From: Alphaproteobacteria bacterium
Lineage (GTDB): Bacteria > Pseudomonadota > Alphaproteobacteria > Bin95
Direction of reading: 5' to 3'
DNA: 64,000 nucleotides
Assembly: GCA_964291285.2 (NCBI GenBank)
Contig: OZ219786.1
Span: 160,001-224,000 of the forward strand
The position numbers were made by a program, and so were the translations under genes. The notes below the pieces were generated by a model that searched no databases, was not told where the DNA came from, and saw nothing but the letters and a program-made list of their open reading frames with translations. Numbering within the stretch: position 1 is the stretch's first letter; each line of letters starts with the position of its first letter. Below, one piece after another: positions 1 to 64,000 of this stretch.

Positions 1-2
1 TC

Positions 3-683
3 GACCGGCTGGATGAAATCGGCGCCGTCGCCCGCGCCCATGACATCTTCCTCCATGTCGATGCCGCATGGGCCGGCAGCGCGCTCATCTGCGAGGAGCA
101 CCGCTGGATGCTGCAGGGCATCGAGGCCGTGGACAGCCTCGTCTTCAATCCGCACAAATGGCTGCTCACCAATTTCGACTGCTCGGCGCATTTCGTTCGC
201 GATCCGGACGCGCTGATCCGCACCTTTTCGATCCTCCCCGCCTATCTGCAAAGCCGGGAGGGGGATGCCGTCATTGACTACCGCGACTGGAGCGTGCCGC
301 TCGGCCGGCGTTTCCGCGCGCTCAAGCTCTGGTTCGTGCTGCGCAGCTACGGCCTTGCCGGCCTGCGCGACCTGGTGCGGCGGCATATCGCGCTGGCCGA
401 ATGGCTCGAAGGCGAGATCGCAGCGCATCCGGATTTCGAGCTTATGGCCCCCAGATCCTTGGCATTGCTGAATTTCCGCTACGCCCCTCAGGGGAACGCA
501 GCGCTTGACGACCTCAACGAGCGGCTGCTGCACGTGATCAATGACGAAGGGCGCATCTACCTGACGCAAGGCAGCGTGAACGGGGCCTATGCGATTCGCG
601 TCTCCATCGGACAGACCGGCACCGAGCGCATCCATGTCGAGCAGGCGTGGGAGGCAATCCGCTCCGCCGCCGCCCGACTTTAG
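3..683 (+). CDS. PLP-dependent (group II) aromatic-L-amino-acid decarboxylase family protein, 5' end outside window
   Basis: Frame is open from base 3 with HVDAAWAG, the PLP-lysine motif FNPHKWL and DYRDWSVPLGRRFRALKLW. Confidence 0.9.
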   Translation, partial: DRLDEIGAVARAHDIFLHVDAAWAGSALICEEHRWMLQGIEAVDSLVFNPHKWLLTNFDCSAHFVRDPDALIRTFSILPAYLQSREGDAVIDYRDWSVPLGRRFRALKLWFVLRSYGLAGLRDLVRRHIALAEWLEGEIAAHPDFELMAPRSLALLNFRYAPQGNAALDDLNERLLHVINDEGRIYLTQGSVNGAYAIRVSIGQTGTERIHVEQAWEAIRSAAARL

Positions 684-689
684 GCATTG

Positions 690-1185
690 CCGGCAGGATG
701 CTTCAAATATGAAAAAAATCTAATTAATCTGATTTTTGTTTCATATTTGATCTTGACATCTGGCGGATTGTGGTATGATGGTCCCCAAGGAAGCGGAATC
801 CGGAGCCGCGTCCCCGGGTGCCGCGCGGCCGAGCGGCGCCGGTTTCTGAAAACCCGTGAGAAGCCGACGGGAGACGTGCGTCCTGCGTCTCGCGCGCGCA
901 ATCAGGCGCGCGAACCGCGCCGGCGCCGACACGCGCACAGGCGCCCGCGCAGGATACGCGCGGAAAAGGGACCCGCTCCCCGTCGGAGCAAGGAGGAACG
1001 ATGAAGGCAACCCACCCTCGCCCCGGTCATGTCGAACCGCTGCCCCTTTTTCTCCTCGCACCCGGCAGGAGGTCAAAAAGCGGAGAGCCTTATGCCCGAA
1101 CCGGCTACAGAACATACGCCCCGCGCATGGGAAACATGACAGATCATGACATCCCATGACATACCGCGCGGGGTCTGCGCCGGCG
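690..1185 (+). repeat. Dispersed ~500-bp non-coding element, copy 1
   Basis: Shares identical 20-bp (894-913) and 23-bp (940-962) blocks, a TTGACA and terminal CATGAC repeats with the reverse complement of 17340-17875. Ends approximate. Confidence 0.8.
753..779 (+). promoter_or_regulatory. Putative sigma70-type promoter
   Basis: TTGACA at 753-758 and TGgTATGAT (extended -10) at 771-779. The 15-bp spacer is short. Preceded by an AT-rich inverted repeat at 703-750. Confidence 0.5.
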
Positions 1186-1190
1186 GGAGC

Positions 1191-1415
1191 CTATCCGGCT
1201 CTGGCGATCACGAACCGATAGGGCGCGTCCGCCTCCTGGGCTTCAACGATGTCATGGCCTTCCGTGGCGCAGAAATGGCGCATGTCGATGGGCGAGGCCG
1301 GGTCGTCGGTCAGCACCTCCAGCCGGTCGCCCGGCGCCATCGCCCTGAGGCGCTTGCGGGCCCGCAGGACCGGAATCGGACAGCGCAGGCCCGTGGCGTC
1401 GAGCAGGTCGGCCAT
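1191..1415 (-). CDS. tusA: TusA/SirA family sulfur carrier
   Basis: 74 aa; LDATGLRCPIP (CPxP) motif and DDP..PIDM. Confidence 0.9.
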   Translation of the reverse strand: MADLLDATGLRCPIPVLRARKRLRAMAPGDRLEVLTDDPASPIDMRHFCATEGHDIVEAQEADAPYRFVIARAG

Positions 1416-1418
1416 GGG

Positions 1419-2285
1419 TCAGAAGGCGTTGAGCGGGATCTTGAGATAGGCGCGGCCGTTGCTTTCCGGCTCCGGCAGGTCGCCGCCGCGCATGTTCACC
1501 TGGATCGAAGGCAGCAGCAGCGCCGGCACATCCAGCACCTTGTCCCGCTCGGTGCGCATGGCGACGAAGGCCTGCTCGTCGATGCCGTCGCGCACATGCC
1601 GGTTCGCCCTGCGCTCCTCTTCCACCGTCGTCTCCCACGCGACCTCCCGTCCGCCCGGCGCGTAGTCGTGCCCGACGAAGACGCGCGTTTCGGGCGGCAG
1701 CGACAGGATGCGGCGCGCCGAGCGGTAGAGCGCCGCCGCGTCGCCGCCGGGAAAGTCGCAGCGCGCGGTGCCGAAATCCGGCATGAAGACGGTGTCGCCC
1801 GTGAACGCGGCATCGCCGATGACATAGGTGACGCAGGCAGGCGTGTGGCCCGGCGTGTGCAGCACCCGCGCCGGCACCCGCCCCAGCCGGAACTGCTCCT
1901 CGTCGTCGAACAGCCGGTCGAACTGAGAGCCGTCGGTCAGGAATTCCGGCGGCAGATTGTAGATGTCCTTGAAGACCGCCTGCACATCGACGATGTGGCC
2001 GCCGATGGCCGTCCTGCCTCCGAGCGCCTGCTTCAGGAAGGCGCCGGCGCTCAGATGGTCGGCATGCACATGGGTTTCGAGGATCCACTCAACGCTGAGG
2101 CCGCGCTCGCGAACCCGCGCGACAAGCCGCTCGGCGAACGCCGTTTCGGTCCGTCCGGAGTAGATGTCGTAGTCGAGCACCGGATCGACGACGGCGGCCC
2201 GGCCGGTCCCGGGGCAGGCCACGATATAGCTCACCGTGGAGCTCGGCTCGTGAAACAGCGCCTCAACCAGCGGTCGTTCGGCCAT
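1419..2285 (-). CDS. MBL-fold persulfide dioxygenase (ETHE1/Blh-like)
   Basis: ETHVHADHLS, HTPGHTPAC, GDTVFMPDFGTARCDFPGG, C-terminal YLKIPLN. Confidence 0.88.
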   Translation of the reverse strand: MAERPLVEALFHEPSSTVSYIVACPGTGRAAVVDPVLDYDIYSGRTETAFAERLVARVRERGLSVEWILETHVHADHLSAGAFLKQALGGRTAIGGHIVDVQAVFKDIYNLPPEFLTDGSQFDRLFDDEEQFRLGRVPARVLHTPGHTPACVTYVIGDAAFTGDTVFMPDFGTARCDFPGGDAAALYRSARRILSLPPETRVFVGHDYAPGGREVAWETTVEEERRANRHVRDGIDEQAFVAMRTERDKVLDVPALLLPSIQVNMRGGDLPEPESNGRAYLKIPLNAF

Positions 2286-2349
2286 GAGTCGCCCTCCCTC
2301 GCGGGGAAACGCTATCCTATACCGGATTCACAAACGGGAGAACGCATCC

Positions 2350-3102
2350 GTGAACGCGCCGCTGATCGACTACCACTCCGAGGACGGTATCGCAACGATT
2401 ACCCTCAACCGGCCCGACAAGATGAATGCCCTGTCGAACGGGCTCGTCGCCGAGCTGATCCAGGCCTTCGAGCGCCTGCAGGACAGCGATGACCGCGTCG
2501 CGATCCTGACCGGCGCGGGCGAGCGCGCCTTCTCGGTCGGCGCAGACCTGCGCGACCCGCCCCGCGACCCGGAGCTCTGGGAGTGCATGCCGGGCGTCGG
2601 CGTGATGGTGGACAAGCCGATCATCGCCGCCGTGCACGGCTACTGCGTGGGCGGCGCCTTCTGCCTGGTGGAGTTCTGCGACCTTGCCGTGGCCGACGAA
2701 ACCGCGGACTTCTTCTATCCCGAGGCGCAGATCGGGTTCTGCGGCGGGCTCATCGCCGGCCTCGCGGCGCGCATACCGCACAAGCTCGCGATGGAGTTCA
2801 TGATGACCGGAAAGCATTTCGACGGCGAACGCGCCGCCGAGATCGGCATGGTCAACCGTGCCGTGCCGCGGGGCGAGCTGATGGCCGCGGCAAGGGACTA
2901 CGCGACCATCCTCAGGGACAGCGCGCCGCTCGTGCTGCGAACGGTCAAGCGTTTCGTGCGCGATACCGTGGTCGCGCGCGGCCCCTCGGAACTCCAGGCG
3001 CTGGCCCGGCGGGAGTTGCTCTCGATCAGCCGCAGCGAGGACCAGAAGGAAGGCGGGCGGGCGTTCCGCGAGAAGCGCAAGCCCATGTTCACCGGCCGAT
3101 GA
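2350..3102 (+). CDS. Enoyl-CoA hydratase/isomerase
   Basis: ITLNRPDKMNAL, AFSVGADL, KPIIAAVHGYCVGG, EKRKPMFTGR; GTG start after GGAG. Confidence 0.9.
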   Translation: MNAPLIDYHSEDGIATITLNRPDKMNALSNGLVAELIQAFERLQDSDDRVAILTGAGERAFSVGADLRDPPRDPELWECMPGVGVMVDKPIIAAVHGYCVGGAFCLVEFCDLAVADETADFFYPEAQIGFCGGLIAGLAARIPHKLAMEFMMTGKHFDGERAAEIGMVNRAVPRGELMAAARDYATILRDSAPLVLRTVKRFVRDTVVARGPSELQALARRELLSISRSEDQKEGGRAFREKRKPMFTGR

Positions 3103-3887
3103 GCGCGGAAATCGTCTTCGAGGTCCGGGACAGGGTCGGCCTCATCCGCCTCAACCGGCCGGAAAAGCTCAACGCCTTCACCAACTCCATGCTCGAAGAC
3201 TGGCTGGAGGCGCTGGACGAGGCGGAAGCCCGCGAGGATGTGCGCTGCCTCGTCATCACCGGCACGGGGCGCGGCTTCACCACCGGCGGCGATGTCTCGA
3301 CGATGGGAGGCGGGCAGGACAACAGCCCGAAGACCACGAAGGACCGCATCTGGGAGACGATCCAGGCGGTGCCGAAGCGGCTCGCCGGCATGGACACGCC
3401 AACGATCGCCGCCGTCAACGGCGTCGCCACGGGCGGCGGAGTGGATGTCGCGCTCGCCTGCGACATAAGGGTCTGCGCCGCCTCGGCGCGTTTTGCCGAG
3501 ACCTATGCCCGGCTGGGCCTCATTCCCGGCGCGGGCGGGGCCTATTTCCTGCCCCGCGCCGTGGGCGTGGCCCGCGCGCTGGAGCTGCTCTGGACAGCGG
3601 AGTTCATCGACGCGGAGACGGCCGAGCGCATCGGGCTCGTGAACCATGTCTATCCGGACGAGAGCTTCCTCGACGACGCGATGGCGCTTGCCGGGCGCAT
3701 CGTTGCCGCCGCGCCGCTCTCGGTGCGCTACATCAAGCGGACGGTCTATCGCTCGCTCGCCACCGACATGCTCACCAGCTTCGACCTCGTGTCCTCGCAC
3801 ATGACAGTCGTGCGCTCGTCCGAGGACCATGTCGAGGCCGTCGCGGCTTTCCGCGAGAAACGCACGCCCGACTTCAAGGGCCGTTGA
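3099..3887 (+). CDS. Enoyl-CoA hydratase/isomerase
   Basis: LNRPEKLNA, GFTTGGD, AAVNGVATGGG, EKRTPDFKGR; ATGA overlap with the upstream gene. Confidence 0.9.
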   Translation: MSAEIVFEVRDRVGLIRLNRPEKLNAFTNSMLEDWLEALDEAEAREDVRCLVITGTGRGFTTGGDVSTMGGGQDNSPKTTKDRIWETIQAVPKRLAGMDTPTIAAVNGVATGGGVDVALACDIRVCAASARFAETYARLGLIPGAGGAYFLPRAVGVARALELLWTAEFIDAETAERIGLVNHVYPDESFLDDAMALAGRIVAAAPLSVRYIKRTVYRSLATDMLTSFDLVSSHMTVVRSSEDHVEAVAAFREKRTPDFKGR

Positions 3888-3919
3888 CATCCCCTGCCCC
3901 GCCTGCGGCCGCACCGGAA

Positions 3920-3955
3920 CATGACACTTCATGACATCCCATGACACTTCATGAC
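3920..3955 (+). repeat. Four CATGAC units at exact 10-bp spacing
   Basis: CATGAC starts at 3920, 3930, 3940 and 3950; the same motif ends both copies of the dispersed element. Confidence 0.9.
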
Positions 3956-4033
3956 GCTCCTGCCCTTCCGGCGTTCTCCGGCGCGGGGCATATTGGCCGC
4001 TCCGATTGCCGCTTCCATCAGGAGACCTGAACC

Positions 4034-4741
4034 TTGCCCAAGTTAACCGAACAGGACCTTGCGGCGCTGCGCGCGCTCAACACGCCCACGATCTGCAACG
4101 CGCTGGAGGTCGTGGCCGGCAGCCGGCTGAACACCGGCTTCACCGTCGAGCCGCTGGTCTGCCCCTTCCCGGACCTACCGCCTATCGTCGGCTATGCGCG
4201 CACCGGCACCATACGCTCACAATTCCCGAGCGCCGTGGGCGGCAACGATGCCGCGAAGCTGCGCGTTTCCTACTACGACTATGTCGCCCATGGCGGCCCC
4301 GCGCCGCAGATCGTGGTGCTGCAGGACCTCGACGGCCCGCGCGCCGGCTTCGGCGCCTTCTGGGGCGAGGTGAACTCCAACATCCACAAGGCGCTCGGCT
4401 GCCTCGGCGTCGTCACGGACGGCTGCATCCGGGACATTCCGGACTGGGCGGACGGCTTCCAGGCCGTGGCCGGCTCGATCAAGCCCGCGCACGCCCATGT
4501 GCATGTGGTCGATTTCGGCGGACAGATCAGCGTCGCCGGCATGGTCGTCAACAGCGGCGACCTCGTGCATGCCGACCAGCACGGCGCGGCGGTCATTCCC
4601 ATCGACCAGGCGCGCGAGGTGCCGAAGGCGGCGGCCGAGGTAGCGGCCAAGGAAAAGGTCGTGCTGGACGTCTGCCGCGGCTCCGGTTTCACCTTCGAGA
4701 AGCTGAAACGCGCCATGCTCGGCCCCGAAGACGTGCACTGA
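4034..4741 (+). CDS. RraA-like / HMG aldolase family protein
   Basis: TPTICNALE, AFWGEVN, GVVTDGCIRD, GDLVHADQHGAAVIP; TTG start after GGAG. Confidence 0.85.
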   Translation: MPKLTEQDLAALRALNTPTICNALEVVAGSRLNTGFTVEPLVCPFPDLPPIVGYARTGTIRSQFPSAVGGNDAAKLRVSYYDYVAHGGPAPQIVVLQDLDGPRAGFGAFWGEVNSNIHKALGCLGVVTDGCIRDIPDWADGFQAVAGSIKPAHAHVHVVDFGGQISVAGMVVNSGDLVHADQHGAAVIPIDQAREVPKAAAEVAAKEKVVLDVCRGSGFTFEKLKRAMLGPEDVH

Positions 4742-4753
4742 CACTTCTGCGCC

Positions 4754-5272
4754 ATGCGTCTCCCCCTCCTGCCGCTGGCCGCGATGGCCGGGCTGGTCGC
4801 GCTCTCCAACGTGCTCGTCCAGTATCCGATCAATGACTGGCTGACCTGGGGCGCGTTCACCTATCCGGTCTGCTTCCTGGTCACGGACCTCACCAACCGG
4901 ATGCACGGCGCGGCGACGGCGCGGCGGGTCGTCTATGTCGGCTTCGCCGCGGCCGTCGTGCTGTCCATCGTTTTGGCGACGCCGCGAATCGCGGTCGCCT
5001 CGGGCCTGGCCTTCCTGGTCGCCCAGCTTCTGGACGTGACGGTGTTCGACCGGATGCGGCAGCGGGCATGGTGGCAGGCGCCGCTGGTCTCCTCGATGCT
5101 CGGCTCGGCCGTCGATACGGCGCTGTTCTTCTCGATCGCCTTCTACGGCACCGGGATTCCCTGGGTCACGCTCGGGATCGGGGACTTCCTCTGGAAGGTC
5201 GCCTTCGCGCTCGCCATGCTGATTCCGTTCCGGCTGCTGATGCCGGCGACGGCCGGGCGGGCCGCTCAGTAG
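4754..5272 (+). CDS. VUT family (YhhQ-like) queuosine-precursor transporter
   Basis: Hydrophobic; SNVLVQ, TWGAFTYP..FLVTDL, QLLDV.VF, DTALFFSIAF. Confidence 0.8.
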   Translation: MRLPLLPLAAMAGLVALSNVLVQYPINDWLTWGAFTYPVCFLVTDLTNRMHGAATARRVVYVGFAAAVVLSIVLATPRIAVASGLAFLVAQLLDVTVFDRMRQRAWWQAPLVSSMLGSAVDTALFFSIAFYGTGIPWVTLGIGDFLWKVAFALAMLIPFRLLMPATAGRAAQ

Positions 5273-6024
5273 TGGGAGACGCCGCCCTCCGCCGGGATCA
5301 CCGCGCCATTGACCATGCGGGACTCGTCCGACGCCAGGAAGAGCCCGATATTGGCGATGTCCTCCGGCGGACCGATGCTGAACGGATAGCTCTCGAAGAT
5401 CGCGAACGGCCCCTCCTGCCGGCGTTCCCCGTCCGGCCCCGGATAGCGCGCAAGGATGCGTTCGGTCAGGATGAGTCCGGGGCAGATGACATTGGCCCGC
5501 ACGCCCTCGTCGGAATAGGAGCCGGCGAGCGAGCGGGTGAAGGAGATCAGCCCGCCCTTCGCCGCGGAATAGACATGGCTGGGAACGAAACCGCGCAAAG
5601 CTGCGACGGAGGAGATGTTGATGACGGCCCCGCCGCCGCCCGCGATCATGTGGGGCACGACATGGCGGCACATCAGCATCGGGCCCTTGAGGTCGAGCGG
5701 GATCGTGCGGTCCCAGACGGCGAGATCGACCTCGTGGATCTTCGAGTCCTCGGGAACCGAGCCGCCCGCGCAGTTGAACAGGATGTCGATACGCCCGAAC
5801 TCGGCCATCGCCGCCGCCGCGCAGGCCGCTGCAGAAGCGTCATCGGTCACATCGGTGCGGTGGAAGACGGCGCCGTTCTCGGCTGCCGTTGCGGACCCGG
5901 CCGCTTCGTTGATTTCCGCCACCATCACCTTCGCGCCCTCGCGAATGAAAATGCCCGTGGCCGCCCTGGCGATTCCGGTTCCAGCCCCGGTAATCACCGC
6001 GGTCTTGCCTTCGAGCCGTCCCAT
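5266..6024 (-). CDS. SDR family oxidoreductase (paralog B)
   Basis: TGAGTGIA, NCAG, YSAAK catalytic motif. Confidence 0.92.
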   Translation of the reverse strand: MGRLEGKTAVITGAGTGIARAATGIFIREGAKVMVAEINEAAGSATAAENGAVFHRTDVTDDASAAACAAAAMAEFGRIDILFNCAGGSVPEDSKIHEVDLAVWDRTIPLDLKGPMLMCRHVVPHMIAGGGGAVINISSVAALRGFVPSHVYSAAKGGLISFTRSLAGSYSDEGVRANVICPGLILTERILARYPGPDGERRQEGPFAIFESYPFSIGPPEDIANIGLFLASDESRMVNGAVIPAEGGVSHY

Positions 6025-6054
6025 ATCCTGCACTCCTCTCCTTGCCGCCGCCCG

Positions 6055-6813
6055 TCAATAGGCGGAGATGCCGCCTTCTCCCGGGATGACCGCGCCGTTC
6101 ACCATGCGCGACTCGTCCGACGCCAGGAAGAGCGCGATATTGGCGATGTCCTCGGGCTGGCCGACGCCGAACGGATATTGTTCGAAGGTGCCGATCGAGC
6201 CTTCGCGCGGGCGCTCCTCGTTCGGCTGTCGGTAGCGGGCGCGGACGCGCTCGGTCAGGATGAGCCCCGGACAGATCACGTTGGCGCGCACGCCCCGGTC
6301 CGAATAGGAGCCGGCCAGCGAGCGCGTGAAGGAGATCAGCCCGCCCTTCGCCGCCGAATAGATATGCGCCGGATGGTTGCCGCGCAGCGCCACGACGGAA
6401 GAGACGTTGACGACGGCGCCGCCGCCGCCCGCGATCATGTGCGGCACGACATGGCGGCACATCAGCATCGGGCCCTTGAGATCGAGCGGGATCGTGCGGT
6501 CCCAGACACCGAGATCGACATCATGGATCGCCGTGTCCTCGATCACCGACCCACCGGCGCAGTTGAACAGAATGTCTATGCGACCGAACTCGGCCATCGC
6601 CGCCGCCGCGCAGGCGGCCGCCGAGGCATCGTCAGTCACGTCGGTGCGGTGGAAGGCGGCGCCCGTCTCCGCCGCCGCAGCAGCGCCCGCCGCCTCGTCG
6701 ATCTCCGCCACCATCACCTTCGCGCCTTCGCGGATGAAGATTCCGGTGGCTGCCCTGGCGATCCCGGATCCGGCGCCGGTAATGATCGCAGTCTTGCCTT
6801 CCAGGCGTCCCAT
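6055..6813 (-). CDS. SDR family oxidoreductase (paralog A)
   Basis: TGAGSGIA, YSAAK; near-identical to the adjacent SDR. Confidence 0.92.
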   Translation of the reverse strand: MGRLEGKTAIITGAGSGIARAATGIFIREGAKVMVAEIDEAAGAAAAAETGAAFHRTDVTDDASAAACAAAAMAEFGRIDILFNCAGGSVIEDTAIHDVDLGVWDRTIPLDLKGPMLMCRHVVPHMIAGGGGAVVNVSSVVALRGNHPAHIYSAAKGGLISFTRSLAGSYSDRGVRANVICPGLILTERVRARYRQPNEERPREGSIGTFEQYPFGVGQPEDIANIALFLASDESRMVNGAVIPGEGGISAY

Positions 6814-6853
6814 CTCTTGCTTTCCTCCCGATCCGGGCGCTAGGGTCGCGCCC

Positions 6854-8500
6854 ATGGCACAAGAGCTTATCAACCCCTGCGGCATCTACCAGCGCAATAG
6901 CGGCGCGCTGGCGCCGCGGCGATCCCTGGAAGACGTTAAGACCGTCGGCCTGTTCTCCAATCTCAAGGCGAATGCAGACCTTTACCTGGAAGAGGTGTCG
7001 CACCGGTTGAAGGCGCGCTACCCGCATCTGGAGTTCGAACTCTTCCAGAAGATTGCGAGCGAGCCCGCAAATTTCTCCCAGCCCTGGCTTGACCGGGTCC
7101 ACGCCGTGGCCGCCGCTTTCGGGGACTGAGGTTCCTGCACGTCGTGGTGTATCCATGACGCGATCAAGCTTGAAGAACGCGGCATTCCCGTGGCCGTCAC
7201 CTGCACCGACGAGTTCTTTGCCCTTGGAAAAGCGGAAGCCGAATGCCTCGGCATGGCGGGCCTGCCGATTGCGGTCGTCCCGCATCCGGTGGCGAAACTG
7301 CCTCCGGTCGGTGTGGCGGAAATCGCCGATGAGGCGATAGACCAGATCGTCCACATGCTGGAAGCAGACGCGGCGGCACTCGCGGAGGAATGCCGCAACC
7401 GTCCCCTGCCGAAGCGCGGCCGGATGCGCTACCGCTCGCTGTTCGAGGGCGACTTCAACGCGCCCGGCGCGCCGGAGCGGATTTCAGGTCCTGACTCGCC
7501 GGAGGCGCTGAACCGCGTCTTCTACCAGCGCGGCTGGACTGACGGCCTGCCTTTCGTTCCGCCGACGCCCGACCGCTGGGAGGCGATGCTGGGCGGACGC
7601 GATCCCGATGAGGAAATCGGGTTCATCGAACCGCGCCTCGGCCTCGCGACGGTCGGCAAGGTCGCCGCCAATGCCGTTATGGCCGGGGCGACGCCCGCCA
7701 TGATGCCGGTCGTCCTTGCCGCGACGCGTGCGATGACCGCCGAGCGGCTGAACCTGAAGGCGCTCCAGTCCACGACCCACCCCTGCGGCCTGCTGACCGT
7801 CGTGCATGGTCCGATGGCGGAAGACCTAGATATCGCCTCCGGCACGAACTGCATGGGCCAGGGCGCCCACGCCAATGCCGCGATCGGGCGCGCCGTCCGG
7901 CTCGTACTCACCAATATCGGCGGCGCCCAGCCCGGCGTGCTCGACCGCGCGACGATGGGCACGCCCGCCAAATACAGCTACTGCTTCGCGGAGAACGGCG
8001 AGGCCAATCCCTGGGCGCCTTTCCAGGCCGAGCGGGGCTTCGGCGCGGAGGAAAACGCAGTCACGGTCTGCGGCGTCGAGGGCCCACACAATGTCAACGA
8101 TCACTACAGCGAAACGGCCGAAGACGTTCTGCTGACGATCTGCGGCACCATGGCGACGCCGGGCTGCAACAACTCCTATTTCCACGGCGAATATCTCGTG
8201 GTGATCGGCCCGGAACACGCCGAGGTGATCGCGCGCGAGGGCTGGTCGAAGGAAGATGTCGAGCGCTTCATCATCGAGCGCGCGATCATTCCGCGCTGGC
8301 ATGTCGGCAAGGCGCAGATGGCGCTCTACCGCCAGCAGGTGCCGGAGCGGTTCGTCGGCCCGGACGGCAGGGACGGCGTGCGCATCGTCAGCGAGCGGGA
8401 GCAACTCATGGTCATGGTCGCCGGCGGGGCGGGACGCCACTCCTGCGTCATCCCGTCCTTCGGCAGTACGCTCTCCGTAACCGAGGCGATCCGGGACTAG
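6854..8500 (+). CDS. UGSC-family selenoprotein fused to a GWTDGLP-type C-terminal domain; Sec at TGA 7127-7129
   Basis: ORFs ending at 7129 and starting at 7190 are in one frame. Read-through gives AFGD-U-GSCTSWCIHD. Hairpin at 7140-7160. Confidence 0.82.
7140..7160 (+). promoter_or_regulatory. Putative bacterial SECIS hairpin
   Basis: CGUCGUGG-UGUAU-CCAUGACG; 8-bp stem, loop begins 18 nt after the UGA and has G then U. Confidence 0.7.
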
Positions 8501-8504
8501 CCGG

Positions 8505-9485
8505 TCATCCTCTCAGGTCGGCGAGGAGCGGCATGACGTCGCCGGCGAAGCGTTCGATCTGCTCCGAACGCCGGTCGTAAGGACCGACAAGATCGACAAC
8601 GATGTGCCTTGCGCCTGCCCGGTGGAAGTCGCGGATTCGCCCGGCAACCTGCTTGCTGGTGCCGAGCGCAGCGTAGCGCGCCGCCGCCTTGCGGAAGTCC
8701 ATCGCATAGCGGAGGGACAGCGACTCGGTAGCGGTGTCGAGGGCGCGCTCATAGTTGTCGTCGATGCGGGTGAACAGCAGGTGACCGGTGCCGAACGGCA
8801 CATCGCCGCGCCCCGCCGCCTCGGCCGCCTGCCCTATCTCGCCCAGGGCCTGCGCGAACATATCCGGCGTCACGACATATGAGACATAGCCATTCGCGAG
8901 CCTGCCCGCGCGCCGCAGTGCCGGCGAACGCCGTCCGCCGCACCAGATCGGCGGGCCGCCCGATTGCCTGGGCGGCGGCAGCATCGGCACATCCTCGAAG
9001 GAGAAATGGCGCCCGCAATAGCTTGCCGGCCTTCCTGACCAAAGCGCGCGGACCGCCTCGATACTCTCGGTCAGCCGGCGGCCCCGTTCCTCCCGGGACA
9101 CGCCGCATACCTCGTATTCCTTCGGGAACTCGCCCCCGACGCCGACGCCGAAGATGAAACGCCCTTCGCTCAGATGGTCGAGCGTGGCCGTCATCTTTGC
9201 CACCGGCCCCGGATGGCGCAGCGGCAGCAGATAGACGCCTGTGCCGAAGACCAGCCGCCGGCTCGCTACCGCCGCCTGCGCGATCATCAGCAGAGGATCG
9301 AGGAACGGAATGGCGAAGGAAACATGGTCGCCCAGCCAGATTTCGTCGAAGCCCTTTCTGTCCACATCCTCGACAAAGGCCACGAGGTCGTCGATGCGCG
9401 GAAGCCAGGGGCCGGTTTCGAAATCCCCCTGGCGATGGATCGTCTGGATACCGAGTTTCAGTCCCTCTTCAAGCCGGAGCGCCAT
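8505..9485 (-). CDS. LLM-class flavin-dependent oxidoreductase
   Basis: GFDEIWLGDH, LPLRHP, ATLDHLSEGRFIFGVGVG, PPIWCGG. Confidence 0.9.
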   Translation of the reverse strand: MALRLEEGLKLGIQTIHRQGDFETGPWLPRIDDLVAFVEDVDRKGFDEIWLGDHVSFAIPFLDPLLMIAQAAVASRRLVFGTGVYLLPLRHPGPVAKMTATLDHLSEGRFIFGVGVGGEFPKEYEVCGVSREERGRRLTESIEAVRALWSGRPASYCGRHFSFEDVPMLPPPRQSGGPPIWCGGRRSPALRRAGRLANGYVSYVVTPDMFAQALGEIGQAAEAAGRGDVPFGTGHLLFTRIDDNYERALDTATESLSLRYAMDFRKAAARYAALGTSKQVAGRIRDFHRAGARHIVVDLVGPYDRRSEQIERFAGDVMPLLADLRG

Positions 9486-9551
9486 GCGCCTCCCTCCCCG
9501 CGGCTGGCGTTTTGCGGTATAGAGCGTCATCCGCAGGGGAGACGCAATGCG

Positions 9552-10874
9552 ATGAGCGCCTTTGCATCGCTCGTGGACGACCGCGCCGGCGACGGCGTCT
9601 TCAGGGTGGACCGGGCCGTCTATACAGACCCGGAGGTTTTTGCCGCCGAGATCGAGACGATCTTCGAGGGCAACTGGATCTATCTGGCGCATGAGAGCCA
9701 GATTGCGGCGCCCGGCGACTACCTCGCCGTGTGGATGGGCCGCCAGCCGGTGATCGTCAACCGGCGAGCCGACGGCTCCGTCGGCGCCATGCTGAACGCC
9801 TGCGCCCATCGCGGCGCGCGCCTGACGCCCACCCGGCAGGGCAAGGCGACGACGTTCGTGTGCCGCTATCACGGCTGGTGCTACGACACGTTCGGCGCCT
9901 GCACGAAGATCAAGGACGAGCGCACCTCCGCACTGCCGCCCGGCTCGTCGCGTGCGGATTTCGGCCTCAAGACGGTGCCTTTGGTCGAGAGCTACAAGGG
10001 CTTCATCTTCGGCTCGCTCAACCCCGACGCGCCGCCGCTCGCCGAGCATCTGGGCGAGGCGCTTCCGGTCATCGACCTGCTCGCGGACCAGTCGCCCGAC
10101 GGCATGGAGGTCGTTCCGGGACAGGCAAGCTACGTCGTGGACGGAAACTGGAAGCTCCAGACCGAAAACGGCGTCGACGGCTACCACGTCTCCACCGTGC
10201 ACCGGAACTTCGTCACCACCATTCAGCGCCGCGACCTGCAATCAGGCGCGACCGGCGCCGGGCGGACGGACAACAGCCGCTTCATGGGCGCGACCCGCAA
10301 CGGCTGCTACGACCTCGGCAATGGCCACAACCTGATCTGGACCGAGCGCGGGATGCCGGAATCGGCGCCGCTCTGGGAAGCGCGCGAGCGCCTGCTGCCG
10401 CTTGTCGGCGAGCGCAGATGGACCTGGATGTGTGCGCGGGGGCGCAACCTGCTGCTCTTCCCGAACGTCTTCCTCATGGACCAGTCGTCAACCCAGATCC
10501 GCGTCATCCGCCCGATTTCGCCGAGCCGCACGGAAGTCACGGTCCATTGTATCGCGCCGAAGGGCGAGAGCCGCGCCGCCCGTGCGGCAAGATTGTCGAA
10601 GTTCCGCGACTTCTTCCTGATGAGCGGGCTCGCGACTCCGGACGATTCGGCGGCTCTGGAGGACACCCAGGCCGGATGCGAGGGCCGGCTCGACCGCTGG
10701 AACGACCTGTCGCGGGGCATTGCCGCCATGCAGCATGGCGGCGACGACGCTGCCTCCGATCTCGGCATACAGCCGGTTTCGACCAGCCCGCGTTGGGACC
10801 ACGAAACGCTTTACCACGGGCAATACCGCCAGTGGCGCCGCCTCATGGCGCGCGCCGACAGGGCTGCCGCGTGA
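9552..10874 (+). CDS. Rieske ring-hydroxylating oxygenase alpha subunit (benzoate/anthranilate-like)
   Basis: NACAHRG...CRYHGW Rieske ligands; NWKLQTENGVDGYHVSTVH iron site. Confidence 0.92.
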   Translation: MSAFASLVDDRAGDGVFRVDRAVYTDPEVFAAEIETIFEGNWIYLAHESQIAAPGDYLAVWMGRQPVIVNRRADGSVGAMLNACAHRGARLTPTRQGKATTFVCRYHGWCYDTFGACTKIKDERTSALPPGSSRADFGLKTVPLVESYKGFIFGSLNPDAPPLAEHLGEALPVIDLLADQSPDGMEVVPGQASYVVDGNWKLQTENGVDGYHVSTVHRNFVTTIQRRDLQSGATGAGRTDNSRFMGATRNGCYDLGNGHNLIWTERGMPESAPLWEARERLLPLVGERRWTWMCARGRNLLLFPNVFLMDQSSTQIRVIRPISPSRTEVTVHCIAPKGESRAARAARLSKFRDFFLMSGLATPDDSAALEDTQAGCEGRLDRWNDLSRGIAAMQHGGDDAASDLGIQPVSTSPRWDHETLYHGQYRQWRRLMARADRAAA

Positions 10875-11371
10875 AGATCGACCCGGACCTGCAGCTTGCC
10901 ATCGAGCGCGTAATCCATCTCGACGCATGGCTCCTGGACGAACGACGCTTCGAGGAATGGCTGGCGCTGTTCACCGAGGATGTGGCCTTCTGGGTGCCCG
11001 CCTGGACCGGCGAGGAAACGCTTGCCCGCGATCCGGAGACCGAACTCGCGCTTATCTACATCCAGGGCAAGGCAGGCCTCGACGACCGGGTGTTCCGCAT
11101 CGGCACGCGCGACAGTTACGCCTCCCTGCCCCTGCCGCGCTCATGCCATGTGGTCGGCAATGTGCTGATCCTTTCCGCCGGCGACAGCGAAGTCGAGGCC
11201 GTCGCGTCCTGGACGGTGCATCAATATGCCTCGCTCAAGGGCGCGCGCGTGCATGGGGGGCGTTACCGCTACCGGCTCCGCCTCGAGGACGGCGAATGGC
11301 GGATCGCCGCCAAGACCGTGATTTTCCTGAACGATGGAGTCGATGTGGCTCTGGATATCTACAATGTCTGA
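10871..11371 (+). CDS. Ring-hydroxylating oxygenase beta subunit
   Basis: LLDERRFEEWLALF, LDDRVFRI, C-terminal LDIYNV; GTGA overlap. Confidence 0.9.
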   Translation: MKIDPDLQLAIERVIHLDAWLLDERRFEEWLALFTEDVAFWVPAWTGEETLARDPETELALIYIQGKAGLDDRVFRIGTRDSYASLPLPRSCHVVGNVLILSAGDSEVEAVASWTVHQYASLKGARVHGGRYRYRLRLEDGEWRIAAKTVIFLNDGVDVALDIYNV

Positions 11372-11936
11372 ACCGAACGCATCGCCGAAGGGCCTTCGCT
11401 TTGCGGTGGACTACGGCCCGCTGCTGGTCTTCTTCGTCACTTACTACGCAGCCGGCATCATGTGGGCTACGGCGGCGATCATGGCGGCGACATCCGTCAT
11501 GCTGGCCGTCTCCTGGTATTTCGAACGGCGCCTGGCGCCCCTGCCGCTGGTGACGGCGGGGCTGGTCGCGGTGTTCGGCGGGCTGACCCTGCTGCTCGCG
11601 GACGAGACCTTCATCAAGATGAAGCCGACCATCGTGAAGGCGTTCATCGCCGCCGTGCTGCTCGGCGGCCTCGCCTTTGGAAAGCCGCTGCTGAAGCCGC
11701 TGTTCGGCGCGGTCTGGAAGATCGATGACGACGGATGGCGCAAGCTGACCTTGCGTTTCGGGCTGTTCTTCATTGCCATGGCGCTGCTGAACGAGATCGT
11801 CTGGCGCACGCAGTCCACGGATTTCTGGGTCAACTACAAGCTGTTCGGCACGATCGGCCTCACATTCGCCTTCTCCCTGACTCAGATACCGGTATTCCGG
11901 CGTCACTGGGTCGAGGAACCCGCGGAGAGCGGCTAG
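11364..11936 (+). CDS. ispZ: Inner membrane protein YciB/IspZ
   Basis: DYGPLLVFF, FGGLTL, TFIKMKPTI, LNEIVWR, WVNYKLFG. Confidence 0.9.
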   Translation: MSEPNASPKGLRFAVDYGPLLVFFVTYYAAGIMWATAAIMAATSVMLAVSWYFERRLAPLPLVTAGLVAVFGGLTLLLADETFIKMKPTIVKAFIAAVLLGGLAFGKPLLKPLFGAVWKIDDDGWRKLTLRFGLFFIAMALLNEIVWRTQSTDFWVNYKLFGTIGLTFAFSLTQIPVFRRHWVEEPAESG

Positions 11937-11947
11937 CCGTCCCGATT

Positions 11948-13279
11948 TCAGGCGGCCCTCTGTGCTGTCTCAAGTAAATCGTTAACAACACGCTCTAAAT
12001 GATTGAATGTGTTGCATTCACGCAGGAGGTCACAATAGGGCCGGTAGCGGCGCATCTCGCTGTCTCCCGTACCCCAGAGCGGCGGCGGCTCCGGGTTGAG
12101 CCAGATGAGCCGCTTGCAGCGTTCGTGCATTTCCTTCAGGTATTCGGCCTTCGGATCGGTGTTGTTCGACCGCGCGTCGCCGAGAATGATGATCGTGGTG
12201 TTCCGGTCCACGTCGGCCAGGAAGCTCTCGCGGAAATTGGTGAGCGATTCGCCGTAGTCCGTCGGCATGTAGCCGACCTTCTGCATCACCTTGTCGGCAG
12301 CCTCGTCCGCCACGTTGTCCTTGAAGTGCTCGGAGACTTCGATGAGGTAGCCGGAAAAGGCGAAGCTGCGAATGTCGTGCAGGAGTTCGTGCAACTCATA
12401 GAGGAATTGCAACAGGAACCGCGCGACGCTCGCCACGGAGCCGCTGACATCGCAGATCGCCATGACGCGCGGGCGGTCGAGCTTGCGCTTCTTCCACTCC
12501 AGCTCGAACAGCACGCCGTCATTGCCGTAATTGCGGCGCATGGTGCGGCGGATGTCCAGCTGGCCCCGGTTCTTCATCTTGCGCCGCCGGGAATGGAGCG
12601 CCACCAGCCGGCGGCAGATCTTCTCCACGATGCGGCGCATCTGCTCGCGGTCGCGGCGGTCCAGATTGCCGAGCCGGGAACGCCGCAGCCGGTCCTCGCG
12701 AAGCTCCTGCGAAGTCGCCGCGCCCTGGAGCGAAAGCTGTTGCTCGACATAGTTGCGCACCTGCTCGAACAGCCAGGCCCGGCTTTCCTGGAGGGCCTGC
12801 CCGGCGCTGCCGCCGCCGCCCTGCCCGCCCATTGCCTGGATCTGCGCATCCACGCCCTCGACGCCCATCTGCTGGAGCACGCGCTGGGTATAGAGGCCGC
12901 GCTGGGTGAAGAAGCGGATGTTCTCGACGCCGACCTCCACTGCCGCCTCCTGCATGGCGAGCGCAAGCGCGGCGCGGTCGCCGGCTTCCAGCATGGCCAG
13001 CAGGTCTCCGCCGTCCGCCTGCCCGTTCTCCTCCGTCTCCTCCCCGTCCCGGCGGTCGTGGAAGCTTTCGAAGGCGAAAAATTCGTCGAAGATACGGGTG
13101 AAGCCGGTCTTTTCCTCGGGCGTCTTGGCCAGCGCCATGGCGAGGGCGTCGTGCAGGCTTTGCCGGTCCGACCAGCCCATCAGCCGCGCCGTTTCCATTG
13201 CATCCAGCGTCTCGGCAACCGAAACGCGGATATCGGCCCCGCGCAGAGCGGACAGGAAATTGGTGAAGGTGCGTTCCAT
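11948..13279 (-). CDS. VWA-domain CoxE-like protein
   Basis: LDIRRTMRRN, MIDAS motif DVSGS, ILGDARSN, WLNPEP. Confidence 0.88.
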   Translation of the reverse strand: MERTFTNFLSALRGADIRVSVAETLDAMETARLMGWSDRQSLHDALAMALAKTPEEKTGFTRIFDEFFAFESFHDRRDGEETEENGQADGGDLLAMLEAGDRAALALAMQEAAVEVGVENIRFFTQRGLYTQRVLQQMGVEGVDAQIQAMGGQGGGGSAGQALQESRAWLFEQVRNYVEQQLSLQGAATSQELREDRLRRSRLGNLDRRDREQMRRIVEKICRRLVALHSRRRKMKNRGQLDIRRTMRRNYGNDGVLFELEWKKRKLDRPRVMAICDVSGSVASVARFLLQFLYELHELLHDIRSFAFSGYLIEVSEHFKDNVADEAADKVMQKVGYMPTDYGESLTNFRESFLADVDRNTTIIILGDARSNNTDPKAEYLKEMHERCKRLIWLNPEPPPLWGTGDSEMRRYRPYCDLLRECNTFNHLERVVNDLLETAQRAA

Positions 13280-14235
13280 CAGGCGCGCGCGCCGTCAGCC
13301 TTCTTCGCCTGGCGGGTGAACCCGTAGAGTTCCGCATCGACCGACTGGATGTCCTCCTCGAATTTGAGGAAGACATTGAGCGTTTCCCGAACCATGTCCG
13401 CTTCGAGTTCGTCGGCATGCAGCAGCAGCAGCACGCGCGCCCAGTCGATGGATTCGCTGACCGAGGGCTGCTTCTTCAGGTCCAGATCGCGTACCTGCTG
13501 CACGAAGGAAACGAGCTGGTACTTCAGGTTGCGGGGAATCTCCGGAATGCGGGCCTGGATGATCTCCCGTTCGAGCGGCGCATCGGGAAACGGCACATAG
13601 AGATGCAGGCAGCGCCGCTTGAGCGCGTCGCTCATCTCGCGGGTGTTGTTGGAGGTCAGGAACACCACCGGACGCCGTCCGGCCTTGATCGTCCCGAGTT
13701 CCGGGATCGAGACCTGGAATTCGGACAGGATTTCCAGAAGGAAAGCCTCGAACTCGTGGTCCGACTTGTCCACCTCGTCGATCAGCAGCACCGCGCCGCC
13801 GGGTTCCCGCAGCGCCTTGAGCAAGGGCCGCGGCGCAAGGAAGCGCTCGGAGAAGAACACATCCGCATGGGCATGCAGCCGGTCCATCGATTCCTTGAGC
13901 CCCTGGGCCTCGCCCAGCACCTCGCCCAGCTTGTCCCGCAGGATTTGCGTGTAGAGGAGCTGCTTGGCGTAGCGCCACTCGTAGAGCGCCTTGGCCTCGT
14001 CCAGGCCTTCGTAGCATTGCAGCCGGATGAGCGGCAGGTCGAGATAGGCGGCCGTCGTGTTCGCAAGCTCTGTCTTGCCGACGCCGGCGGGACCCTCGAC
14101 GAGAACCGGCTTGCCCAGATGCCCGGCCACATAGATCGCCGTTGCAATCTGGCGCGAACAGATATAGCCGAGTTCCGCATAGCCTTCGCGGACGCGCTCG
14201 ATGGACTCCAGCTTTTCCAGTTGTTCAGGGGTCAT
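13279..14235 (-). CDS. MoxR-family AAA+ ATPase (CoxD-like)
   Basis: EGPAGVGKT, RLQCYEGLD, LLIDEVDK, SDALKRRCLH. Confidence 0.92.
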   Translation of the reverse strand: MTPEQLEKLESIERVREGYAELGYICSRQIATAIYVAGHLGKPVLVEGPAGVGKTELANTTAAYLDLPLIRLQCYEGLDEAKALYEWRYAKQLLYTQILRDKLGEVLGEAQGLKESMDRLHAHADVFFSERFLAPRPLLKALREPGGAVLLIDEVDKSDHEFEAFLLEILSEFQVSIPELGTIKAGRRPVVFLTSNNTREMSDALKRRCLHLYVPFPDAPLEREIIQARIPEIPRNLKYQLVSFVQQVRDLDLKKQPSVSESIDWARVLLLLHADELEADMVRETLNVFLKFEEDIQSVDAELYGFTRQAKKADGARA

Positions 14236-14360
14236 ATCTTGTCCGGGGAATAGAGAGCGCCGGATATTGCCCGCTGCTTCCGGGCGACACAACCGAACCG
14301 GGTCGTGCGAAACCGCCGCATGAGCCTCCTCCATCCCCGCTCTGCACAGCGTCGATTTCA

Positions 14361-15233
14361 ATGAGGCCCGACCGGCCGGGGCGCGGCATTGCGTTGATGA
14401 TCGTGGCGATGGCAATGCTGGCGGGCCTCGACGCGGTCGGCAAGCTCGCGACCCAGACCTACCCCGTCTCGCAGGTGCTGTTCCTGCGGTTCGCCATGTT
14501 TCTCGCGTTTGCGCTGGCGCTTGCAGCCCGGCGCGGCGGTGTCGGTGCCATGCTGCGGACGCGGAACTGGCGCCTTCAACTGTTTCGGTCCTTCGTGCTG
14601 GCGTTCGAGATGTGGCTGTTCGTCTATGCGATCTCGAAGCTGCCGCTTGCGGACGTCCATGCGGTGGCAGCAGCCTCGCCGCTCATTGCCACCGCCCTCG
14701 CCGTTCCCCTGCTGGGCGAGCGCGTGGGCCCCTGGAGGTGGGCCGCGGTAATGCTGGGATTTGCCGGCACGCTGGTCGTCATTCGACCGGGCGTCGGCGT
14801 CTTCGACCCCCTGACCCTTCTGCCGCTCGTCGCTGCGTTCGGCTGGGCCTATTACCAGCTTCTGCTGCGCCGCCTGCGCGAAGACCGGCCCGAGACGACC
14901 CTGCTCTACACGGCCGTCATCGGGTTCGCCGTCTGGAGCGCGTCGGTTCCCTTCACCTGGGAGCCTCCCGACGCTTACGGATGGACGCTTCTCGGCGCGG
15001 TCGGGGTGCTCGGAATTGTCACGCACAGCCTGCTGATTCTGGCAGCGAGAGAGGCGCCGGCGGCCGTTTTGCAGCCGTTCAACTACACCCTGCTCGTCTG
15101 GGCGACGCTTTGGGGATGGGTCGGTTTCGGCGCCTTCCCCGATTCCTGGACGATCATCGGCGCCGCGGTGGTGGTCTCGAGCGGGCTCTTCGCCATCTGG
15201 CGCGAACACCGTCAGGTTCTGCACCGTCGGTAG
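14361..15233 (+). CDS. DMT/EamA family transporter
   Basis: About ten hydrophobic segments; LLGERVG..RW, QPFNY. Confidence 0.88.
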   Translation: MRPDRPGRGIALMIVAMAMLAGLDAVGKLATQTYPVSQVLFLRFAMFLAFALALAARRGGVGAMLRTRNWRLQLFRSFVLAFEMWLFVYAISKLPLADVHAVAAASPLIATALAVPLLGERVGPWRWAAVMLGFAGTLVVIRPGVGVFDPLTLLPLVAAFGWAYYQLLLRRLREDRPETTLLYTAVIGFAVWSASVPFTWEPPDAYGWTLLGAVGVLGIVTHSLLILAAREAPAAVLQPFNYTLLVWATLWGWVGFGAFPDSWTIIGAAVVVSSGLFAIWREHRQVLHRR

Positions 15234-15305
15234 CAGGTTGTCACTCCGGCCGCGCCGGGCATTTCGTGCATAATGCCGGCAACGCAAATCGGGGGATTGC
15301 TTTCC

Positions 15306-16316
15306 ATGCAGTTCGTTCTGGCGATCCGGGGCCAGTTTCCGCCCGGGGACGATATGAGTGCGCGCTTCGAAGAGCTGATGGAGCAGGTCCGCCTGGCGAA
15401 ACGGCTGGGCTTCACGGGCATCGCCAAGTCCTGCCACTACAGCTCCTCGCCCTGGCAGGAAATCCAGCAGATTCCCTTCCTCGCCCGCGCGGCGGCGGAA
15501 GCGCCGGGCCTCACCTTCATCACCTCCATCGTGCTGCTGCCCCTGCACAAGCCGCTGGAGATCGCCGAGCAGACGGCGGCGCTCGACCTGTTCACCGGCG
15601 GGCGCTTCATCCTCGGCGTCGGCATCGGCTACCGCGATGTCGAGTTCAAGGCCTTCGGCACCACCCGCCGGGAGCGGGTGCCGCGCATGGTCGAGAATAT
15701 CCAGGCGATCAGGCGCTTGTGGACCGAAGACGAGGTGACGATGAAGGGCTCGCATTTCGAGCTCGACGGCGCGGTCTGCTCGCTCAGGCCGCGGCGTCCG
15801 CCGCCCATCTGGATCGGCGCCAATGCCGACCCGGCAATCCGCCGCGCAGCGCATATCGCCGACAGCTGGATGATCAACCCGCACAACCGCATCGACACGA
15901 TCCTGCGCCAGATCGAGGTTTACAAGCAGGGCCTCGACGAAGCGGGCAAGCCCTGGCCGGAAACCCTGCCGCTGGCGCGGGAGATGTTCGTGGCCCGCAC
16001 CCGCGCCGAGGCGATCCGGCTGGCCCGGCCCTATCTGGAAGCCAAATACAAGGCGTATCACGACTGGGGCCAGGACAAGGCGATGCCCGAGGGCGACAAC
16101 GATCTCGGCCAGGAGTTCGACGAACTCGCCCGCGACCGCTTCCTCTTCGGCTCCGCCGACGAGGTGGCCGAACAGATCGTGGGCATGATGAAGGCGACCG
16201 GCGCCAACCAGCTTTCCCTGCCGATCCAGTGGCCGGGAATGCCCCAGCAACTCGTTCTGGAGCAGATGCATGTGATGGCGGAAGAGGTCGTCCCCCTCGT
16301 GGAGCAGGGACTGTAG
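15306..16316 (+). CDS. LLM-class flavin-dependent oxidoreductase (paralog 1)
   Basis: LLPLHKPLEIAEQ, GGRFILGVGIGYR, PPIWIGAN. Confidence 0.9.
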   Translation: MQFVLAIRGQFPPGDDMSARFEELMEQVRLAKRLGFTGIAKSCHYSSSPWQEIQQIPFLARAAAEAPGLTFITSIVLLPLHKPLEIAEQTAALDLFTGGRFILGVGIGYRDVEFKAFGTTRRERVPRMVENIQAIRRLWTEDEVTMKGSHFELDGAVCSLRPRRPPPIWIGANADPAIRRAAHIADSWMINPHNRIDTILRQIEVYKQGLDEAGKPWPETLPLAREMFVARTRAEAIRLARPYLEAKYKAYHDWGQDKAMPEGDNDLGQEFDELARDRFLFGSADEVAEQIVGMMKATGANQLSLPIQWPGMPQQLVLEQMHVMAEEVVPLVEQGL

Positions 16317-16319
16317 GCC

Positions 16320-17336
16320 ATGCAGTTCGGCTTGATGACGCGCGGCCAGTACGAGCTTGGCGACGACATGCAGCGCCGCTTCGCGGAGCTTGCGGAGCAG
16401 GTGCGGCTGGCGGACCGCCTCGGGTTCGCGTCCCTTACCAAGGGTTCCCACTACAGCGCCTGGCCCTATCAGGACTTCCAGCAACTGCCCTATCTCACCC
16501 GGATGATGGCTGAGGCGCCCAACCTGCGGCTCAATGCCGGCATCATCCTGCTGCCGCTGCACAAGCCGCTCGATCTGGCCGAGCAATTGGCCACCATGGA
16601 CGTGATGTCGAGCGGGCGGGTAATCGCCGGCGTCGGGCTCGGCTACCGCGATGTCGAGCTGGACGGGTTCGGCACCGCCAGGGCGGACCGGATACGCCGG
16701 TTCGAGGAGAATCTCGAAGCCATCAAGCGGCTCTGGACGGAAGACAAAGTCACCATGGAAGGCTCGCACTTCACGTTGCGGGAGGCGTCCTGCCCGACCA
16801 AACCGGTCCAGAAGCCGCATCCGCCGTTCTGGATCGGCGCCAATGCCGACGCTGCCATCCGCCGCGCGGCCCGGCTCGGGACCTGCTGGTACATCAATCC
16901 CCACAACCGGATTTCGACGATCCTGGAGCAACTGGAGGTCTATCGCCGGGCGCTCGATGACCTCGACAGGCCCATGCCCGAAGAACTGCCGATCCGCCGC
17001 GAAGTATTCGTCGCCGACAGCCGCGAGGACGCGATCCGGCTGTGCGGCCCGCATCTCGCGGGCAAATACGCCGTCTATGCTTCCTGGGGGCAGGACAAGG
17101 CGATGCCGGCGGGCGACTCCGACCTGACCGCCGCCTTCGAGGACCTCGCCCGCGACCGCTTCCTCGTCGGCTCGGCGGACGAGGTGGCCGAGCAGATGAT
17201 CGCGCTGGCGCGGGCCACCGGCGTCAACCACATCGTCATGAGCGTCCAGTGGTCGGGCATGCCGCAGAGCCTCGCGCTGGAAACCCTGCAACGCCTTGCC
17301 GAGGACGTGTTCCCCAGGGTGCGCCAGGGACTGTGA
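16320..17336 (+). CDS. LLM-class flavin-dependent oxidoreductase (paralog 2)
   Basis: LLPLHKPLDLAEQ, SGRVIAGVGLGYR; collinear with the upstream paralog. Confidence 0.9.
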   Translation: MQFGLMTRGQYELGDDMQRRFAELAEQVRLADRLGFASLTKGSHYSAWPYQDFQQLPYLTRMMAEAPNLRLNAGIILLPLHKPLDLAEQLATMDVMSSGRVIAGVGLGYRDVELDGFGTARADRIRRFEENLEAIKRLWTEDKVTMEGSHFTLREASCPTKPVQKPHPPFWIGANADAAIRRAARLGTCWYINPHNRISTILEQLEVYRRALDDLDRPMPEELPIRREVFVADSREDAIRLCGPHLAGKYAVYASWGQDKAMPAGDSDLTAAFEDLARDRFLVGSADEVAEQMIALARATGVNHIVMSVQWSGMPQSLALETLQRLAEDVFPRVRQGL

Positions 17337-17339
17337 CGG

Positions 17340-17875
17340 CCGCAGACACCGCCCGGGCTGCGGGCGTGTCATGGGATGTCATGTTTTGTCATGAGGACCG
17401 GCGGGACAGCGTTCGATATGTCATGAGATGTCATGTTCTGCATGCGCACGGCGCATGTCCCGTGGCCGGTTCCGGCATGAGGTAGTCGTTTCGGGCGGGG
17501 TTCCGGGTATTCCATCCCGTTTCCCGGCTTCCGCATCTTCGGCATGCGTTCCTCCTCTCGAACCGTCTTCGTTCCATTCTCTCCGCTGCCCGGTTCCTCC
17601 GTGCGGCGGGACCCTAATTCGCGCGTATCCTGCGCGGGCGCCCGCGCGCGTTTCGCGGCGGCGCGAATCGCGCGCCTGATTGCGCGCACAAGACGCGGGA
17701 CACACTTCTCCTGTCAGCTTCCCGGGTTCTTTTTTTCGCGCCGGCGCGAAACAGGAAAGAGAGCGGCCCCGCGCGGATGCCGCCTCCTTCCTCTGGCCTG
17801 ATCCGGGTATTCTATACTACCTGTCAAGCCCATAGTCAGAATTATTTCAAATCATAAGAACAAGAAATTTGTATC
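17340..17875 (-). repeat. Dispersed ~500-bp non-coding element, copy 2 (inverted)
   Basis: 17668-17687 and 17620-17642 are exact reverse complements of 894-913 and 940-962. TGTCAA at 17822. GTCATG at 17368, 17378, 17388, 17420 and 17430. Confidence 0.8.
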
Positions 17876-17970
17876 AGCCGTGCGCCGACTCATGGCCCGA
17901 GGCTCAAGGCCGGCGCCGCCGTTGCATGACGGGGCCGTCGCAGACCGCTTCAACCCCAACAGGTCATGCT

Positions 17971-19002
17971 CTAGAAACTGTATCTCAACGAGAGGGCGGC
18001 CCTGGTTTCTTCGATGTCCAGCAGCGTGACTCCATCCAGCGGCGCGCGAGCCCTGGCATGGTTGAGGCCCAGATTTGCCGACAGACCCCGCGCGATATCG
18101 TATTGGCCGCCGAGCGCCACGGATGCCTCGTCCTTGCCCTCGACACGGCCGATATGGCCTTCGAGGGAAAAGGAGAATGCTCCCGTTTTCGTGCGAATGC
18201 CGGCGGAAACATACCGCCGGTCGATATCCAGCCCCTTCGACGAAAGGCGTTCATAGCCGGCGCCTGCATCGATGGTCGTGCTGCCGTAGATGACCTCGCC
18301 GACGAGGCTGAGCCCCCTTGTGTCGAACCGCCGCCCGCCGCGCGAAGCAAAGGCGCCCTCTGCCGCCCTGAGCGCCATACGCCAGTCCCTGGTGCCGGCC
18401 GGGCGCTGGAAGACCGCGCCCAGGTCGGGATTGCCGTCTTCATCGACGACGGCACCGACGATCCAGGGACCGAAGCGTCCGGTATAGCCGCCGCTCCTGT
18501 CCTCCGGCATGCCGAGGAAGTCGTCGAACGCCAGCGCGGCATTGCCGACACCGCGCAGGCGCCGTGTCAATTCGCGCACGATGCCCGAGACATTCCCGCC
18601 CGACACCGTGCCCCAATAGCTGCCGACAGACAGCGCCGCATTGTCCGTATAGCCGTCGCCGGTCCCGAACGGGGTCGTCGGGTCGGAGGCATGCTGGCCG
18701 AAATAGGAGAGATCGACCCGCCAGCGGTTTCCCAGCTGTGTCAGCGCGTTTGCCTGGAAATTCCCGACCAGGCCGGTATCGGTGTCATTGCTTCCCTCCG
18801 TATCGACACTCCAGCGCGTATCGACGAGACCGGTCAGGATGAAGGTAACGTCGGCGACCTCAACGGCGAGCGGCTCCTCCATGGACGACAGGCTTTCGTA
18901 GTTCAGGGAAAGCGGCTCGGCCGAAGCGGAGCCGCCCCCGGCCATACCGGCAAGCACGATCGCGGCGGAAAGCAGGGTCTGCCGAACCCGGTTCGCTGCC
19001 AT
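17971..19002 (-). CDS. Putative porin / outer-membrane beta-barrel
   Basis: Signal peptide ending ASA, alternating amphipathic strands, C-terminal LRYSF. Confidence 0.7.
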   Translation of the reverse strand: MAANRVRQTLLSAAIVLAGMAGGGSASAEPLSLNYESLSSMEEPLAVEVADVTFILTGLVDTRWSVDTEGSNDTDTGLVGNFQANALTQLGNRWRVDLSYFGQHASDPTTPFGTGDGYTDNAALSVGSYWGTVSGGNVSGIVRELTRRLRGVGNAALAFDDFLGMPEDRSGGYTGRFGPWIVGAVVDEDGNPDLGAVFQRPAGTRDWRMALRAAEGAFASRGGRRFDTRGLSLVGEVIYGSTTIDAGAGYERLSSKGLDIDRRYVSAGIRTKTGAFSFSLEGHIGRVEGKDEASVALGGQYDIARGLSANLGLNHARARAPLDGVTLLDIEETRAALSLRYSF

Positions 19003-19385
19003 AGCTTCAGGCCTTCGCCGGAAAGGTGGAATTGAAGGCGTGCCTGGCGAGCGCGCGCCCGGATTTCAGCCCCTGCTCATTGTCTATCGCCCAGTGGACG
19101 CCGCCATAGAGGCGGCTCAACCCGTTTTCGTCCGCCATATGGCTCAGGCTGGTCCAGCTTCGGGTTACGCCCTGCAATTGCGGCCACAGCACCTCATCCG
19201 GCGAGCGCCCCGAAAAGGCCACATCGTCCCGGCCGAGGAGCAAGGCAATCATTTCCGCTGCGGCGGCGCCGAAAGTGGAATGACCGGATGTGTAGGCGGG
19301 AAATTCCGGCGTCGGGATGTAGCTCTGCCAGCCGGATTCGAGCACCACGCGCCGATCCGGATTCCGGAATGCGGGGGCCCGGACG

Positions 19386-20837
19386 GGTCGTGTCCCCAGG
19401 GGTGGTGTAGGAGCTGAAGCTTCCGGTGGTAGCTGTGGGTAAGTGGCCCGCCGCCGCGACCGTCTGGAGTCAGGCGGCGGCGGGCCACTTACCCACAGCG
19501 GAGGCCATCGCGGTGCCGGTTAGGGTTGGGCTGTCACAGTCCACCTGACCGGAGGAGTACCACGATGACCACCACCGACATGATGACCCTGCGGGCGCTG
19601 TTGGAGAAGAGTTCCGACGCCGACCTGCTTCGCGAGATGATCGGGTTCACGGCCGCGCGTCTGATGGCGCTTGAGGTTGAGGGCCTTGCGGGCGCCGCGC
19701 ACGGCGAGCGCTCGCCGGACCGGATCACGCAGCGCAACGGCTACCGGGACCGGGTCTGGGAGACGCGGGCCGGCACGGTCGAACTGAAGATCCCGAAGCT
19801 GCGCAAGGGGAGCTACTTCCCGGGCTTCCTTGAACCGCGGCGGATGGCGGAGAAGGCGCTGACGGCGGTGATCCAGGAGGCCTACATCAAGGGCGTATCG
19901 ACCCGCTCGGTGGACGACCTGGTGCAGGCGATGGGCATGTCGGGCATCTCCAAGAGCCAGGTGTCGCGGCTGTGCGGCGAGATCGACGACAAGATCCGCG
20001 ACTTCCTCGACCGGCCGCTGGAGGGCGACTGGCCGTATCTCTGGCTTGACGCGACCTATGTGAAGATGCGCGAGGCCGGGCGCGTCGTCTCGGTCGCGGT
20101 CACCATCGCGGTGGCGGTCAACGATCAGGGCCGGCGCGAGGTGCTCGGCATGGCGATCGGCGCGTCCGAGGCCGAGACCTTCTGGACCGACTTCCTGCGC
20201 TCGCTCGCCCGCCGCGGCCTGCGCGGCGTCAAGCTGGTGATCTCCGACGACCACAAGGGCCTGAAGGCCGCCGCCACCCGCATCTTCGGCGCCACCTGGC
20301 AGAGATGCCGCGTCCACTTCATGCGCAACCTGCTCGCCCATGCCGGCAAGCAGGGCCGGCGCGTCGTCTCCGCCTTCGTCACTACCGCCTTCGCCCAGGA
20401 GGATGCAGACAGCGCCTCCGCCCAGTGGCGCCAGGTCGCCGACCAGCTCAGGCCCAAGGCGCCAAAGCTCGCCGCCATCATGGACGAGGCCGAGCACGAT
20501 GTTCTCGCCTACATGACCTTCCCGGCCGCGCACCGCGCCAAGCTGCACTCGACAAACCCGCTCGAACGCCTCCACGGCGAGATCAAGCGGCGCACAAACA
20601 CCGTCGGCATCTTCCCCAACGAGGACGCCATCACCCGGCTGATCGGCGCAATCCTGCTCGAGCAGAACGATGAATGGGCAGTCCAGAGAGCCAGATACAT
20701 GACGCTGGAATCCATCGCTCCCGTGAGCGACAATACAACCGTCAAGTTGCCCGCCGTGGCAGCCTGAGCGTTCCGGCCCTACCCGCCGGACACCGCTACG
20801 GACGCCAGGCTCTTACACCACCCGCGGGGGCACGATC
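19386..20837 (+). mobile_element. IS256-family insertion sequence (1452 bp)
   Basis: Imperfect 27-bp IRs (GGTCGTGTCCCCAGGGGTGGTGTAGGA / GATCGTGCCCCCGCGGGTGGTGTAAGA); 8-bp TSD CCCGGACG at 19378-19385 and 20838-20845. Confidence 0.95.
19565..20767 (+). CDS. IS256-family transposase
   Basis: [49 protein letters not shown]; RBS GGAGGAG. Confidence 0.95.
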
Positions 20838-22495
20838 CCCGGACGCGAATCGCGCTTTCGGGGCGAACGACGTCGTAATGGTATTTATTGTCCCAGGCGC
20901 AGATCGACGCATCGCATTGGGTCATGCCGATCAACGCGAAGGCGCGGGCCAGCTCGATGAAGGAGAGGCCCCGGTCCTGCAGAAGCTGCATGGCAATGTA
21001 GATCATGTGCCCCGGTGGGGTGATGCCCCAGGGGCCGTCTTCCCAGAAAAGCGCGATCTCCGATTCGTCGGCGGTCCTGATACTGCTGTCCATGCCTCCG
21101 AGGCGGCGGATGGTGTCGAACTCTTCGGCAAACTCCGGGCTTGCGGCGTCGTAGAATCCGGCCACCCGGAATTGCGCCCCGCTTGTCATCGTCCATGGCT
21201 TGATCTTGCCGTGGCCGGGATAGAGGCAACGGTCGAAGGAAGCGAATGCGGGCCCGGGCGACGCGCCATAGAACGGGCCTGTCGGGCTCCATCGCAATGA
21301 ATCCGCTCGACGAAGGTAACGTCCGAGATAGTAGTTGACCTCGCTCGGCTCCGAGCCGTCATCCGTGCGCATGTCGAGCACCCGGCGGCCCGCGGCACGG
21401 CCCCACTCAACGCCGAGCGACTTCGCCTCGCCGTCGGGAAACCGGCTCAGAAAACCGATGCGCTCGAACAGGAACGGCTGCTGAAACGCCTCGGCCGCCG
21501 CTGTGGCGAAGGCGACGCCGTAGGCCACCTCCGGATTGGCCCCGCGCGGACCCTGTCCGATGCCGAAGGGCTTGTCGTAAGCCTGGACGATGCCGTTGGC
21601 AGCCAGGAAGCCGGCGGCAGTGGCCAGCCCGTAATTGTACGCAGCGCGAGGGGTCAGAACCCTCTGGTCCCGGATCTGCTGCAAGGCGGTGTCCACCCAC
21701 AGGAAAACCGTGTTCCGGTTCTGCGGCTTCAGGATCTGGCTCGTATAGGACGAGCGATGCCCCTGCGAGGCTACATGCGGGCCGGCGCAGCCCGCCATGG
21801 ACAAGGTGGAGGCCGCAGCGGCGGCGGCAGTGAGAAACTGCCGTCTGGTGTGGCTCATGACAGTCCTTTCGGTTCTGAACTGGACAGACGGGAACGGATG
21901 CGCAGCCGGATGCTGCGCCCTGCCGGAAAAAGGGGCTGAAGAAGCGGCGCCGGGCCGCCGGCTTATGCGACCGCGGGCACCGAAAGAACGAGCGTCATGC
22001 CGAAGAGGAGTGCGGCTCCGGCTTCGTTCCGACGCCGCACGGCACTCCGAATTCGATCAGAGCGCTCGGGATAAAGTTAATGTTAAGGTGGATGATGAAA
22101 ACCTTGTGAACAAAAATTGGTCATTTCTGCAAAAATAATAAAGGAGAATGACGAAATTTTATTCACGAAGCCACGGTCACCGGAACCAGTGCAATAACGC
22201 AACAGTTCGTCTGGCCTGTCTGCTTTTTCCCTCATTATGATTTTGCCCAACTGGTATCGTTCTATCGCACCGACAATGTCAGTGCATTGCTTGATATTAT
22301 GTATCATAAAAGAAAGCAATATTATCTATATAGCAATTCATGGCGACATTTTGGCGCTCTATTGTTTACGCGAGTTTTCCCGGGCATGCGCATTGGCGCA
22401 ACCGGGGCTGGACATACAGGCCGCAGCCCTGCGGTCCGCCCTGCGCAGCTTATCTGCAAACCGGAAATCGCGGCCCCGTCGGACCGGATGCAGGG

Positions 22496-22876
22496 TTACT
22501 CGACGGCGATGAGCGCGGCAGCGACGCGGCGGTCTTCCGCCATCAGCACATTGAAGGTGCGGCATGCCGCGCCGGTGTCCATGGCGTCGGCGACCATGCC
22601 CTCGGCCCGGATCGCGTCGCGCAGCGCCCGGGGCAGGAGTTCCGCCCGGCCGCCGCAGCCGATCAGCAGGATTTCCGGGATGTCCTCCCCTTCGGTCAGC
22701 GGCATCAGGCTTTCCAGCGTGAGGTCCCGGAACTCCGCCACGGGCCAGGGCAGGACCGCGTCGGGGCGGAGCAGCACGGAACCCGTCCAGACGGCGCCGG
22801 AAATCCGGAAGCGCCCGCCCCCGTAGCCTTCGACGACCTGCCGGCCTTGCGGGACGACAGGGCTGATGTCGGTCAT
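22496..22876 (-). CDS. Mth938-like (DUF498) protein
   Basis: YGGGRFRISG, PEILLIGCG, MDTGAACRTFNVL..EDRRVAAAL. Confidence 0.9.
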   Translation of the reverse strand: MTDISPVVPQGRQVVEGYGGGRFRISGAVWTGSVLLRPDAVLPWPVAEFRDLTLESLMPLTEGEDIPEILLIGCGGRAELLPRALRDAIRAEGMVADAMDTGAACRTFNVLMAEDRRVAAALIAVE

Positions 22877-23823
22877 CGGTCGCCGAGCGTGCGGGCGACT
22901 TCGGCGTCGTCGGGCAGGTCGTCCGTCGCGCTCGGGCGCACGCCCATCCACAACAGCGTGGCCGATGCGATCCAGACTGAGGAATAGGTGCCGATGATGA
23001 CGCCCCAGATCATCGCGAAGGCGAAATCGCGGATGACCTCGCCGCCGAGGAAGAACAGGGAAAGCAGCGCCAGCAGCGTGGTCACGGAGGTCATGACCGT
23101 GCGCGACAGGGTTTCGTTGACCGAGCGGTTCAGGAGGTCGGTCATCGGCAGGGTCTTGTAGCGGCGCAGGTTCTCGCGCACCCGGTCGAACACGACCACC
23201 GTGTCGTTGATCGAGTAGCCGGCAATGGTCAGCACCGCGGCCACTGTCGAGAGGTTGAACTCCAACTGGAGGATGGAGAAGATGCCCACCGTCGTGACGA
23301 CATCGTGGGCGAGCGCCAGCACCGCGCCCACGCCGAACTGCCATTCGAACCGGAACCAGATGTAGGCCATGATCGCAAGCAGCGCGAGCGCCACTGAAAT
23401 CGCGCCCGCCTCGATCAGCTCGCCGCCGACCTTGGGCCCGACGACCTCGACCCGCCGGTATTCCTCGACGCTGTCGCCGAGTGCCTCCTTCACGGCGGCG
23501 ACCGTGGCCTGCTGGGCCGCGTCGCCGCCCGGCTGCTGCTGTATGCGGATCAGCACGTCGGTCGGCTGTCCGAATTCCTGGAGGCCGACCTCGCCCCTGT
23601 CCAGTGCGGAGAGCGTCTGACGCATGGCCGAGATATCGGCCGGCCCCTTGGTGCGCACCTCGATCAGGGTGCCGCCGACGAAGTCGATGCCGAAATTCAG
23701 GCTCTGCACTGCGAGCGACGCCACCGCAGCCAGGATCAGCAGGATGGAGATGACATAGGCGCGCTTGCGCAGCGCGATGAACTGGAAACTGGTGTCGGGG
23801 GGAATCAGCCGTAACGGTCGCAT
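22873..23823 (-). CDS. secF: Protein translocase subunit SecF
   Basis: LNFGIDFVGGT, EVVGPKVG, GYSINDTVVVFDRVREN, GTYSS. Confidence 0.97.
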   Translation of the reverse strand: MRPLRLIPPDTSFQFIALRKRAYVISILLILAAVASLAVQSLNFGIDFVGGTLIEVRTKGPADISAMRQTLSALDRGEVGLQEFGQPTDVLIRIQQQPGGDAAQQATVAAVKEALGDSVEEYRRVEVVGPKVGGELIEAGAISVALALLAIMAYIWFRFEWQFGVGAVLALAHDVVTTVGIFSILQLEFNLSTVAAVLTIAGYSINDTVVVFDRVRENLRRYKTLPMTDLLNRSVNETLSRTVMTSVTTLLALLSLFFLGGEVIRDFAFAMIWGVIIGTYSSVWIASATLLWMGVRPSATDDLPDDAEVARTLGDR

Positions 23824-23839
23824 CGTTCCTGCCCGCCCC

Positions 23840-25402
23840 TCAGATCGGCAACATTTGCGGGCGCCGGCGGCGGACCCAGAGGACGACCATCAGCCGCGTG
23901 ACCCAGATCGCCGTGAACATGGAGGTCATGATGCCGATGGCGAGCGTGACGGCGAACCCCTTGACCGGCCCGGAGCCGAACCAGAACAGCAGCGCTGCGG
24001 CGATCAGGGTGGTCAGGTTCGCATCGATGATGGTCTTGAGTGCGCGGTCGTAGCCGGCGTCTATCGCCCCGATCACGCCGCGCCCGACCCGCGCCTCCTC
24101 GCGGATGCGCTCGAAGATCAGCACATTGGCGTCCACCGCCATGCCGATGGTCAGCACGATGCCGGCAATGCCGGGAAGCGTGAGCGTCGCCTGAAGCAGC
24201 GACAGCGCGCCGAAAATGAGCGCCATGTTGAACACGAGCGCAACATTCGCCATGAGGCCGAAGAGGCCGTAGATCACCACCATGAACACCAGCACGGCGA
24301 CCATGCCGATGATGCTCGCCGCCTTGCCGGCGTCGATGGAGTCCTGCCCGAGACCGGGTCCGACCGTGCGCTCCTCCAGATAGACCAGCGGCGCGGGCAA
24401 CGCGCCGGCGCGCAGCAGCAGCGCGAGGTTCTGCGCCTCGGTGAGCGAGAAAGACCCCGAAATGATGCCGGAGCCGCCCAGGATCGGCTCGTTGATCCGG
24501 GGCGCGCTGATGACCTCGTTGTCGAGCACGATGGCCAGCGGCCGCCCGACATGCTCGCCCGTGGTGCGGCCGAACTGGCGCGCGCCCACCGAATCGAAGC
24601 GGAAGCTCACCACGGGCTGACCGTCCTGGAAGGTCTGCTGCGCGTCGACCAGGCGCTCGCCCGAAACCCGCACCCGCTTTTCGACGAGATAGTCGATGAC
24701 CTGCCCGAGCGGGTCCGTGCCTTTGTGCCAGCGCGCGCCCGGCGGCGCGGCGGCGGCCGGGTCCGCATTGCGCTGGTCCAGTAGGTGGAAGGTTAGCTTC
24801 GCCGTCTGGGTGAGCAGGTCCTTGATCGTGTCCGGGTCGTCCACGCCCGGAAGCTGCACGATGATGCGGTCCAGGCCATGGCGCTGGATCGTCGGCTCGC
24901 GAAGGCCGAGCTCGTTCAGCCGGATACGCAGGATTTCCAGCGTCTGTTCGACCGCCGCGCTCTCGACATCGACGACTACTTCCGGGGGATATTCCAGCCG
25001 GGCCGCCCCGGAATCGTCGATCTCGACCGTCACGAGGCTGTCGCGCTCGGCCACGAGCTGCCGGGCGCGTCCGATATCGCCGGCGTCGCGCAATGCGAAC
25101 ACCACGGCCCTGTCGCGCACGCCGAGCCCGCGATAGCCGATGCGCGCATCACGCAGGCTGCGGCGCACATTGTCTTCCACCGCCTCCAGGCGTTCCTTCA
25201 GCACGGCGCCCGTCTGCACCTCGATCAGCAGGTGCGCGCCACCCTGGAGGTCAAGGCCGAGATTGACGGTCTTGTGCGGAATCCAGCTCGGCAGGTTCGT
25301 GCCGAGATTGTCCGACCGCCAGAAATTAGGCGATGCGTAAACCAGGCCGAGCGCGCAAATCGCCAGGATGACGACGATCTTCCACCTGGCGAAGTAGAGC
25401 AT
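23840..25402 (-). CDS. secD: Protein translocase subunit SecD
   Basis: LGLDLQGG, IVQLPG, LRAGALPAP, GMAVDANVLIFERIREE. Confidence 0.97.
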   Translation of the reverse strand: MLYFARWKIVVILAICALGLVYASPNFWRSDNLGTNLPSWIPHKTVNLGLDLQGGAHLLIEVQTGAVLKERLEAVEDNVRRSLRDARIGYRGLGVRDRAVVFALRDAGDIGRARQLVAERDSLVTVEIDDSGAARLEYPPEVVVDVESAAVEQTLEILRIRLNELGLREPTIQRHGLDRIIVQLPGVDDPDTIKDLLTQTAKLTFHLLDQRNADPAAAAPPGARWHKGTDPLGQVIDYLVEKRVRVSGERLVDAQQTFQDGQPVVSFRFDSVGARQFGRTTGEHVGRPLAIVLDNEVISAPRINEPILGGSGIISGSFSLTEAQNLALLLRAGALPAPLVYLEERTVGPGLGQDSIDAGKAASIIGMVAVLVFMVVIYGLFGLMANVALVFNMALIFGALSLLQATLTLPGIAGIVLTIGMAVDANVLIFERIREEARVGRGVIGAIDAGYDRALKTIIDANLTTLIAAALLFWFGSGPVKGFAVTLAIGIMTSMFTAIWVTRLMVVLWVRRRRPQMLPI

Positions 25403-25408
25403 TGCCGG

Positions 25409-25795
25409 TTAGTTGCCCCTGCGGCCGAACAGTCCGCCGAGAAGGCTGCCGCCCCCGGCCGGACCGGCCGGCGCGGCAGCCTGGGCCTGACCGGGCTTGC
25501 TCAGCACATCGGTGATCTGCGAGCGGACCATGCGCACCCGCACGCCTTCCGCTATCTCCACCAGCACTTCATGCTCGTTGCTGACGCGGGCGACCACGCC
25601 CATGATCCCGCCGGCGGTCACAACCCTGTCACCGCGCCGGAGTGCGGCCACGAGTTCGCGATGCGCCCTGGCCTTCTTCTGCTGCGGGCGGATCAGCAGG
25701 AAGTAGAACACGACGAAGATGAGGATGATCGGCAACAGGCCGGTCAGCATGTCGCCGCCGCCGCCCGACTGCGCGTAGGCCGGTGAGATCAGCAT
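25409..25795 (-). CDS. yajC: Preprotein translocase subunit YajC
   Basis: FYFLLIRPQQK, GDRVVTAGG; upstream of secD. Confidence 0.95.
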   Translation of the reverse strand: MLISPAYAQSGGGGDMLTGLLPIILIFVVFYFLLIRPQQKKARAHRELVAALRRGDRVVTAGGIMGVVARVSNEHEVLVEIAEGVRVRMVRSQITDVLSKPGQAQAAAPAGPAGGGSLLGGLFGRRGN

Positions 25796-25862
25796 GGAAG
25801 GTCCCTCCGAAAGGACGCGCGACTATAGCCGCAGAAGCCGCCTGCGCAAGGGTTGACCCGGA

Positions 25863-26669
25863 TCAGGCCGAGGGCTCGGCGCCGAGGTCGAGCACGATGC
25901 CTTCGAGCTCGGCGCTCGGGGCGGGATAACGCGCCGTCACCAGCTTGTCGTGGCCGGGAACCAGCCGCTCGAGCGAGCCCGCAAGCGCCAGGCAGCGCCG
26001 ATAGCCTTCCACCATCTTCGCGAGGTCGTAGAAGATCGCAAACGGCCGCTCGTCCGTGACTTCCTCGAACAGATGGACGGCATCGGAGGCGAGCAGGATC
26101 CAGCCCCGCCTGCTGTGGACGCGGAGCACCGTCTGGCCGCGCGCGTGGCCGCCGATCAGGTGCGATTCGAGGCCAGGCGCGATTTCGACCACCGGATCGG
26201 TGTCGAAGCGCAGCCGGTCTTCATAGACGAGCTGCACCAGCGCCTGGGTGTCGCGCAAATGGTTGGCGTGGCGGAAGGCCGGATGCGTCATGTCCGGCCC
26301 GGTGATCGAAGTCATCTCCTCGGCATGCATGCGGAAGGAAGCCGCCGGGTAATCGGCGAGATTGCCGACATGGTCGAAATGCGCGTGGGTCAACAAAACG
26401 TCGGACGCCGTCTTCGCATCGACGCCGAGCCGGGCCAGCACGGCCGCCGGGTCGTGCCGGAACATGCGGCCGCCCTCGCCGGAAATGTCGGCTTTGAAGC
26501 CGGTATCGACGATCCAGGTCCGCCCGGCCCCGGTGATGACATAGGTGAAGAAGTCGAGGCCCGGGATCATCTTCGCCGGGTCGCCGCCCATGAAGGTCGA
26601 GCCTTCGGGGCGCTCTTTCTGTTCGCCATAGCGGATTGCGAAGACATCGTAGGACGGCAGGCCGGTCAT
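25863..26669 (-). CDS. N-acyl homoserine lactonase-family MBL hydrolase
   Basis: IVDTGF, THAHFDHVGN, GH, ASDAVH, VPGHD. Confidence 0.8.
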   Translation of the reverse strand: MTGLPSYDVFAIRYGEQKERPEGSTFMGGDPAKMIPGLDFFTYVITGAGRTWIVDTGFKADISGEGGRMFRHDPAAVLARLGVDAKTASDVLLTHAHFDHVGNLADYPAASFRMHAEEMTSITGPDMTHPAFRHANHLRDTQALVQLVYEDRLRFDTDPVVEIAPGLESHLIGGHARGQTVLRVHSRRGWILLASDAVHLFEEVTDERPFAIFYDLAKMVEGYRRCLALAGSLERLVPGHDKLVTARYPAPSAELEGIVLDLGAEPSA

Positions 26670-26707
26670 GCGGGCTTTCTCCGATACTGCTAATGTGCCG
26701 CGCCCCG

Positions 26708-27544
26708 ATGGAGGACGGCTCCCTGGCGCCCAGTCTAGCACCGACCGTCAGTATTCTGGTCCCATGTTTCGAGGCCGCCGAAACGATCGGCAAGGCGGTC
26801 GAAAGCGCGCTCGCCCAGACGTTCGACGACCTCGAGGTGGTGCTCGCCTCCGACGACGGCGAGGACTATGCGGCCATGCTGGACTGCGCGGACCCGCGCC
26901 TCCGGCAGGTCTCCACGGGACGGACCGGCAGCGGCGACGGGCCCGCCCGCAATGCCGCGCTTGCTGCGGCGAGGGGACGGTTCGTCGCCAATCTGGACGC
27001 CGACGACGCCATGCGCCCGGAGCGCATGGCCTTCATGCTGCCCTTCGCCGAGCGCCACGGCGCCGCAGTGGACAACACGGCGCTTTGGATCGAGGGGCGC
27101 CTCGCCAAGACGGCGTTCCCGCCGACCCCGGCCGATTTCCGGCTGACGGCTGAAGCCGTCCTCGCCCCGCGCCTGCCGATGAACGCGCTCGTCCGTCGCG
27201 AGGTCGCCGGCGGGGGCTGGCGCGCCTTCGACTTCTGCAGCGATGTTGTATTCAACCTCGAAGTGCTGAGCCGCTGCCCGGAATTCCGCGGCCTCGCGCG
27301 GACCGGCTACGACTACATCAAGCGCGACGGCTCGATCACCCAGTCGCCGGACACGGCCGATCGGGCAGCGCGCGGCTATGCCGCAATCGTCGCCGCCATA
27401 GATGCGGGCGGTCTCGACCTCACTCCCGAAATCGCTGCAGCGGCCCGCGCGGAATTCGCCGCCAACGCCGGCGCCAACGAGACGTTCCGGGCGGCCCGGG
27501 ACGCCGGCGAAGTCGAGAATCTGGAAGCCTGGCTGGCGTCATGA
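26708..27544 (+). CDS. Glycosyltransferase family 2
   Basis: VSILVP...AVESALAQT, GPARNAAL, NLDADD. Start position uncertain. Confidence 0.85.
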   Translation: MEDGSLAPSLAPTVSILVPCFEAAETIGKAVESALAQTFDDLEVVLASDDGEDYAAMLDCADPRLRQVSTGRTGSGDGPARNAALAAARGRFVANLDADDAMRPERMAFMLPFAERHGAAVDNTALWIEGRLAKTAFPPTPADFRLTAEAVLAPRLPMNALVRREVAGGGWRAFDFCSDVVFNLEVLSRCPEFRGLARTGYDYIKRDGSITQSPDTADRAARGYAAIVAAIDAGGLDLTPEIAAAARAEFAANAGANETFRAARDAGEVENLEAWLAS

Positions 27545-28275
27545 CGGTGGTGCTGGTGACGGGCGCGGCGCGGCGGATCGGCCGTCATCTGGCGCTCGGC
27601 TTCGGGCAGGCGGGCTGTTGCGTTGGCATCCACTACAACGGCTCGCGGCGGGACGCGGAGACGCTTGCGGCGCGAATCGAGCGGACGGCCCTGCTTCCCG
27701 CCGACCTTTCCGAATGGAATGCCGCGGAGGCCCTGATCGCCGGTTGCGAGGCTGCGCTCGGGCCGGTGGACGTGCTCATCAACTGTGCATCCACCTTCGA
27801 GTATGACGACATGGAAACGCTGGAGGCCGGGACCTGGGGGCGCAATATCGCCGTCAATCTGGCGGCCCCGGTCAATCTCATCCGAGCCATTGCCGCACGC
27901 GGACGACCGGCCGTGGCCGTCAATTTCCTCGATTTCAAAGTCTGGCGGCCAAGTGCGTCCTTCCTGTCCTACACGCTTGCCAAGACAGCACTCCAGAATG
28001 CAACGACGATGCTGGCGCAGGCGCTGGCGCCGAACGTGCGCGTCAACGCGGTGGCGCCCGGCGTGGTGCTGCCGAGCGGCGGGCAGAGCGCCGACGAATA
28101 TCGGGCCGTCGTCCGCTCCACCCTGCTTGAGCGCGAGATTGCGCTGGACGACCTGTTCCGGGCCGTGCGCTACCTGGTCGAGACCGAAAGCGTGACCGGG
28201 GAAACGCTTTATGTTGACGCCGGATTCCGCTTTCAGGACTATGAGGACGTCGAGACGGCGATGATCGAGGAATGA
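27541..28275 (+). CDS. SDR of pteridine reductase / FolM type
   Basis: TGAARRIG, IHYNGS, YTLAK, VRVNAVAPG; adjacent to folB. Confidence 0.82.
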   Translation: MTVVLVTGAARRIGRHLALGFGQAGCCVGIHYNGSRRDAETLAARIERTALLPADLSEWNAAEALIAGCEAALGPVDVLINCASTFEYDDMETLEAGTWGRNIAVNLAAPVNLIRAIAARGRPAVAVNFLDFKVWRPSASFLSYTLAKTALQNATTMLAQALAPNVRVNAVAPGVVLPSGGQSADEYRAVVRSTLLEREIALDDLFRAVRYLVETESVTGETLYVDAGFRFQDYEDVETAMIEE

Positions 28276-28637
28276 CGCGGACCTGGCAGCGTGTAGCCCT
28301 CGAAGGCATTGCGGTCGAGGCAAGGGTGGGCATTGCAGACTGGGAACGCCACCCCGACAGGCGCCAGCGCCTGCTCGTCGACGTCGAGATGACGCGGCCC
28401 GAATGGGAAACGGCCCGGAGTATCGAGGACTGCATCGATTACGACCGTGTCTATCGGCATGTGACCTCCGAGTGGCCCGACCGCCCGCACACCGACCTGC
28501 TGGAGACGCTGGTGGACGAGCTTCTGGAGCTTTGTCTGCAGGATCCGAGGGTCGCCTGGTGCCGCGTCCGGGTGCGCAAGCCGGACGTCTATAACGGACG
28601 CGCCGTGCCGCTTGTCGAGGCTGCGCGCGAGCGATGA
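28272..28637 (+). CDS. folB: Dihydroneopterin aldolase
   Basis: VGI..WE....QRLLVDV, IDY, LLETL, VRKPD. Confidence 0.85.
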   Translation: MTRTWQRVALEGIAVEARVGIADWERHPDRRQRLLVDVEMTRPEWETARSIEDCIDYDRVYRHVTSEWPDRPHTDLLETLVDELLELCLQDPRVAWCRVRVRKPDVYNGRAVPLVEAARER

Positions 28638-30196
28638 TTTCCGAAGCGGTCCGGACCGCTCGCACGCTGCCCGGCCTGCTGAACGCTCTTGCGGAGAGCG
28701 CGCCCGGGCACGAGTTCCTGGTCTATCGCGACGAACGATGGACCTACGGCGCCTTCCGCGAAGAAGTCGCTCGGATCGCCGCCGGGCTCCATGCGCGCGG
28801 CATCCGCCGGGGCGATAATGTCGGCGTTCTGATGGGCAATTGTGCGGAGTGGCTCACGGTCATGTTCGCGGCGCTTTCACTCGGCGCACGGGTCGTGGCC
28901 GTCAATACCTGGTTCCGCACCCACGAGCTTCGCCATGTCTTCACCAGGGCGGACATCAGGCTTCTGGTCGCCTCCGACCGCTATCTCCGCCAGGACTATC
29001 CCGCCCTGCTCCGCGAGGCCGGCGCGTTCGGAAAGGTGGAAACCGTCGTCATTCTGGGCGATACGCCGCCCGACGCCTTGCCCTATTCCGCGCTGCGCCG
29101 CGAGCCTGGTGTCTTCCCGGACCCGGAGCCGGACGATGTGGCGCAAATCCTCTTCACCTCCGGCACGACGGCCATGCCGAAGGGTGCGCAGCTCACCCAT
29201 CGCGGAATCATCGAGAACATGCGCGCCATCGGCGAGCGGATGCGCCTCGGGCCCGAGGACCGGGTCTGGCTCGCAATCAATCTCTTCTGGAGCTTCGCCG
29301 CCGCCAACGCCCTCGGGGCTGCTCTTACCCACGGGGCGACCATAGTCCTCCAGCACGCCTTCGAGCCGGGCGAGGCGATGGCGCTAATCGAACGGGAACG
29401 CTGCTCCGTCTTCTACGGCATGCCCAACATGGCGTACGCGATGTGGGAGCATCCCGACCGGCCGGGGCGGGACCTTTCGTCCCTGCGGACCGGGCTCTCC
29501 ATCGGCACGCCCGGCGACATGGCGCTTATCGAACGGCTCGGGGTCAAGCGAATCCTTCAGGTTTACGGCCTGACAGAAGCCTATGGGAATTCAACAGTTT
29601 GCGACTATGACGACCCCCTGGAAATTCGGCACACGACATGCGGGCAGCCGTTGCCGGGGCAGGAGTTCCGTCTCGTCGACCCCGAAACGGGTCGCGACGG
29701 CGAGCGGGGCGAAATCTGGCTGCGCGGGCGGAATACACCCGGCTATTTCAACGATGCGGAACGCGCTTCCGAAATCTTCACCGCGGACGGCTGGATGAAG
29801 ACAGGAGACCTTGCGGCCTGGGACGAAGGGGGCCGCCTGCTTTTCCTCGGGCGCCTCAAGGAAATGCTGAAATCGGGCGGCATCAACATCGCGCCGCGCG
29901 AAATCGAGACATTCCTGCAGAACCGGCCCGGAGTCGCGGAAGCCTATGTCGTCGGCCTGCCGGACCCCGTGAAGGGCGAGGTGCCCGTGGCCGTCGTAGT
30001 CGCAGAACCGGGCGCGTCCCTCGATACGGATATTCTGAGACGGGCCTGCCGGGCGGAACTCGCCGCCTACAAGACGCCGCAGCGCATCGAGATCATCGAG
30101 CGCGCAGCCTTGCCGGTCACCGCGACCGGCAAGGTCCGCAAGCTCGACCTCGCCGAGCGGCTGGCCCGGCAGCCGTCGTCGGGCCAGTCTGCATGA
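28634..30196 (+). CDS. Class I adenylate-forming enzyme (acyl-CoA synthetase)
   Basis: FTSGTTAMPKG, YGLTE, KTGDL, GRLKEMLKSGG, TGKVRK. Confidence 0.92.
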   Translation: MISEAVRTARTLPGLLNALAESAPGHEFLVYRDERWTYGAFREEVARIAAGLHARGIRRGDNVGVLMGNCAEWLTVMFAALSLGARVVAVNTWFRTHELRHVFTRADIRLLVASDRYLRQDYPALLREAGAFGKVETVVILGDTPPDALPYSALRREPGVFPDPEPDDVAQILFTSGTTAMPKGAQLTHRGIIENMRAIGERMRLGPEDRVWLAINLFWSFAAANALGAALTHGATIVLQHAFEPGEAMALIERERCSVFYGMPNMAYAMWEHPDRPGRDLSSLRTGLSIGTPGDMALIERLGVKRILQVYGLTEAYGNSTVCDYDDPLEIRHTTCGQPLPGQEFRLVDPETGRDGERGEIWLRGRNTPGYFNDAERASEIFTADGWMKTGDLAAWDEGGRLLFLGRLKEMLKSGGINIAPREIETFLQNRPGVAEAYVVGLPDPVKGEVPVAVVVAEPGASLDTDILRRACRAELAAYKTPQRIEIIERAALPVTATGKVRKLDLAERLARQPSSGQSA

Positions 30197-30206
30197 AGGC
30201 CGTAAA

Positions 30207-31085
30207 CTAGCGCGGCAGGTTGCCCAGCCAGTCGGAGAGCGCCTTGCCGATCCCGTCGGGCGAATCTTCCTGAATGAAGTGGCTTCCCTTGACCTTCGCG
30301 ACGGTCTGGTTCGGCCAACCCAGGCAGAATTCCCTTTGCGGACCGGTCAGGATGGCGCCGGGCTCTGCATCGATGAAGAGCTTGGCGACATCCGAGGCGG
30401 CCAGCCACTCGGAATAGGCGCGCACGATCTCGACGACGTCCGTGGGCTCGCCGGAGATCGGGATTTCGCGCGGCCATGTCAGGGTCGGGCGGCGGTCCTC
30501 GCCCGGCGTCGCGAAAGGCCGCCGGTAAACCGCCATTTCCTCTTCGGATATCTTCCGAAGGATCGAGCCGGGCAGCACGCGCTCGACGAACACGTTCTTC
30601 TCCAGCACCATCCCTTCGCCCGCCGGCGAGCGGAAGCCCTGGAACACGGCCTTTGCCGCCTCGGGCCACTCCTCCCAGGTAACCGGCCGGACGAGCGCCT
30701 CCATGTAGCAGAAGCCCCGCACCCGGTCGCGGTGCCGGTTGCCCCAGTCGAAGCCAAGCGCCGAGCCCCAGTCGTGGATGACAAAGACGGCGTTGCCGCC
30801 GAGGCCGACAGCATCGAGGAAACCATCCAGATATTCGCGGTGTTCGACGAAGCGGTAGCTGCCGGGTCCGGGGTCGTCGATCTTGTCGCTGTCGCCCATG
30901 CCGATCAGGTCCGGCGCCAGGCACCGGGCCTGCCCCGCGACATGCGGCATGATGTTGCGCCAGAGGTAGGACGAGGTCGGATTGCCGTGAAGGAAGACGA
31001 CAGGGTCGCCCTCGCCCATCTCCACATAGGCCATGCGCTTGCCCTTCACCTCGACGAAGGACTTCGGCGGTTCGGCGGCATTCAT
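30207..31085 (-). CDS. Haloalkane dehalogenase (LinB/DhaA-like)
   Basis: HGNPTSSYLWRNI, nucleophile motif HDWGSALG, RRPTLTWPREIP, HFIQEDSP. Confidence 0.92.
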   Translation of the reverse strand: MNAAEPPKSFVEVKGKRMAYVEMGEGDPVVFLHGNPTSSYLWRNIMPHVAGQARCLAPDLIGMGDSDKIDDPGPGSYRFVEHREYLDGFLDAVGLGGNAVFVIHDWGSALGFDWGNRHRDRVRGFCYMEALVRPVTWEEWPEAAKAVFQGFRSPAGEGMVLEKNVFVERVLPGSILRKISEEEMAVYRRPFATPGEDRRPTLTWPREIPISGEPTDVVEIVRAYSEWLAASDVAKLFIDAEPGAILTGPQREFCLGWPNQTVAKVKGSHFIQEDSPDGIGKALSDWLGNLPR

Positions 31086-31091
31086 CGGCGG

Positions 31092-31880
31092 TTATTCCCC
31101 AGTGAAGTTCGGTTTGCGTTTCTCGGCGAAGGCGCCCACGCCCTCGCGCCCGTCGGCGCTGGAAGCGCGGGCGGCGATGGAGCGGGATTCCAGCTCCATC
31201 TGCGTTTCGAGACCGTTCTGGAAGCTCTCCATCATCAGACGCTTGACCGCGCCATAGGCTCCCGTCGGCCCGTCGGCGAAGGCGCGCGCCTGTTTCTCCG
31301 CCTCCGCCATCAGGTCGGCGTCCGGAACCACGCGGTCCACGATGCCGATCTCCATGGCCTCAGCCGCGCTCAGCATCCGGTTGGTCAGCGCCAGCTCCTT
31401 GGCGCGGCGGAAGCCCGTCAACCGGGGCAGGAACCATGTCGAGCTGCCGTCCGGCGACAGCGCGGCGGCCGTATAGGCCATGGTGAACCGGGCGCTCTCG
31501 CCCGCAAAGACGACATCGCCGGTCATCGCGAGCGACATCCCGCCGCCCGCCGCCATGCCGTTGACCGCGATGACGACCGGGGCGTCCATCCGGTTCATCA
31601 CGGCAATCGCCGTGTGCAGGCTCGCGGTCATCTCGGACAGCACCGACTCCACCCTGTCGCCGGCCTGGAGGAAGAATTTGAGGTCGCCGCCGGCGCTGAA
31701 CATCCTGCCCGCGCCGGTCATCAGCACAGCCCGCACCGCCCTGTTCTTGTCGCAGTCGATCATGATGCGGTGGAACGCCCGGACGAACTCCAGGTCGAAG
31801 GCGTTGGCGGCATCCGGCCGATTGAGCGTCACATGGGCGAGGCCGTCGCGAACCTCGTAAAGGATCGGGTCTTCGGACAT
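31092..31880 (-). CDS. Enoyl-CoA hydratase/isomerase (PaaG-like)
   Basis: LNRPDAANA, FSAGGDL, AVNGMAAGGG, PDGSSTWFLPR. Confidence 0.9.
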   Translation of the reverse strand: MSEDPILYEVRDGLAHVTLNRPDAANAFDLEFVRAFHRIMIDCDKNRAVRAVLMTGAGRMFSAGGDLKFFLQAGDRVESVLSEMTASLHTAIAVMNRMDAPVVIAVNGMAAGGGMSLAMTGDVVFAGESARFTMAYTAAALSPDGSSTWFLPRLTGFRRAKELALTNRMLSAAEAMEIGIVDRVVPDADLMAEAEKQARAFADGPTGAYGAVKRLMMESFQNGLETQMELESRSIAARASSADGREGVGAFAEKRKPNFTGE

Positions 31881-31887
31881 GGCGCGG

Positions 31888-32868
31888 CTACTCCACCAGC
31901 AGGACCGTGGACCCCGTGGTCCTGCGGCCTTCCAGGTCCTCATGCGCCTTCCTGGCGTCCGCCAGCGCATAGGTCTGGTTCACCTCGATCCTGACCCTGC
32001 CTGAACTCACCATGGCGAACAGCGCATCGGCCGACGCCTGCACCTCCGGCTGCGTCAGCGTATAGTGCACGAGGGACGGGCGGGTCAGGTAAAGCGAACC
32101 CTTGGCCCCGAGAATGCCTGGCGCAAAGGACGGAGCCGGGCCGGATGCATTGCCGAACGACACCATCACCCCGCGCGGCGCAAGGCAGTCCAGCGATTCC
32201 TCCCAGGTCGCCTTGCCGACGCTGTCATAGACGACCGGAACGCCGGCCCCGCCGGTCAATTCGCGCACCTGCCGCGCAATGCCGCCTTGCTTGTAGTCGA
32301 TCATGTGGTCGTAGCCGTAACCCTTGGCGAGTGCGCATTTCTCGGGGCCGCCTGCCGTGCCGATCACGGTCGCGCCGAGCGCCTTGGCCCACTGCCCGGC
32401 GATCAGGCCGACGCCGCCGGCCGCAGCGTGGAACAGGATGGTCTGGCCCGCCGACACCTTGAAGGTGCGGTTGAGCAGGTATTCGACGGTCATGCCCTTC
32501 AGCATCATTGCAGCGGCCTGCCTGTCGTCGATTTCGTCCGGCAACTTCACCAGCCGGTCGGCGGGCATCACGCGCGCTTCCGAATAGGAACCGGGGGCGC
32601 CGCCCGCATAGGCCGCCCTGTCGCCCGGCCGGACATGCCCGACACCTTCCCCGACCGCTTCGACGACGCCCGCCCCCTCGCTGCCGAGCCCGCTCGGCAT
32701 GGGCAGGTCGTAGAGGCCGGACCGGTGGTAGGTGTCGATATAGTTCAGCCCGATTGCGGTATGGCGGATCAGCGCTTCGCCGGGGCCGGGCTCGCCGACC
32801 GTCACCGTACGCAACTCCATCGCCGACGGGGGACCGGGCCTGTCGATCTGTATGGCTTTGACCTGCAT
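31888..32868 (-). CDS. qor: NADPH:quinone oxidoreductase
   Basis: GLNYIDTYHRSGLY, HAAAGGVG, YDSVGK, GRRTTGS. Confidence 0.92.
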   Translation of the reverse strand: MQVKAIQIDRPGPPSAMELRTVTVGEPGPGEALIRHTAIGLNYIDTYHRSGLYDLPMPSGLGSEGAGVVEAVGEGVGHVRPGDRAAYAGGAPGSYSEARVMPADRLVKLPDEIDDRQAAAMMLKGMTVEYLLNRTFKVSAGQTILFHAAAGGVGLIAGQWAKALGATVIGTAGGPEKCALAKGYGYDHMIDYKQGGIARQVRELTGGAGVPVVYDSVGKATWEESLDCLAPRGVMVSFGNASGPAPSFAPGILGAKGSLYLTRPSLVHYTLTQPEVQASADALFAMVSSGRVRIEVNQTYALADARKAHEDLEGRRTTGSTVLLVE

Positions 32869-32936
32869 CCTGCCTCACTTTATGTAGCGTCGTCCCGTTG
32901 TTTCGCGCATCGCTGCAGATTCCGCAAGGAGCATCC

Positions 32937-34148
32937 ATGACCCGTTACGCCGACATGCCGGAAGGTATGGCCAGGCATCTGGCCCGCCTGCCGCTGCCCG
33001 AAATCGAGGGCGGCGCCTTCGTTTCCGGGCCGACGCTTTCCGAACGCCGGGTCGCCGTGGTTTCCTCCGCAGGCCTCGGCAGGCGCGGAGACCGTCCGTT
33101 CGGTCCCGGAGCTGTCGATTACCGGGTGCTGCCGACGGATACCGACGCCAATGACATCCTGATGAGCCACATTTCGGTCAATTACGACCGGACCGGCTTC
33201 CAGCAGGACCTCAACATCGTCTATCCCGTGGAGCGGCTCGAAGAAATGGCCGCCCGCGGCGAGATCGGCGGCGTTGCGGCCCACCATTATTCCTTCATGG
33301 GCGCGAGCGACCCCGCGCCGATGCAGCCCTTCGCCGAGGATGTCGCGGCCGCCATGCAGGCCGAAGGCGTCGATACGGCGCTGCTGGTGCCCGTCTGACC
33401 AAACTGCACGCGCGCCGTGTGCGCGCTTGCCCACTATCTGGAGCGCAAGGGCATCGCGACGGTGGTTATCGCCCTCGTCCACGAACATGCCGAGGCGATT
33501 GCCAATCCGCGCACGCTTTCCGTGCCGTTCGAGCTCGGCAGGCCGCTCGGTGCGCCTGACAATCCGGAGTTCCAGCTCCGTGTGTTGCGCGCCGCCCTTG
33601 CGCTGCTCGACCGGCCCGCCGGCCCGGTGCTGGACGAGTTTCCCGATCCCGCGCCGGAGCCCGCCGATTACGAGGGCTGGGCCTGTCCCGTGTCCCTTCC
33701 CCGGCCCGAGACCGCCCTGGACGGCAAACACGAGCGGCTTGTTGTCGATGAAATTGCCCGCCTTCGGCCGTGGTGGGACCTTGCTAAGGAACGGCGCGGG
33801 AGGACCACGGTCGGCGCCAGCGGCTACGAGATCGAGGACGCCGCGAGGCTTGTCAGCCGTTATGCGGACGGCGCGGACCCGGACGACACGGACCCTGCGC
33901 GCAAGCTTTCCCGCTCCCTGAAGCTCGCCTGCGACGACCTGATGGCCTTCTACACCGAAGCCGCTACGGCACAGCCCGGCGCGGTTGCCTCGCAGGATCT
34001 GTCGGACTGGTTCTGGGGTGAAACGGCGGGCGGCAAGGCACTGCTCGCGGTCCGCGAGCGCGCGGCCGGCGAGGACGACAGGGGCATGCAACTTCTCGGC
34101 AGCCTGCTCATCCTGCCCAGAAGCCAGGTTCACCGCGCCGGGGCCTAG
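32937..34148 (+). CDS. GrdB/PrdB-like reductase selenoprotein; Sec at TGA 33396-33398
   Basis: ORFs ending at 33398 and starting at 33417 share a frame. Read-through gives VDTALLVPV-U-PNCTRAVCALAHYLERKGIATV; N-terminal DLNIVYPVERL and HYSFMG. Confidence 0.85.
33406..33430 (+). promoter_or_regulatory. Putative bacterial SECIS hairpin
   Basis: GCA-C-GCGCGC-CGUGU-GCGCGC-U-UGC; loop begins 17 nt after the UGA and has G then U. Confidence 0.7.
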
Positions 34149-34179
34149 AAATAGCCTGATTCTTGGGCCTATATGACGC

Positions 34180-36237
34180 ATGGCGCGCCAGGGCGACAAA
34201 AGAGGCAGGGGAAACGCCGGGCAGCGGCGCCGGGGCGGTCCGAGCCTGCGCAAAGGGCCGGGGGGAAAGTCCGGGCCGGCCCCGGAATCGCCACATTCAC
34301 CGGGCAGAACGCTCGGGAACAAACGGCCCGGAAAAGTGGCGCCCAAACGGAAATCACCCAGCCGGACCGGACGCCGGACAAGAAGGGCGGGCGGCGCGCG
34401 CCGGTCCCTGCTGCGGCGTCTCGTCTCCGGGATGACGGTCGCCTTCGTCTGGGGCCTTGTCGCACTGATCGCGGTGCTCGCCTATTTCTCCTACACGCTG
34501 CCCGATGTCGAGCGGATGGCGGAAAGCGGTCGGCGGCCGGGCATTTTCCTGAACGATGTGGACGGCAACCCCGTTCTGGCGAAGGGGGACCTCTACGGCG
34601 ACCCGGTCGATGCGTCGCGGCTTCCGCCCTATCTGCCGCGCGCCGTCATTGCCATCGAGGACCGGCGCTTCTACGAGCATGGCGGCATCGACCCGATCGG
34701 CCTGGCGCGGGCGCTCTGGGTCAACATCGTCGAGGGAGGCGTGCGCCAGGGCGGCAGCACGATCACCCAGCAGCTTGCGAAGAACGTCTTCCTGACGCCG
34801 GAGCGGTCGATCGAGCGAAAGATCCGCGAGGCGCTGCTCGCCTTCTGGCTGGAGTGGCGCTACGACAAGAACCACATCATTTCGCTTTATCTCAACCGGG
34901 CCTATTTCGGGTCTGGAGCCTATGGCGTCGATGCCGCCGCGCGGCGCTTCTTCTCCAAGCCGGCGGCCGAAGTCGATCTCTGGGAAGCCGCCGTGCTGGC
35001 CGGGCTGCTGAAGGCGCCGAGCCGGTTGTCGCCCGTCGCCAATCCGGGCGGCGCGGCAGAGCGGGGGCGGCTTGTGCTGAAGGCGATGGCAAGCGCCGGC
35101 TTCATTTCCGGTGAGCAGGCCGCGCAGGCGGCCGCCTCCACCTTGCGGACGACGACGGAACCGGACGGCCGGGGCTATTTCGCGGACTGGGTGCTGGCGC
35201 AGGTGAACCGGCGTCTGGGAATGGTGGACCGCGACCTCCGGATTGCCACGACCTTCGATCCCGGCCTGCAGCGCCTCGCGGCGGAAACGGTCGCCGCGGC
35301 GCTGGCGGACAGGACAAACCCGTCCCAGGTCGCCCTTGTGGCCATGTCGCCCGACGGCGCGGTGCGGGCCATGGTGGGCGGCAGGAACTACGGCGCGAGC
35401 CAATTCAACCGCGCGACGCAGGCGCTTCGCCAGCCGGGCTCCGCCTTCAAGCTGTTCGTCTATATGGCGGCGCTGGAGCGGGGCCTGCGTCCGGACGACA
35501 CCGTGACCGACGCCCGTGTCAACGTCGGAGGATGGGCGCCCGGGAACTTCGACGGCCGGTTCCGCGGCTCGGTCGCCATGCGGGAGGCCTTCGCCCAGTC
35601 GCTGAACGCCGCCGCCGTCCGCCTCGCCGACCGTGCCGGGCGCGCCCGCGTCGCCGAGGCGGCGCGCCGCCTCGGCATCACATCGGACCTTGCGCCCGAT
35701 CTCACCATTGCGCTCGGGTCCAGCAGCGTGAGGCTGATCGAGCTGACCGGCGCCTACGCTACCTTCGCCAATGGCGGCGCAGGCGTGATCCCGTACGGCG
35801 TTCGGGAGATCGAGGGCGTGTTCGAGCGGTCCGGCACCGGCGCGGGCGAGGCGGTGGCGCCCGGCGTGGTGGCGTCCATGAACGACCTGCTTGCCGCCGT
35901 CGTTTCCCAGGGTACCGGCAAAGCCGCGCGGCTGGCCGGCCGCCCGGCCGCCGGCAAGACGGGCACCAGCCAGTCCTTCCGAGACGCCTTCTTCGTCGGT
36001 TTCACCGGCAATCTGGTCGCCGGTGTGTGGGTCGGCAACGATGACGGCGCGCCGATGGACGAGGTGACGGGCGGCGGCCTGCCGGCGCGTATCTGGCACG
36101 ATTTCATGGCGGCGGCGCATGAAGGCGCGCCCGTGCGGCCGATCCCCGGCCTCGGTTCCGGCAGGGCGCCCTCCCCCTTCCGGCCGAAGATCACCGGCGG
36201 CGCCTCCGCCACACCTGACCCGTCCAACGACCCTTAA
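34180..36237 (+). CDS. Class A penicillin-binding protein (PBP1A family)
   Basis: EDRRFYEH, GGSTITQQLAKN, RKIRE, QPGSAFK, SLN, KTGT. Confidence 0.93.
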   Translation: MARQGDKRGRGNAGQRRRGGPSLRKGPGGKSGPAPESPHSPGRTLGNKRPGKVAPKRKSPSRTGRRTRRAGGARRSLLRRLVSGMTVAFVWGLVALIAVLAYFSYTLPDVERMAESGRRPGIFLNDVDGNPVLAKGDLYGDPVDASRLPPYLPRAVIAIEDRRFYEHGGIDPIGLARALWVNIVEGGVRQGGSTITQQLAKNVFLTPERSIERKIREALLAFWLEWRYDKNHIISLYLNRAYFGSGAYGVDAAARRFFSKPAAEVDLWEAAVLAGLLKAPSRLSPVANPGGAAERGRLVLKAMASAGFISGEQAAQAAASTLRTTTEPDGRGYFADWVLAQVNRRLGMVDRDLRIATTFDPGLQRLAAETVAAALADRTNPSQVALVAMSPDGAVRAMVGGRNYGASQFNRATQALRQPGSAFKLFVYMAALERGLRPDDTVTDARVNVGGWAPGNFDGRFRGSVAMREAFAQSLNAAAVRLADRAGRARVAEAARRLGITSDLAPDLTIALGSSSVRLIELTGAYATFANGGAGVIPYGVREIEGVFERSGTGAGEAVAPGVVASMNDLLAAVVSQGTGKAARLAGRPAAGKTGTSQSFRDAFFVGFTGNLVAGVWVGNDDGAPMDEVTGGGLPARIWHDFMAAAHEGAPVRPIPGLGSGRAPSPFRPKITGGASATPDPSNDP

Positions 36238-36249
36238 GCCCGCCCGGCT

Positions 36250-36876
36250 CTACCCCGCCGGGAGCGTTGCCGCGCGGAAACGGTCCTTGGAGAGCGCGGC
36301 GTCTAGGGAACGCCTAATGACGGGCGGCGGCGCGTCCGGGGTAATCCTGAGCAGTACGAACGAGGTGCCGTTGGCTTCGCGCAGCAGCCGGCCGGCCTCT
36401 TCGATCCCGTCTGCTTCAGACACCGAGCGGACCGCCGGGATTCCCGCCCCGGACGCCATCGCGGCGAGGTCCACGCCGAGCGAGGTGTGGCTCTTCTGGT
36501 AGCCGGTCTCGCCGTAGTGGCCGTTATCGACGCAGACGATGGAGAGGTTGGGCGGGTTCAGGATCGCCACGGTCGCAAGCGAACCCACATTCATCAAGAG
36601 CTCGCCATCGCCCGTCAGCACCAGCACGCTGCGGTCGGGCCGCGCAAGCGCAAGTCCGAGCCCCATGGCGACCGCGCCGCCCATGACGCCCGCACAGGCG
36701 AAATAGTTGGCCTCGGGCTCGCACATGGCCGCCGTGTCCCTTGCCGTGCCGGCCAGGCCCGCGACGATCAGCCAGTCCTGCGGATTGCCCACCAGCGCGG
36801 GCACGGCTTCGCGCCTGTCGAGCGTGCCGACGGGGCTCATTTCTACCGCGGTTCCGGCCCGGAACGCCTCGTTCAT
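36250..36876 (-). CDS. TPP-binding decarboxylase beta subunit (sulfopyruvate/phosphonopyruvate decarboxylase-like)
   Basis: MGGAVAMGLGLALARP, GDGELLMN...DNGHYGETG. Confidence 0.82.
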   Translation of the reverse strand: MNEAFRAGTAVEMSPVGTLDRREAVPALVGNPQDWLIVAGLAGTARDTAAMCEPEANYFACAGVMGGAVAMGLGLALARPDRSVLVLTGDGELLMNVGSLATVAILNPPNLSIVCVDNGHYGETGYQKSHTSLGVDLAAMASGAGIPAVRSVSEADGIEEAGRLLREANGTSFVLLRITPDAPPPVIRRSLDAALSKDRFRAATLPAG

Positions 36877-36892
36877 CGCTTCCACTCCCCCG

Positions 36893-37399
36893 TCAAAACG
36901 CCTTGGCGCCAATCAATTTCTGCGTGAGCAGAACGCCCACCGCCTGCCCCGACCGGAACACCATGGTGCAGGCCGCGCGCATCGCGCCTTCGACATCCTC
37001 GGGCCGATCGATCCGCATGGTGACGAAACCCATCGCCTCCATCACCGGCTCGACCGCCTGCCCCATCGGCATCTGCCACGGATTGCCCTCGCCGAAATCG
37101 CCGCGCATCGACACCAGCACCAGCATCGGAAAGAGGCCGTTCTTCACCAGCGAGAACATGTTGACGCAGTTGCCGATGCCCGAGGACTGCATGGCCGCAA
37201 CGCCGCGCGCCCCGCCCAGATGGGCGCCGGCCAGCATGGCGATGCCCTCCTCCTCCGTGGTTAGCGGCACGGAATGCATCTCCGGGTCTTCGAGAGACTT
37301 GTCGATCAGCACCCGGTGGCCCGCGTCCGGCACATAGCTCACCTGGCTGACATCGAACTCCTTGAGGACCCGGTAGAGGTCCTCCTGCCAATCCGTCAT
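36893..37399 (-). CDS. TPP-dependent decarboxylase alpha subunit (ComD-like)
   Basis: YVPD, TTEEEGIAMLAGAHLGG, MQSSGIGN, RGDFGEGNPWQ. Confidence 0.82.
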   Translation of the reverse strand: MTDWQEDLYRVLKEFDVSQVSYVPDAGHRVLIDKSLEDPEMHSVPLTTEEEGIAMLAGAHLGGARGVAAMQSSGIGNCVNMFSLVKNGLFPMLVLVSMRGDFGEGNPWQMPMGQAVEPVMEAMGFVTMRIDRPEDVEGAMRAACTMVFRSGQAVGVLLTQKLIGAKAF

Positions 37400-37427
37400 C
37401 GCTTCAAGTCCTCTTGGAAAAAAGGGT

Positions 37428-38396
37428 TCACAACTGCGCGCGAACCGCCGCTGCAATGGCGTCCGGGCCCACGCGCAGCATGTCCTCAAGCGGCTTTGCG
37501 TAGGGGATCGGCACGCGCGGCGCGCCGAGGCGCTTTACCGGCGCCTTCAGGCTGCCGAACAGGGATTCCGAGACGGTTGCAGCAACCTCGGCCCCGAAGC
37601 CGCCGACCGAGACCGCTTCATGCGCCACCACCAGCCGCCCGGTCCTGCGCACCGAGGCCAGCACCGCCTCGCGGTCCCACGGCCAGAGCGTGCGCAGGTC
37701 GATGACCTCCACCGACACGCCTTCCTCCGCCAGCATCTCCGCCGCAGCAACGGCATTGCGGACCGCGGCGGACCAGGAGACCACGGTTGCGTCGCCGCCC
37801 TCGCGCACGACCCGCGCGCTGCCGAGCGTATCGGGCGGCTCGTCCTCGCCGAGCTCCTCCTCGATCCCCCACAGGTCCTTGTGTTCCATATAGACCACGG
37901 GGTCGTCGCTGCGGATCGCCGCCTTCAGCAGGCGCAGATTGTCGCCCGGCGTCGAGGGCGCAACGACCGTCAGGCCCGGAATATGCACATACCAGGCCTC
38001 CAGCGATTGCGAATGCTGGGCGGCGGAGGAGCGCCACATGCCCATCGGCTCGCGCACGACCAGCGGCACGCCGCCCTGCCCGCCGAACATGTAGCGGGCC
38101 TTGGCCGCCTGGTTCACAAGCTCGTCCACGGCGCAGAGGGCGAAATCGGCGAAGCGCATCTCCACCACCGGCCGCGTGCCCGCCAGCGCCGCACCGACTG
38201 CGGAGCCGAGGATCGCCGCCTCGGAAATCGGCGCGTCCGAAATCCTGAGCGGTCCGAACTCCTCCGCCATGCCGGCATACTGCCCGAAGACGCCGCCGCG
38301 CCCGAGGTCCTCGCCGAGCGCCCACACGGTCGGGTCGCGACGCATTTCCTCGGCCAGCGCCCGCCGGCCGGCCTCCATATAGGTGGTCGTCACCAT
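37428..38396 (-). CDS. 2-oxoacid/acetoin dehydrogenase E1 beta subunit
   Basis: DAPISEAAI, NQAAK, AQHSQSLE, DLRTLWP. Confidence 0.92.
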   Translation of the reverse strand: MVTTTYMEAGRRALAEEMRRDPTVWALGEDLGRGGVFGQYAGMAEEFGPLRISDAPISEAAILGSAVGAALAGTRPVVEMRFADFALCAVDELVNQAAKARYMFGGQGGVPLVVREPMGMWRSSAAQHSQSLEAWYVHIPGLTVVAPSTPGDNLRLLKAAIRSDDPVVYMEHKDLWGIEEELGEDEPPDTLGSARVVREGGDATVVSWSAAVRNAVAAAEMLAEEGVSVEVIDLRTLWPWDREAVLASVRRTGRLVVAHEAVSVGGFGAEVAATVSESLFGSLKAPVKRLGAPRVPIPYAKPLEDMLRVGPDAIAAAVRAQL

Positions 38397-39388
38397 CGGA
38401 ACGCCGCCTCGCGCGGGTCGCCGACATCCTGCACGTCCGCATAGAGCGCCGCCGTCTCCGGCCAGGGCGCCGCCTTCGCCTCCTCATAAGCCGCCTGCAT
38501 CTCCGCGACGGCAGCTTCGCGGTGGCCCGATAGCGTTTCCCCGGCGACGCCATGCGCGCGCAGCGTGTCGGCGGCGCGGGCGATGGGGTCGTCCTTCCAG
38601 CGCTCCTCGACTTCCCCGGCATCGCGGTAGGCGGCCTTGTCCACGGCCGTGTGGCCCGTCAATCGCCAGGTCTTCGCCCAGAGGAACTGCGGGCCGCCGC
38701 CGTCGAGGATTCGCTCGCGCAGTTCCGCCGTCACCTCCGCCATCCGGTCCACATCGTTGCCGTCCGCGGCATGGGAGGGGATGCCGAGCGCCTCGGCGCG
38801 CGCCGCCGGTCCGGGGCCGCCGGTCATCGCCTCGGTCCGCGTCGTGGCGGCGAAGGCGTTGTCCTCGCAGACGAACAGCACCGGCAGGTCGAAGACCCGC
38901 GCCCAGTTCAACCCTTCCAGGAACGGCCCGCGATTGACCGCGCCGTCGCCGAAGATGCAGCAGACGATGCGCCGCTCGCCCTTGAGCCGCACGGCATGGG
39001 CCGCACCCGCGGCAATGTTGATGTTCGCGCCGACGACCCCGTTCGCGCCCAGCATCCCGACCGAGAAGTCGGCAATGTGCATGGAGCCGCCCTTGCCGCC
39101 GCAATTGCCGCCTTCGCGCCCGAAGAGCTCGCGCATCATGGCGGCGGCCGACGCGCCCTTCTCCAGCGTGTGGCCGTGGCCGCGGTGGGTGGAGAGCAAC
39201 AGGTCCTCGCGCGCGAGGCTGCCGACCGCGCCCACCGCGCAGGCCTCCTGGCCGATGGACGGGTGGATGGCGCCCAGCACCAGCCCTTCCTCCAGCGCGG
39301 CGACGGCCCGCTCCTCGAAGGCGCGGATGCGGTGCATCCGCCGATGCCGGTCCGCCAGCCGTTCGAGGTCGAGATTAGGCCGGTTCAA
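38390..39388 (-). CDS. 2-oxoacid/acetoin dehydrogenase E1 alpha subunit
   Basis: GQEA, STHRGHGH, GKGGSMH, FGDGAVN..EGLN; TTG start. Confidence 0.9.
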   Translation of the reverse strand: MNRPNLDLERLADRHRRMHRIRAFEERAVAALEEGLVLGAIHPSIGQEACAVGAVGSLAREDLLLSTHRGHGHTLEKGASAAAMMRELFGREGGNCGGKGGSMHIADFSVGMLGANGVVGANINIAAGAAHAVRLKGERRIVCCIFGDGAVNRGPFLEGLNWARVFDLPVLFVCEDNAFAATTRTEAMTGGPGPAARAEALGIPSHAADGNDVDRMAEVTAELRERILDGGGPQFLWAKTWRLTGHTAVDKAAYRDAGEVEERWKDDPIARAADTLRAHGVAGETLSGHREAAVAEMQAAYEEAKAAPWPETAALYADVQDVGDPREAAFRW

Positions 39389-40566
39389 AGACCGAGCACC
39401 CGCTTCGCGATGATGTTGCGCTGGATCTCGTTGGAGCCGGCGAAGATCGTATGCTTGCGGTCGTTGAAATATTTCGCGGCGAGCGCGTTGGCGTAGTCGG
39501 GCCCGACCGGCTCCTCGTTCCAGCCGTGCTCCATAGCCTCAAGCTGGTAGGGGCCCGCGTCGTAGGCCGCCGCCTCCATCTTGAGCTCCGAAAGGCGCTG
39601 CTGGATTTCGGTGCGGCGGATCTTGATCATCGACGACTCGGCGCCGATCTCCCTGTCGGCCGAAACCGCGGCCAGCATGCGGAGCATCTGCATCTCCAGC
39701 GTCTGGAGCTCGATCTCGACCTCCGCCACCTTGCGCATGAAGGTGCCGTCGCGGTCCAGCCCCTGGTCGGCCGCGATCTCCTTGAGCGAGCGCAGCCCGT
39801 TCTTCTGGCTGCCGAGCGCGCCGCCGCCCATGCGCTCGTGGCCGAGCAGGTATTTGGCGATCGTCCAGCCCTGGTCCACCTCGCCCACAAGGTTCTCGCG
39901 CGGCACCACGACATCGGTGAAGAACACCTCGTTCACCTCGTGCAGCCCCTCGATGGTGATGAGCGGCTTCACCTCGATTCCGGGCGTGGCCATGTCGATC
40001 AGGACGAAGGAGATGCCCTCCTGCCGCTTGCCGGCGCTGGACGTGCGCACGAGGCAGAAGATCCAGTTCGCCCAGTGCGCGGCGGTGGTCCAGATCTTCT
40101 GGCCGTTGATGACGAGGCGGTCGTCATGCACCTCGCAGCGGGTCTTGAGCGCGGCGAGGTCGGAGCCGGCGCCGGGTTCGGAATAGCCCTGGCAGTAGAT
40201 GCGCTCGCCGGAAAGGATGCGCGGCAGGTTCTCCCGCTTCTGCTCCTCGGTGCCGAAGGCCATCAGCACCGGCCCGCACATGGAGAGGCCGAAGGGGATC
40301 GGGCGCGGCGCGTTGGCGAGCGCCTGCTCCTCGTCCCAGATATATTTCTGCGTCACCGTCCAGCCGGGGCCGCCCCATTCCTCGGGCCAGTTGGGTGCAA
40401 TCCAGCCCTTTTCGTGCAGCGCCCTGTGCCAGGCCATCGTCTCGTCCAGCGTCGGCTGGATGCCGAGCCCGACCTTGCGCGCCACATCGCCCGGCAGCTT
40501 TTCGGCCAGGAAAGCGCGGCACTCGTCGCGAAAGGCTTCGTCTTGGGGGGCGAAATTGAGGTCCAT
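39385..40566 (-). CDS. Acyl-CoA dehydrogenase (PimC-like)
   Basis: CQGYSEPGAGSDLA, NGQKIWTT, NEVFF, GSNEIQRNII. Confidence 0.93.
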   Translation of the reverse strand: MDLNFAPQDEAFRDECRAFLAEKLPGDVARKVGLGIQPTLDETMAWHRALHEKGWIAPNWPEEWGGPGWTVTQKYIWDEEQALANAPRPIPFGLSMCGPVLMAFGTEEQKRENLPRILSGERIYCQGYSEPGAGSDLAALKTRCEVHDDRLVINGQKIWTTAAHWANWIFCLVRTSSAGKRQEGISFVLIDMATPGIEVKPLITIEGLHEVNEVFFTDVVVPRENLVGEVDQGWTIAKYLLGHERMGGGALGSQKNGLRSLKEIAADQGLDRDGTFMRKVAEVEIELQTLEMQMLRMLAAVSADREIGAESSMIKIRRTEIQQRLSELKMEAAAYDAGPYQLEAMEHGWNEEPVGPDYANALAAKYFNDRKHTIFAGSNEIQRNIIAKRVLGL

Positions 40567-40656
40567 CAGGCAGCGTCCCGGCTCGCGTCAAACTCCCCCG
40601 GACGCTATGGCCCCCCGCCCCGGATTGCAAGACGGCGGGGCGGCAGGCGGCGCATT

Positions 40657-41601
40657 CTACTCCTCCTTGCGCGAGAAGCGGCCGCGGGAGGCTTCGTAGG
40701 CGCCGAAGAGGGCGAGGGCGAGGGCCAGCGGCATGAGGAAGTAGATGACGCGGTAGGTGATGATGCCCGCGGCCACGACGTGGGTCGGGACGGTCTCCGG
40801 CATCAGCACCAGCAGTACCGTCTCGAACACGCCGAGCCCGCCCGGCACGTGGCTGATATAGCCGGCCATGTAGGCCAGCACGTAGACGGCCACGAAATGC
40901 CAGTAGGGCATGCCGAAATCCGGCGGCAGCACCAGGTAGAGCACCGCGCTGGTGAACACCCATTCGAGGATGCCGACGCAGAACTGGACCAGCCCGTGCC
41001 TGATCTTCGGCGGCGTCACCTCGCGCTCGCCGACGCGGACGACCGGCCTGCCGCAGAGGCACCACAGGACATAGAGCGCGCCGGACAGCACCCAGACGGC
41101 CGCAACGGCGCGGACGAGGCCGGTGTCGAGTTCCAGCGCATCGGCCAGCACCGCCGCATTGGGAAGCGTCAGCAGGCCGCCCACGGAGAGCGCGCAGAGG
41201 TAATAGACGATGCCGGCGTAGAGGACGACGCGGGCGACGTCGCCGGGGGGTACGCCCCAGTCCGTGTAGAACCGGAAGCGGACCGCGCCCCCGGTGAGCG
41301 CGCCGAAGCCCAGATTGTGGCTGAAGGCGTAGGAAATGGAGGAGACGAACGCGACCCGGCCGAAGGGCATGCGCCGCCCGATATAGCGGAAGGCCGTGTG
41401 GTCGTAGGCCGCCAGCACCAGATATGCGGCAAAGGTTGCGCCTACCGCAGCAAGGGTGCGGTGGAACGGGATGGCTTCCAACTGGTGGAACAGGTCGTCC
41501 CAGCGCAGGTCCCGCAATTGCCAGGTCAGCGCCCAGACGGCGGCGGCGAAGACGGCGACCGCGGCGACGATGCCGAAATAATTCCAGAAGCGTTTCGGCA
41601 C
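40657..41601 (-). CDS. MprF-like flippase transmembrane domain protein (UPF0104)
   Basis: Polytopic; GALTGGAVRFRFY, SHVPGGLGVFE, YRVIYF. Confidence 0.8.
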   Translation of the reverse strand: MPKRFWNYFGIVAAVAVFAAAVWALTWQLRDLRWDDLFHQLEAIPFHRTLAAVGATFAAYLVLAAYDHTAFRYIGRRMPFGRVAFVSSISYAFSHNLGFGALTGGAVRFRFYTDWGVPPGDVARVVLYAGIVYYLCALSVGGLLTLPNAAVLADALELDTGLVRAVAAVWVLSGALYVLWCLCGRPVVRVGEREVTPPKIRHGLVQFCVGILEWVFTSAVLYLVLPPDFGMPYWHFVAVYVLAYMAGYISHVPGGLGVFETVLLVLMPETVPTHVVAAGIITYRVIYFLMPLALALALFGAYEASRGRFSRKEE

Positions 41602-41608
41602 CGCGCGT

Positions 41609-42016
41609 TCAGCCCGCCGGGCGGAACTTCGGGACCGTCAGCTCTTCGGAAACCTTGTCGAAGAACGCCTCGACCCGCTGGCCGATACGGACCGCCTCGA
41701 TATCGTCGGTCACGAGGTTGCTCACGATGCGCGCGCCTTCGTCCAGTTCAACGCAGGCGACGACATAGGGCGTCTCGTCCCGGAAGGCCGGCCCGGCCGG
41801 CGCGTGGCAGACGGTGAAGGAATAGACCACCCCGGTTCCGTTCGCCTCGATCCACCGGATATCGGCTTCATCCGCGCCCGGCGCAAGGCGGCGCGAATAG
41901 AGGAAGCAGCGCCCGGTCCTGCCGCAGCGCTGGATCATCAGACGGCCCTCGCGCGCGCCGGTCCAGTAGGGCTCCGATTCGGCGTCGATGGCGGGCACCG
42001 GCTTGTCGTAGGCCAT
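41609..42016 (-). CDS. DUF35 Zn-ribbon/OB-fold protein
   Basis: YWTGAREGRLMIQRC, GVVYSFTV, PYVVACVELDEG; next to a thiolase. Confidence 0.88.
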   Translation of the reverse strand: MAYDKPVPAIDAESEPYWTGAREGRLMIQRCGRTGRCFLYSRRLAPGADEADIRWIEANGTGVVYSFTVCHAPAGPAFRDETPYVVACVELDEGARIVSNLVTDDIEAVRIGQRVEAFFDKVSEELTVPKFRPAG

Positions 42017-42026
42017 GAGCCGGACT

Positions 42027-43205
42027 CTAGCCTGTTTCCGTCGAGAGGATGAGCGTCGCGCTGGAGGAGAGCACGCCGCCCGTGCCGTGGCATACCGCCG
42101 TGCGCACGCCTTCCACCTGCCTGTCGCCCGCAATGCCCCAGAGCTGGCGGGACGCCTCGATGATGGTGAACAGCCCGTACATGCCCGGATGGCAGTAGGA
42201 CAGCCCGCCGCCGTTGGTGTTGACCGGGAAGGCGCCGCCGGGCCCGGTCCGTCCGCCCCGGACGAAGTCCCTGCCCTCGCCGTAGCCGCAAAGGCCGAGC
42301 GCCTCCAGTGTCATCAGAACGGTGATGGTGAAGCTGTCGTAGAGCATCGCAAGGTCGATCTCGGCCGGGCGGCGGCCCGCCATGGCGTAGGCCCGGCGCG
42401 AGGATTGCTCGGCCACCTCCAGCTTCGCCATGTCCGGCATGTGCGCGATGCTGGTATGCGAGGCTGACGCGCCGTGCCCCAGCACGTGGACCGGCGGCAG
42501 CCGCAGGTCGCGCGCGCGCTCTTCCGAGGTCATCACCACGGCCCCGCCGCCGTCGGTGACGAGGCAGCAATCGTAGCGGCCGAGCGGCGAGGCGATCATG
42601 CGGGCGTCCAGCACGTCATCCACCGTCATCGGCTCGCGGAAGGCGGCGGCGGGGTTGAGCGCGGCCCAGGCGCGGGTGGCCACGGCGATGTCGGCCAGCG
42701 TCTCGCGGGTGGAGCCATAGACATGGGCATGCCTCTGCGCTGCCATCGCATAGGCGCCGACCGGGAGCGGCAGCCCGGCGGGAATGTCCCACTGGTTCGA
42801 GAACATGGCCGGGCGCCCGCCCAGAGCCCGCGCCGCCTGGCTCTTCTGGAGCGAGCCGTAAACGATCAGCACCGTTTCCGCCTGGCCGGAACGGATCGCC
42901 TCCGCCGCCCGCCCGGCATGCAGTACGAAGGCCGCGCCGCCGATATTCGTGCCGTCGAGATAGCGCGGCCATTCGAGCCCGAGATACTCCGTCAGCAGCA
43001 CGGGCTGCATGGCGCCCGGCCCCGGCATGCCCCACATGCCGGCGACGGCGAGGCCGTCCACGTCCCGGATCGTCAGACCCGCCTGGGCCAAGGCCTCATT
43101 GGCTGCATCACGCTGTATGGAAAGCACCGTCGCGCCCGGCAATGCGCGGCCCCGGTCATGGGTCGGCGCGTCGGCAACGCCCACAATGACCGGACGGCGG
43201 CTCAT
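42027..43205 (-). CDS. SCP-x-type thiolase / acetyl-CoA acetyltransferase
   Basis: NPAA, DCCLVTDGGGAVV, YDSFT, NTNGGGLSYCHPG. Confidence 0.88.
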   Translation of the reverse strand: MSRRPVIVGVADAPTHDRGRALPGATVLSIQRDAANEALAQAGLTIRDVDGLAVAGMWGMPGPGAMQPVLLTEYLGLEWPRYLDGTNIGGAAFVLHAGRAAEAIRSGQAETVLIVYGSLQKSQAARALGGRPAMFSNQWDIPAGLPLPVGAYAMAAQRHAHVYGSTRETLADIAVATRAWAALNPAAAFREPMTVDDVLDARMIASPLGRYDCCLVTDGGGAVVMTSEERARDLRLPPVHVLGHGASASHTSIAHMPDMAKLEVAEQSSRRAYAMAGRRPAEIDLAMLYDSFTITVLMTLEALGLCGYGEGRDFVRGGRTGPGGAFPVNTNGGGLSYCHPGMYGLFTIIEASRQLWGIAGDRQVEGVRTAVCHGTGGVLSSSATLILSTETG

Positions 43206-44941
43206 CCGTCGGCGTTGTCCCGGACGGCGATCAGCGCATCCACGGCGACCGCGCCCTCCCCCTTCGGCAACACGATGAACGGGTTGACGTCGATGGTTTC
43301 CAGCACATCGGCATTGGCGGCCGCGAACGCCGAGAGCCGGGCCAGCGCCTCTGCCAGCGCTTCCTCGTCCGAAGGCGGCGCCCCGCGCACACCCTGCAGC
43401 ATCGGGTAGCCGCGCACCTCGCGGACCATCCGGCGCGCCTCGTCGATGCCGAACGGCGCGATGCGGAAGGTCACGTCCTTCAGCACCTCGACGAAGATGC
43501 CGCCGAGCCCGAACATCACCACCGGGCCGAACACCGGGTCGCGGACAACGCCGAGGATGGTCTCGACGCCGCCGGAGACCATGGGTGCAACCAGCACGCC
43601 GTCGATGCGCGCGTCCGGCGCATGCGCTTCGGCACGCGCAAGCAGGTCGCGGTAAGCCGTTTTGGCCGCCTCCCGCGACGCGACATTGAGGATGACGCCG
43701 CCGATCTCCGATTTGTGCAGGATGTCGGGCGACACGATCTTCATGACGACCGGGAAGCCCGCCGCCTTAGCAGCCTTGGCAGCTTCCGACGACGAACCTG
43801 CGATTCGCTCCGGGACGGCCGGCACGCCGGCGGCCGCCAGAATGCGCTTGCCTTCGACCTCGTTGACGGCCGTTCCGGCGCTGAGCTTCGGCGCATCGGC
43901 CGGCAGGTCCGGGGGCGGCGCGGACGGACCCCGTTTCAGCGCTTCGGAATACCGCGCCAGAACCCCGAGCGCGTGGATCGCCCGGCTGGGGTCCTCGTAG
44001 CAGAGATAGCCCATCTCCTGGATTCTCGCGCGGCGCTCGGGCGTGGTCAGGATGGCGAGCATGTGCAACTGGTCGGGGAAACGCCGCCTTACCGCCTCCA
44101 GGCTCGGCTCCAGCTCCTTCATCATCAGCGGGTTCAGGCCGACGCCCGCCAGGAAGCAGACCGCGCTTGCATAGTCGCCCTCTTCCAGCAGGGCGCCGTA
44201 CATGGTCTCCATCAGGGTCGCGTCGTTGATGAACTGCGCGGTCACATCCAGCGGGTTGCGGGTGCCGGCAAAGGGCACCAGCGTCTTCATCCGCTCCTGC
44301 GTCGCCTCGGGCAGCGGCGGCAGTTCGAGGCCGGCGTCCTCCGCCGCATCGGCCATGATGACGCCGACCCCACCGGAGACCGTGATGATGCCCGTCCTGG
44401 CGCTCTCCGGCAGCCGGCCTCCGGCGAAGGCGTAGCCGACATCGAACATCTCGTCGATGCTGTGGGGTCGAAAGACGTTGTACTGGCGCAGAAGCGCATC
44501 GAAAACGGCGTCGGACCCGGTCAGCGAAGCCGTATGCGAGGCAGCCGCGGCGGTGCCGACCTCGGAGCGCCCGACCTTCATCAGCACGACCGGCTTCTCG
44601 GCGGCGCGGGCGGTTTCAAGCGCTTCGATCAGCTTGTCGGCGTCCTGCACGCCCTCCATGTAGCCGAGCACGACGCTGGTGCCGGGATCCTGCGCCATAT
44701 AGGCGAGGCAGTCGGAGAACTCGACATCGCACTGGTTGCCCATCGTCGCCCAGAGGTTCAGGCCGAGGCCCCGTTCGCGGGCGAGCGTGAAGCAATGGCC
44801 GCCGAAAGCGCCCGACTGCGCCGCGACGGAAATCGTGCCCCTCTCGGGCCCCGTATCGCCGATAGCCGAGATGAAGGTGGCGATCATGCCGGTGCCGGTG
44901 TTCATCACGCCCATGCAATTGGGGTCCAGTAAATAACTCAT
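43202..44941 (-). pseudogene. Acetate/acyl-CoA ligase (ADP-forming) family, missing the N-terminal CoA-binding domain
   Basis: Similarity begins at PNCMG (normally GPNC, roughly 130 aa in); AQSGAFG, SHTASL, KIVSPDILHKSE, DVNP. Unrelated DNA lies upstream of ~44927. Confidence 0.75.
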
Positions 44942-45351
44942 CGGGACGCACCCACCTCGGCATTCTTGCCAAGCCCTTCCATTCGAGGCATATGTGACAT
45001 AAGCGGTTGCGTGGACACGATTATTTTAGTCCGCTAGATTGCGGCCATGGAACCCACAGTCGCCAAACGAGACAAGAGAGCGAGTGCTTACGATCCGTTT
45101 CGCACGCTCGCATTCCCGCTGCGCTTACGAGAAAATCGACCCGTTCCACCACAGGACGCCATCCGTCGAATGTAATGCTTCCGTTATCGGGTGATGGATT
45201 GAGATTTCAGCGATTGAGGGTTTGTTTCCAGTCTCGTTTCAGCGGGCGCAGCCAGATGTCCTTTCTGGGTTCGGCGCGCCTCATGAGGGTGTCGTAGCGG
45301 CCGTGCAAAGGCTTCTGGTAACGCCTTTGACGATTCGCTATTGTCGCGCGC

Positions 45352-47868
45352 ATGGCGATGCGCGACGGGGATTTCGGGACAGCGCTGGCGCTGCCGGAGG
45401 GGGAGGAGGCGATCTGGTCGCCTCCGATGTCGGCGGTGCCGAGCGAGCTGCGCGACTGGCGGGCGCGGGCGGAAGCGGCGGAAGCGCGTATCAAGGAGTT
45501 GCTCCGGACGGAGAGGGCCGCGCGTTCCCGGGCGGGTTCTCTGAAGTGGCAGCTCGACAGGAGCCGGACCAGGCTGAAGGCGGCCGTCGAGGAGACGGCG
45601 CGTATTCGCCGTGCGGCGAAGGATGCACTGTTCCATCAGGCGGAGGTGGCGCGGCTGGAGAAGCTGCTTGCGGAAGCCGGCGTCGATTCGAGAAAGGGCG
45701 CGAACGGACGACTGCGGAGGGAGAACGCCCGGCTGCACAAGGCGCTGGAGCGAGCGCAGGAGCAGAAGGACAAGATCGCGTCCTTGCGCGGGGAGATATC
45801 GGCGCTGCGGAAGTCGGAACGGGCGGCGCAGGCGTCCCTGTCGAGGGAAGGCGCCAGGTTGAGCAAAGCCCTGGAGCGGACGGACCGGCAGGAGGACATG
45901 ATCGAGGCGCTGCGCACGGAACTGCGCGAGGCGCACAAGGCAACAGCACGACTGGACAAGGAAGTCGCGCGGCTCGGCATGGAGGTCGCGGCGCTCGGCG
46001 AGGAGGCGTCGGCGTCGACGGTCCTGGCGGACGCGATCAAGGCGTTGCGCGCGGAGAATGCCGCCCTGCAGAAGACGGCGAGGGCCTTGGAGAGCCGGTG
46101 CAAATGGCTCGACAGCGAGAACGCCGATCTTCACTGGTCGATCGGAAAATCCCTGGAATATCGGCAGCGGCTCGAAGCCCGGCATCGCGACGAGACCGAC
46201 CGTCTGCACCGGGAGATTGCGCGGGAGCGTTCGTATCGTGCGCGGTCGTGGGAACGCCAACAGGCCGTCGTCGGGCCCCTGAGCAAGCGGCTTGTCCAGC
46301 ATCGCAAGGCGACCGTGCGGGCGAAGGACGTCATCGAATCGGTGCGCCGGCGCAACGCCCGACTGCGCACCGAGGTGCGGGAGTTGCGGGCCGAGAGGAC
46401 AGCGCTGGCCTCGCGCGCCGAGACGCTGGAAGCCCAGGTCGAGAAGCTGCGCTCGACCCGCAGCGTTCTGTCGAAGGCGCTGTTCGGCAGCAGGAGCGAG
46501 AAGCAGAAGAAAGCCGGCACGGGGCGCAAGCGCGGCCAGCAGCCCGGCGCGCCGGGCCACGGCCGTACCAGGCGGCCCGGTCTCCGGGAGAAGAAGGAAC
46601 GGCGCAACCCGCCCAAGGATGCGCGCCTCTGTTCCTGCTGCGGCAAGCCCTATGTCGCCAACGGCGAGCGTTCCACGAGCCTCATCGAGATCGAGGTCAA
46701 GGCTCACATCCGCAGGATCGAGCGGCCGCGCTGGCGCCGGGGTTGCGAGTGTGTGTCGTCGCCGCTGGAGGCGACCGCGCCGCCGGTGGCGCGGCTGTTC
46801 CCCGGAACGCTCTACGGAACCGGCTTCTGGGCACGGTTCCTGTTCGAGCACTGTGCGTGCCTGCGCCCGCTGAGCCGGGTCGCAGCGTGGTATGCCGACC
46901 AGGGCCTGCCGGTCTCGGCGGGCACGCTGGCCAACAGCCTGAAGCGCTTCGTGCCGCTGTTCGACCCGATCCACAAGGCGATCCTCGCGCATCAGAACCG
47001 GACAACGGTGCGCCATGCCGACGAGACCGGCTGGCGGGTGCAGGAGTTCCGCCGCAACGGCCGGTCGAGCCGCGCCTGGCTGTGGACTTCGGTCAGCAAG
47101 GACGCGGTCTACTTCCTTATCGATCCCTCGCGCAGCGCCGAGGTCGCGAAGACCCTGTTCGGCGACACCGATTGCACCGTGTTCGTGGTCTGCGACCGCT
47201 ACAGCGCCTACAGGAAGCTGGCGCGCGAACTCGACGGCAAGGCGATCCTCTGCTTCTGTTGGGCGCATCAGAGGCGCGACTTCGTCGAGGGCGCCGCCGG
47301 CCATGCGCGGCTGGCCCGCTGGTGCGAGGGATGGATCGAGCGGATCGGGGAGATCTACCGCCTGAACGACGAAAGGCTGAAGCATTACGACCCCGCTCGC
47401 GCTCTCGAACGCCAGACGCCGGCCTTCGACGCGGCGCAGGACAAGTTGAAGAAGGTGGTCGAGCGCCTGTTCGCGGACGCCGTGGCGGAGTTGGCCGGCC
47501 TGCCGGAAAAAGCGCGCAAGGCAAAGGCCCTGCGCTCGCTGCTCAAGCATCGCGAAGGGTTGTGCGTCTTCGTCGACAATCCCCAGGTTCCGATGGACAA
47601 CAATCTCGCCGAACGCGTGCTCCGCGGGCCGGTCATCGGACGCCGGGCGAGCTTCGGTTCCAACAGCGAGGACGGCGCGAAGTTCACCGCGATCATGTAC
47701 TCGGTCGTGGGTACGCTCTCGATCAACGGCATCAATGTCCTGCGCTGGCTGGAGGCATGGCTCGAAGCCTGCGCGAAGGACGGCGGCAAACCGCCGGAAG
47801 ACCTGTCCCCGTGGCTGCCCTGGACGATGAGCGAGGCGCGCAGGCGCAAGTTCACGGCGCAGGAATGA
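45352..47868 (+). CDS. IS66-family transposase (TnpC-like) with long N-terminal coiled coil
   Basis: LFGSRSEK, RGQQPGAPGH, CSCCG, HADETGW, CDRYSAY, CWAHQRRDF, DNNLAERVLR. Confidence 0.9.
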   Translation: MAMRDGDFGTALALPEGEEAIWSPPMSAVPSELRDWRARAEAAEARIKELLRTERAARSRAGSLKWQLDRSRTRLKAAVEETARIRRAAKDALFHQAEVARLEKLLAEAGVDSRKGANGRLRRENARLHKALERAQEQKDKIASLRGEISALRKSERAAQASLSREGARLSKALERTDRQEDMIEALRTELREAHKATARLDKEVARLGMEVAALGEEASASTVLADAIKALRAENAALQKTARALESRCKWLDSENADLHWSIGKSLEYRQRLEARHRDETDRLHREIARERSYRARSWERQQAVVGPLSKRLVQHRKATVRAKDVIESVRRRNARLRTEVRELRAERTALASRAETLEAQVEKLRSTRSVLSKALFGSRSEKQKKAGTGRKRGQQPGAPGHGRTRRPGLREKKERRNPPKDARLCSCCGKPYVANGERSTSLIEIEVKAHIRRIERPRWRRGCECVSSPLEATAPPVARLFPGTLYGTGFWARFLFEHCACLRPLSRVAAWYADQGLPVSAGTLANSLKRFVPLFDPIHKAILAHQNRTTVRHADETGWRVQEFRRNGRSSRAWLWTSVSKDAVYFLIDPSRSAEVAKTLFGDTDCTVFVVCDRYSAYRKLARELDGKAILCFCWAHQRRDFVEGAAGHARLARWCEGWIERIGEIYRLNDERLKHYDPARALERQTPAFDAAQDKLKKVVERLFADAVAELAGLPEKARKAKALRSLLKHREGLCVFVDNPQVPMDNNLAERVLRGPVIGRRASFGSNSEDGAKFTAIMYSVVGTLSINGINVLRWLEAWLEACAKDGGKPPEDLSPWLPWTMSEARRRKFTAQE

Positions 47869-48746
47869 CCGGCGCCGTCGAGTGCCGCTACTACGGGCGC
47901 GACTTCACCGCCGACGAGATGGCGTTGCTGCGCGCCCTGATCGCCGCCAACCCGCAGCCGACCCGCGCCGCCCTGTCCAGAGAGTTCTGCCGGCGTATCG
48001 AGTGGTTCAAGCCCGACGGCGGCCTCAAGGACATGATGGCCAAGGTGACCATGCTCGCCATGCACCGCGACGGCGTGATCGTCCTGCCGCCGCCGAGGGG
48101 AAAACAGGGCCGGCCCAGGCCCATCGTCTTCGGGCCCGACACCGAGCCGCCGCTGTTCCCGGCGCCGACGACCCTCGACGAGGTTCGCCCCCTCGACTTC
48201 CGCACGGTCGTGCGCGACACCCGCGATGGCAAGCTCTGGAACGAGTTCGTCGCCCGCTACCACTATCTCGGATACAAGCCCCTGGTCGGCGCCCAGATGC
48301 GCTACGCCGTCCATGACCGGAACGGCTGGCCGCTGGCCATGCTCGGCTTCTCCACCGCCGCATGGAAGCTCGCCTCGCGCGACAGCTTCATCGGATGGTC
48401 GCCCGAGATGCGCGAAAAGAACCTGCCGCTGGTGGTCGACAACCCGCGCTTCCTGATATTGCCGTGGGTCGAGATCCCCAATCTCGGCTCGCACATCCTC
48501 GCCATCGTGCGACGGCGCCTGCCCACCGACTGGACCGAGCGCTACAACATCACGCCCGTGCTCATCGAGACCTTCGTCGAAACGCCCCGCTACTCCGGCG
48601 CCGTCTACAAGGCGTCGGGCTGGACCCGCGTCGGGACCACTCAGGGACGCGGCCGCTACGACACCCTCATGAGGCGCGCCGAACCCAGAAAGGACATCTG
48701 GCTGCGCCCGCTGAAACGAGACTGGAAACAAACCCTCAATCGCTGA
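47865..48746 (+). CDS. DUF4338 (Druantia DruA-like) domain protein, 293 aa
   Basis: WNEFVARYHYLGY, GAQMRY, RDSFIGW, NPRFLILPWV..PNLGS, ETFVE, YKASGW..VG.T.GRGR; ATGA-coupled to the transposase. Confidence 0.8.
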   Translation: MTGAVECRYYGRDFTADEMALLRALIAANPQPTRAALSREFCRRIEWFKPDGGLKDMMAKVTMLAMHRDGVIVLPPPRGKQGRPRPIVFGPDTEPPLFPAPTTLDEVRPLDFRTVVRDTRDGKLWNEFVARYHYLGYKPLVGAQMRYAVHDRNGWPLAMLGFSTAAWKLASRDSFIGWSPEMREKNLPLVVDNPRFLILPWVEIPNLGSHILAIVRRRLPTDWTERYNITPVLIETFVETPRYSGAVYKASGWTRVGTTQGRGRYDTLMRRAEPRKDIWLRPLKRDWKQTLNR

Positions 48747-48924
48747 AATCTACATCCATCACCCGAGAACGGAAGCATTACCGTCGAATCCGGTTCGGCG
48801 AGGCCGTGACGGAGGGAGCGATGGCGCAGACCGAATTCGGACCGGACCTGCCGGAACGCGGAGCCGGCATCGTCGTTTTCGTCGTCGCCATGACCGAACG
48901 CCCTCGTCTCCGGAGCAGGACGCC

Positions 48925-50106
48925 ATGACGCAACGCCAGTACCGCACCCTCTCCAAGCGTATCGTCGACAGTCTCCCCGTCGATGGCAGGGACACCGTCT
49001 ACTGGGACCGCGAGCTGCCCGGTTTCGGCCTGCGCGTCTACGCGAGCGGCAAAAAGGTCTTCGTCGTCCAGACGCGAGCCTTCGGCCGTTCCAGGCGCGT
49101 GACCCTCGGCGAGCACGGCAACCCGTTCTCCGCCGACCGGGCCCGCAAGGAGGCCGCTGAGGTCATCGTCCGCATCAAGACGGGGCAGCCGCCGATACCG
49201 AAGGACCCGGCCAACGATCCCACCGTCGCCGACCTCGCGGACCGCTACTTCAGAGAACATGTCGAGATGCACTGCAAGCCGGCCACCGTCTCCCACTACC
49301 GGATCATGCTGCGCAAGCACATCGTGCCCGCCCTCGGCGGGCGTCTCGTCGCGGAGGTCGAGCACAAGGACATCCTGCGCTTCCACGACGCGCTGCATCA
49401 CAGCCCCAGTGTCGCCAACCGGGCGGCCGACATTCTGGTCAAGATGTTCAATCTGGCCGACGAGTGGGGCTGGTGTCCCTCGGGGCGCAACCCGGCCCGG
49501 AGCGTGCCCCGTTTCAGGGTCGAGAAGCACGAGCGCTTCCTCACCCGCGAGGAACTCTCCCGGCTCGGCGAGGCGCTCAGGGCCGCGCCCGCCGGGCGCC
49601 GGGCGTCCCCCCATGCGGCGGCCGCCATCTACCTTCTCGTGCTGACCGGATGCCGGCGCAACGAGATCCTCGGCCTGCGGTGGGACGACCTCAACTTCGA
49701 CACTGGCGAGATGCGGCTGCGCGACTCCAAGACCGGCGCGCGGATGACGCCGATGCCGGCAAGGGTGGCCGCAGTGTTCGCCGGCCTTCCCCGCACGCCC
49801 GGCAATCCCTGGGTCTTCCCCGGCAGGAAGAAGGGCGCGCACCTGGTCAACCTCAACGACTCCTGGGAGCGCATCCGCAAGGACGCCGGTCTCGACGGCG
49901 TCCGCCTGCACGACTTGCGCCACACCTTCGCTTCCAGGGCGCTCGCGCTGGGCGAGGGCCTGGCGATGATCGGCGACCTGCTCGGCCACCGCAAGGTGAG
50001 CACCACCGCGCGTTACGCCCACCTCGCGCGGGACTCGGTGCGGGTGTCCTCGGCCCGGGTCGCCGCCGACATCGGCGCCAGGATCATGGCGCCGGACGGC
50101 CGCTAG
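48925..50106 (+). CDS. Tyrosine integrase A1 (arm-binding plus catalytic domains)
   Basis: YWDRELPGFGLRV, LTGCRRNE, SKT, HDLRH, LGH, TARY. Confidence 0.93.
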   Translation: MTQRQYRTLSKRIVDSLPVDGRDTVYWDRELPGFGLRVYASGKKVFVVQTRAFGRSRRVTLGEHGNPFSADRARKEAAEVIVRIKTGQPPIPKDPANDPTVADLADRYFREHVEMHCKPATVSHYRIMLRKHIVPALGGRLVAEVEHKDILRFHDALHHSPSVANRAADILVKMFNLADEWGWCPSGRNPARSVPRFRVEKHERFLTREELSRLGEALRAAPAGRRASPHAAAAIYLLVLTGCRRNEILGLRWDDLNFDTGEMRLRDSKTGARMTPMPARVAAVFAGLPRTPGNPWVFPGRKKGAHLVNLNDSWERIRKDAGLDGVRLHDLRHTFASRALALGEGLAMIGDLLGHRKVSTTARYAHLARDSVRVSSARVAADIGARIMAPDGR

Positions 50107-50143
50107 AGCGCCCGCGTCAAGGCGTACTCCGGAAGGACACTCC

Positions 50144-51346
50144 ATGCACAGCACCAACAAGCTCACCCTGTCCAGACAGTCCGTCGACCGGCTTCCCGTC
50201 GCCGACCGGGAGATCGTCTACTGGGATCGCCACCTGCCCGGCTTCGGCGTGCGCGTCTATGCGACCGGGTCGAAGGTCTACATCGCGCACGCGCGTTCCG
50301 GCGGGAAGACCCGGCGCGTCACCATCGGCCGTCATGGCGCATGGTCGACCGAGCGCGCCCGGCGCGAGGCCGGAGCGCTGATCGCGGATATCAAGGCGGG
50401 CAGGACGCCGGGCCGTCCCGGCGCGGACTCCGCGTCCGCCACCGGACCGACGATCGCCGGGCTGGCGGACGACTACATGACCCGGCACGTGGCCCTGCGC
50501 TGCAAGCCGTCCACGCAGCGATCCTGCCGCCATATCCTCGACAGATTCCTCCTCCCCCGGTTCGGGGCGCTGCGCGTCGGCGAGATCACGCCCGATCACG
50601 TTGCCGCGCTGCACTACCGGCTCCGCGAGACGCCCATCATGGCGAACCAGACGGTCTCCCTGCTGTCGCGGCTCTTCCTGAGGGCCGCGGCCTCGGGCAA
50701 CGCGCCGCCCGGCGGCAACCCCTGCCGGTTCATCAGGAAGTATCCGGCGCGAAGCCGCGAGCGCTTCCTGTCCGAGCAGGAATACGACCGGTTGGGCGCC
50801 GCGCTCGACGAACTCGAAGGCGCCGGCCGGGTTCTTGCCAGCGCCGCCGCGGCGATCCGCCTGCTGATGCTGACCGGCTGCCGGCGCAACGAAATCCTCA
50901 CCCTCAAATGGGAGGATGTCGACCTCGAACATGACGAGCTCCGGTTGCGCGACGCGAAGACCGGAGCGCGCGCGGTTCCGCTGTCGCCGACGGCGAGAGG
51001 AGTGCTCACCGCCATCCCCCGGCAGCCCGGCAATCCCTGGGTCATCTTCGGGCGCGAACCCGGAACGCACCTCGCCAATCTCAACTCGTCGTGGCAGGTG
51101 GCCCGCCGCGAGGCCGGACTCGAGGACATGCGGCTTCACGACCTTCGCCACAGCTTTGCCAGCAGGGCGCTCGCGCTCGGCGAGAGCCTGCCGACGATTG
51201 CCCGGCTCCTCGGCCACAGCCAGATCCAGACCACCGCCCGCTACGCCCACCTTGCACGGCAACCGGTGAAGACCGCCGCCGCCACCGTCGCGGACAGCCT
51301 CGCGGACGACATGGGGCCGGCGCCCGGCGCTCCCTCCATCACCTGA
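50144..51346 (+). CDS. Tyrosine integrase A2
   Basis: YWDRHLPGFGVRV, LTGCRRNE, AKT, HDLRH, LGH, TARY. Confidence 0.93.
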   Translation: MHSTNKLTLSRQSVDRLPVADREIVYWDRHLPGFGVRVYATGSKVYIAHARSGGKTRRVTIGRHGAWSTERARREAGALIADIKAGRTPGRPGADSASATGPTIAGLADDYMTRHVALRCKPSTQRSCRHILDRFLLPRFGALRVGEITPDHVAALHYRLRETPIMANQTVSLLSRLFLRAAASGNAPPGGNPCRFIRKYPARSRERFLSEQEYDRLGAALDELEGAGRVLASAAAAIRLLMLTGCRRNEILTLKWEDVDLEHDELRLRDAKTGARAVPLSPTARGVLTAIPRQPGNPWVIFGREPGTHLANLNSSWQVARREAGLEDMRLHDLRHSFASRALALGESLPTIARLLGHSQIQTTARYAHLARQPVKTAAATVADSLADDMGPAPGAPSIT

Positions 51347-52016
51347 CCGGCAGCCCCGTGCGCACTGCCGCTGAGAGTCTGTTCCTGGAGTAGCGGTTGG
51401 CCTCAAGACATGGTCGCTCAACGGGTCTTGAGGCCGATATGACAAGATTCCCGTTGATGAGGACGTCCGGGCTGTCGGGAAGGAGCGCAGGACAGGGAAA
51501 GGGGACATTCCCGAACGCGTCCCGGTCCGGGAATCCCGAAAGAGGCTGACGGGACTCGACTTCCCGTTCCGTTCCGTGACAAATTCTCCTCGTCAACATT
51601 GCACGCACCCGCTCTGTCGGGTCGCCCGCTCAATAGAACAGCCGAACCCGGCGAGGGAGTAGCTACTCGCTGGCCAACAGGCCCGCCAATGACGACCCGC
51701 GCTGCGTCGAACCGGTTTCGCTCCGCTGATCGCCGACAACTGTTCCCGACCTTGCCGACCGGTCCGGATGAAGCGGGGCCTGACGGCAGTGGGACGGGCC
51801 GCGAAACAGCAAACAGGCATATCCCGCTAAGGCGACAACCGGAAGATCATGCAAGAGGGGGGCTGGCAGACTGCTCAATGTCTGGGATACACTTGAACAC
51901 AATCGCTCCGCTGTCCAAAAGGTGAGCCACTCGGAGAGACGCCAAGTCCAAAGTCCATGGTGCTCGTACCCCCGACATCGCTCCCCTTGGCCGTGACACG
52001 AAGAAAACCAGCATCA

Positions 52017-53697
52017 GGGTGCAGGTCCCGTATGGCGATTGCAACCATTTGATTTATTGAGATTTTATGTTCTTTTCGGATGGCCTTTGGGGTCGATCGG
52101 TGACAATCGGGGTTTCGGGGTCGGGATTTTGTCACGGCCGCTCGGTGGCAGGGCCGGAAGCGGGACCGCTCCGCCCGCCGGAGGCGGGTAGGATGTCGTT
52201 CTGAAGCAACCGCAACCACAGGAGCGGCCCCATGGCAGTTTCGCAGTCTGCATCCTGCTCGTCCATCGATCTTGCCGGCTTGCCGGCTCGGATACTGGAG
52301 GCGCTGTCGGGGCTGGTTGCGGTTTGTCGTGAGCCGCCTGCTTCCGCGCCATGCGCGGTTGCATTCGAGGAAGCGGAGCTTCGTGTTCGGGAGAGCGTGA
52401 ACGCGCTGGGTTGCGAGGTTCCGGGAGCTTGGGTGGAAGGTCTGGACGACGGGGCGTTGCGGGTCGAGCAGGCCGGGCAACGCCGGTTCCGTGTGGCGGC
52501 GACGCCGAAGACGATCATGAGCACGCTCGGCCCGGTGACCTACAGGCGGGCGCGCTATCGCCACGGCGTGGGCGGCCCCTCGCTCGTGCCGGTGGACGAG
52601 AGCCTGGGGCTGGTGAACGACTGGCTGACGCGCCCGGCCGCCCGGATCGGGCTGATGATGATGGGTCACGGCACGGCGCGGGAAGCGGAGGGGTTCTTCT
52701 CGGAGATGGGCGCCATGAGGCCGTCGGCGAGCACCTTGCAGCGGCTCGCCTGCAGCCTGCATGAGCGCTGGGAGAGCCTGGGGCCGCAGGCGCTGGACAG
52801 TATCCGCAGCACGGAAGACATCCCATCCGGGGCGGTCAGCGCCTCGGTCTCGCTCGACGGCGTCATGGTGGCGCTGCGCGCCGGCGAGGACGGGCGCGAC
52901 GAGGCCTGCTGGCGCGAGGCCGCCTGCGGCACGGTCTCCTTCCACGACGCCCAAGGCGAACGGCTCAAGACCCTCTACTTCGCCCGCATGCCGGAGAGCG
53001 GCAAGCCCACGCTGAAGGCCCAACTCGCAAGCGAGGTCGCGCATATCCGCCGCGCGCGCCCCGATATCGCGGTCGTTGCGCTCGCCAGAGCCTGCCCCTG
53101 CGAAGGCGGGGGGCGCCCCCGACAACTGGACCTTCCTGGAGAGCCTCTCGCCCGAGGCCGAGGCCGTCGACTTCTGGCACGCCTGCGAGCATCTCCGCAC
53201 AGCCTCCGACCATGCCGTCGATCCCCGCTGGTTCGAGACTTACCGCCATACCCTGCGTCATGACCCGTGCGGCGTCGCCAAGGTGACCCGGGCGCTGCGC
53301 TATCTGCGCGACAAGGCAGGCAGCAACCGCACCGCGCGCAACGCCATCGAGCGCGAACTCGCCTTCTTCTGCAAGCACCGCAAGCGCATGCGATACCGCA
53401 ACCTCAGCGACCGGGGCATCACCATCGGCTCCGGCGTTGTCGAGGCCGCAAACAAAACCCTCGTCACACAGAGGATGAAGCGCTCCGGCATGCGATGGCG
53501 CATCGCCGGCGGCCAGGCCGTCCTCACCGTCCGCGCCCTCATCAAATCCGGACGCTTCGACCGCGCATGGAATGCCCTCATGAGCGATGACGATATCCCC
53601 GCAAACGAAAACAACCGCACCGGAAACCAACAAAGCCGCGCCGCATGAACCCTGACCCTCAGCCCAGCGCCATCATCGCCATACGAGATTCACGCCC
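52017..53697 (+). mobile_element. ISKra4-like insertion sequence
   Basis: Imperfect IRs GGGTGCAGGTCCCGTATGGCGAT / GGGCGTGAATCTCGTATGGCGAT; no TSD found. Confidence 0.75.
52232..53648 (+). pseudogene. ISKra4-like transposase frameshifted by a ~25-bp palindromic insertion
   Basis: SLDGVMV, DFWHACEH, IGSGVVEAANK, RMKRSGMRW; the frame changes at 53087-53111 where the DGA motif is expected. Confidence 0.8.
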
Positions 53698-53809
53698 CGC
53701 ACGGACCGTCGAGACAATCGCAACCACGACCTTCCGGGGCCTCAGTTCCCTGATCTCATTGAAAGCAAGCGGGAACTCAACTCAGGACCCGTCGGGCGAG
53801 GAGAACAAG

Positions 53810-54397
53810 ATGAAGAATCTCAGGCGAATAGCGCGTCTGAAGGTCATTGACGAAGGAGACGCATATAAAATCACCGCAAGGATGTTGAGGCTGGCGACAA
53901 GCCTCCGCCGCGCGGCGGAGATACTTGACCAAGCGCACAACGAAGCAAGGGAAGGCAGAAACCGGGAGGATTTCTCCGCCGCGTTCTACGGGACACCGAT
54001 TCTGCGGGCACAGTCAGCAGAAATTGCACTGAAGGCGCTATGGCGCATCGGACACAACGAGGAACGTGGCGCGCCCCCGCATCACCACAATCTGACAAAG
54101 CTGCATGATGCTCTGACCGAACCGATCCAGAAGCTGCTGGCAGAGGAATTTCCCGAGATACGAGACCCGTCGTGTCCACACTTCCCAATACCGGTCCGCC
54201 AAGGACTGCGGACAATCCTCAACGAACACGAAACCGCCCTCGAAGATTGGCGCTACGCCTACGAACTCGGCAGTCTCAGGTTCGAGCACGTGTTCGACGA
54301 GGTGCTGGACACGCTTATCAGCGTAGGCTGGCAGCTGCACAACCTGTGGCTCAGAAGGCTGCTGGAAGAAGACGCACAGGCTCCGAGCCAGCCGTGA
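53810..54397 (+). CDS. Hypothetical HEPN-superfamily-like protein
   Basis: AEIALKAL, HNLTKL and WRYAYE pattern; lower GC than core genes. Confidence 0.5.
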   Translation: MKNLRRIARLKVIDEGDAYKITARMLRLATSLRRAAEILDQAHNEAREGRNREDFSAAFYGTPILRAQSAEIALKALWRIGHNEERGAPPHHHNLTKLHDALTEPIQKLLAEEFPEIRDPSCPHFPIPVRQGLRTILNEHETALEDWRYAYELGSLRFEHVFDEVLDTLISVGWQLHNLWLRRLLEEDAQAPSQP

Positions 54398-54415
54398 ATC
54401 GCTCGAGGAGTAATA

Positions 54416-55535
54416 CCAGCGGGCATAGTTCAGAACCCATTGGCCCATTTTCGGGTTCCGATGGAGGCGATGCGTTCTGGTTGTGAGACGAGATTGTTCC
54501 AGGCCTGGCAGCAGTGATCGAGTATGTCGTCGTAGTTCTGGAAGACGCGGTTCGAGAGCCAATTTTCGCGCATGAACTGCCAGACATTCTCGACGGGATT
54601 GAGCTCGGGGGACCGGGGCGGGAGCGGCATCAGGGTTATGTTGTCGGGGACTTTGAGGGCCGGGGATGTGTGCCATCCGGCCCGGTCGAGCATGACGAGG
54701 GCATGGGCTCCGGGTTCAACGGTGAGGGCGACCTCGGCGAGGTGGGCGTTGAGTGCCTCCGTGTTGGCGTGGGGCATGACGAGGCCGGCGGCCTTGCCCT
54801 TCTGCGGGCATATGGCGCCGAAGATGTAGGCCGAGATGGTTCTCTGGTCCTTGGGCGCTGACGGTCGGGTGCCGCGTTTAGCCCATCGCCGGGTGATCTT
54901 GTTCTTCTGCCCGACGCGCGCCTCGTCCTGCCACCAGACTTCGACCTCGACGCCGTCGCCGAGTGCAGCGCGGATCTCCTTCAGGCGGTCGGGGAAGTTT
55001 TTTTGAACCCTGCCAGCGCGGCTTCGTCCCGGGCATGGTGGCGCGGGCGCGCAGACAGCCTGGCGTAGCCCATCCGGCGCAACTCCCGCCCGACCGTCGT
55101 CTCCGCCAACGAGATGCCGAACTGCTCGCTGAGCCATGCCGCCAGGTCGCAGCGCCGCCACCGCACCACGCCGTGGATCGCCGGGTCCGGACCGCTCTCC
55201 ACAACCGCCGCCAGCGCCGCGCGCTGCTCCCCGTTCAACTTGCGCGGCGGACCTGAGGCCTTGCGATCCTTCAATCCCTCCGGGCCTTCCGCGTTGAAGC
55301 GAAGAACCCAGTCCCGGATGATCTGCAAGCCCACCCCCGCAAAACGCGCCGCATCCGAACGACGGTAACCGTCGTAAATCACCGCAAGCGCAAGAAGGCG
55401 ACGGTTCTGCGAACCATCCCGGCTCCGCTGCGCAAGCCGCGCAACTGCGCCGCATCAAAATCCTCCCTCAAGGGGATTGCTGCCCTCATAACGACCCTCC
55501 AATCGCAGAATCGCTATTGAGTCAGAACTCGATAA
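54416..55535 (-). mobile_element. IS630-family element, left end truncated
   Basis: TA at 54414-54415 followed by CCAGCGG; no matching far end before the next IS starts at 55536. Confidence 0.75.
54430..55489 (-). pseudogene. IS630 transposase with a programmed -1 frameshift site and an extra frameshift near 55440
   Basis: WWQDEARVGQK, LDRAGWH, SPELNPVE; slippery A7C near 55000. The ATG at 55489 is out of frame with IYDG. Confidence 0.8.
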
Positions 55536-58047
55536 CCTCAGACTTCCTGACCTCGTGACGATGTTTGTTGCGGGCGGCGTTCTGGGAACTTTTTGAGTTC
55601 GGTTCATTTTTCGTCTGTTTCGGCTGATTTTCGCTGGCTGCCGTGTCCAGGTTCGGGTATTTTAATTTGACACTGGATACGAGATTTCAACCATGTCGAT
55701 TACCCTTCCCCTGAGCCCTCCGGAGGCGGTTCCGATCGGCAGCAGTTGTTTCGCCATTCTGATTTCGGACGACAGCTTCACCTACTTCTCCAACCTCGTT
55801 CCCTTTGACAGCCACGCCGCCGATGACCGCGCGGCCATGCTGTTGCGGATCGGCCGCCTGGCTGCGATCAGCGCGGTCTCGCGGCAGGATCTGGCCGACG
55901 CTTTCGGTGTCTCGCGTGCAACGGTCCAGCGCGCACGACGGCGCTACCTGGCCGAGGGCGAAGCGGAGTTTCTGAAGCCCCGGCGCGGTCGGGGACCTTC
56001 GGTGTTCACGCCGGAGCTGGCGGAGAAAGCGACGGCGTTGCTGGAAGGGGGCCTGAGCGGCTCTGCGGTGGCCCGAGTTCTCGGCGTGTCAGCGCCGTCG
56101 GTCAACAAGTGGCGGCGGCAGGGGGTGATCGGCAACGCGGAGGCGTGTCGGGAGCGCGGCAGCGCGGCAGTGGCGGTGCCGCCTGACGCGGGTGGGGCGC
56201 CCGAGGGCAGTGTCGATGACGAGAGTGCCGGTGCCGCCGGGCCGGCGACGGCAGCGGGGCTGGAGGCGCAGACGGATCGCAGCGCGCGCGACCGGCGGGA
56301 CCGGCAGGCGCCGATGGGGCGCGCGACTTGCGATGTCCGGGCTCGGGTGTTGGCCAGCTGCGGGCAGGCGGGACCGGTCGAACCGCAGTTCACCGCCGCC
56401 GCCCGCGGCGTGCGCTTTGGCGGCGTTCTCGCCGCCCTGCCGGCCCTGCTGAAGGAAGGCCTGCTCTGCGAGACCGGCCTCCTGCCGTTGCTGTCGAAGG
56501 GCTACTACGGCCTGCCCACGATCCTGCTCTTCCTGGCCTTCATGACCCTGGCGCGGGTGCGCAACCCCGAGAGCCTGCGCTACCAGGCACCGGGCGAATG
56601 GGGTGCGGTTCTCGGTCTCGACCGCTGCCCCGAGGTCAAGACGCTACGGCGCAAGATCGGGCTCATGGCCAACGACGAAGCCAGCGTGCAGGCGTGGCAG
56701 CTCGCTCTTGCGAGACGCTGGCAGGAGGAGGAGCCCGAGCTCTGGGCGACGCTGGCCGTTGACGGGCACGTCAAGGTCTACGCCGGCCGCAAGGGGCGCC
56801 TGCCCAAACACTTCGTCTCGCGCGAGAAGCTGTGCCTGCCGGCGAGCACCAGCTACTGGATCAACGCCTTGGGCGGCAAGCCCCTGCTGTGCCTGCACAA
56901 GCCGCTGGACCCGAAGATGGTCGCCGCGATCGAATCCGACGTGGTGCCGGCGTTGCAGGCGCTCGGGATCGTCGACGCCGGGGCAGCGGACCTGACCGCC
57001 GGGCAGCCCGGCCAGCCCGTGCTCACACTGGTCTTCGACCGCGAGGGCTGGAGCCCGGAGCTGTTTCGCCGGCTGGCCAGGCGCGGCATTGCCTGCCTGA
57101 CCTGGCACAAGAACTTCAGGGGCGGGGACTGGCCGGCCGAGGACTTCAGTGCGATGATCGTTCCCATTCACGGACCCGCGGCGAACGCCAGCGCCACCAT
57201 GCTGCTGGCCGAGAAGCCGGTGACGTTGAAGAACGGCTTCAGGGTGCGCCAGATCCGCCGCCTGCTCGACAACGGCCGTCAGGTTCCGCTGGTCACCACC
57301 GATCCGCACAAGCCGGTGGCGGAGGCCGCAGGCGCCTTGTTCTCGCGCTGGTCGCAGGAAAACTTCTTCAAATACATGCGCGACGAGTTCAATCTCGACG
57401 CCCTGCCGACCCACGAGATCGAGCCTCTCGCTGCCGATACCATGGTCGTCAGCCCGCTGCGGCGGGCCTACGACAAGGCAATCCGCCGCCTCGACCACCA
57501 GCTTGGCCGCCTGCGCAACCGCATCGCCGACGCCGCCCACAGGAAGCAGCCGACGGGCGAACTCAAGAGGGAACTCAGGGACCTCGAGGGCGGCCGTGAG
57601 ATTGTCAGATCCAGCCGCAGGGAGGTGCCCACGCACTGCCGGGCCGGCGACCTCGACGAAGCCGGACAGCTCAATGCCTTGCCCTCACGCGAGCGCCTCC
57701 TACTCGACATCATCCGCATGATCGCCTACCGCGCTGAAACCCGCTTGATGCTTCCCGTCATGCAGGCGCAGGGCCACAAGCCCCACCCACGGAAACTGCT
57801 TCAGGCACTCTTCACCGCCGATGCCGACATCCTGCCGGACCCTGCCAACGGCGTCCTGCGGGTCCGCATTCTCGGCCTCGCAAATGACGCCTGCGACCGC
57901 CAGATCAAGCCTCTTCTGGCCGAACTCAACGCCACCGAAACGCACTTCCCCGGCAACCGTATGCGCATGGTCTACGAGGTCGGCATAACCCCAAAATCCG
58001 CGCGCACCGGTGCCAAACAAAATTAGCAGAGGTCAGGAAGTCTGAGG
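55536..58047 (+). mobile_element. Unclassified IS with 19-bp perfect terminal inverted repeats
   Basis: CCTCAGACTTCCTGACCTC at 55536-55554 and its reverse complement at 58029-58047 enclose one long ORF; no TSD. Confidence 0.85.
55693..58026 (+). CDS. Putative DDE transposase with two N-terminal HTH regions, 777 aa
   Basis: HTH-like SRQDLADAFGVSRATV and GSAVARVLGVSAPSV; VDGHVK, VFDREG, RWSQENFFK. Confidence 0.75.
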   Translation: MSITLPLSPPEAVPIGSSCFAILISDDSFTYFSNLVPFDSHAADDRAAMLLRIGRLAAISAVSRQDLADAFGVSRATVQRARRRYLAEGEAEFLKPRRGRGPSVFTPELAEKATALLEGGLSGSAVARVLGVSAPSVNKWRRQGVIGNAEACRERGSAAVAVPPDAGGAPEGSVDDESAGAAGPATAAGLEAQTDRSARDRRDRQAPMGRATCDVRARVLASCGQAGPVEPQFTAAARGVRFGGVLAALPALLKEGLLCETGLLPLLSKGYYGLPTILLFLAFMTLARVRNPESLRYQAPGEWGAVLGLDRCPEVKTLRRKIGLMANDEASVQAWQLALARRWQEEEPELWATLAVDGHVKVYAGRKGRLPKHFVSREKLCLPASTSYWINALGGKPLLCLHKPLDPKMVAAIESDVVPALQALGIVDAGAADLTAGQPGQPVLTLVFDREGWSPELFRRLARRGIACLTWHKNFRGGDWPAEDFSAMIVPIHGPAANASATMLLAEKPVTLKNGFRVRQIRRLLDNGRQVPLVTTDPHKPVAEAAGALFSRWSQENFFKYMRDEFNLDALPTHEIEPLAADTMVVSPLRRAYDKAIRRLDHQLGRLRNRIADAAHRKQPTGELKRELRDLEGGREIVRSSRREVPTHCRAGDLDEAGQLNALPSRERLLLDIIRMIAYRAETRLMLPVMQAQGHKPHPRKLLQALFTADADILPDPANGVLRVRILGLANDACDRQIKPLLAELNATETHFPGNRMRMVYEVGITPKSARTGAKQN

Positions 58048-58060
58048 ATACGCATGGGCC

Positions 58061-58477
58061 TCACTCCCCGAACGGCATGATGCCGTATTCTTCATGGGTC
58101 AGGTTGACGACGCCGCCGTCCTCGGCGACCTGGGTCACGATCAGGTAGTTGACGCCGTCGCGCCTGTAGAGGTCGCCGTCCACCGTGACCTGGTGGGACT
58201 GGATGTCGATGACGCGCGGATTGTCCACCGGGTCCTCGTCCTCGATGCGGAGCACCATATAGACCGTCCCGTCATCGCCCTTGATGGAGACGGGAATGCC
58301 GCCGACCGCGCACCAGACCGCGCATTGATGGTGCGCCGTGCCCTCGGCGAACATGATCTCGGTGACATAGCACCAGGTGTCGATGACCTCGCCCGCGACG
58401 CGGACGCGCTCCGGCGCCGCGGCCTGCGCCCCGGAGACGCAGGCGAGCGCCAGAATTCCCGCCAGCAATGCCCTCAT
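58061..58477 (-). CDS. Exported hypothetical protein with Cys/His cluster
   Basis: Signal peptide; DTWCY and HHQCAVWC; RBS GGAG; core-like codon usage. Confidence 0.7.
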   Translation of the reverse strand: MRALLAGILALACVSGAQAAAPERVRVAGEVIDTWCYVTEIMFAEGTAHHQCAVWCAVGGIPVSIKGDDGTVYMVLRIEDEDPVDNPRVIDIQSHQVTVDGDLYRRDGVNYLIVTQVAEDGGVVNLTHEEYGIMPFGE

Positions 58478-58615
58478 TCAACCGCACTCCTCAGAGCGCA
58501 CCGGTGGGTGCTAACTATCTGACGCAGCGTCGTTTTTTCTCCCGAAATGCAGCGGTCGGGGAAGCGGGTCGCAAGGGCCCGTTCCCCGCCTGCAACCGGA
58601 GCCGGGAGAAACGCA

Positions 58616-59740
58616 ATGGCGAAGACTACCCTCACCGAAACGCGCGTGAAGGCGCTCAAGCCCCGCAAGTCGGTCCGCGAGGTCCGCGACGGCAGGCTGA
58701 GGGGCTTCGGCGTCCGTGTGTCGCCCTCGGGCCGCAAGCAGTTCTTCATCCACTGCCAGCATCGCGGCGCGCGCATCTGGAAGATCGTCGGCGACGCCGC
58801 GTCCATGAGCGTCACGGACGCGCGGGCGGCGGCTGCGGAGATGCTGGCCGCCATCAGGCGCGGCGGGGAGGCGCCGCTCACGCCGGACGAAACGCTCTTC
58901 GAGGCCGTCGCCGGGATCGCGTTCCGCCGTCACGAGGGCGTCTGGAAGCCCGGAACGATGATCGTGAACCGCAACTATCTGTGCAACCAGCTTCTGCCGC
59001 ATTTCGCCGGGCGGCAGATCGCGGCCATCGACCGGCAGGAGGTGAGGAACTGGTTCGCCCGCCTGCGCGCGACGCCGGTGGCGGCGGACCGGTCGATGCC
59101 GGTGCTGTCCGTCATCATGAGGGAGGCGGAAGCCATGGGCCTGCGCCCGGAAGGGTCCAACCCCTGCCGGGGGATCAGGCGCTACCGCCGCAAGGGCCGC
59201 GAGCGGTTCCTCTGCGCCGACGAACTGCGCCGCCTGTCCGCGCGGCTCAAGGCGCATGAGGCCCGCTGGCCGCAGCATGTCGCCGTCATCCGCCTGCTGC
59301 TGCTGACCGGATGCCGCAAGGGCGAGATCCTCACCCTGCAATGGTCCGACTACCGGGAAGGCCGCCTGTTCCTCCGCGACTCCAAGACGGGCCCCCGGAC
59401 GGTCTGGCTCTCCGAACCGGCCCGGACGGTGCTTGATCGTCTCGAGCGGAAGGGGCGGTGGATATTCCCGGCATCGAGGGGCGACCGGCCCCGGAGCGGG
59501 TGCTGGCTGTTCCACTTCTGGAACCGGGTCCGCGCCGAGGCGGACCTGGAGGACGCCCGCCTTCACGACCTGCGCCATACGCATGCGAGCCTTGCCCTGA
59601 GACAGGGCGAGACGGTGCTCGCCATCGGCCGGCTGCTGGGCCACCGCAGGCCGGAAACCACGCTGAAATATACCCATGTCGCCGACGCCATGGTGCAGGA
59701 CGCAGCCGAGACGGTCGGCGCCGTGCTGGAGGCAGACTGA
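58616..59740 (+). CDS. Tyrosine integrase B1
   Basis: LRGFGVRV, LTGCRKGE, SKT, HDLRH, LGH, TLKY. Confidence 0.93.
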   Translation: MAKTTLTETRVKALKPRKSVREVRDGRLRGFGVRVSPSGRKQFFIHCQHRGARIWKIVGDAASMSVTDARAAAAEMLAAIRRGGEAPLTPDETLFEAVAGIAFRRHEGVWKPGTMIVNRNYLCNQLLPHFAGRQIAAIDRQEVRNWFARLRATPVAADRSMPVLSVIMREAEAMGLRPEGSNPCRGIRRYRRKGRERFLCADELRRLSARLKAHEARWPQHVAVIRLLLLTGCRKGEILTLQWSDYREGRLFLRDSKTGPRTVWLSEPARTVLDRLERKGRWIFPASRGDRPRSGCWLFHFWNRVRAEADLEDARLHDLRHTHASLALRQGETVLAIGRLLGHRRPETTLKYTHVADAMVQDAAETVGAVLEAD

Positions 59741-60885
59741 TGGCGGGCCGGGAACGGATGAAACTCACCGACGCCGCCGTCGCCCGTCTCCGCCCCCGCG
59801 AGCGGGAATATACGGTCCGGGACACGCGCATCGCCGGCCTTGGCGTCCGGGTGCGGCCCACCGGCGGGCGCAGCTGGGTGCTGCTGCTCGACAGCGGCGG
59901 GCGCACGAAGCGCATCTCGCTCGGCCCGGTCGGCGTGAAGAGCCTGGAGGAGGTGCGCAGGGAATGCCATGCCCGCAAGGCGAACCCCGAGCCGGAGAAA
60001 GAGGCCCGGCCGGCGCGGCCGGTCCCGCTGTTCCGGGATTTCGTCACCGGTCCATGGAAGGAGGCGCATTTCGACGGCTACAAGCCCTCGACGCAGAGGA
60101 CCGCCCGCTATCAGCTTGCGGGCCAGCTCCTGCCGGCATTCGGATCGAAGCCGCTGGACCGCATCGGCGAGGCCGCCATCCGGCGCTGGTTCGAGCGATA
60201 CAGCCGCACCGCGCCGGGCAACGCCAATCACTGCCTTGCCCGTCTGCGGCAGATACTCAACTTCGCCCTCGCCTGCGGCCACATCGAGGTCAATCCCGTC
60301 GGGCGCATCGCCCCGAACCGCCGCACGGCGCTCACGCGGTTCCTGTCCCGGGAGGAACTCGCACGCCTCCATGCCGCCCTGGACGCGCAGACCCGGAAGA
60401 GCGCGCGGCAACAGGCCGACATCGTCCGCCTCCTGCTGCTGACCGGCTGCCGCAGAAGCGAGATCACGGGCCTCGGCTGGTCGGAAGTCCGCGAGGACGG
60501 GCTGGCGCTCACCGATGCCAAGACCGGACCGAGGACGGTTCCACTCAACAGACAGGCCCGCGCCATTCTCGACCGGCAGACGCGCGCGGGCAGCGCGTTC
60601 GTGTTTCCCTCGCCGTGCGACCCCGCCCGCCCGCGCAGCCCGGACCTGCCGCTCTGGTACCGCGTCAGACGCGAAGCCGGCATCGGGGATGTCCGCCTTC
60701 ATGACCTGCGCCATACCATGGCCAGCCATGCGGTGATGAACGGCGTGCCCGTCCCGGTGGTCTCCCGCCTGCTCGGCCATTCCAGTGTGCGCATGACGCT
60801 GCGCTACGCCCATCTTGCCGACCGCGACATCGAGGCCGCCGCGGAACGCGTCGGGCAGGCCATGAGCGCCATCATGGAGACATGA
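59740..60885 (+). CDS. Tyrosine integrase B2
   Basis: TGATG overlap with B1; AGLGVRV, LTGCRRSE, AKT, HDLRH, LGH, TLRY. Confidence 0.93.
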   Translation: MAGRERMKLTDAAVARLRPREREYTVRDTRIAGLGVRVRPTGGRSWVLLLDSGGRTKRISLGPVGVKSLEEVRRECHARKANPEPEKEARPARPVPLFRDFVTGPWKEAHFDGYKPSTQRTARYQLAGQLLPAFGSKPLDRIGEAAIRRWFERYSRTAPGNANHCLARLRQILNFALACGHIEVNPVGRIAPNRRTALTRFLSREELARLHAALDAQTRKSARQQADIVRLLLLTGCRRSEITGLGWSEVREDGLALTDAKTGPRTVPLNRQARAILDRQTRAGSAFVFPSPCDPARPRSPDLPLWYRVRREAGIGDVRLHDLRHTMASHAVMNGVPVPVVSRLLGHSSVRMTLRYAHLADRDIEAAAERVGQAMSAIMET

Positions 60886-60990
60886 CCGGGGCGGCCGCGA
60901 CCGGCCCGCTTCTTCATGAGCGAATGGCGCCGGTCTTCTTCCTGCGCCGCACCCGGTGACGGTGAGGTTCCCTGCTATCGGCGTGTCCGG

Positions 60991-62248
60991 TCAGAACTGT
61001 CGCACGAAGGAGAGTTCGGCGCGGTTTCGTTTGTAGTCGAGGGCCTGGGCGTTGGTATCGCGCTCCTCGCGGATGAGCGAGAGGCGGGGGCTGAAGCCGA
61101 GCACGGTGACGGCGCGGTTGTGCACGGAGAGCGAGAGGGTGCGCGTCTCGTCCCGGCGCGGCCTGCGGTCGATGGTATTGTGGGCGAAGCCCTGTCCCCG
61201 GTATGCGGCGCGCTGCAGGGAGGCGCGCAGGCCGAGGGTGAAGCCGGCCGGCAGCGCGAGCGTCGCGCCGAGGCCGGCCCAGGGTCCGCGGTTGCGCCAG
61301 TGTCCGGCATTGGCGCGGGTCCGGTTGTATCCGGCATGGCCGCCGAGGCGCAGGACGGGCAGGGCGGCCCAGCTTGCGCCGAGCATCGCATCGCCCGCCG
61401 GGCCGTCGAGATGGTTGCAGCCGCGGCAGTTGCGCCGGGTGGCGCTGGCGCGGGCGAACAGGGCGAGGCGCGGCGTCAGGCGGTGCGCGCCTTCCAGCCG
61501 GACGCCGAAGCGGTCGGTCCCGGGCCGCCCGGCGGTCCATTGCCGGTCCACCACCGCCAGCAGGCTCGCCTCCGTGCTCCCGTCGATCAGCCGGCGCGGG
61601 CCGATATGGGCCGAGAGCGAATGGCGGTCGAACGCCCCTCCCTTGTATTCGCGCGCGCTGGCGTCCGCCCCGGCGCGCAGCCGCAGGGCCGGCGAAAGCG
61701 GAACCTGGTATTCGCCGCCGCCCCACAGCGAGACGCCGATGCCCGACTTGCGCGACACGTCGCCGTCGAGGGTGAAGGGCAGGCGCCCGAAGGGCGTGTC
61801 GAGGAAGACCGTGCGCTCCCCCGACGCGGCGTTGAGGTTGCTGTCGGGCGCCACCGCCAGGCCGAAATGCGCCTCCCAGCGCCGCCGCGCGCGCATGATG
61901 TCGAGAAAGCGCCGGATGTTGGCGGCCACCGCCGGCGGCGGCGTCCCCGCCAGAACCTGTTCGAAATGCCGCCGCGCCAGGCTGTCCTCCTCCTTCAGGA
62001 AGAAGGCGTGCGCGAGTTCCAGACGCACACACACGCACCAGGTCCGGGCGGTCCACCAGGATGGCCCGGAACGCCGCAATCGCCTCGTCGAGCTTCCCGT
62101 CGCGGGCGTCCCGGTCCGGGGCGGCCTGCGCGGCGGCAAGCGCCTCCATGCCCGCCCGGAACCGCGGGCCGGTCGCGTCCTGGCCGTGGGCGGCCACGAC
62201 AGCGAACAGATACAGCCCGGCCGCAATGACGAGAGCGGGTATGCGCAT
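60991..62248 (-). pseudogene. Slam/DUF560-like outer-membrane exporter (TPR plus beta-barrel), frameshifted at a (GT)n tract
   Basis: The signal-peptide frame reads ...RPDLVRV and another frame continues RLELAHAFF...PDSNLN...ELSFVRQF; 4 extra bases at 62026-62034. Confidence 0.75.
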
Positions 62249-62302
62249 GGGAACCCCTGTCCGTGCAAGGGGAACCTCCGGCCGCCCGGAGAGCGACGGA
62301 GG

Positions 62303-62337
62303 AAAGAAGGCCCCGGCCGCGCGAAGCGGCCGGGGCC
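62303..62337 (-). terminator. Intrinsic terminator-like hairpin
   Basis: 12-bp GC stem GGCCCCGGCCGC / GCGGCCGGGGCC followed by TTCTTT on the minus strand. Confidence 0.65.
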
Positions 62338-62364
62338 CGGGAACGCGGATGTTCCGGGAGCAGT

Positions 62365-62574
62365 CTACTCCGTCGTCTCCGTCTGCATCCTCGTCGAGAA
62401 TGCGCCGGCAGCGTGCCCGTTCGAGAAGTGGCTGTTGAAGTTACCGAGGTACCCGGCCGGGCGCCCCACGCCGTCCTGGCTGAAGGGATAAGCCTGCCAC
62501 TGGCCGGGCTTGTCGCTGGCGGAACCGCCGGCGGAACCCGTGGCAAGGCCGTAGAGGACGTCACCGACAGTACT
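62365..62574 (-). pseudogene. C-terminal remnant of a TbpB-like beta-barrel surface protein (probable Slam cargo)
   Basis: Not in the ORF track; reads ...GQWQAYPFSQDGVGRPAGYLGNFNSHFSNGHAAGAFSTRMQTETTE* and is cut at the IS630 end. Confidence 0.55.
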
Positions 62575-62578
62575 GATA

Positions 62579-63799
62579 CCAACCGCAAGTCATATAGACC
62601 GATGCATTGGGTCGTGGGGATCGTCACGATGGTGCGACGGCCCAGCTTCGCCGGGTTGTTTTGGTGATGATGTCGGGTTGCTCGATGAGCCATTGCCATG
62701 CCGTCCGGCAGGCTTCTCTCAGGGCGGCGACATCCTTGAACACACGGTTGGCGAAGCGGTTCGATTTCAGGACCAGTATGATCTGCTCCATGGGATTGAG
62801 TTCCGGACTGTATGGCGGCAGATGCAGGAGCGTCAGATTGGGGGGGACGAGAAGGTCGCCCGAGCGATGCCAGCCTGCCCCGTCCAGTATGACCACGCCG
62901 TGCGCACCCGGCGCCACGGCCGCGCCGATCGCCGCCAGATGCTCGTTCATCGCCGCCGTGTTCGCCCTGTCCGCCACATGGGCGATGCCGACGCCGCGCT
63001 GTGCGCAGGTGGCGCCGAACAGATAGACATAGCCATAGCGATGGTCGCGCACGATGCGCGGACGTTGCCTCCCGCGCGCCCAGACGCGCGTCGTCATCCC
63101 TTTCTGGCCGATGCGCGCCTCGTCCTGGAACCAGATTTCGATCGGGCCCGCCAGCGCCTCGGAACTGAGCATCGACGTCACCCTTGCCTCGAAGTCCGCC
63201 ACGAACGCCCCCTGCCGCTCCGCGTCGGCCCTGGGGTGGACCGGCCGTCCCGAGACAAAACGAAACCCGGCCCTTCGGAGCATCATACGGGCGCCGCTCT
63301 CCGTATAAATGACCCCGAAGGCCTCCTCGATTTTCCGTATGATGTCCTGAACCCGCCAGCGCGTGACACCGTCCCGCTCAAGATCGGGACCCGCCTCGAC
63401 CCACAACCCGATCTCGGCAATCCGAGCCTCCGTCAACCGACCATCGCTGCCCCCGCGAGGACGATCCGCAAGCCCCTCGAACCCCTCCGCATTGTAGCGC
63501 AGCACCCAGTCGCGCAGAACTTGAAGCTCCATGCCCTGCGCCCGCGCCGCCTCCGTGCGCGACGCCCCATCCATGATCATCGCGATCGCACGAGCCCGAC
63601 AGGCTTGCTTCGCCTCACCGCAGCGCTTCGCCAGATCATGGAGATCGTCCGATCCATGCTCCGTCCAGGTTATCGGCGTCGCCGCACCCATCATCATCCT
63701 CCAACCCCAAGACTGCCTGACATCACTCTATCAACGTTGTCCGGCACCTCACCTCAACACAACATGTTGGAACAATGAGTCAATTCGAACCGCGCTTGG
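62579..63799 (-). mobile_element. IS630-family element
   Basis: TA duplicated at 62577-62578 and 63800-63801; ends CCAACCGC / CCAAGCGC. Confidence 0.88.
62624..63697 (-). CDS. IS630-family transposase (single ORF)
   Basis: WFQDEARIGQKG, LDGAGWH, LPPYSPELNPME. Confidence 0.93.
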   Translation of the reverse strand: MMMGAATPITWTEHGSDDLHDLAKRCGEAKQACRARAIAMIMDGASRTEAARAQGMELQVLRDWVLRYNAEGFEGLADRPRGGSDGRLTEARIAEIGLWVEAGPDLERDGVTRWRVQDIIRKIEEAFGVIYTESGARMMLRRAGFRFVSGRPVHPRADAERQGAFVADFEARVTSMLSSEALAGPIEIWFQDEARIGQKGMTTRVWARGRQRPRIVRDHRYGYVYLFGATCAQRGVGIAHVADRANTAAMNEHLAAIGAAVAPGAHGVVILDGAGWHRSGDLLVPPNLTLLHLPPYSPELNPMEQIILVLKSNRFANRVFKDVAALREACRTAWQWLIEQPDIITKTTRRSWAVAPS

Positions 63800-63801
63800 T
63801 A

Positions 63802-63952
63802 TCAGTCCCGGAACCCGGTCTTCCCGGTCCCCGGAAACGACCGGGTCGAGGAGGAAGCGCGAGACCATCTTTCCCGCCGCCGCAGCCCTCTCGCGGATCG
63901 CCTCGCGCTCCGCCTTGCTGCAATGCAGGTTCCTCGGCTGCTTTCGCCTCAT
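63802..63952 (-). pseudogene. MobC-like ribbon-helix-helix protein N-terminus, cut by IS630
   Basis: NLHCSKAEREAIRERAAAAGKMVSRFLL resembles an RHH strand-helix-helix; RBS GGAG upstream. Confidence 0.45.
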
Positions 63953-64000
63953 TACCGCAAAGCTCCCTCCGATCCGGTATCCCGCCCCGTGCTCTCCGGC

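Follow-up and report, generated by a model that had tools for sequence, protein, structure and literature searches.

The two related elements in the 64-kb stretch of DNA that was analysed (hereafter, the window), designated copies A and B, are gene-less members of an apparently undescribed repeat family from uncultured Alphaproteobacteria. The original prediction had claimed a second, inverted and diverged copy, and this was borne out: copy A occupied approximately 703–1164 on the forward strand and copy B approximately 17368–17863 on the reverse strand. Alignment of 680–1200 (+) with 17320–17900 (-) using MAFFT gave a mean column identity of 75% over 597 columns. A 20-mer occurred exactly twice in the window, at 894–913 (+) and 17668–17687 (-), against 0.10 occurrences expected by chance, as did a 23-mer at 940–962 (+) and 17620–17642 (-), against 0.01 expected; in each case two or more occurrences were reached by none of 100 shuffles. 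The shorter motifs that had been listed, i.e., CTTGACA, GAAGCyGACrGGAGA, the CATGAC repeats and GTCTGCG, were each found in both copies. A third element was considered at 14.4–15.3 kb and rejected; the strong AT skew there came from a likely coding region seen in antisense, and no copy was present.

Composition and ends of the repeat family

That the element is multicopy was confirmed by one genome scan, which identified at least 81 further copies in nine alphaproteobacterial MAG assemblies. The scan gave at least 95 loci, of which 81 of those listed look like true copies; among the matches listed, the copies per assembly numbered 32, 17, 16, 10, 2, 1, 1, 1 and 1. Because the search pattern fixed both CAATCAGG and GCAGGATACGC, these are invariant across loci by construction; nhmmer recovered only two further copies without the exact pattern. 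The closest relative among the matches listed was assembly JAJEIH01, which was 91% identical to the window over a syntenic stretch. Many contigs of one assembly broke off within the element. In practical terms, assemblies of these genomes from short reads are interrupted by the family, and annotation should mask or model it. No description of the element was found in the literature that was searched by sequence with the core sequences, the one match being an unrelated paper on human telomeres.

Cassettes measured approximately 0.4–1.3 kb and shared a common plan: an AT-rich head in which TTGACA is accompanied by a -10-like hexamer, a roughly 220-nt leader containing a GC core, a variable middle and a CATGACAnnn tail. 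Three modules were conserved, namely the head, the leader with its GC-rich core, and the right end, where a small hairpin block is combined with the CATGACAnnn units. In copy A, all on the forward strand, the AT-rich left end spanned 703–752, a boundary set from paralogues that are near-identical but lie in unrelated flanks (about -194 from the core start) and marked by the terminal motif AAATATGAA (705–713). The promoter-like hexamers followed at 753–779 (TTGACA, 753–758; a 15-nt spacer; TATGAT, 774–779), then the 5' hairpin P1 (GAAGCGG...CCGCGTC, 790–812) and the conserved core (860–962), which held the motifs GAAGCCGACGGGAGA (860–874) and GTGCGTCC (876–883) besides the 20-mer and 23-mer. 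Further downstream were a hairpin, GCTCC-CCGTC-GGAGC, with a Shine-Dalgarno-like AAGGAGG (990–996) after it (975–996 together), an ORF (1001–1159), the conserved tail block with its hairpin (1092–1129, ATGCCCGAACCGGC ... CATACGCCCCGCGCATG) and, at the right end, three CATGACAnnn units with an exact 10-bp period (1135–1164). A terminator-like match on the opposite strand (992–972) coincided with the GCTCC-CCGTC-GGAGC inverted repeat.

In copy B, on the reverse strand throughout, the head lay at 17822–17863 (TTGTTC, 17858–17863; GAAATAATTCT, 17838–17848; TTGACA, 17822–17827), P1 at 17759–17787, the core at 17620–17721 and the tail block, with the hairpin CATGCGC-CGT-GCGCATG, at 17441–17478. Its decamer array (17368–17439) was in two parts, with two units (17420–17439) and three units (17368–17397) on either side of a GC-rich spacer. 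A solo array of four CATGACnnnn units was also present at 3920–3959 (+), without head, core or tail block; its terminal unit, CATGACGCTCC, also closes full-length elements.

The head had been described as promoter-like, and TTGACA was present in both copies. The spacer of copy A was only 15 nt, copy B had GGATCA (17799–17804) and no good -10 at the homologous place, and a consensus scan of both copies for sigma-70-type promoters called no sites; the hexamers of copy A were missed because the spacer was shorter than 16 nt. The orthologue of copy B likewise had no -10 at this position. Across the family, TTGAC[ACT]-15-TAnnAT with at least 9 of 12 matches was present in 36 of 80 copies, while the equivalent with a 16–18-nt spacer was present in 15 of 80; the commonest spacer was 15 nt. 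Similarly, the convergent neighbours described for the element were correct for both window copies but did not constitute a rule for the family, since 43 elements with both neighbours called showed mixed orientations: 15 (+,-), 14 (+,+), 10 (-,+) and 4 (-,-).

The ends were delimited from five near-identical copies, beginning GCGAAACATGAA... and finishing ...CATGACGCTYCC. As had been claimed, there were no terminal inverted repeats (TIR), as these ends had no inverted match, and no target site duplication (TSD), as the 8–10 nt on each side of the five copies had nothing in common. A classical insertion sequence or MITE was therefore rejected. Non-autonomous intergenic repeats of the MITE type include Correia/NEMIS, RIME and REPIN. 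The cassettes resembled these in being short, multicopy, intergenic and mostly non-coding, in including deletion derivatives of longer gene-bearing members, and in causing assembly breaks; many dispersed copies with longer gene-bearing relatives is a MITE-like trait, and the ORFs of these relatives were not recognisable transposases. However, unlike MITEs, the cassettes had neither TIR nor TSD, they had their own promoter-like head and two dissimilar ends, and they kept their positions from species to species, with conservation in blocks.

A linked mobility gene was sought by clustering 236 flanking ORFs and applying Pfam to 13 (a representative of each of 11 recurrent clusters, and two more). 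The recurrent flanking ORFs were acyl-CoA synthetases, short-chain dehydrogenases, TauD, CoA-transferase and similar, and the possibility was rejected. No large terminase, portal, capsid, relaxase or recombinase gene was recurrent beside the copies or present near the copies in the window. A plasmid or phage origin was also rejected, there being no blastn match for copy A among plasmids or for copy B among phages; nor did tblastn match either cargo protein to phages.

Cargo genes and deletion derivatives

The variable middle contained a gene of 209 aa (type 1), a gene of about 326 aa (type 2), or was empty. The original description of the element as non-coding does not extend to the family, because intact members carry a gene. 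The type-1 protein had 175 database relatives, all hypothetical. It produced no reportable match to Pfam, NCBIfam or PADLOC, and only weak matches in PHROGs, to families without assigned function (E about 1e-3). Its AlphaFold2 model (pLDDT 75) had no PDB match at E≤0.001 (best E = 1.1), Atlas matches reached at most 0.85 and none belonged to a family, and no longer fused forms were found. The type-2 protein had at least 326 relatives with PF03592, and that of locus L041 matched Pfam Terminase_2 (PF03592) with E = 3.9e-13. In a Foldseek search the type-2 N-terminus matched the DNA-binding domain of the SF6 small terminase (4zc3: TM 0.85, rmsd 1.4 Å, 42% identity; 4zc3/2cmp: TM 0.85–0.86), and the full-length SF6 protein, 3zqq, was matched with a probability of 0.98. 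The N-terminus is thus predicted to be a small-terminase DNA-binding domain of SF6/SPP1 type, encoded by type-2 relatives and by neither copy in the window. Type-1 and type-2 ORFs both terminated within the array, which supplied TGA in all three frames, such that every frame stops there.

The claim that there was no credible ORF failed for copy A, where a start with AAGGAGG-N4-ATG preceded an ORF of 52 codons (1001–1159), the stump of the 209-aa gene of its relatives (MKATHPRP... compared with MTATDPRP...). DNA similarity between copy A and type-1 copies began at about 705 and was lost after about 1025; the ORF itself showed no protein similarity to type 1 (tblastn, E≤1e-3). Copy A is a deletion derivative of the 209-aa type, and copy B is the gene-less form. 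The same process was apparent elsewhere: at one orthologous locus the element was 589 bp long in L018 and 1214 bp long in L020, and in L046 residues 22–228 of the type-2 protein were missing. These cases indicate that internal deletion converts cargo-bearing elements of both types into the empty form. Of 82 copies, 65 had no similarity to either cargo protein, although 19 of these were cut short by the end of the locus. Other insertion sequences were found inside interiors, IS21 in L041 and IS110 in L012.

Conservation of the leader and the decamer array

Selection acting block-wise had been suggested from the two copies, and comparison of four orthologous pairs agreed with this. Where flanks were 90–99% identical, the head hexamers, core and tail were near-identical and approximately as conserved as the flanking genes, while the interior between these blocks had diverged to 10–75% identity. 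In L023/L070, for example, the flanks were 91–99% identical and the interior 56–75% with indels, while the -35, -10, core and array were near-identical; L026/L060 and L018/L020 displayed the same pattern. Copy B was retained at the syntenic site in L001. Copying was suggested by L057 and L064, which were 97.1% identical from -187 to +753 and had unrelated flanks. We infer mobility only from such near-identical copies in unrelated flanks. A search for empty sites with joined-flank queries from 49 copies found none in the sequence analysed, a test of low power since all loci had been picked for containing the element.

The leader was examined for an RNA fold through an alignment of 75 sequences. 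A structured RNA had been proposed, and covariation favoured this only in part: three compensatory pairs were seen, all within the 5' hairpin P1, while the core varied one-sidedly. For P1, the sole helix with compensatory changes, double changes affected three of seven pairs and 19 cells, against 9.3 in shuffles, and this was reached by none of 500 shuffles. The two core helices varied on one side only. Paired cells amounted to 94.6%, compared with 93.8% in shuffles, and measures counting pairs and pair types were reached by 379 and 385 of 500 shuffles; the GC-repeat core permits many alternative pairings. A candidate core helix, GUGCGYC/GGCGCRC, comprised 392 Watson-Crick, 114 G-U and 2 A-C cells of 511. 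Covariation therefore lends weak support to the predicted fold of the leader. The Rfam comparison that had been recommended gave no match at gathering thresholds anywhere in the 64-kb window. When 600–1300 was compared in E-value mode, the four matches obtained each had E≥3.5 and fell far short of gathering (copy B was covered by the gathering run only); a known RNA family was rejected on these results, obtained with Rfam 15. Structured RNAs occur at the 5' end of certain insertion sequences, as bridge RNA in IS110 and omega RNA in IscB/TnpB elements. The cassettes resembled these in having a promoter-proximal RNA region, predicted to be structured, upstream of an ORF, and in being multicopy without TIR or TSD. 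However, the cassette ORFs encoded neither recombinases nor RuvC nucleases, there was no match to HEARO or related Rfam families, and complementarity to the element ends was not noticed.

The decamer array was strongly over-represented. CATGAC-N4-CATGAC with at most one mismatch had eight matches in the window against 0.25 expected, and eight were reached by none of 100 shuffles. The array was on the same strand as the core in 61 of the 64 copies whose downstream sequence extended for 450 nt or more, and 70 of 72 arrays in 423 kb lay within 2.6 kb downstream of a core. Because only two of the 72 had no core upstream, the array was taken to belong to the element, and its being a common pre-existing target was rejected. 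Consecutive CATGAC motifs were most often 10 nt apart, start to start (n = 145), and otherwise 20–22 nt (n = 9), 31–35 nt (n = 19) or 42–43 nt (n = 6); the clusters of copy B were 32 bp apart, start to start, and are therefore in helical phase. This strict 10-bp phasing points to a candidate protein-binding site in double-stranded DNA, rather than an RNA motif. The array was identical whichever cargo was present, and so is not tied to the terminase-like protein.

Proposed function and rival explanations

We infer a function for the element as follows, and the full model is advanced tentatively, as having slightly less than an even chance of being correct: that these are cargo-less cassettes with a promoter-led leader and an array serving as a protein-binding site, copied in trans and then kept in place. 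The head would drive a sense transcript, the 5' part of which would fold into GC-rich stems and act in cis as a leader for the cargo gene; the asymmetry of G-U to A-C cells in the core helix (114 to 2) supports a reading on the sense strand. The decamer array, with units one helical turn apart, would be a double-stranded DNA site, one face of which an oligomeric DNA-binding protein would recognise. The terminase-like protein from intact paralogues would be the best candidate, and gene-less copies such as A and B would consequently depend on protein supplied in trans. Cassettes would be copied to new intergenic sites by a trans-acting mechanism, after which they would remain for a long time where they had arrived. 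Against the array-binding step, a passage of PMC4737164 describes the SF6 DNA-binding domain as binding pac DNA without sequence preference.

The phage pac region and its small-terminase gene, of the SPP1/SF6 G1P type, offered a close known parallel to the type-2 cassette in that the N-terminal domain of the type-2 protein matches the SF6 small-terminase DNA-binding domain. In SPP1 pac, sets of direct repeats are placed around promoters and the start of a gene, as set out in part of PMC4737164, and the cassette gene similarly lies between a promoter region and short sets of direct repeats. The helical phasing of the cassette repeats, often split 2+3 around a spacer, was counted as a further likeness. 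By contrast, the cassette exists in dozens of copies per chromosome with no large terminase or phage gene nearby and no match to phage records, its repeats also occur after a different gene or none, and the type-2 protein is double the normal size and includes long acidic regions modelled at low confidence.

Four other explanations were weighed. The element might specify a regulatory RNA of about 400 nt that acts in trans, a sponge of Csr/Rsm type that titrates an RNA-binding protein, with the cargo ORFs being secondary. This is unlikely, though it is not without attractions: like CsrB and RsmY/Z, the cassette is predicted to yield a promoter-led RNA of about 400 nt that is GGA-rich, with some GGA in predicted hairpin loops such as CGCGC-AGGAUAC-GCGCG. 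The body was purine-rich, with many GGA and CAGG motifs, and the predicted sense transcripts of short forms contained just 9.9% T (U in the RNA). GGA occurred 15.2 times per predicted transcript of about 390 nt among 38 short forms (576, compared with 381 ± 15 in dinucleotide shuffles, 1.5-fold), AGGA 170 times compared with 59 (2.9-fold) and CAGG 213 times compared with 62, but the z-scores of these counts are inflated because the sequences counted are related. The ratio of 114 G-U to 2 A-C cells also suits an RNA, as does the retention of head hexamers and core at orthologous loci even after cargo loss. However, there was no Rfam match to CsrB, RsmX/Y/Z or any other family, a convincing -10 was absent from copy B, intact members clearly encode conserved proteins, and the DNA-type phased array at the end of the cassette, with its strict 10-bp period, would be meaningless in single-stranded RNA. 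It was considered very improbable that the element encodes small proteins behind a long leader, using the short ORFs of 52 codons in copy A and 58 in copy B that follow conserved Shine-Dalgarno-like sites. In favour of such a gene, copy A has AAGGAGG-N4-ATG and copy B has GAGGAGG-N4-ATG, many short forms start similarly, and the array provides stops in all three frames, but chance ORFs of 40–60 codons arise in DNA of 67% G+C. Moreover, the shared tail codons of A and B differed mostly non-synonymously, at first and second positions, and the conserved tail block was read in differing frames among copies (e.g., ...HADHDIS and ...RMQNMTSHDI).

The other two explanations concern mobility. The copies might be what is left of a selfish mobile element, inert and in decay, in which the blocks were kept by recent copying or gene conversion and have no present function. 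Most copies were indeed without cargo (65 of 82, including the 19 truncated by the locus end), interiors had acquired indels and the IS21 and IS110 insertions in L041 and L012, contigs ended inside the element as they would for a recent repeat of high identity, and copy B was without a good -10. Yet at the four orthologous loci the blocks were at least as conserved as the flanking genes, while the interior had diverged to 10–75%; neutral decay would erode all parts alike, and selection is a more economical reading than gene conversion that is limited to three short blocks in each lineage. A remnant was considered unlikely. The core might instead be the DNA target of a relaxase-type (HUH) nuclease, like an oriT, making the cassettes small trans-mobilised elements or dispersed chromosomal transfer origins. 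On the forward strand, (A/G)GTGCG(C/T)CCT fits the nick core of the MOBQ (RSF1010 type) consensus, given in part of PMC3832669 as NWACCNNTAAGTGCGCCCTYNN, with a 9-nt match, GTGCGCCCT; this followed a proposed inverted repeat, CCCGT...ACGGG, by 4 nt, placing the predicted nick about 9 nt from the repeat. On the opposite strand, the 23-mer reads TATCCTGC (8 nt), which is the nick consensus of MOBP (RP4/T-border type), (C/T)ATCCTG(C/T), normally found after an inverted repeat according to part of PMC3772185, and here too an inverted repeat lay 5' on that strand, such that each motif was a few bases 3' of one. Nick-based mobilisation would also be expected to leave neither TIR nor TSD. However, these consensus-level matches extended over just 8–9 nt and were spotted after the fact, the CAGGATA block was fixed by the search pattern, and the would-be nick was variable, the base 3' of the MOBQ-like position being T in 32 of 75 copies. 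Both motifs were internal, away from the element ends, in a multicopy element that had no relaxase in cis, and no relaxase or type IV secretion gene was recurrent beside copies or within the window; tolerance of G-U on one strand suits RNA better than a duplex site. An oriT-like core is accordingly rated as quite unlikely. A broader proposal, that the cassettes are new, dispersed chromosomal initiation sites for DNA mobilisation, combining a nick- or cleavage-type core with an array that loads the terminase-like protein, has only a slim chance of being correct. Were it so, a resident phage-like particle or conjugative system would preferentially package or transfer the cassettes along with dozens of points on the chromosome. 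The cassettes would then amount to selfish pac/oriT modules that are 'hitch-hiking' and also promote gene transfer across the genome.

If the tentative model of cargo-less cassettes copied in trans is correct, genomes across an uncultured alphaproteobacterial lineage would contain tens of self-promoted cassettes, in which three short modules remain under selection even after loss of the gene between them. The family would then offer a candidate for a structured leader RNA with no Rfam entry, a type-1 protein family without a recognisable fold, and a putative multicopy, chromosomal use of a phage small-terminase DNA-binding domain beside helically phased repeats. It would also provide a testable system for how repeat families persist in place, and for whether chromosomes can carry dispersed entry points for packaging or transfer.

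The two window copies and the wider family

The second, inverted and diverged copy claimed in the original prediction was borne out by alignment. Copy A (window about 703–1164, +) and copy B (about 17368–17863, -), compared over 680–1200 (+) and 17320–17900 (-), had a mean column identity of 75% over 597 columns, concentrated in blocks, in line with the original prediction. The two core blocks identical between them, a 20-mer and a 23-mer, each occurred exactly twice in 64 kb with up to 3 mismatches, against expectations of 0.10 and 0.01; 0 of 100 shuffles reached two in either case. CATGAC-N4-CATGAC matched 8 times in the window (0.25 expected), and a third, solo CATGAC array was found at 3920–3959. 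The finding is real. The ~16 kb separating the inverted copies (1191–17336) comprised ordinary metabolic genes, including tandem paralogue pairs of enoyl-CoA hydratases, short-chain dehydrogenases and luciferase-like monooxygenases, and its composition gave no sign of an island.

Genome contigs were scanned with two short core motifs and a variable gap, yielding at least 95 loci (L handles). Fourteen of the listed loci were chance matches in unrelated taxa, where the sequence between the motifs was unrelated; true copies numbered at least 81. The predicted multicopy status was thereby confirmed, the listed copies belonging to nine alphaproteobacterial MAG assemblies (at least 32, 17, 16, 10, 2, 1, 1, 1 and 1 copies), one of them labelled Defluviicoccus sp. 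Eighty copies passed a composition filter; the diverged L080, apparently orthologous in position to L018/L020 judging from common neighbour genes, fell outside it and is absent from later counts. Several contigs of the richest assembly start or stop inside the element, which a repeat would be expected to cause. With an nhmmer family profile, the window yielded no copy beyond the two already known, and the loci yielded two further copies lacking the exact search pattern. CAATCAGG and GCAGGATACGC are invariant across the copy set by construction, being the search pattern; the unbiased observation is their identity between copies A and B.

Rfam, where the original prediction had proposed looking for a known family, gave no match in the whole window at gathering thresholds and called no tRNA genes there; on 600–1300 it gave four matches only, all with E of at least 3.5. 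Copy A had no blastn match among 72,556 plasmids, nor copy B among 50,697 phage records. A literature search with the core sequences returned one unrelated paper and no description of the family, which is apparently undescribed and has no Rfam model.

Anatomy, ends and the decamer tail

All copies shared one module order. An AT-rich head, carrying TTGTTC, GAAATAATTCT-type motifs and a TTGAC[ACT] hexamer, is followed by the 5' hairpin P1, a second GC hairpin and an A-run; then come the core, a Shine-Dalgarno-like site with ATG, the variable cargo, a conserved tail block with a CATGC...GCATG hairpin, and the CATGACAnnn units. The hexamers of the predicted promoter-like head were present in copy A, but with a -35/-10 spacer of 15 nt. 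TTGAC[ACT] and TAnnAT at this spacing, with at least 9/12 matches, were found in 36/80 copies; spacers of 16–18 nt were found in 15/80.

Near-identical paralogues with unrelated flanks fixed the element ends at GCGAAACATGAA... on the left and ...CATGACGCTYCC on the right; for example, L057 and L064 were 97.1% identical from -187 to +753 relative to the core start. Their comparison revealed no inverted repeat or duplication at either end, in keeping with the earlier claim of no terminal inverted repeats or TSD. Two copies ~5 kb apart on one contig (L039 and L040) had heads and cores 100% identical from -168 to +208. A GC-rich palindromic unit, CTCCCCTCCCGC...GCGGGAGGGG, recurred in the interiors of L009, L039, L043 and L072, and a related CTCCT...AGGAG hairpin lay in copy A (window about 1040–1075); the unit may represent another, smaller family of repeats residing within the cassettes.

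Sixty-four copies had 450 nt or more of sequence downstream, and in 61 of them a same-strand array stood 180–2400 nt after the core. Conversely, 70 of 72 arrays in the 423 kb examined had a core no more than 2.6 kb upstream; hence the array belongs to the element, and the same count rules out a common pre-existing target. Consecutive CATGAC starts were separated by 10 nt (n = 145), 20–22 nt (n = 9), 31–35 nt (n = 19) or 42–43 nt (n = 6), i.e., by whole numbers of helical turns. In many copies, copy B among them, a GC-rich spacer split the array into two units followed by three. Phasing of this kind has no meaning in single-stranded RNA; it is expected where an oligomeric protein contacts the helix from one side, and the tail has the look of a site in double-stranded DNA. 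The units also provide each of the three frames with TGA and ATG, and the array holds the 3' end of every cargo ORF. The solo array (3920–3959, +), lying 32 nt past the stop of an enoyl-CoA hydratase gene, had four CATGACnnnn units, the last part being CATGACGCTCC. Head, core and tail block were all missing, and the array may represent a remnant, a target site or some minimal form of the element.

Cargo genes and their decay

Type 1 cargo was a 209-aa ORF (L064, 2330–2959, -) with 175 relatives in the database; each was unnamed or 'hypothetical', and many stood on tiny contigs or were present several times per contig. Pfam, NCBIfam and PADLOC yielded nothing reportable for it, and PHROGs gave weak matches only, to families without an assigned function. 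The predicted structure (pLDDT 75) comprised a helical hairpin, an acidic linker and two strand-strand-helix repeats, with no PDB neighbour at E≤0.001. Type 2 cargo (~300–330 aa; L069, 73–1053, -) had at least 326 relatives with PF03592, and the L041 protein matched Terminase_2 (E = 3.9e-13). The well-modelled N-terminus of type 2 superposed on 4zc3, the DNA-binding domain of the SF6 small terminase (TM 0.85, rmsd 1.4 Å, 42% identity), and also matched the full-length SF6 protein 3zqq with probability 0.98; beyond the N-terminus the model was of low confidence. Neither protein had a tblastn match in the phage collection.

When both proteins were compared with 82 copies by tblastn, a full type-1 gene was found in five, plus a 195-aa variant in L066, and type-1 pieces in eight, four of them cut at the locus end. 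Only L069 had a full type-2 gene; it had an internal deletion in L046, was interrupted by a putative IS21 in L041 and was cut at the contig end in L021. Sixty-five of the 82 copies resembled neither protein, 19 of these being cut early. A putative IS21-like pair, read from ORFs, occupied L041 3–1783 (+), and an IS110-family transposase lay inside the copy at L012 (3422–4846, -).

Copy A was 78–87% identical to type-1 copies from about 705 to about 1025, i.e., through the first eight codons, after which similarity was lost; it is a deletion derivative of type 1. Copy B belongs to the gene-less form. The statement that there was no credible ORF needs correcting, since a 52-codon ORF with a Shine-Dalgarno-like site is present in copy A. 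The short ORFs of both copies are probably not genes: codon differences in their shared tail were mostly at first and second positions, and other copies had the same tail block in another reading frame. The single terminator-like match near copy A was antisense (972–992, -), and corresponded to a GCTCC...GGAGC inverted repeat directly upstream of the Shine-Dalgarno-like site.

Persistence, the core and a proposed model

The strongest evidence for selection came from orthologous loci. L001 was syntenic with window 17614–22142 at 91% identity, with copy B present at the same place. In the orthologous pair L023/L070 the flanks were 91–99% identical and the element 56–75%, with indels, while the -35 and -10 hexamers, core and array were almost unchanged; L026/L060 and L018/L020 showed the same pattern, the last also recording an internal deletion at one locus (589 bp in L018, 1214 bp in L020). 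These pairs support the earlier inference of selection, acting on head, core and tail where they lie, with gene conversion among paralogues as a possible alternative source of the block-wise conservation. Neighbours were ordinary metabolic genes without any rule of orientation, such that a position between convergent genes is not a shared trait, and none of the gene families recurring beside copies pointed to a relaxase, recombinase or terminase linked to the element. Queries made of joined flanks turned up no empty site, a test of low power since presence of the element was the basis on which all loci were selected. An IS256-family element (19386–20839; Transposase_mut, ORF 19526–20767) lay ~1.5 kb from copy B and, being absent from L001, is a lineage-specific insertion. 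Mobile-element genes clustered at 45352–63697: an IS66 transposase, four tyrosine integrases with Arm-DNA-binding domain (48925–50106, 50144–51346, 58547–59740 and 59458–60885), a Transposase_29 protein and IS630-like DDE_3/HTH genes.

A candidate RNA fold of the leader and core, one of the two options originally proposed, is compatible with the data. The RNAalifold helix GUGCGYC/GGCGCRC had 392 Watson-Crick, 114 G-U, 2 A-C and 3 other cells; C opposite G often became U, while G opposite C almost never became A. Where an extra 20–35 nt hairpin stood inside the helix, a local CGCGCGC/GCGCGCG hairpin was impossible and the long-range helix possible. From -110 to the array, the sense strand of 38 short forms was extremely skewed, with 9.9% T, 20.5% A, 37.0% G and 32.6% C, a bias also visible as AT-skew peaks at the two window copies (+0.31 and -0.37). 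The substitution bias, the retained helix and the low T would fit a single-stranded role of the sense strand. However, the formal covariation count was weak (94.6% paired cells against 93.8% in shuffles), double changes were confined to P1 and pair-type measures did not exceed shuffles; the GC-repeat core allows many alternative helices, and the copies are mutually related.

A Csr/Rsm-type sponge RNA is a lead suggested by motif excess in the 38 short forms over dinucleotide shuffles (GGA 576 against 381, AGGA 170 against 59, CAGG 213 against 62), although these sequences are related to one another and no Rfam Csr/Rsm model matched. The core might instead be an oriT-type nick site: the conserved (A/G)GTGCG(C/T)CCT agrees with the nick core in the MOBQ oriT consensus given in PMC3832669, and the reverse complement of the 23-mer includes TATCCTGC, the MOBP nick consensus, which in PMC3772185 stands after an inverted repeat. 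Inverted repeats do occupy corresponding positions here, but the resemblances span 8–9 nt and were noticed after the fact, the search pattern itself fixed one of the two motifs, and variation occurs at the base that would follow the nick. A Ti-plasmid oriT reportedly resembles both types, to judge from the title of Cook and Farrand's 1992 paper.

The most economical account of the anatomy, copy number, cargo types, decay by deletion, helical phasing and block-wise conservation established here is a self-promoted gene cassette with a cis-acting leader and an array serving as a DNA site. The cassette would be transcribed from its own head and the folded leader would act in cis, while the array would be a putative site for an oligomeric DNA-binding protein, terminase-like or other; the route by which cassettes spread is likewise inferred, and copies A and B would be gene-less dependants.

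Follow-up and report, generated by a model that had tools for sequence, protein, structure and literature searches.

An open reading frame on the plus strand of the window, which is the whole stretch of 64,000 nucleotides analyzed here, is interrupted by one TGA codon. It raises the question of whether this codon ends a short gene or encodes selenocysteine (Sec) within one longer protein and, in the latter case, what this protein may do.

Reading through the in-frame TGA codon

The frame runs from ATG 6854 to the TAG at 8498-8500 and comprises 548 codons. The sequence and its translation with TGA read as U show a single in-frame TGA at 7127-7129, which is codon 92 in the context AAAFGD-U-GSCTSWCIHD. 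This agrees with the sequence-only reading, which had described GD-U-GSC from the TGA at 7127 and a frame of 548 codons open to 8500. On the one hand, reading under table 11 divides the frame into 6377..7129 and 7190..8500. On the other hand, the translation, the orthologues, and the bias toward synonymous changes mark 6854..8500 on the plus strand as one coding sequence for a protein of three parts. These are a UGSC domain with a Rossmann/flavodoxin-like alpha/beta fold (residues 5-170, 6866..7363), an interdomain linker (7364..7468) with residues 189-198 predicted as disordered (AF2 pLDDT <50), and a partner domain, Unknown_1 (residues about 206-548, 7469..8497).

The N-terminal domain had been proposed to belong to the UGSC selenoprotein family, and it scores above both curated cut-offs: 142.3 bits against 25 for PF24696 (residues 5-170) and 127.8 bits against 125 for NF041046 (residues 28-169). 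Both matches span the TGA, which falls on the Sec/Cys column of each model. In an alignment of 22 UGSC domains, U/C92, G93, and C95 were invariant. Together with the orthologues and the Cys homologues described below, this column indicates that the TGA encodes Sec92 of the U-G-S-C motif.

A complete frame with a single TGA is kept in 14 of 16 genomes of the same genus, and also in the orthologue of G030, which is 57% identical. Codon 92 is TGA in all nine genus orthologues compared. Relative to the orthologue L023, synonymous and non-synonymous changes number 24 and 2 before the TGA, 30 and 2 just after it, and 82 and 17 in the C-terminal domain; purifying selection acts on one and the same frame before and after the TGA. 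More broadly, 86 of the 91 UGSC matches in 401 genomes of the class contain one TGA, and five contain none. Two RNA-library contigs from relatives approximately 92-93% identical, obtained from four metatranscriptome runs, also span the TGA; they cover the gene in part and say nothing on its expression level.

The sequence-only reading had pointed to Cys homologues and to the Sec machinery of the genome as the places to look, and both were found. The homologues P0008, P0136, P0146, P0220, and P0128 have Cys at the Sec position, with the motif DCGSC in the last four, and P0142 has HCGAS. These Cys homologues run unbroken across the site of codon 92. A complete UGSC domain was present in 16 of 17 database matches of 528-570 aa, where the Cys forms are called whole. 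The genome encodes selA (535 bits), selB (436 bits), and selD (277 bits), each above its cut-off, as well as a tRNA-Sec (72.5 bits, above cut-off), which ARAGORN calls as tRNA-SeC with the anticodon TCA.

A hairpin after the TGA had also been noted, and we located a bSECIS-like hairpin at 7140..7160 on the plus strand by its fold and its conserved position. The stem pairs 7140-7147 with 7153-7160 (CGUCGUGG / CCAUGACG) around an apical UGUAU loop at 7148-7152, begins 11 nt past the UGA, and has an MFE of -16.3 kcal/mol. Taken alone, this hairpin is within chance: its z-score is -1.52, 17 of 200 shuffles fold equally well, and in a separate stem scan a stem of equal or greater length appeared in 10 of 200 shuffles. 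An Rfam search of 6500-9000 (E ≤10) gave three chance-level matches (E 3.4-9) and no SECIS family. Among the 28 TGA-bearing UGSC genes examined, 22 have a stem of at least 6 bp with the loop starting 18-19 nt past the UGA, and compensatory stem pairs occur among UGSC genes (GUGC/GCAU versus GUGG/CCAU; CGUGCA/UGCACG versus CAUGCA/UGCAUG). The hairpin therefore carries weight because of the position and the compensatory pairs conserved among relatives, and not because of single-sequence statistics.

If the TGA were a true stop, the locus would contain two genes, one for a 91-residue peptide and the other for 436 residues with its start codon at GTG 7190. The existence of the 7190..8500 frame under table 11 agrees with this, as do public gene calls: among the best 120 database relatives, 119 are called at 366-468 aa with starts downstream of the Sec codon, and the G013 orthologue is given as 415 aa by NCBI/ENA. 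However, the UGSC domain model crosses the TGA, the conserved GSCTSWCIHD...ERGIP motif is encoded between the TGA and GTG 7190, and the unbroken Cys homologues, the same-frame selection, and the complete Sec machinery all argue in the same direction. Considering this evidence, we regard a true stop as very improbable, and the in-frame TGA almost certainly encodes Sec in a 548-residue protein of UGSC and Unknown_1 domains. On this reading, gene callers truncate the gene because the in-frame stop codon encodes Sec, and the public calls beginning after this codon represent a systematic annotation error.

Pairing of the UGSC and Unknown_1 domains

In the 401 genomes of the class, UGSC was found in 44 and Unknown_1 in 43, and all 43 are within the 44. 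A same-strand Unknown_1 match lies within 2.5 kb of 85 of the 91 UGSC matches, and within 215 bp for 82 of these; conversely, 99 of the 101 Unknown_1 matches lie no more than 2.5 kb from a UGSC match. The architecture of the pair varies: either gene may come first, and the two may be split or fused, the fusions again in either order. This genome has six UGSC/Unknown_1 modules. The linker stretch contains the end of the UGSC gene in G035 and G018, where a separate Unknown_1 gene is next. We considered whether the second TGA in these two genomes encodes a second Sec, and rejected it, since this TGA is the stop codon of the separate UGSC gene, with the Unknown_1 gene next in frame. For the fused protein, the AF2 full-length model has a pTM of 0.90.

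Unknown_1 comprises approximately 345 residues with the motifs GWTDGLPxVPPT, NAVMAG(A), TTHP, GRAxR, PAKYxxCFAEN, and AGGxGRHS. Pfam searches with 65 members (E ≤10) gave no family that two or more members shared, NCBIfam searches found no family, and a profile search of the PDB gave a best E of 0.13. Foldseek with the full-length model gave TM values of at most 0.20, and with the model of the C-terminal domain a best match at E 4e-4 with TM 0.20-0.25, in which the N-terminal half of Unknown_1 was hardly tested. For this last reason, we do not claim a new fold. The conserved polar residues of Unknown_1 look like an enzyme active site, and the conservation of Arg346, Lys373, Asp230, and Glu380 may suggest a small polar ligand.

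The ...VMAG-C... position holds the best-conserved cysteine of Unknown_1, which is present in 59 of 65 sequences and, in a larger set, in 101 of 121. The same position is Ala279 in this protein, and the 14 of 121 sequences with Ala are its closest relatives. With Ala279 in place of Cys, a simple model in which UGSC reduces a dithiol of Unknown_1 cannot hold in this form. Elsewhere, Unknown_1 is fused to AhpC/TSA (peroxiredoxin-like), Pyr_redox_2 (thioredoxin-reductase-like), and FeThRed_B (ferredoxin:thioredoxin-reductase) domains. The near-invariable pairing or fusion and these Unknown_1 fusions to thiol-redox modules speak strongly in favor of the proposal that the two domains would form one redox enzyme.

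Neighboring genes and proposed function

Upstream of the selenoprotein gene, two SDR genes lie on the minus strand, the nearer at 6058..6813 (Pfam adh_short_C2, 181.5 bits) and the second at 5269..6033 (adh_short_C2, 178.8 bits). A distance of 40 bp separates the start codon of the nearer gene from ATG 6854. Downstream on the plus strand, 9564..10871 encodes a BenA-like alpha subunit of a Rieske ring-hydroxylating oxygenase (Pfam Rieske and Ring_hydroxyl_A), which scores 476.8 bits with TIGR03229, under the cut-off of 780.95. In G013, an SDR gene is at the equivalent place, and a Rieske oxygenase gene directly follows the selenoprotein gene. On the other hand, the six modules of this genome each lie amid different genes (enolase-superfamily, amidohydrolase, CoA-transferase, agmatinase-like, TauD, LLM, and Rieske). 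The divergent SDR pair noted in the sequence-only reading is thus real, but because the neighbors vary among the six modules, its link to the selenoprotein is one of adjacency only. For the same reason, we rejected deriving the substrate from the gene context. G035 and G018 have thioredoxin-reductase-like genes (TIGR01292, 180-201 bits) flanking their modules; none was found beside the copy studied here, where Pfam analysis of positions 3-17333 of the window gave the SDRs, an LLM oxidoreductase, and the Rieske oxygenase.

We favor, with moderate confidence, one 548-residue selenoprotein gene in whose product UGSC and Unknown_1 would function together as a single selenol/thiol-dependent oxidoreductase, most likely a small-molecule reductase. 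In such an enzyme, UGA codon 92 would be read as Sec by means of the downstream hairpin together with SelA, SelB, SelD, and tRNA-Sec. Sec92 and Cys95 of the UGSC domain would then cycle between selenol/thiol and selenenylsulfide, at or beside the active site of Unknown_1. A thioredoxin-type system would return the pair to its reduced state, and the two domains would jointly reduce a small-molecule substrate.

Two other functions of a Sec protein were weighed against this oxidoreductase. A general role of the selenoprotein in antioxidant defense or repair, for instance as a peroxidase or as a reductase of disulfides or sulfoxides with proteins or oxidants as its targets, would agree with the statement in PMC2398784 that most bacterial UxxC selenoproteins are such thiol oxidoreductases, and with the AhpC/TSA domain on one relative of Unknown_1. 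However, the six paralogous modules are divergent, each amid different catabolic genes, so substrate-specific enzymes fit better than housekeeping defense; the conserved Arg346, Lys373, Asp230, and Glu380, with the small polar ligand they suggest, also stand against this role. We consider it improbable, and slightly less plausible than a non-redox enzyme (isomerase, hydratase, or hydrolase) with a U-x-x-C(-x-x-C) motif that serves to bind a metal or another cofactor, a function which is itself unlikely.

Going beyond the selenol/thiol-dependent oxidoreductase, we tentatively suggest an undescribed class of Sec-dependent reductases, in which UGSC would be distantly related to the Sec domain of GrdB/PrdB and provide the catalytic selenol, and Unknown_1, with a fold unlike any solved one, would confer substrate specificity as the second subunit. 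We hold this class to be possible rather than probable. If it is true, the six modules of this genome would be six substrate-specific reductases that feed catabolic pathways, with thioredoxin-type systems to recharge them. Among these, the fused copy could act on an intermediate of the adjoining pathway of the BenA-like dioxygenase and the SDRs, and the loss of the conserved Cys279 would mean that Sec92 acts directly in the active site. The single chain gives both halves of the module at 1:1, and it comes from a complete genome that encodes the entire Sec machinery and offers another five modules for comparison. Accordingly, this protein offers a practical start for a functional study.

Comparison with known selenoproteins

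The fusion of UGSC and Unknown_1 is not new and has been known since 2008, when it was pictured from Global Ocean Sampling (GOS) reads ('Novel domain fusions' and Fig. S1A of PMC2398784). The GOS fusions share the domain order with our protein, and their block AxNxVMAGxxPxxxP...VxGP aligns with residues 271-320. They differ in having GNTPG where our protein has TTHP, and this type corresponds to the subfamily of G020, G022, and G024, which shares 31-32% identity with our protein. In our protein, Ala279 takes the place of the cysteine that the GOS figure marks as conserved.

With the UGSC family as described by NF041046, PF24696, and Zhang and Gladyshev (2007/2008), the protein shares the U-G-S-C motif, the TGA at the Sec column, and the downstream hairpin. 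The family is also alike in that Sec forms predominate over few Cys forms; the GOS counts given in PMC2398784 are 255 Sec and 21 Cys forms. In contrast, the domain in the NCBIfam model spans approximately 147 positions, whereas here it makes up only the initial third of the 548 residues, and the third cysteine is displaced by one position (UGSCTSWC here, UGSCSSC in the family). A thioredoxin fold was suggested for UGSC in the text of PMC2398784 on this family. Sequence searches of the PDB gave nothing meaningful, with a best E of 1.1 for the 548-residue protein and 0.54 for the UGSC profile. UGSC proteins were still without a function in reviews up to 2026.

The GrdB/PrdB models TIGR01918 and PF07355 were not matched by the protein, whose sole matches at E ≤1 were NF041046 in NCBIfam and PF24696 in Pfam. 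Profile comparison of UGSC with a PrdB/GrdB-like profile by hhalign placed Sec on Sec over 82 columns with an E of 1.5e-4 and a probability of only 51%, and against a single sequence the probability was 13.7%. The window also contains a separate PrdB-like selenoprotein gene at 32937-34148.

At the level of organization, GrdB, GrdF, GrdH, PrdB, and UGSC share an alpha/beta domain in which a beta-strand ends in a UxxC selenol/thiol center; a helix comes next, and then a strand with E-x-x-G-I-P/A-T. GrdB/PrdB work with a second, substrate-side protein, and UGSC would do likewise. Unlike in GrdB/PrdB, the partner here is Unknown_1, which has no Pfam match, the pyruvoyl proprotein family included. 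Glycine reductase takes its electrons from the thioredoxin system, and the thioredoxin-reductase-like genes and fusions that accompany the UGSC/Unknown_1 module can be likened to this electron supply.

The selenoprotein gene at 6854-8500

We concluded that 6854-8500 of the window is a genuine, mis-called selenoprotein gene of the known UGSC family. The gene lies on the forward strand, begins with ATG at 6854, ends with TAG at 8498-8500 and contains a single in-frame TGA at 7127-7129. With this codon read as U, the product (P0001) has 548 residues and shows the context AAAFGD-U-GSCTSWCIHD; sequence and translation confirmed the sequence-only reading of a frame of 548 codons that stays open to 8500. 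Translation table 11 splits this frame into 6377..7129 and 7190..8500. The assignment to the UGSC-motif selenoprotein family, proposed in the same reading, was borne out by two domain matches that span the TGA, namely PF24696 in Pfam (142.3 bits, residues 5-170) and NF041046, 'UGSC family (seleno)protein', in NCBIfam (127.8 bits, cut-off 125, residues 28-169). The domain model crosses the TGA, which falls on the Sec/Cys column of the family.

The selenocysteine machinery is present in the window's genome (G000, with the window at C2:160001-224000): selA and selB adjoin each other (535 and 436 bits), and selD (277 bits) and tRNA-Sec (72.5 bits; reported by ARAGORN as tRNA-SeC with anticodon TCA) were also found. 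The selD match (G000:C2:1357981-1358862, reverse strand) lies inside an open frame of 747 residues, compared with 311 positions in the selD model. This long frame may represent a fusion comparable to the Ndh-SelD proteins of PMC2398784.

Of the 16 further genomes in the genus, 14 contain an orthologue with exactly one TGA that is 88-97% identical across residues 1-548 (in two genomes, across 1-545 and 1-547); the other two, G001 and G014, gave paralogue-level matches only. A genome of another family (G030) has an orthologue at 57% identity. The TGA is identical in all nine genus orthologues compared, and synonymous changes exceed non-synonymous ones on both sides of it. Between locus L023 and the P0001 gene, synonymous and non-synonymous changes number 24 and 2 in codons 1-91, 30 and 2 in codons 93-190, and 82 and 17 in codons 200-548. 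Two contigs of relatives from metatranscriptome libraries also span the TGA (X19 record 3, 6892-7258, 27 differences; X20 record 10, 6965-7759, 61 differences), and none of the differences listed falls at 7127-7129; these contigs give no measure of expression level and could be of DNA origin.

Cysteine at the selenocysteine site, which the sequence-only reading had proposed to seek in homologues, was found in P0008, P0136, P0146, P0220 and P0128. P0008 (554 aa, 55% identity) reads ADCGSCTSWC and is the only one of the best 120 full-protein hits with full coverage. The other 119 hits are 366-468 aa long and cover just 66-81% of the query, indicating that these calls start downstream of the TGA. 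No protein name is attached to P0004, a call of 415 aa, or to the other NCBI/ENA members consulted. Among representatives of 528-570 aa, 16 of 17 have a complete N-terminal UGSC domain. Six such sequences were inspected: P0136, P0146, P0220 and P0128 read DCGSC, P0142 reads HCGAS, and P0153 is without the UGSC domain. In P0153 (551 aa), about 200 residues with no Pfam match stand ahead of the C-terminal domain.

The hairpin downstream of the TGA

The hairpin noticed after the TGA was also recovered, as an 8-bp stem (7140-7147 paired with 7153-7160, forward strand) with the loop UGUAU, 11 bases 3' of the TGA. Taken singly, this hairpin is unremarkable: it folds at -16.3 kcal/mol with a z-score of -1.52, 17 of 200 shuffles fold equally well, and in a separate stem scan 10 of 200 shuffles equal its stem. 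An Rfam search of the hairpin region returned no family match. We compared 28 TGA-bearing UGSC genes, of which 6 belong to the window's genome, 18 to other genomes and 4 to distant fused or split forms. A stem of 6 bp or longer whose loop begins 18-19 nt past the UGA is present in 22 of them, the loop being GUU, GUC or UGUAU/UGUAC; the remaining six have another best stem or none. Paired changes were also observed. GUGC/GCAU, present in most genes, becomes GUGG/CCAU in the clade of the window gene, and CGUGCA/UGCACG (L054) becomes CAUGCA/UGCAUG (L055) through two synonymous changes that keep the stem. Comparison with relatives gives the window hairpin more weight. In the distant fused subfamily L036-L038, another hairpin lies about as far from the UGA.

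The C-terminal domain and its pairing with UGSC

The proposed fusion of the UGSC domain to a large C-terminal domain held, in one frame, with UGSC at residues 5-170 followed by a conserved, uncatalogued domain at about 206-548, for which we use the name Unknown_1 (PMC2398784). Neither this region, nor its paralogues, nor 65 diverse members scanned singly matched Pfam or NCBIfam. Searched against 1.84 billion representatives, the region gave 4996 protein hits at E<=1e-3, of which 3155 reached E<=1e-10 and 1109 reached E<=1e-30. AlphaFold2, using a 72-row alignment, modelled the whole of P0001 with a mean pLDDT of 90.3 and a pTM of 0.90, with pLDDT below 50 only in the linker 189-198 and at residues 370-372. 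Conservation in 65 sequences (P0001 numbering) is highest at Arg346 (65), Asp230 and Glu380 (64 each), Asn341 (62) and Asn273 (60), followed by Cys279 (59), Asp364 (58), Cys377 (56), His455 (55) and Lys373 (53).

We searched one sample of 401 class genomes for both UGSC (PF24696) and Unknown_1 (profile A3), scoring up to eight and five candidates per genome, respectively, so that match totals are lower bounds. UGSC occurs in 44 genomes with at least 91 matches (86 with one TGA, 5 without), and Unknown_1 occurs in 43, all of which also have UGSC. In the sole UGSC genome without Unknown_1 (G181), 335 bases separate the match from a contig end. Among the matches listed, a same-strand Unknown_1 lies no more than 2.5 kb from 85 of 91 UGSC matches, and for 82 of these the distance is at most 215 bp; Unknown_1 comes first in 52 and UGSC in 33. 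Conversely, 99 of 101 listed Unknown_1 matches have UGSC within 2.5 kb. As for the six UGSC matches without a listed partner, the orthologue search did show one for G000:C2:1239415 and G013:C1:916556; those in G181, G217:C121 and G384:C41 sit at the start of a contig, and G266:C119 has no explanation.

The window's genome has six UGSC genes, all with TGA and each adjoining or fused to an Unknown_1 paralogue. The five other modules, in both gene orders, lie at C1:457628-459244, C3:915859-917441, C3:1368332-1369809, C2:1239415-1240967 and C2:1141947-1144797. At L046 (G000:C2:1134000-1153000; 7945-10813, reverse strand), the UGSC frame runs about 465 residues past the TGA into a domain without a family match; a separate Unknown_1 paralogue comes next, and IS-type transposase genes adjoin. 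A split form occurs in G035 and G018, where the UGSC gene ends at a true TGA stop and is followed by an in-frame Unknown_1 gene, after which comes another, shorter paralogue of Unknown_1. P0139, P0159, P0192 and P0207 are fusions in the reverse order, truncated at the Sec codon.

Possible chemistry and relation to known systems

As had been noted, the gene is divergent from two SDR genes upstream. Downstream and convergent lies an LLM-class oxidoreductase gene (TIGR03619, 172 bits, cut-off 166.9), and then a BenA-like Rieske oxygenase alpha subunit (476.8 bits, under the cut-off of 780.95). Three luciferase-like (LLM class) oxidoreductase genes, at 15234-17333 (+) and 8508-9500 (-), lie no more than 9 kb from the selenoprotein gene. 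In G013, Rieske alpha and beta genes are directly 3' of the selenoprotein gene and a single SDR gene is divergent from it. Genes neighbouring the G030 copy encode branched-chain amino acid permease components and an alpha/beta hydrolase. Next to the five remaining modules in the window's genome lie enolase-superfamily, amidohydrolase, family III CoA-transferase, agmatinase-like, TauD, nitronate monooxygenase, LLM and LysR genes. Considering that the neighbours vary, the gene context suggests catabolism in general and not a particular substrate.

Across an alignment of 22 UGSC domains, the only invariant positions are P8, U/C92, G93, C95, F121 and G133. The third cysteine of the UGSCSSC motif is displaced in P0001 (W98, C99) and missing from several members. 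These features favour a selenol/thiol pair rather than a motif that binds a metal cluster. In Unknown_1, Cys377 is kept in P0001 and its nearest relatives, but position 279 (window 7688-7690; VMAG-C), where the family has its best-conserved cysteine, is Ala in them (Ala in 14 and Cys in 101 of 121), so that a simple dithiol in this domain does not fit. Other fusion partners of Unknown_1 are an AhpC/TSA domain (P0251), a pyridine-nucleotide-disulfide oxidoreductase domain (P0131) and the ferredoxin:thioredoxin reductase catalytic chain (P0215). A paralogue at L045 (G000:C2:1231000-1249000; 8925-10730, reverse strand; 602-residue frame) has a weakly thioredoxin-like N-terminus (TIGR01068, E 0.008, residues 141-212), and a thioredoxin-reductase-like gene flanks the module in G035 and G018 (TIGR01292, 180-201 bits, under the cut-off of 343). 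Our functional reading, drawn from comparative evidence, is that P0001 would be a selenol/thiol-dependent reductase with a large domain of an uncatalogued family. By such comparisons, the earlier interpretation that both domains make one redox enzyme is supported.

P0001 did not match the GrdB and PrdB models. A PF07355 search of the genome matched a second in-frame-TGA gene inside the window (32937-34148, forward strand, 403 residues; TGA 33396-33398, codon 154, motif VPV-U-PNC), scoring 101 bits with TIGR04483 (PrdB) and 45.8 bits with TIGR01918 (selenoprotein B subfamily), both below cut-offs. From 17 nt after its TGA, a GC-rich hairpin (GCGCGC/GCGCGC, loop CGUGU) is found. Homologues, mostly with one TGA, occur in 41 of 301 genomes of the class, with three copies in the window's genome. 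The profile of 21 PrdB-like proteins aligned with that of 22 UGSC domains over 82 columns (E 1.5e-4, probability 51%; 13.7% against a single sequence), placing Sec on Sec with the next helix and an E-x-x-G-I-P-T strand in register. We consider the relation of UGSC to GrdB/PrdB a lead, short of demonstration.

The UGSC/Unknown_1 architecture is already known and, going by the material in PMC2398784, was first pictured in 2008. A figure block in its supplementary file 1, AVNGVMAGCRPEYMP...GNTPG...NG, corresponds to the region of residues 271-320 of P0001. Later reviews, in the portions consulted, do no more than list the UGSC family, with its function uncharacterised (PMC9312934, PMC13188914, PMC1976440). 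The GOS type of PMC2398784 corresponds to a subfamily, present in G020, G022 and G024, whose identity to P0001 is 31-32%.

Follow-up and report, generated by a model that had tools for sequence, protein, structure and literature searches.

The insertion sequence and its target

The window, i.e. the whole stretch of 64,000 nucleotides that was analysed, holds an IS66-family insertion sequence lying some 140 bp upstream of a tandem pair of integrase genes. The features of the locus, in window coordinates, are the following:

45164..45171, target-site duplication, left copy, 8 bp, CGTCGAAT
45172..48781, IS66-family insertion sequence, 3,610 bp, GTAA/TTAC ends
45172..45303, + strand, left terminal inverted repeat, 132 bp, first letters GTAATGC
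45352..47868, + strand, tnpC, 838-aa IS66-family DDE transposase (PF03050 at residues 486-777, E 9e-57; NF033517 at residues 397-806, E 1e-84)
47865..48746, + strand, DUF4338 gene, 293 aa, its start overlapping the tnpC stop as ATGA (PF14236, E 4e-38)
48650..48781, - strand, right terminal inverted repeat, 132 bp, last letters GCATTAC
48782..48789, target-site duplication, right copy, CGTCGAAT
48925..51346, + strand, target context, a tandem pair of genes for tyrosine integrases of 393 and 400 aa, belonging to a repeated element, with PF00589 and Arm-DNA-bind_3 in both

The sequence-only reading had described a 3.6-kb unit with GTAA/TTAC ends and an intact 8-bp target-site duplication, holding only a TnpC-like gene and a coupled DUF4338 gene, and our analysis bears out this description. 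The element opens with GTAATGC at 45172 and closes with GCATTAC at 48781, the two copies of the duplication abut it directly, and the only long open reading frames of its forward strand are those of the 838-aa transposase and the 293-aa DUF4338 protein, the second gene having its final 97 bp inside the right repeat. The inverted repeats are also present, but at 132 bp they are much longer than had been implied, with an identity of 98% in the window copy and 100% in two other copies of the same genome (C4 and C5). The left repeat reproduces the right end in reverse complement, these 97 bp of the DUF4338 gene included, and only 180 bp of the element lie upstream of tnpC. Long repeats also occur in the relatives L016 (144 bp) and L011/L017, and a second, 81%-identical insertion sequence species of the same genome (family 2) has a repeat of 24 bp only. 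In this lineage a copy of the right end has probably taken the place of the left tip, which would account for the 132-bp repeats.

Four copies of the element, differing by 0-3 bases, are found on four contigs of the genome, and two of the three further copies bear their own 8-bp duplications, TCCGGTTC and CCTCCGGC. The same genome also holds two uninterrupted target regions with a single CGTCGAAT and more than 120 bp identical on either side. Because of these empty target copies and the three additional element copies, the ends and the duplication are not due to chance. These data show that the element is real and recently active, and that it moved as one unit, as the earlier reading had held from the ends and the duplication. 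When contigs were compared with the locus, those of four runs yielded nothing but a joint that skips the element (in X1 from 45162 to 48781, in X2 a close variant of this); the joint was rejected as an independent sign of polymorphism, since the genome has its own uninterrupted copies of the target. In a plasmid collection, megablast gave no match to the element and tblastn with the DUF4338 protein gave 2 records only.

Three of the four copies fall in one 15-bp stretch upstream of integrase genes, suggesting that the element would favour one short site upstream of the tandem pair. A general preference for such sites was rejected, an integrase being found just downstream in only 3 of 69 assessable loci of other genomes, and the preference is thus limited to this sub-lineage. 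Viewed by eye, and without a set distance cut-off, three further loci (L015, L019 and L056) have, directly at their left end, integrases in the inverse orientation.

Place of the element in the IS66 family

The assignment to the IS66 family is given by the TnpC models (284.5 bits for NF033517, cut-off 180), the repeats starting with GTAA and the 8-bp target duplication, all of which the element has in common with canonical members such as IS66 and IS679. In TnpC, residues 1 to about 390 form a coiled coil (weak coiled-coil-type matches only) and residues from about 397 to 806 a zinc finger and DDE core, of which the CxxC/CxC cysteines and the acidic residues are invariant across 29 relatives. 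The canonical organization of the family is tnpA-tnpB-tnpC. The window element differs from it by the absence of tnpA and tnpB (neither is in the list of its open reading frames, and tblastn with a TnpB gave no match in it), by an extra conserved gene of the winged-helix-like/GNAT type, by a transposase with an unusually long coiled-coil arm, of about 390 aa, and by the 132-bp repeats. The family also comprises the ISBst12 group, which has tnpC as its single open reading frame and moves with TnpC alone. That group likewise lacks tnpA and tnpB, whereas the window element has a second, coupled and strongly conserved gene inside its repeats. As the ISBst12 group moves with TnpC alone, transposition chemistry may be able to do without the partner.

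To situate the DUF4338 gene, a 12-row family alignment was used as query for related loci, and the best 80 of 591 matches, all in other genomes, were retained, a sample biased to close kin of the query. An IS66 transposase lies directly upstream of the DUF4338 gene in 74 of these 80 loci, which belong to many phyla (73 found by tblastn, L075 by Pfam); the other six comprise three with a Tn5-type transposase, two relics and one at a contig edge. At 62 of 73 junctions, the stop of tnpC and the start of the DUF4338 gene overlap (ATGA, GTGA or TTGA). The ends of the relatives start with GTAAGCGTTCGG; GTA..TAC ends were recognized in 33 of 61 assessable elements, with the DUF4338 gene lying 25-90 bp inward of the right end, and 26 of these 33 are flanked by perfect 8-bp duplications.

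The dN/dS of the DUF4338 gene ranged from 0.09 to 0.42 in all 14 comparisons, which on this measure places the gene under purifying selection. In conservation its product exceeds the transposase core (e.g., 0.88 vs 0.70). The pairwise identities of partner and transposase are correlated (r = 0.95 over 1,225 pairs, a value inflated by relatedness), and their trees have 17 splits in common of 43-45, against at most 3 in 1,000 label shuffles. Judged from these trees the congruence is partial, and the TnpC-DUF4338 pairs, for which co-phylogeny had been suggested as a check, are co-diverging. Taken together, the location within the repeats, both in the window element and in 33 relatives, the overlapping junctions, the co-divergence and the purifying selection agree with the earlier view of the DUF4338 gene as a built-in part of the element.

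The same domain is not confined to this arrangement. In other cases it is fused to IS66, Tn5-type and ISAs1-type transposases, and in the opposite gene order the DUF4338 gene adjoins UPF0236-type, Tn5-type and IS66 transposases, showing that several unrelated transposase families have this domain beside them or fused to them. The whole DUF4338 family comprises 8,387 clusters (50% identity, E <= 0.001). In the genome of the window, all 24 PF14236 matches lie inside three insertion sequence species: the 4 copies of the window element, 8 copies of the 81%-identical species, which has the same two-gene design, and 12 copies of a third, which carries the domain as a fusion with an ISAs1-type transposase.

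The proposal that the DUF4338 gene replaces tnpA and tnpB was right as to the absence of both genes here, but it is too strong: tblastn with a TnpB detected this gene in one of the 80 relatives (L082), which has it as well as the DUF4338 gene, and in other lineages the DUF4338 gene lies upstream of the transposase or is fused to it. The DUF4338 gene is thus an add-on module rather than a one-for-one substitute. The same TnpB search found the gene elsewhere in the genome of the window, where nine canonical IS66 tnpB genes are present and could act in trans.

The DUF4338 protein compared with Mom and DruA

The structure model of the DUF4338 protein (pLDDT 91.5) predicts two domains. The N-terminal one (about residues 1-75) is modelled as three helices with a weak winged-helix likeness; searched alone, its top matches were winged-helix/HTH domains (Z <= 5.1, Foldseek E > 0.6), a likeness too weak and not significant enough for the fold to be named as winged helix. 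The C-terminal domain (about residues 103-293) has a predicted GNAT fold, over 200 GNAT chains matching it with Z >= 8, and its top structural match is the Mom protein of phage Mu (8bv8_B, Z 14.4, rmsd 3.4, 165 residues aligned), the runner-up reaching 12.6. Foldseek ranked Mom 9th and gave 223 matches at E <= 0.001, of which, among those listed, all but one are acetyltransferases. Mom is a GNAT enzyme acting on adenine in double-stranded DNA, which it modifies by means of Gly-tRNA, according to the part of PMC13219725 available to us, and it shields Mu DNA from restriction (PMC7261163, PMC13219725, both available in part).

At the sequence level the similarity to Mom is marginal. The Pfam Mom family PF25680 was matched by 16 of 39 relatives (best E 2.3e-4), and no other GNAT family was; the window protein itself gave no match to it at E <= 1, and a search of solved structures with the family profile returned nothing below E 0.99. 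In a weak hhalign alignment (E 0.02-0.03, probability about 2%), W125, H133-Y134, S209, E239 and Y248 are aligned with W48, H58-Y59, S124, D149 and Y159 of Mom. The Mom residues W48, H58-Y59, S124 and Y159 are treated in the accessible part of PMC13219725, where D149 is cited from earlier work. In our family alignments H133 is invariant, W125, S209 and Y248 are nearly so, and position 239 is E or D ('TFV[ED]'). Two further pairings, R195 with Mom R111 and R242 with Mom R151, come from spacing only and not from the aligner. In Mom itself the catalytic constellation consists of H58, Y59, R111, S124, D149, R151 and Y159. The HTH-like insertion of Mom (residues about 175-209), which is essential there, has no counterpart and corresponds to a 23-residue gap in the alignment. 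The DUF4338 protein resembles Mom by its predicted GNAT domain, by candidate counterparts of these residues that are conserved in its family and by a gene that, as in Mu, occupies the right end of its transposable element, and differs from it by an N-terminal domain in place of the HTH-like insertion and by its coupling or fusion to transposases.

The sequence-only reading had called the protein DruA-like, which holds at the level of the superfamily only. The protein scores 131.7 bits with Pfam DruA/DUF4338 (PF14236, cut-off 27), the superfamily to which DruA of type I Druantia also belongs, but 18.6 bits (E 2e-4) with the PADLOC DruA models (PDLC00001/2), whereas three genuine DruA-type proteins gave 967, 592 and 384 bits in the same scan. 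BLASTP against a true DruA gave E 0.004 over 53 aa, and the window protein has 293 aa as compared with about 680 for DruA. No Druantia operon (DruB-E) lies at the locus, where the neighbours are the transposase and the integrases, and DUF1998/MZB (PF09369), the hallmark domain of the DruE helicase, was found nowhere in the 100%-complete genome, while it was found in 8 of 14 control genomes. On the PADLOC scores and the absence of the DruE domain, the candidate orthology with Druantia DruA was rejected.

The domain is also at work outside transposons, in bona fide DruA proteins of the long type and in DndF/SspF-like defence proteins (our scans and the part of PMC10853773 available to us). The gene could accordingly be a cargo without a role in transposition that serves the host or the element once transferred, either as a DruA-related stand-alone defence gene or as a Mom-like anti-restriction enzyme acting on cellular or element DNA, in line with the placing of the protein under DruA by Pfam, with the protection of Mu DNA by Mom and with 2 of the 80 loci that retain the DUF4338 gene without an adjacent transposase. 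We consider this unlikely: apart from the low PADLOC score and the missing DruE domain, the fusions to three transposase families, the overlapping junctions and a conservation above that of the transposase across phyla would be unusual for a cargo, and every copy of the domain in the genome is within an insertion sequence. As between the two options left by the sequence-only reading, a transposition cofactor or a stand-alone defence cargo, the comparisons thus favour the former.

Proposed role and significance

The best explanation of these data, to which we give a probability of about 0.6, is that of an autonomous IS66 element with TnpC and a coupled Mom-type accessory protein working in transposition rather than in defence. 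The DUF4338 protein would be most likely a dedicated transposition accessory enzyme, whose chemistry we infer from the resemblance to Mom. It would consist of a small, probably DNA-binding N-terminal domain and a Mom-type GNAT acyltransferase domain, and it could join the transposase on the DNA and there help or control transposition. The enzyme domain may transfer an acyl or aminoacyl group to a nucleic-acid base, as Mom does, or to the transposase, and this transfer would mark or protect the element or the target DNA, or tune the activity. For the TnpC core (449 aa, from an alignment of 29 rows) together with the DUF4338 protein (from one of 39 rows), complex prediction returned a score of 0.00 and a mark of 0.32, which speaks neither for nor against.

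The protein could instead be a brake, acylating the transposase or a host factor, or repressing the promoter of the element by its N-terminal domain. Protein acylation is common among GNAT enzymes, translational coupling would fix the transposase-to-regulator ratio and the copy numbers of 4 and 8 are modest; however, the conserved residues seem closer to the nucleic-acid-modifying constellation of Mom than to an acetyl-CoA site of the usual kind, no Pfam family other than Mom was matched in addition, and a brake would be easily lost, yet conservation is higher in the DUF4338 gene than in the transposase, so that we regard it as improbable. An addiction or toxin-like module stabilising the element, for example a TacT/AtaT-like GNAT acylating charged tRNA, is very improbable, for although aminoacyl-tRNA is handled by both Mom and GNAT toxins (PMC13219725, available in part), the two open reading frames fill the element and leave no room for an antitoxin-like gene, 24 copies coexist in one genome and fusions to transposases are unexpected for a toxin.

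The preferred reading of a transposition accessory enzyme could be extended to the whole family. It is conceivable, albeit doubtful, that a Mom-type acyltransferase is a widespread and so far unrecognised component of DDE transposition in at least four families (IS66, Tn5-type IS4, ISAs1-type and UPF0236-type), covalently modifying DNA bases where the element ends or where it inserts, perhaps via charged tRNA, as part of the transposition cycle or as a control on it, with DruA and some DndF proteins as co-options for defence. The available portions of the literature on DUF4338, IS66 and ISBst12 contain no description of an insertion sequence with a DUF4338 gene.

The DUF4338 protein is named 'DUF4338 domain-containing' by annotation pipelines and DruA by Pfam and in the automatic names of the protein atlas, and the latter name carries the risk of false defence-system calls within insertion sequences. 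Our data point to an IS66 element carrying a different built-in accessory enzyme, which comes from a very large family, and the presence of the same module with unrelated transposases suggests a general function in transposition. To our knowledge, no textbook model of transposition includes such a function. The likeness to Mom offers a concrete chemical hypothesis for it, and the finding may also give a lead on what DruA does in type I Druantia.

Anatomy and movement of the element

The element is filled by two forward genes, and its ends and contents were those described in the sequence-only reading, which had claimed GTAA/TTAC ends with an intact 8-bp target duplication, an 838-aa TnpC and an ATGA-coupled DUF4338 gene (the partner) ending within the right inverted repeat. 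The region downstream of it is an IS-rich patch.

Features of the element and its surroundings (window coordinates)
45172-48781, IS66-family element, 3,610 bp, 5' GTAATGC, 3' GCATTAC
both sides of the element, flanking octamer CGTCGAAT, 8-bp target duplication
45172-45303 and 48650-48781, inverted repeats, 132 bp each
45352-47868, + strand, tnpC, 838 aa, IS66 transposase models matching residues ~397-806
47865-48746, + strand, partner gene, 293 aa, Pfam PF14236 (DruA/DUF4338), E 4e-38
52232-53263, weak UPF0236 match
54430-55458, - strand, DDE_3-type transposase gene, 342 aa
55693-58026, + strand, Transposase_29 (PF21804) gene, 777 aa, several HTH motifs

TnpC residues 1-~390 gave coiled-coil-type matches only, and the partner starts within the ATGA that terminates tnpC. 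With 180 bp before tnpC and 35 bp after the partner gene, the space is insufficient for tnpA or tnpB. The proposal that DUF4338 replaces these two genes is too strong, since one related locus (L082), the only one among the best 80 relatives, has a tnpB homologue (3577-3864) 5' of tnpC in addition to the DUF4338 gene. L082 is thus a multi-gene variant of the design, in which no tnpA was detected beside these three genes. The partner is therefore an added module.

The right repeat contains the final 97 bp of the partner gene, so that the left repeat is a non-coding mirror copy of them. Identity between the two repeats is 98% in the window copy and 100% in two sister copies; they arose when the left tip was exchanged for a copy of the right end. 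Comparable long repeats are found in L016 (144 bp), and in L011 and L017 the partner's last ~30 codons have a mirror copy 5' of tnpC; the long-repeat state is therefore stable and compatible with movement.

The window's own genome (G000; five contigs, C1-C5, 6.13 Mb, 68% G+C) has four copies of the element with 0-3 base differences, and 8-bp target duplications flank those on C2 (the window copy, CGTCGAAT), C5 (TCCGGTTC) and C4 (CCTCCGGC). The window copy lies ~140 bp 5' of a tandem pair of tyrosine-integrase genes, in an integrase element itself repeated in the genome; on C3 this integrase element has two uninterrupted copies, whose empty sites have CGTCGAAT once, between identical flanks. 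These empty sites, together with the three duplications, bear out the earlier claim that the unit moved as one piece. The C5 copy occupies a site 7 bp beyond that of the window copy, in a different copy of the integrase-upstream region. The right end of the C1 copy (C1:98833-102442) abuts the same 15-bp integrase-upstream stretch in inverse orientation; this copy, without target duplication and with an unrelated left flank, is probably rearranged, which suggests an IS-mediated deletion or recombination. Since the C2, C5 and C1 copies lie in one 15-bp stretch, three independent insertions reached one short site.

By eye, this stretch, CGTCGAATCCGGTTC (window 45150-45185 / 48775-48800; C5, C1), contains a near-palindrome around CCGG, and just 3' of the stretch lies TTCGGCG, a heptamer of the relatives' terminal repeats (in L025/L026, GTAAGCGTTCGGCG). 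The targets of the element may be sequences similar to IS66-type ends. A general preference for integrase sites was not upheld in other genomes, where an integrase lies just downstream in only 3/69 assessable loci and, by eye, abuts the left end in inverse orientation in three more (L015, L019, L056), all six being among the closer relatives. The two-integrase elements (window 48925-51346, 58688-60894; genome-wide) form an unusually large family: ~40 tandem pairs in G000 are 30-37% identical to the window's pair, which has four near-identical copies there.

Association and co-divergence of tnpC and the partner

One genome per species was scanned with a pattern, which matched at least 599 stretches, 591 of them encoding a relative. 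The best 80 of these 591 span Alpha- and Gammaproteobacteria, Acidobacteriota, Gemmatimonadota, Thermodesulfobacteriota, Spirochaetia, Bacillota and others; an IS66 transposase ends directly 5' of the partner in 74 of the 80, a share biased upward as these are the query's nearest kin. The others have a Tn5-type transposase 5' of the partner (3), are partnerless relics (2) or meet a contig edge (1). An ATGA, GTGA or TTGA overlap joins 62 of 73 tnpC-partner junctions. GTA..TAC ends, with the partner's stop codon 25-90 bp short of the right end, were found in 33 of 61 assessable elements, 26 of these 33 with perfect 8-bp duplications. These data are in agreement with the claim that DUF4338 is a built-in part of the element. 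Head-to-tail (L025, 3803-12789, three copies, period 3,397 bp) and head-to-head (L024, two copies) arrays of related elements were also seen, which may represent tandem IS multimers or be an artefact of assembly.

The partner dN/dS was 0.09-0.42 in 14/14 comparisons, and its conservation was consistently above that of the transposase core (e.g., 0.88 vs 0.70 in L014). Pairwise identities of partner and transposase correlate with r = 0.95 (1,225 pairs, 50 elements), a figure inflated by relatedness. A co-phylogeny check had been proposed: for 48 distinct elements, 17 of 43-45 splits are common to both trees, against at most 3 in 1,000 label shuffles, and for the 31 closest elements 11/28, against at most 2 in 1,000. 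Congruence is thus clear but partial, and some exchange between elements is likely.

Fold of the partner and likeness to Mom

In the confident AlphaFold model of the partner (pLDDT 91.5), residues ~103-293 adopt the GNAT fold. Phage Mu Mom, a DNA-modifying enzyme, came out on top when structures were searched exhaustively (8bv8_B, Z 14.4, rmsd 3.4, 165 residues aligned; next GNAT 12.6), and Foldseek placed it 9th among acetyltransferases. The Pfam Mom model was matched by 16/39 family members (best E 2.3e-4), with no other GNAT family matched and no Mom match for the window partner itself; in a protein-atlas cluster of the family, 12% of members carry the Mom label. Mom is reported to use Gly-tRNA for adenine modification in double-stranded DNA, and its putative active site consists of H58, Y59, R111, S124, D149, R151 and Y159; of these, R111, S124 and R151 were shown to be essential, H58, Y59, W48 and Y159 variants have drastically lowered activity, and D149 is cited from earlier work (PMC13219725). 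A weak profile-sequence alignment (E 0.02-0.03) pairs partner W125 with Mom W48, H133-Y134 with H58-Y59, S209 with S124, E239 with D149 and Y248 with Y159; H133 is invariant in the family and W125, S209 and Y248 nearly so. From spacing, R195 and R242 may correspond to R111 and R151. The essential HTH-like insertion of Mom falls in a gap of the alignment. The N-terminal ~75 residues are modelled as a three-helix domain, whose top matches, none of them significant, are DNA binders of the winged-helix and HTH types. DUF4338 had already been named a GNAT in a DndF-fusion context (PMC10853773).

The wider family and the role of the partner

With 8,387 clusters (50% identity, E <= 0.001), 980 of them at E <= 1e-30, the family is very large. 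The partner is fused to the IS66 transposase C-terminus in P0175 and P0192 and to the Tn5-type N-terminus in P0223, P0233 and P0242; one plasmid record holds a fusion annotated as an ISAs1-family transposase, and in another the gene adjoins an integrase-IS91 pair. In a phylum sample, 21/301 genomes had a match. Ten proteins from these loci were scanned (products of genes next to a match and of longer ORFs containing one): two are UPF0236-type transposases encoded 3' of the gene, one is a Tn5-type transposase, two are IS66 transposases with the gene upstream rather than downstream, and one each is a fusion to a Tn5-type and to an ISAs1-type transposase; the other three are long proteins (680-1,043 aa) without transposon linkage.

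All 24 PF14236 matches of G000 are inside IS elements (4 + 8 two-gene, 12 fusion). A second IS species (~3.2 kb, 8 copies, repeats of 24 bp, with 8-bp duplications recognisable in at least 4/8) has the same design, with a 721-aa TnpC and a 293-aa partner, and is 81% identical in nucleotides to the window element's last ~2.4 kb. A third (~2 kb, 12 identical copies, two right-end variants; e.g., C2:233319-235124, ~9 kb past the window end, L121:829-2625) has a single 598-aa ORF in which an ISAs1-type transposase (DDE_Tnp_1_assoc and DDE_Tnp_1) is joined to the GNAT portion of DUF4338. This fusion is without the partner N-domain sequence, its PF14236 match starting at position 67 of the profile and residue 36 of the protein.

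The description of the partner as DruA-like holds for the PF14236 match, but an identity with Druantia was rejected: the PADLOC DruA model gave the window partner 18.6 bits, against 967, 592 and 384 for three long phylum-sample proteins (one with weak SspF/DndF matches too), and the DUF1998/MZB domain typical of DruE had no match in the complete G000, with 8/14 control genomes matching. BLASTP of the partner against one long protein gave E 0.004 over 53 residues.

The literature searched on DUF4338/PF14236, DruA, IS66 and ISBst12 gave no account of an insertion sequence that contains a DUF4338 gene, and the NCBI name of a close relative is only 'DUF4338 domain-containing protein'. The window element is an autonomous IS66-family IS, with the partner most likely as its dedicated accessory enzyme. 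Taken together, the fusions in three transposase families, the gene coupling, the co-divergence and a conservation above that of the transposase argue for a function linked to transposition rather than for cargo. The reaction proposed for the partner is the acylation of a base or a protein, which may depend on tRNA, and its effect on transposition may be that of a helper or of a brake.

Follow-up and report, generated by a model that had tools for sequence, protein, structure and literature searches.

The window, a stretch of 64,000 nucleotides from an alphaproteobacterial genome, contains two tandem pairs of tyrosine integrases (A and B) that, on the evidence of sequence comparison, are the end modules of large multi-copy mobile islands. 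Each pair probably constitutes the left-end integration module of its island, where both integrases would act as one mixed complex on two unlike ends; we assign this reading a probability of roughly 60%, and we infer the need for both integrases. The co-inheritance of the paired genes, the mirror-image trees, the sharp ends and the empty alleles support the existence of two-integrase elements, as the first-pass annotation had proposed. A single family was also implied there, and that part is replaced: A and B are two lineages with unlike ends and targets, and not one family sharing a junction motif. The insertion of lineage A into PIN genes and its gift of start codons, described below, had escaped that annotation.

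Integrase pairs and element boundaries in the window

Four full-length integrases of 374 to 400 amino acids are encoded on the forward strand: A1 (48925-50106, 393 aa, with arm, core-binding and catalytic domains), A2 (50144-51346, 400 aa), B1 (58616-59740, 374 aa, first-position clade) and B2 (59740-60885, 381 aa, second-position clade). The A genes are separated by 37 bp and the B genes overlap in the coupling sequence TGATG. All four match Arm-DNA-bind_3 (PF13356) and Phage_integrase (PF00589) above the Pfam cut-off, and the residues R, K, HxxR, H and Y are invariant columns in their alignment. The description of two tandem pairs of complete integrases, each with an arm-binding N-terminus and a full catalytic set, and of a TGATG-coupled pair B, was thus confirmed. 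The identity is 48% between A1 and A2, 39% between B1 and B2 and 32-40% between A and B. Both window copies are truncated.

Element A interrupts a gene for an ADP-forming acyl-CoA ligase (domains Succ_CoA_lig and ATP-grasp_5), the 3' part of which occupies 43202-44926 on the minus strand. The missing 5' half lies on contig C3 (from 1826885 downward), fused to an A-type right end. The ligase is whole at 7/7 loci of relatives, where both halves are syntenic, so the gene beside A is really broken. A CoA-binding gene (C3:839848), considered as the lost half, is a separate whole gene. The attachment core (44918-44926), which reads GAC CCC AAT (D-P-N) on the minus strand, is repeated at the right junction on C3. 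Both junctions of the window insertion contain a base that is missing from the alleles of all seven relatives and that a single clean crossover does not explain. Next to the core, the left end of A donates five codons (M-S-Y-L-L; 44927-44941, minus strand) in frame with the target; the resulting ORF (43202-44941) starts with MSYLLDPN, and the same A end yields MSYLLDTN on a PIN gene at C3:1342853.

The non-coding left end of A (44942-45171, plus strand) is common to five loci in the genome. It contains a sigma-70-like site at 45012-45040, a match to the consensus only, directed at the integrases; an outward promoter was not found in this left end. An IS66-family element (45172-48781, plus strand; DDE_Tnp_IS66, 8-bp target duplication), of which other copies exist, separates this site from A1. 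With the IS66 removed, A1 begins about 380 bp from the ligase junction, matching an IS-free copy on C3 and close to the 390 bp estimated earlier. The remaining interior (51347-58046) comprises an IS remnant (52015-53697), an ORF of 250 aa without Pfam match (53645-54397), an IS630-type element (54406-55538) and a Transposase_29 IS (55529-58046), at the end of which element A is cut off. The window copy and the C3 copy are 100% identical over 48781-54126 and 54121-58046.

Element B adjoins a host fragment of 451 bp (58045-58495, minus strand), for which an uninterrupted copy at C3:2176046-2176496, 98% identical, represents the empty allele. The insertion lies 18 bp upstream of the start of a gene of 138 aa (58061-58477, minus strand), which is intact; the broken gene that the first-pass annotation had placed beside each pair was found only at A. 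The junction that it put near 58510, about 100 bp before the pair, lies at 58495/58496. The target core (58486-58495, plus strand) consists of ACTC, a variant of ACAC, and the host 6-mer CTCAGA. The left end of B (58496-58615, plus strand) starts with CGCACC and includes GGTGCTAACTATCTGA at 58507-58522; its boundary is sharp and common to the B-family copies of this and other genomes. Downstream of the pair are a cargo gene for a Slam (surface lipoprotein assembly modifier; 60991-62268, minus strand; SlipAM PF04575), which recurs in sister B copies, and an IS630-type element (62572-63805, minus strand) that interrupts B. We found no B right end matching the window copy, and four runs over 58000-62560 yielded no junction joining the left end of B to a right end, a result that does not demonstrate its absence.

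The sequence TAACT(C)ATC, noted earlier at both junctions, is not a common signal. The copy in A corresponds to the donated start codons in reverse complement and is not conserved at other A ends; the copy in B belongs to an 11-bp inner inverted repeat shared with the right end. The two occurrences have different roles and are not homologous.

Co-inheritance of the paired genes

The genome contains 38 intact tandem pairs, and every intact cluster has two integrase genes only; no conserved third gene was found with the pairs. None of the 25 single clusters of the genome contains a full-length solitary member of these clades. Phylogeny, proposed in the first-pass annotation together with boundary mapping against empty sites, showed that the first- and second-position genes form separate, mirror-image clades, and the mapping recovered sharp ends and empty alleles. 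The mirror clades extend to cultured Shewanella and Vibrionaceae, and cover two proteobacterial classes. Among the best 80 GTDB loci, the partner is directly downstream in 77 (62 full, 15 partial), and the tandem arrangement was seen in the 5/5 plasmid hits inspected, out of 28. An intact-looking B-type pair is carried by the megaplasmid of Shewanella oneidensis MR-1 (SO_RS22330/SO_RS22335). The left ends from Shewanella and Vibrionaceae retain a ACACCCCA(C/T)GC core resembling that of family E in this genome. Integron-like cassette arrays were looked for at the junctions of family E and rejected (28 pattern matches against about 18 expected, no arrays). Chance stacking and lineage-specific duplication, explanations that would have undone the proposal, both fail in view of the 38 intact pairs and the mirror phylogenies.

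Pair A is a lineage separate from pair B, and the orthology of A with B by position is rejected (p=2.5e-11). The AU test does not reject one common origin for all duos (p=0.11), so that an independent origin of A from a lone integrase is indicated by branch support only. Close single relatives of the A lineage adjoin tRNA-Met-like sites.

Each pair occupies the left end of a cargo-bearing island of 8 to 62 kb, and the sequence behind the second integrase gene differs between copies. The cargo of the about 40 islands in the genome includes restriction-modification, adhesin and secretion genes. Relaxase or conjugation genes occur in some islands: a TrwC relaxase in three sister islands, NikA-like genes near the right ends of several and, following one of the A-type pairs, an F-type conjugation cluster; the smallest islands and both truncated window copies have no relaxase or mobilisation genes. 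Many islands are probably mobilised by conjugation.

This co-inheritance fits equally well a mixed complex and a division of labour, in which both integrases are needed as separate complexes (one for integration, the other for excision) or one serves as directionality factor. Such a division, which we regard as unlikely but as the strongest competitor, agrees with the full catalytic sets and arm domains retained by both genes, with the lack of a conserved excisionase-like gene at the ends of the smallest islands, and with MTnPi1-c, which has no downstream integrase and failed to excise according to section 3.2.3 of PMC4755523. Against it, the unlike half-sites and the free host side (see below) suit two different DNA-reading subunits, and translational coupling would supply both proteins at once. 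The unlike, asymmetric ends, read from the sequences, lead us to favour the heteromer.

It is less probable still that one integrase recombines while the second is a linked accessory used for cargo capture, dimer resolution or autoregulation. The single relatives of A beside tRNA-Met-like sites speak for it, as do the catalytic motifs: they are intact in 38/38 first genes and in 35/38 second genes, so that all 3 defective genes among 76 are in second position. Against it stand the partner present in 77 of the best 80 loci, the mirror trees over two proteobacterial classes and the absence of any full-length lone member from this genome.

Target sites of lineages B and A

The insertion site of the B family is ACAC followed by 6 bases. 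Because the B ends have no terminal inverted repeats, only the 11-bp inner inverted repeat, the right ends were identified through empty alleles. In the 12 B islands with an empty allele, the 6-mer is the same at both ends in 9 and has 1-2 differences in 3, whereas the chance that two random ACACC sites share the 6-mer is low (p=0.003). Two mismatched islands have orthologous empty alleles: the left 6-mer is that of the host (4/4 and 2/3 relatives), and the right one is foreign. The distance between B spacers tracks the distance between integrases (Mantel rho 0.47, p=0.0004, 12 sites). Past the overlap, the host side shows no sequence constraint, and the half-sites that flank the overlap differ from each other. 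Ordinary transposase-like target-site duplications, made with no homology between donor and target, would also give identical 6-mers at both ends in 9/12 islands, but this explanation is very improbable: three of the youngest islands have a foreign 6-mer at one end, one of these 6-mers is the site of another island, spacers follow lineage, and two identical islands have the same 6-mer in unrelated ISs, targets that have only the 10-bp core in common.

Lineage A inserts at D-T-N/H codons near the start of PIN-domain genes. A PIN gene is upstream in 17/19 loci at least 62% identical to A1, as scored with a PIN profile built partly from the same loci, several of which are near-duplicates (about 15 distinct external sites). 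It is upstream in none of the 63 loci at 45-62% identity and none of the 82 others (0/145 in total). Pfam confirms the PIN identity in 16/17 tested. Three of the five A left ends in this genome sit in PIN genes, and the D-P-N core in the ligase is a look-alike of the D-T-N codons, i.e. an off-target site. Similar A ends abut different PIN genes, and the homology between elements ends at the D-T-N codons. In relatives, the empty alleles prove to be complete vapBC-type operons, and two islands, of 62 kb in this genome and of about 19 kb in another (G007), have both halves of the PIN gene at their ends. The suggestion that PIN genes are cargo happening to end A elements, and that the pairs arose where separate islands stacked by chance, can invoke the frequency of toxin-antitoxin genes in island cargo and one whole vapBC pair inside the 62-kb island, but is scarcely credible, being already contradicted by empty alleles in which these PIN genes are complete and retain their starts and antitoxins, by native 5' stubs at the far ends and by the end of inter-element homology at the D-T-N codons.

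An in-frame ATG, GTG or TTG is present 4-6 codons before the D in 17/19 A ends, and the donated start is predicted to rebuild the cut toxin gene; a clear ribosome-binding site is missing at some of the TTG or GTG starts, and in one A copy of this genome no start occurs within 12 codons. The replacement of the cut 5' end of prfC by SXT resembles this donation. The right end was located in one of the six A elements followed for about 60 kb, and the right-end motif of A gave one weak match and no pattern match in five other genomes. A DNA search for the A left end in 16 other genomes of the genus was negative (0/16); a protein search found relatives. We found no published description of PIN targeting with gene-start replacement, of DUF4102-type duos or of PIN genes as integration targets, although subscription journals or supplements may contain one; the terms PIN, VapC and toxin are absent from PMC10083194 and PMC12884075.

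Proposed mechanism and related systems

In the mixed-complex model, the island would excise as a circle whose junction carries the short overlap from the last site. One integrase would read the half-site common to the host and the right end, and the other the half-site present only at the left end. Integration would prefer targets matching the carried overlap, and the tolerance of 1-2 mismatches would make the B target drift by lineage. The A core would be fixed on active-site codons that are conserved throughout a toxin family, so that each genome would offer numerous places to land; translation of the PIN gene would remain possible from the donated start, while its link with the antitoxin operon would be severed.

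The tandem architecture is already published as the 'Tyr duo' mobilizable transposons MTnPi1-3 of Prevotella intermedia. In the portions of PMC4755523 and PMC5704250 considered here, these have two tandem, distantly related, intact tyrosine integrases, as in A and B, a relaxase, several copies per genome and a short, relaxed site with a variable 5-base middle (TTAC NNNNN AA, also TT(A/G)C NNNNN AA), and both integrases are suspected to be necessary. Their host is a Bacteroidota and their site is AT-rich and conserved on both sides, whereas the host side beyond the B overlap is free; TT(A/G)C NNNNN AA is not used here, the sites being ACAC+N6 in B and D-T-N codons in A. The integrases of the window are of the Arm-DNA-bind_3/DUF4102 type (those of MTnPi were compared by description only), the copies number about 40 instead of several, and the same portions mention neither gene-family targeting nor start donation, unlike A. 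The IntSXT subgroup (DUF4102), with the integrases of P4, SXT and genomic islands (PMC8138268), has the same domain architecture, PF13356 being found in all four window integrases, and the nearest single relatives of A are IntSXT-like in their location at tRNA 3' ends. IntSXT members are single, with one conserved target locus per cluster, whereas here 38 pairs occupy many sites, relaxed in B and set by a motif of a divergent multi-gene toxin family in A.

SE elements, present in 1-2 copies in Gammaproteobacteria, need the four genes intA, tfp, intB and srap, and Tn554 needs three, one recombinase being abnormally long (PMC10214605; PMC3414803). Both resemble the present islands in having two tyrosine recombinases at the left end, and the SE arrangement, in which attL keeps the 6 bp of the host and attR a 6-bp footprint of foreign origin, is seen in the two informative B islands. 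The intA-tfp-intB-srap block is absent here, where the integrases abut with no gene between, the two B 6-mers are usually identical, and two normal-length arm-bearing genes replace the long and normal recombinases and TnpC of Tn554. The highly site-specific GInts (ginABCD, three recombinases and a small protein; PMC5385486) share an integrase operon at one end, variable cargo, imperfect direct repeats of 10-11 nt and variants of the attachment site that increase integration and direct its specificity, but all intact clusters here have only two genes. RIT elements have three recombinases and terminal inverted repeats, and BIM modules a recombinase and an unrelated protein (PMC3414803); adjacent, overlapping recombinase genes in Proteobacteria are a common trait, and two genes with asymmetric ends and only an 11-bp inner inverted repeat distinguish the islands from RIT.

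A broader and more tentative proposal, which we consider unlikely as a whole, is that arm-bearing tyrosine recombinases twice gave rise to integrases that function only as two subunits, that A may exploit this asymmetry to home on PIN/VapC active-site codons as a family-wide landing pad, and that the donated start may move the toxin from its antitoxin operon to island control, so that integration and excision would turn a host toxin-antitoxin module into a maintenance or defence switch for the island. The islands are a natural system in which an integrase pair with cargo, unlike ends and a site of 9-10 bp can be tested, and the pairs bear on why some elements require two or even three tyrosine recombinases. 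The strategy of lineage A, which inserts at a motif common to a rapidly evolving toxin family and replaces the start of the gene, is a further kind of targeting; should the rebuilt toxin be expressed, the islands would be able to capture host toxin-antitoxin modules by their landing position.

Tandem integrase pairs in the genome and in other bacteria

The four integrases A1 (48925-50106), A2 (50144-51346), B1 (58616-59740) and B2 (59740-60885) are full-length, arm-bearing tyrosine integrases, complete as claimed in the first-pass annotation. A1 and A2 are separated by 37 bp, and the TGATG overlap reported between B1 and B2 is present. A profile search in all six frames of the whole genome (6.1 Mb, five contigs, with the window at C2:160001-224000) gave 123 matches, in 47 clusters of adjacent matches and 25 single clusters. 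Intact pairs are represented by 38 clusters: 4 of type A and 34 divided among four related groups (B to E). Catalytic motifs are intact in 38/38 first genes and 35/38 second genes. The single clusters are fragments, weak distant matches or seven identical copies of one distant integrase-like protein (G000, the window's genome: C1:138425, C1:785360, C2:373504, C2:1381264, C3:110589, C4:42022 and C4:230456), three of which precede a group E pair by about 7 kb.

From the GTDB survey, the best 80 of at least 606 confirmed stretches were inspected. The partner lies directly downstream in 77 of them (62 full, 15 partial), the others being one locus at a contig edge and two with a truncated first gene; with the 38 intact pairs of the genome, this disposes of chance stacking and upholds the two-integrase family initially proposed. 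Among the matches listed, the nearest loci in other genomes are mostly labelled Alphaproteobacteria, which makes an alphaproteobacterial host likely. Five of the 28 plasmid matches were opened, and all five contain tandem pairs, including SO_RS22330/22335 of S. oneidensis MR-1.

A quick IQ-TREE phylogeny of the genome's integrases (76 paired proteins and 8 singles) places the first and second genes of groups B to E in separate clades with mirror sub-trees, whereas A1 and A2 are sisters; the suggested separation by position is thus found in B to E but not in A. Gammaproteobacterial pairs fall within the mirror clades, and one long-branched plasmid protein lies outside. The 14 rows of A-type pairs, which come from four genomes, fall into one clade (SH-aLRT 96); single integrases are its sister, and further singles surround both (support 99-100). 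Inspection by eye places a tRNA-Met-like 3' end beside three of these single relatives. Because a constraint uniting all first-position genes is rejected (AU p=2.5e-11), A1 and A2 are, judging from the trees, not orthologues of B1 and B2. A constraint uniting all paired genes against singles is not rejected (AU p=0.11), and a second origin of lineage A from a lone integrase is for this reason likely rather than proven.

Lineage A islands and PIN genes

Lineage A, one of two classes of mobile island with the pair at the left end, has five left and five right ends in this genome. Three of the five left ends are located at the D-T-N active-site codons of PIN/VapC-type toxin genes (PIN genes), and the same three genes are whole in relatives, preceded by an antitoxin-like gene, which is FitA-like in two cases. 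A 62-kb island still has, at its right end, the native 5' stub with the partner gene upstream of it. Genome G007 offers a further case, an island of about 19 kb whose AT-rich right end retains the native stub; behind another A-type pair of that genome comes an F-type conjugation cluster.

Outside this genome, loci with at least 420 bp upstream were binned by first-integrase identity to A1. A PIN gene occupies the target position in 17/19 loci at 62% identity or above (about 15 distinct sites, scored with a profile partly built from these loci), in 0/63 at 45-62% and in 0/82 others. Of 17 reading frames, three of them in this genome, Pfam recognizes PIN, PIN_3 or PIN_4 in 16, the sole miss being an off-target site. 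Homologous lineage A ends abut different PIN genes, the two meeting at the D-T-N/H codons. An A-type element in L240 has a PIN_4 (PhoH-type) gene (2-646) in target position, so targets are not confined to toxin-antitoxin genes. Loci L226 and L229 have the same PIN gene joined at the same codon to two different A-type ends, which suggests repeated independent insertion. L211-L213, L216 and L219 contain A-type pairs (about 52% identity to A1) with an opposite-strand lipoprotein-like gene upstream, which may be target or cargo, and no PIN gene there.

The left end of lineage A, when translated from the other strand, gives M-S-Y-L-L in frame with D-T-N, and an ATG, GTG or TTG stands 4-6 codons ahead of the D in 17/19 lineage A ends. 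At the level of reading frames, lineage A donates a start. There is an even chance that the rebuilt toxin is expressed; a selective role for it seems rather unlikely. SXT replaces the start of prfC.

The window's copy is inserted at the G-P-N codons of an acyl-CoA ligase gene, a look-alike of the PIN target, and for this reason the ligase ORF begins MSYLLDPN. The 5' half of the ligase is on C3, adjoining a lineage A right end. Both ligase junctions (44918-44926; L080, C3:1826874-1826885) have a base found in 0/7 relatives, which turns the conserved G of G-P-N into D; it may be either a prior mutation or the footprint of repeated excision and re-entry. The island is identical to a C3 copy located in a PIN gene up to 58046, where it ends abruptly at an IS end. 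An IS66 lies between A1 and its promoter-like site. At 47868-48746, this IS66-family element has a DruA (PF14236) match as second ORF instead of the usual accessory genes; its transposase is very long, with a coiled-coil N-terminus. A 250-aa ORF within the island (53645-54397) is AT-richer and has no Pfam match.

Lineage B islands: ends, overlap and cargo

In lineage B copies the left end is sharp and lies about 120 bp ahead of the first gene; host ACAC and 6 further bases are followed there by CGCACC and GGTGCTAACTATCTGA. Mapping against empty sites, as the first-pass annotation advised, located the right ends through empty alleles (the same sites without island) in multi-copy ISs, 10-36 kb from the left ends; they read TTTACAC or a variant, 6 bases, then host. 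Except for an 11-bp inner inverted repeat, the two ends are asymmetric.

The 6 bases (overlap) were compared in the 12 islands with both ends tied by an empty allele, leaving out two islands with identical 6-mers whose ends were paired by position only. They are identical in 9/12 and differ by 1-2 bases in 3/12; the chance for random ACACC sites is 0.003 for the same 6-mer and 0.15 for at most two differences. Polarity was read from two of the three mismatched islands, those with orthologous empty alleles, where the host's 6-mer stands on the left and a foreign one on the right. Four different 6-mers are found on identical right ends, which indicates, from these comparisons, that the element changes more slowly than its overlap. 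Over 12 distinct sites, overlap distance correlates with module distance (rho 0.47, p=0.0004), more weakly when groups C and D are added (rho 0.19, p=0.035). Islands L162 (B-type) and L170-L171 (C-type) have the same 1.5-kb right end in common; left modules and right ends have therefore been swapped between groups.

The cargo scan, covering 82 of 123 picked ORFs after removal of near-duplicates and integrases, detected restriction-modification, fibronectin-repeat and RTX-repeat proteins, and surface lipoprotein assembly modifier (Slam) and porin genes. A TrwC relaxase is present in three islands and a NikA-like gene in several. In the window's B copy a Slam gene is followed by an IS that interrupts the island, and a matching right end was not found. 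The copy lies 18 bp before the start of an intact 138-aa gene (empty allele on C3); the broken host gene announced beside each pair thus exists for A, where the ligase is split, but not for B. The adjacent host fragment (58045-58495) differs at 8 positions from the C3 copy, with which the longest contigs of three runs agree, and may have come with island B from a related strain. Just past the window, at L174 (C2:224561-226738), a group C right end lies within the Slam gene of another B island, itself inverted and truncated, so islands nest in one another.

Recombination and relation to known systems

The islands would move through a circular intermediate, and in lineage B a matching overlap would be preferred in recombination through this circle, not required. 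Both integrase proteins are probably needed (about 80%), and a mixed complex in which each half-site has its own subunit is somewhat favoured.

The Prevotella elements MTnPi1-3 carry a 'Tyr duo' and insert at TTAC NNNNN AA (PMC4755523; PMC5704250). SEs and Tn554 have the footprint polarity of lineage B but need more genes than the pair (PMC10214605; PMC3414803), GInts have drifting attachment sites, as here (PMC5385486), and IntSXT has the same domain type as the present integrases (PMC8138268). Our literature search found no description of these integrase duos, nor of PIN genes as integration targets. The new part is lineage A, which targets PIN genes and donates them a start.
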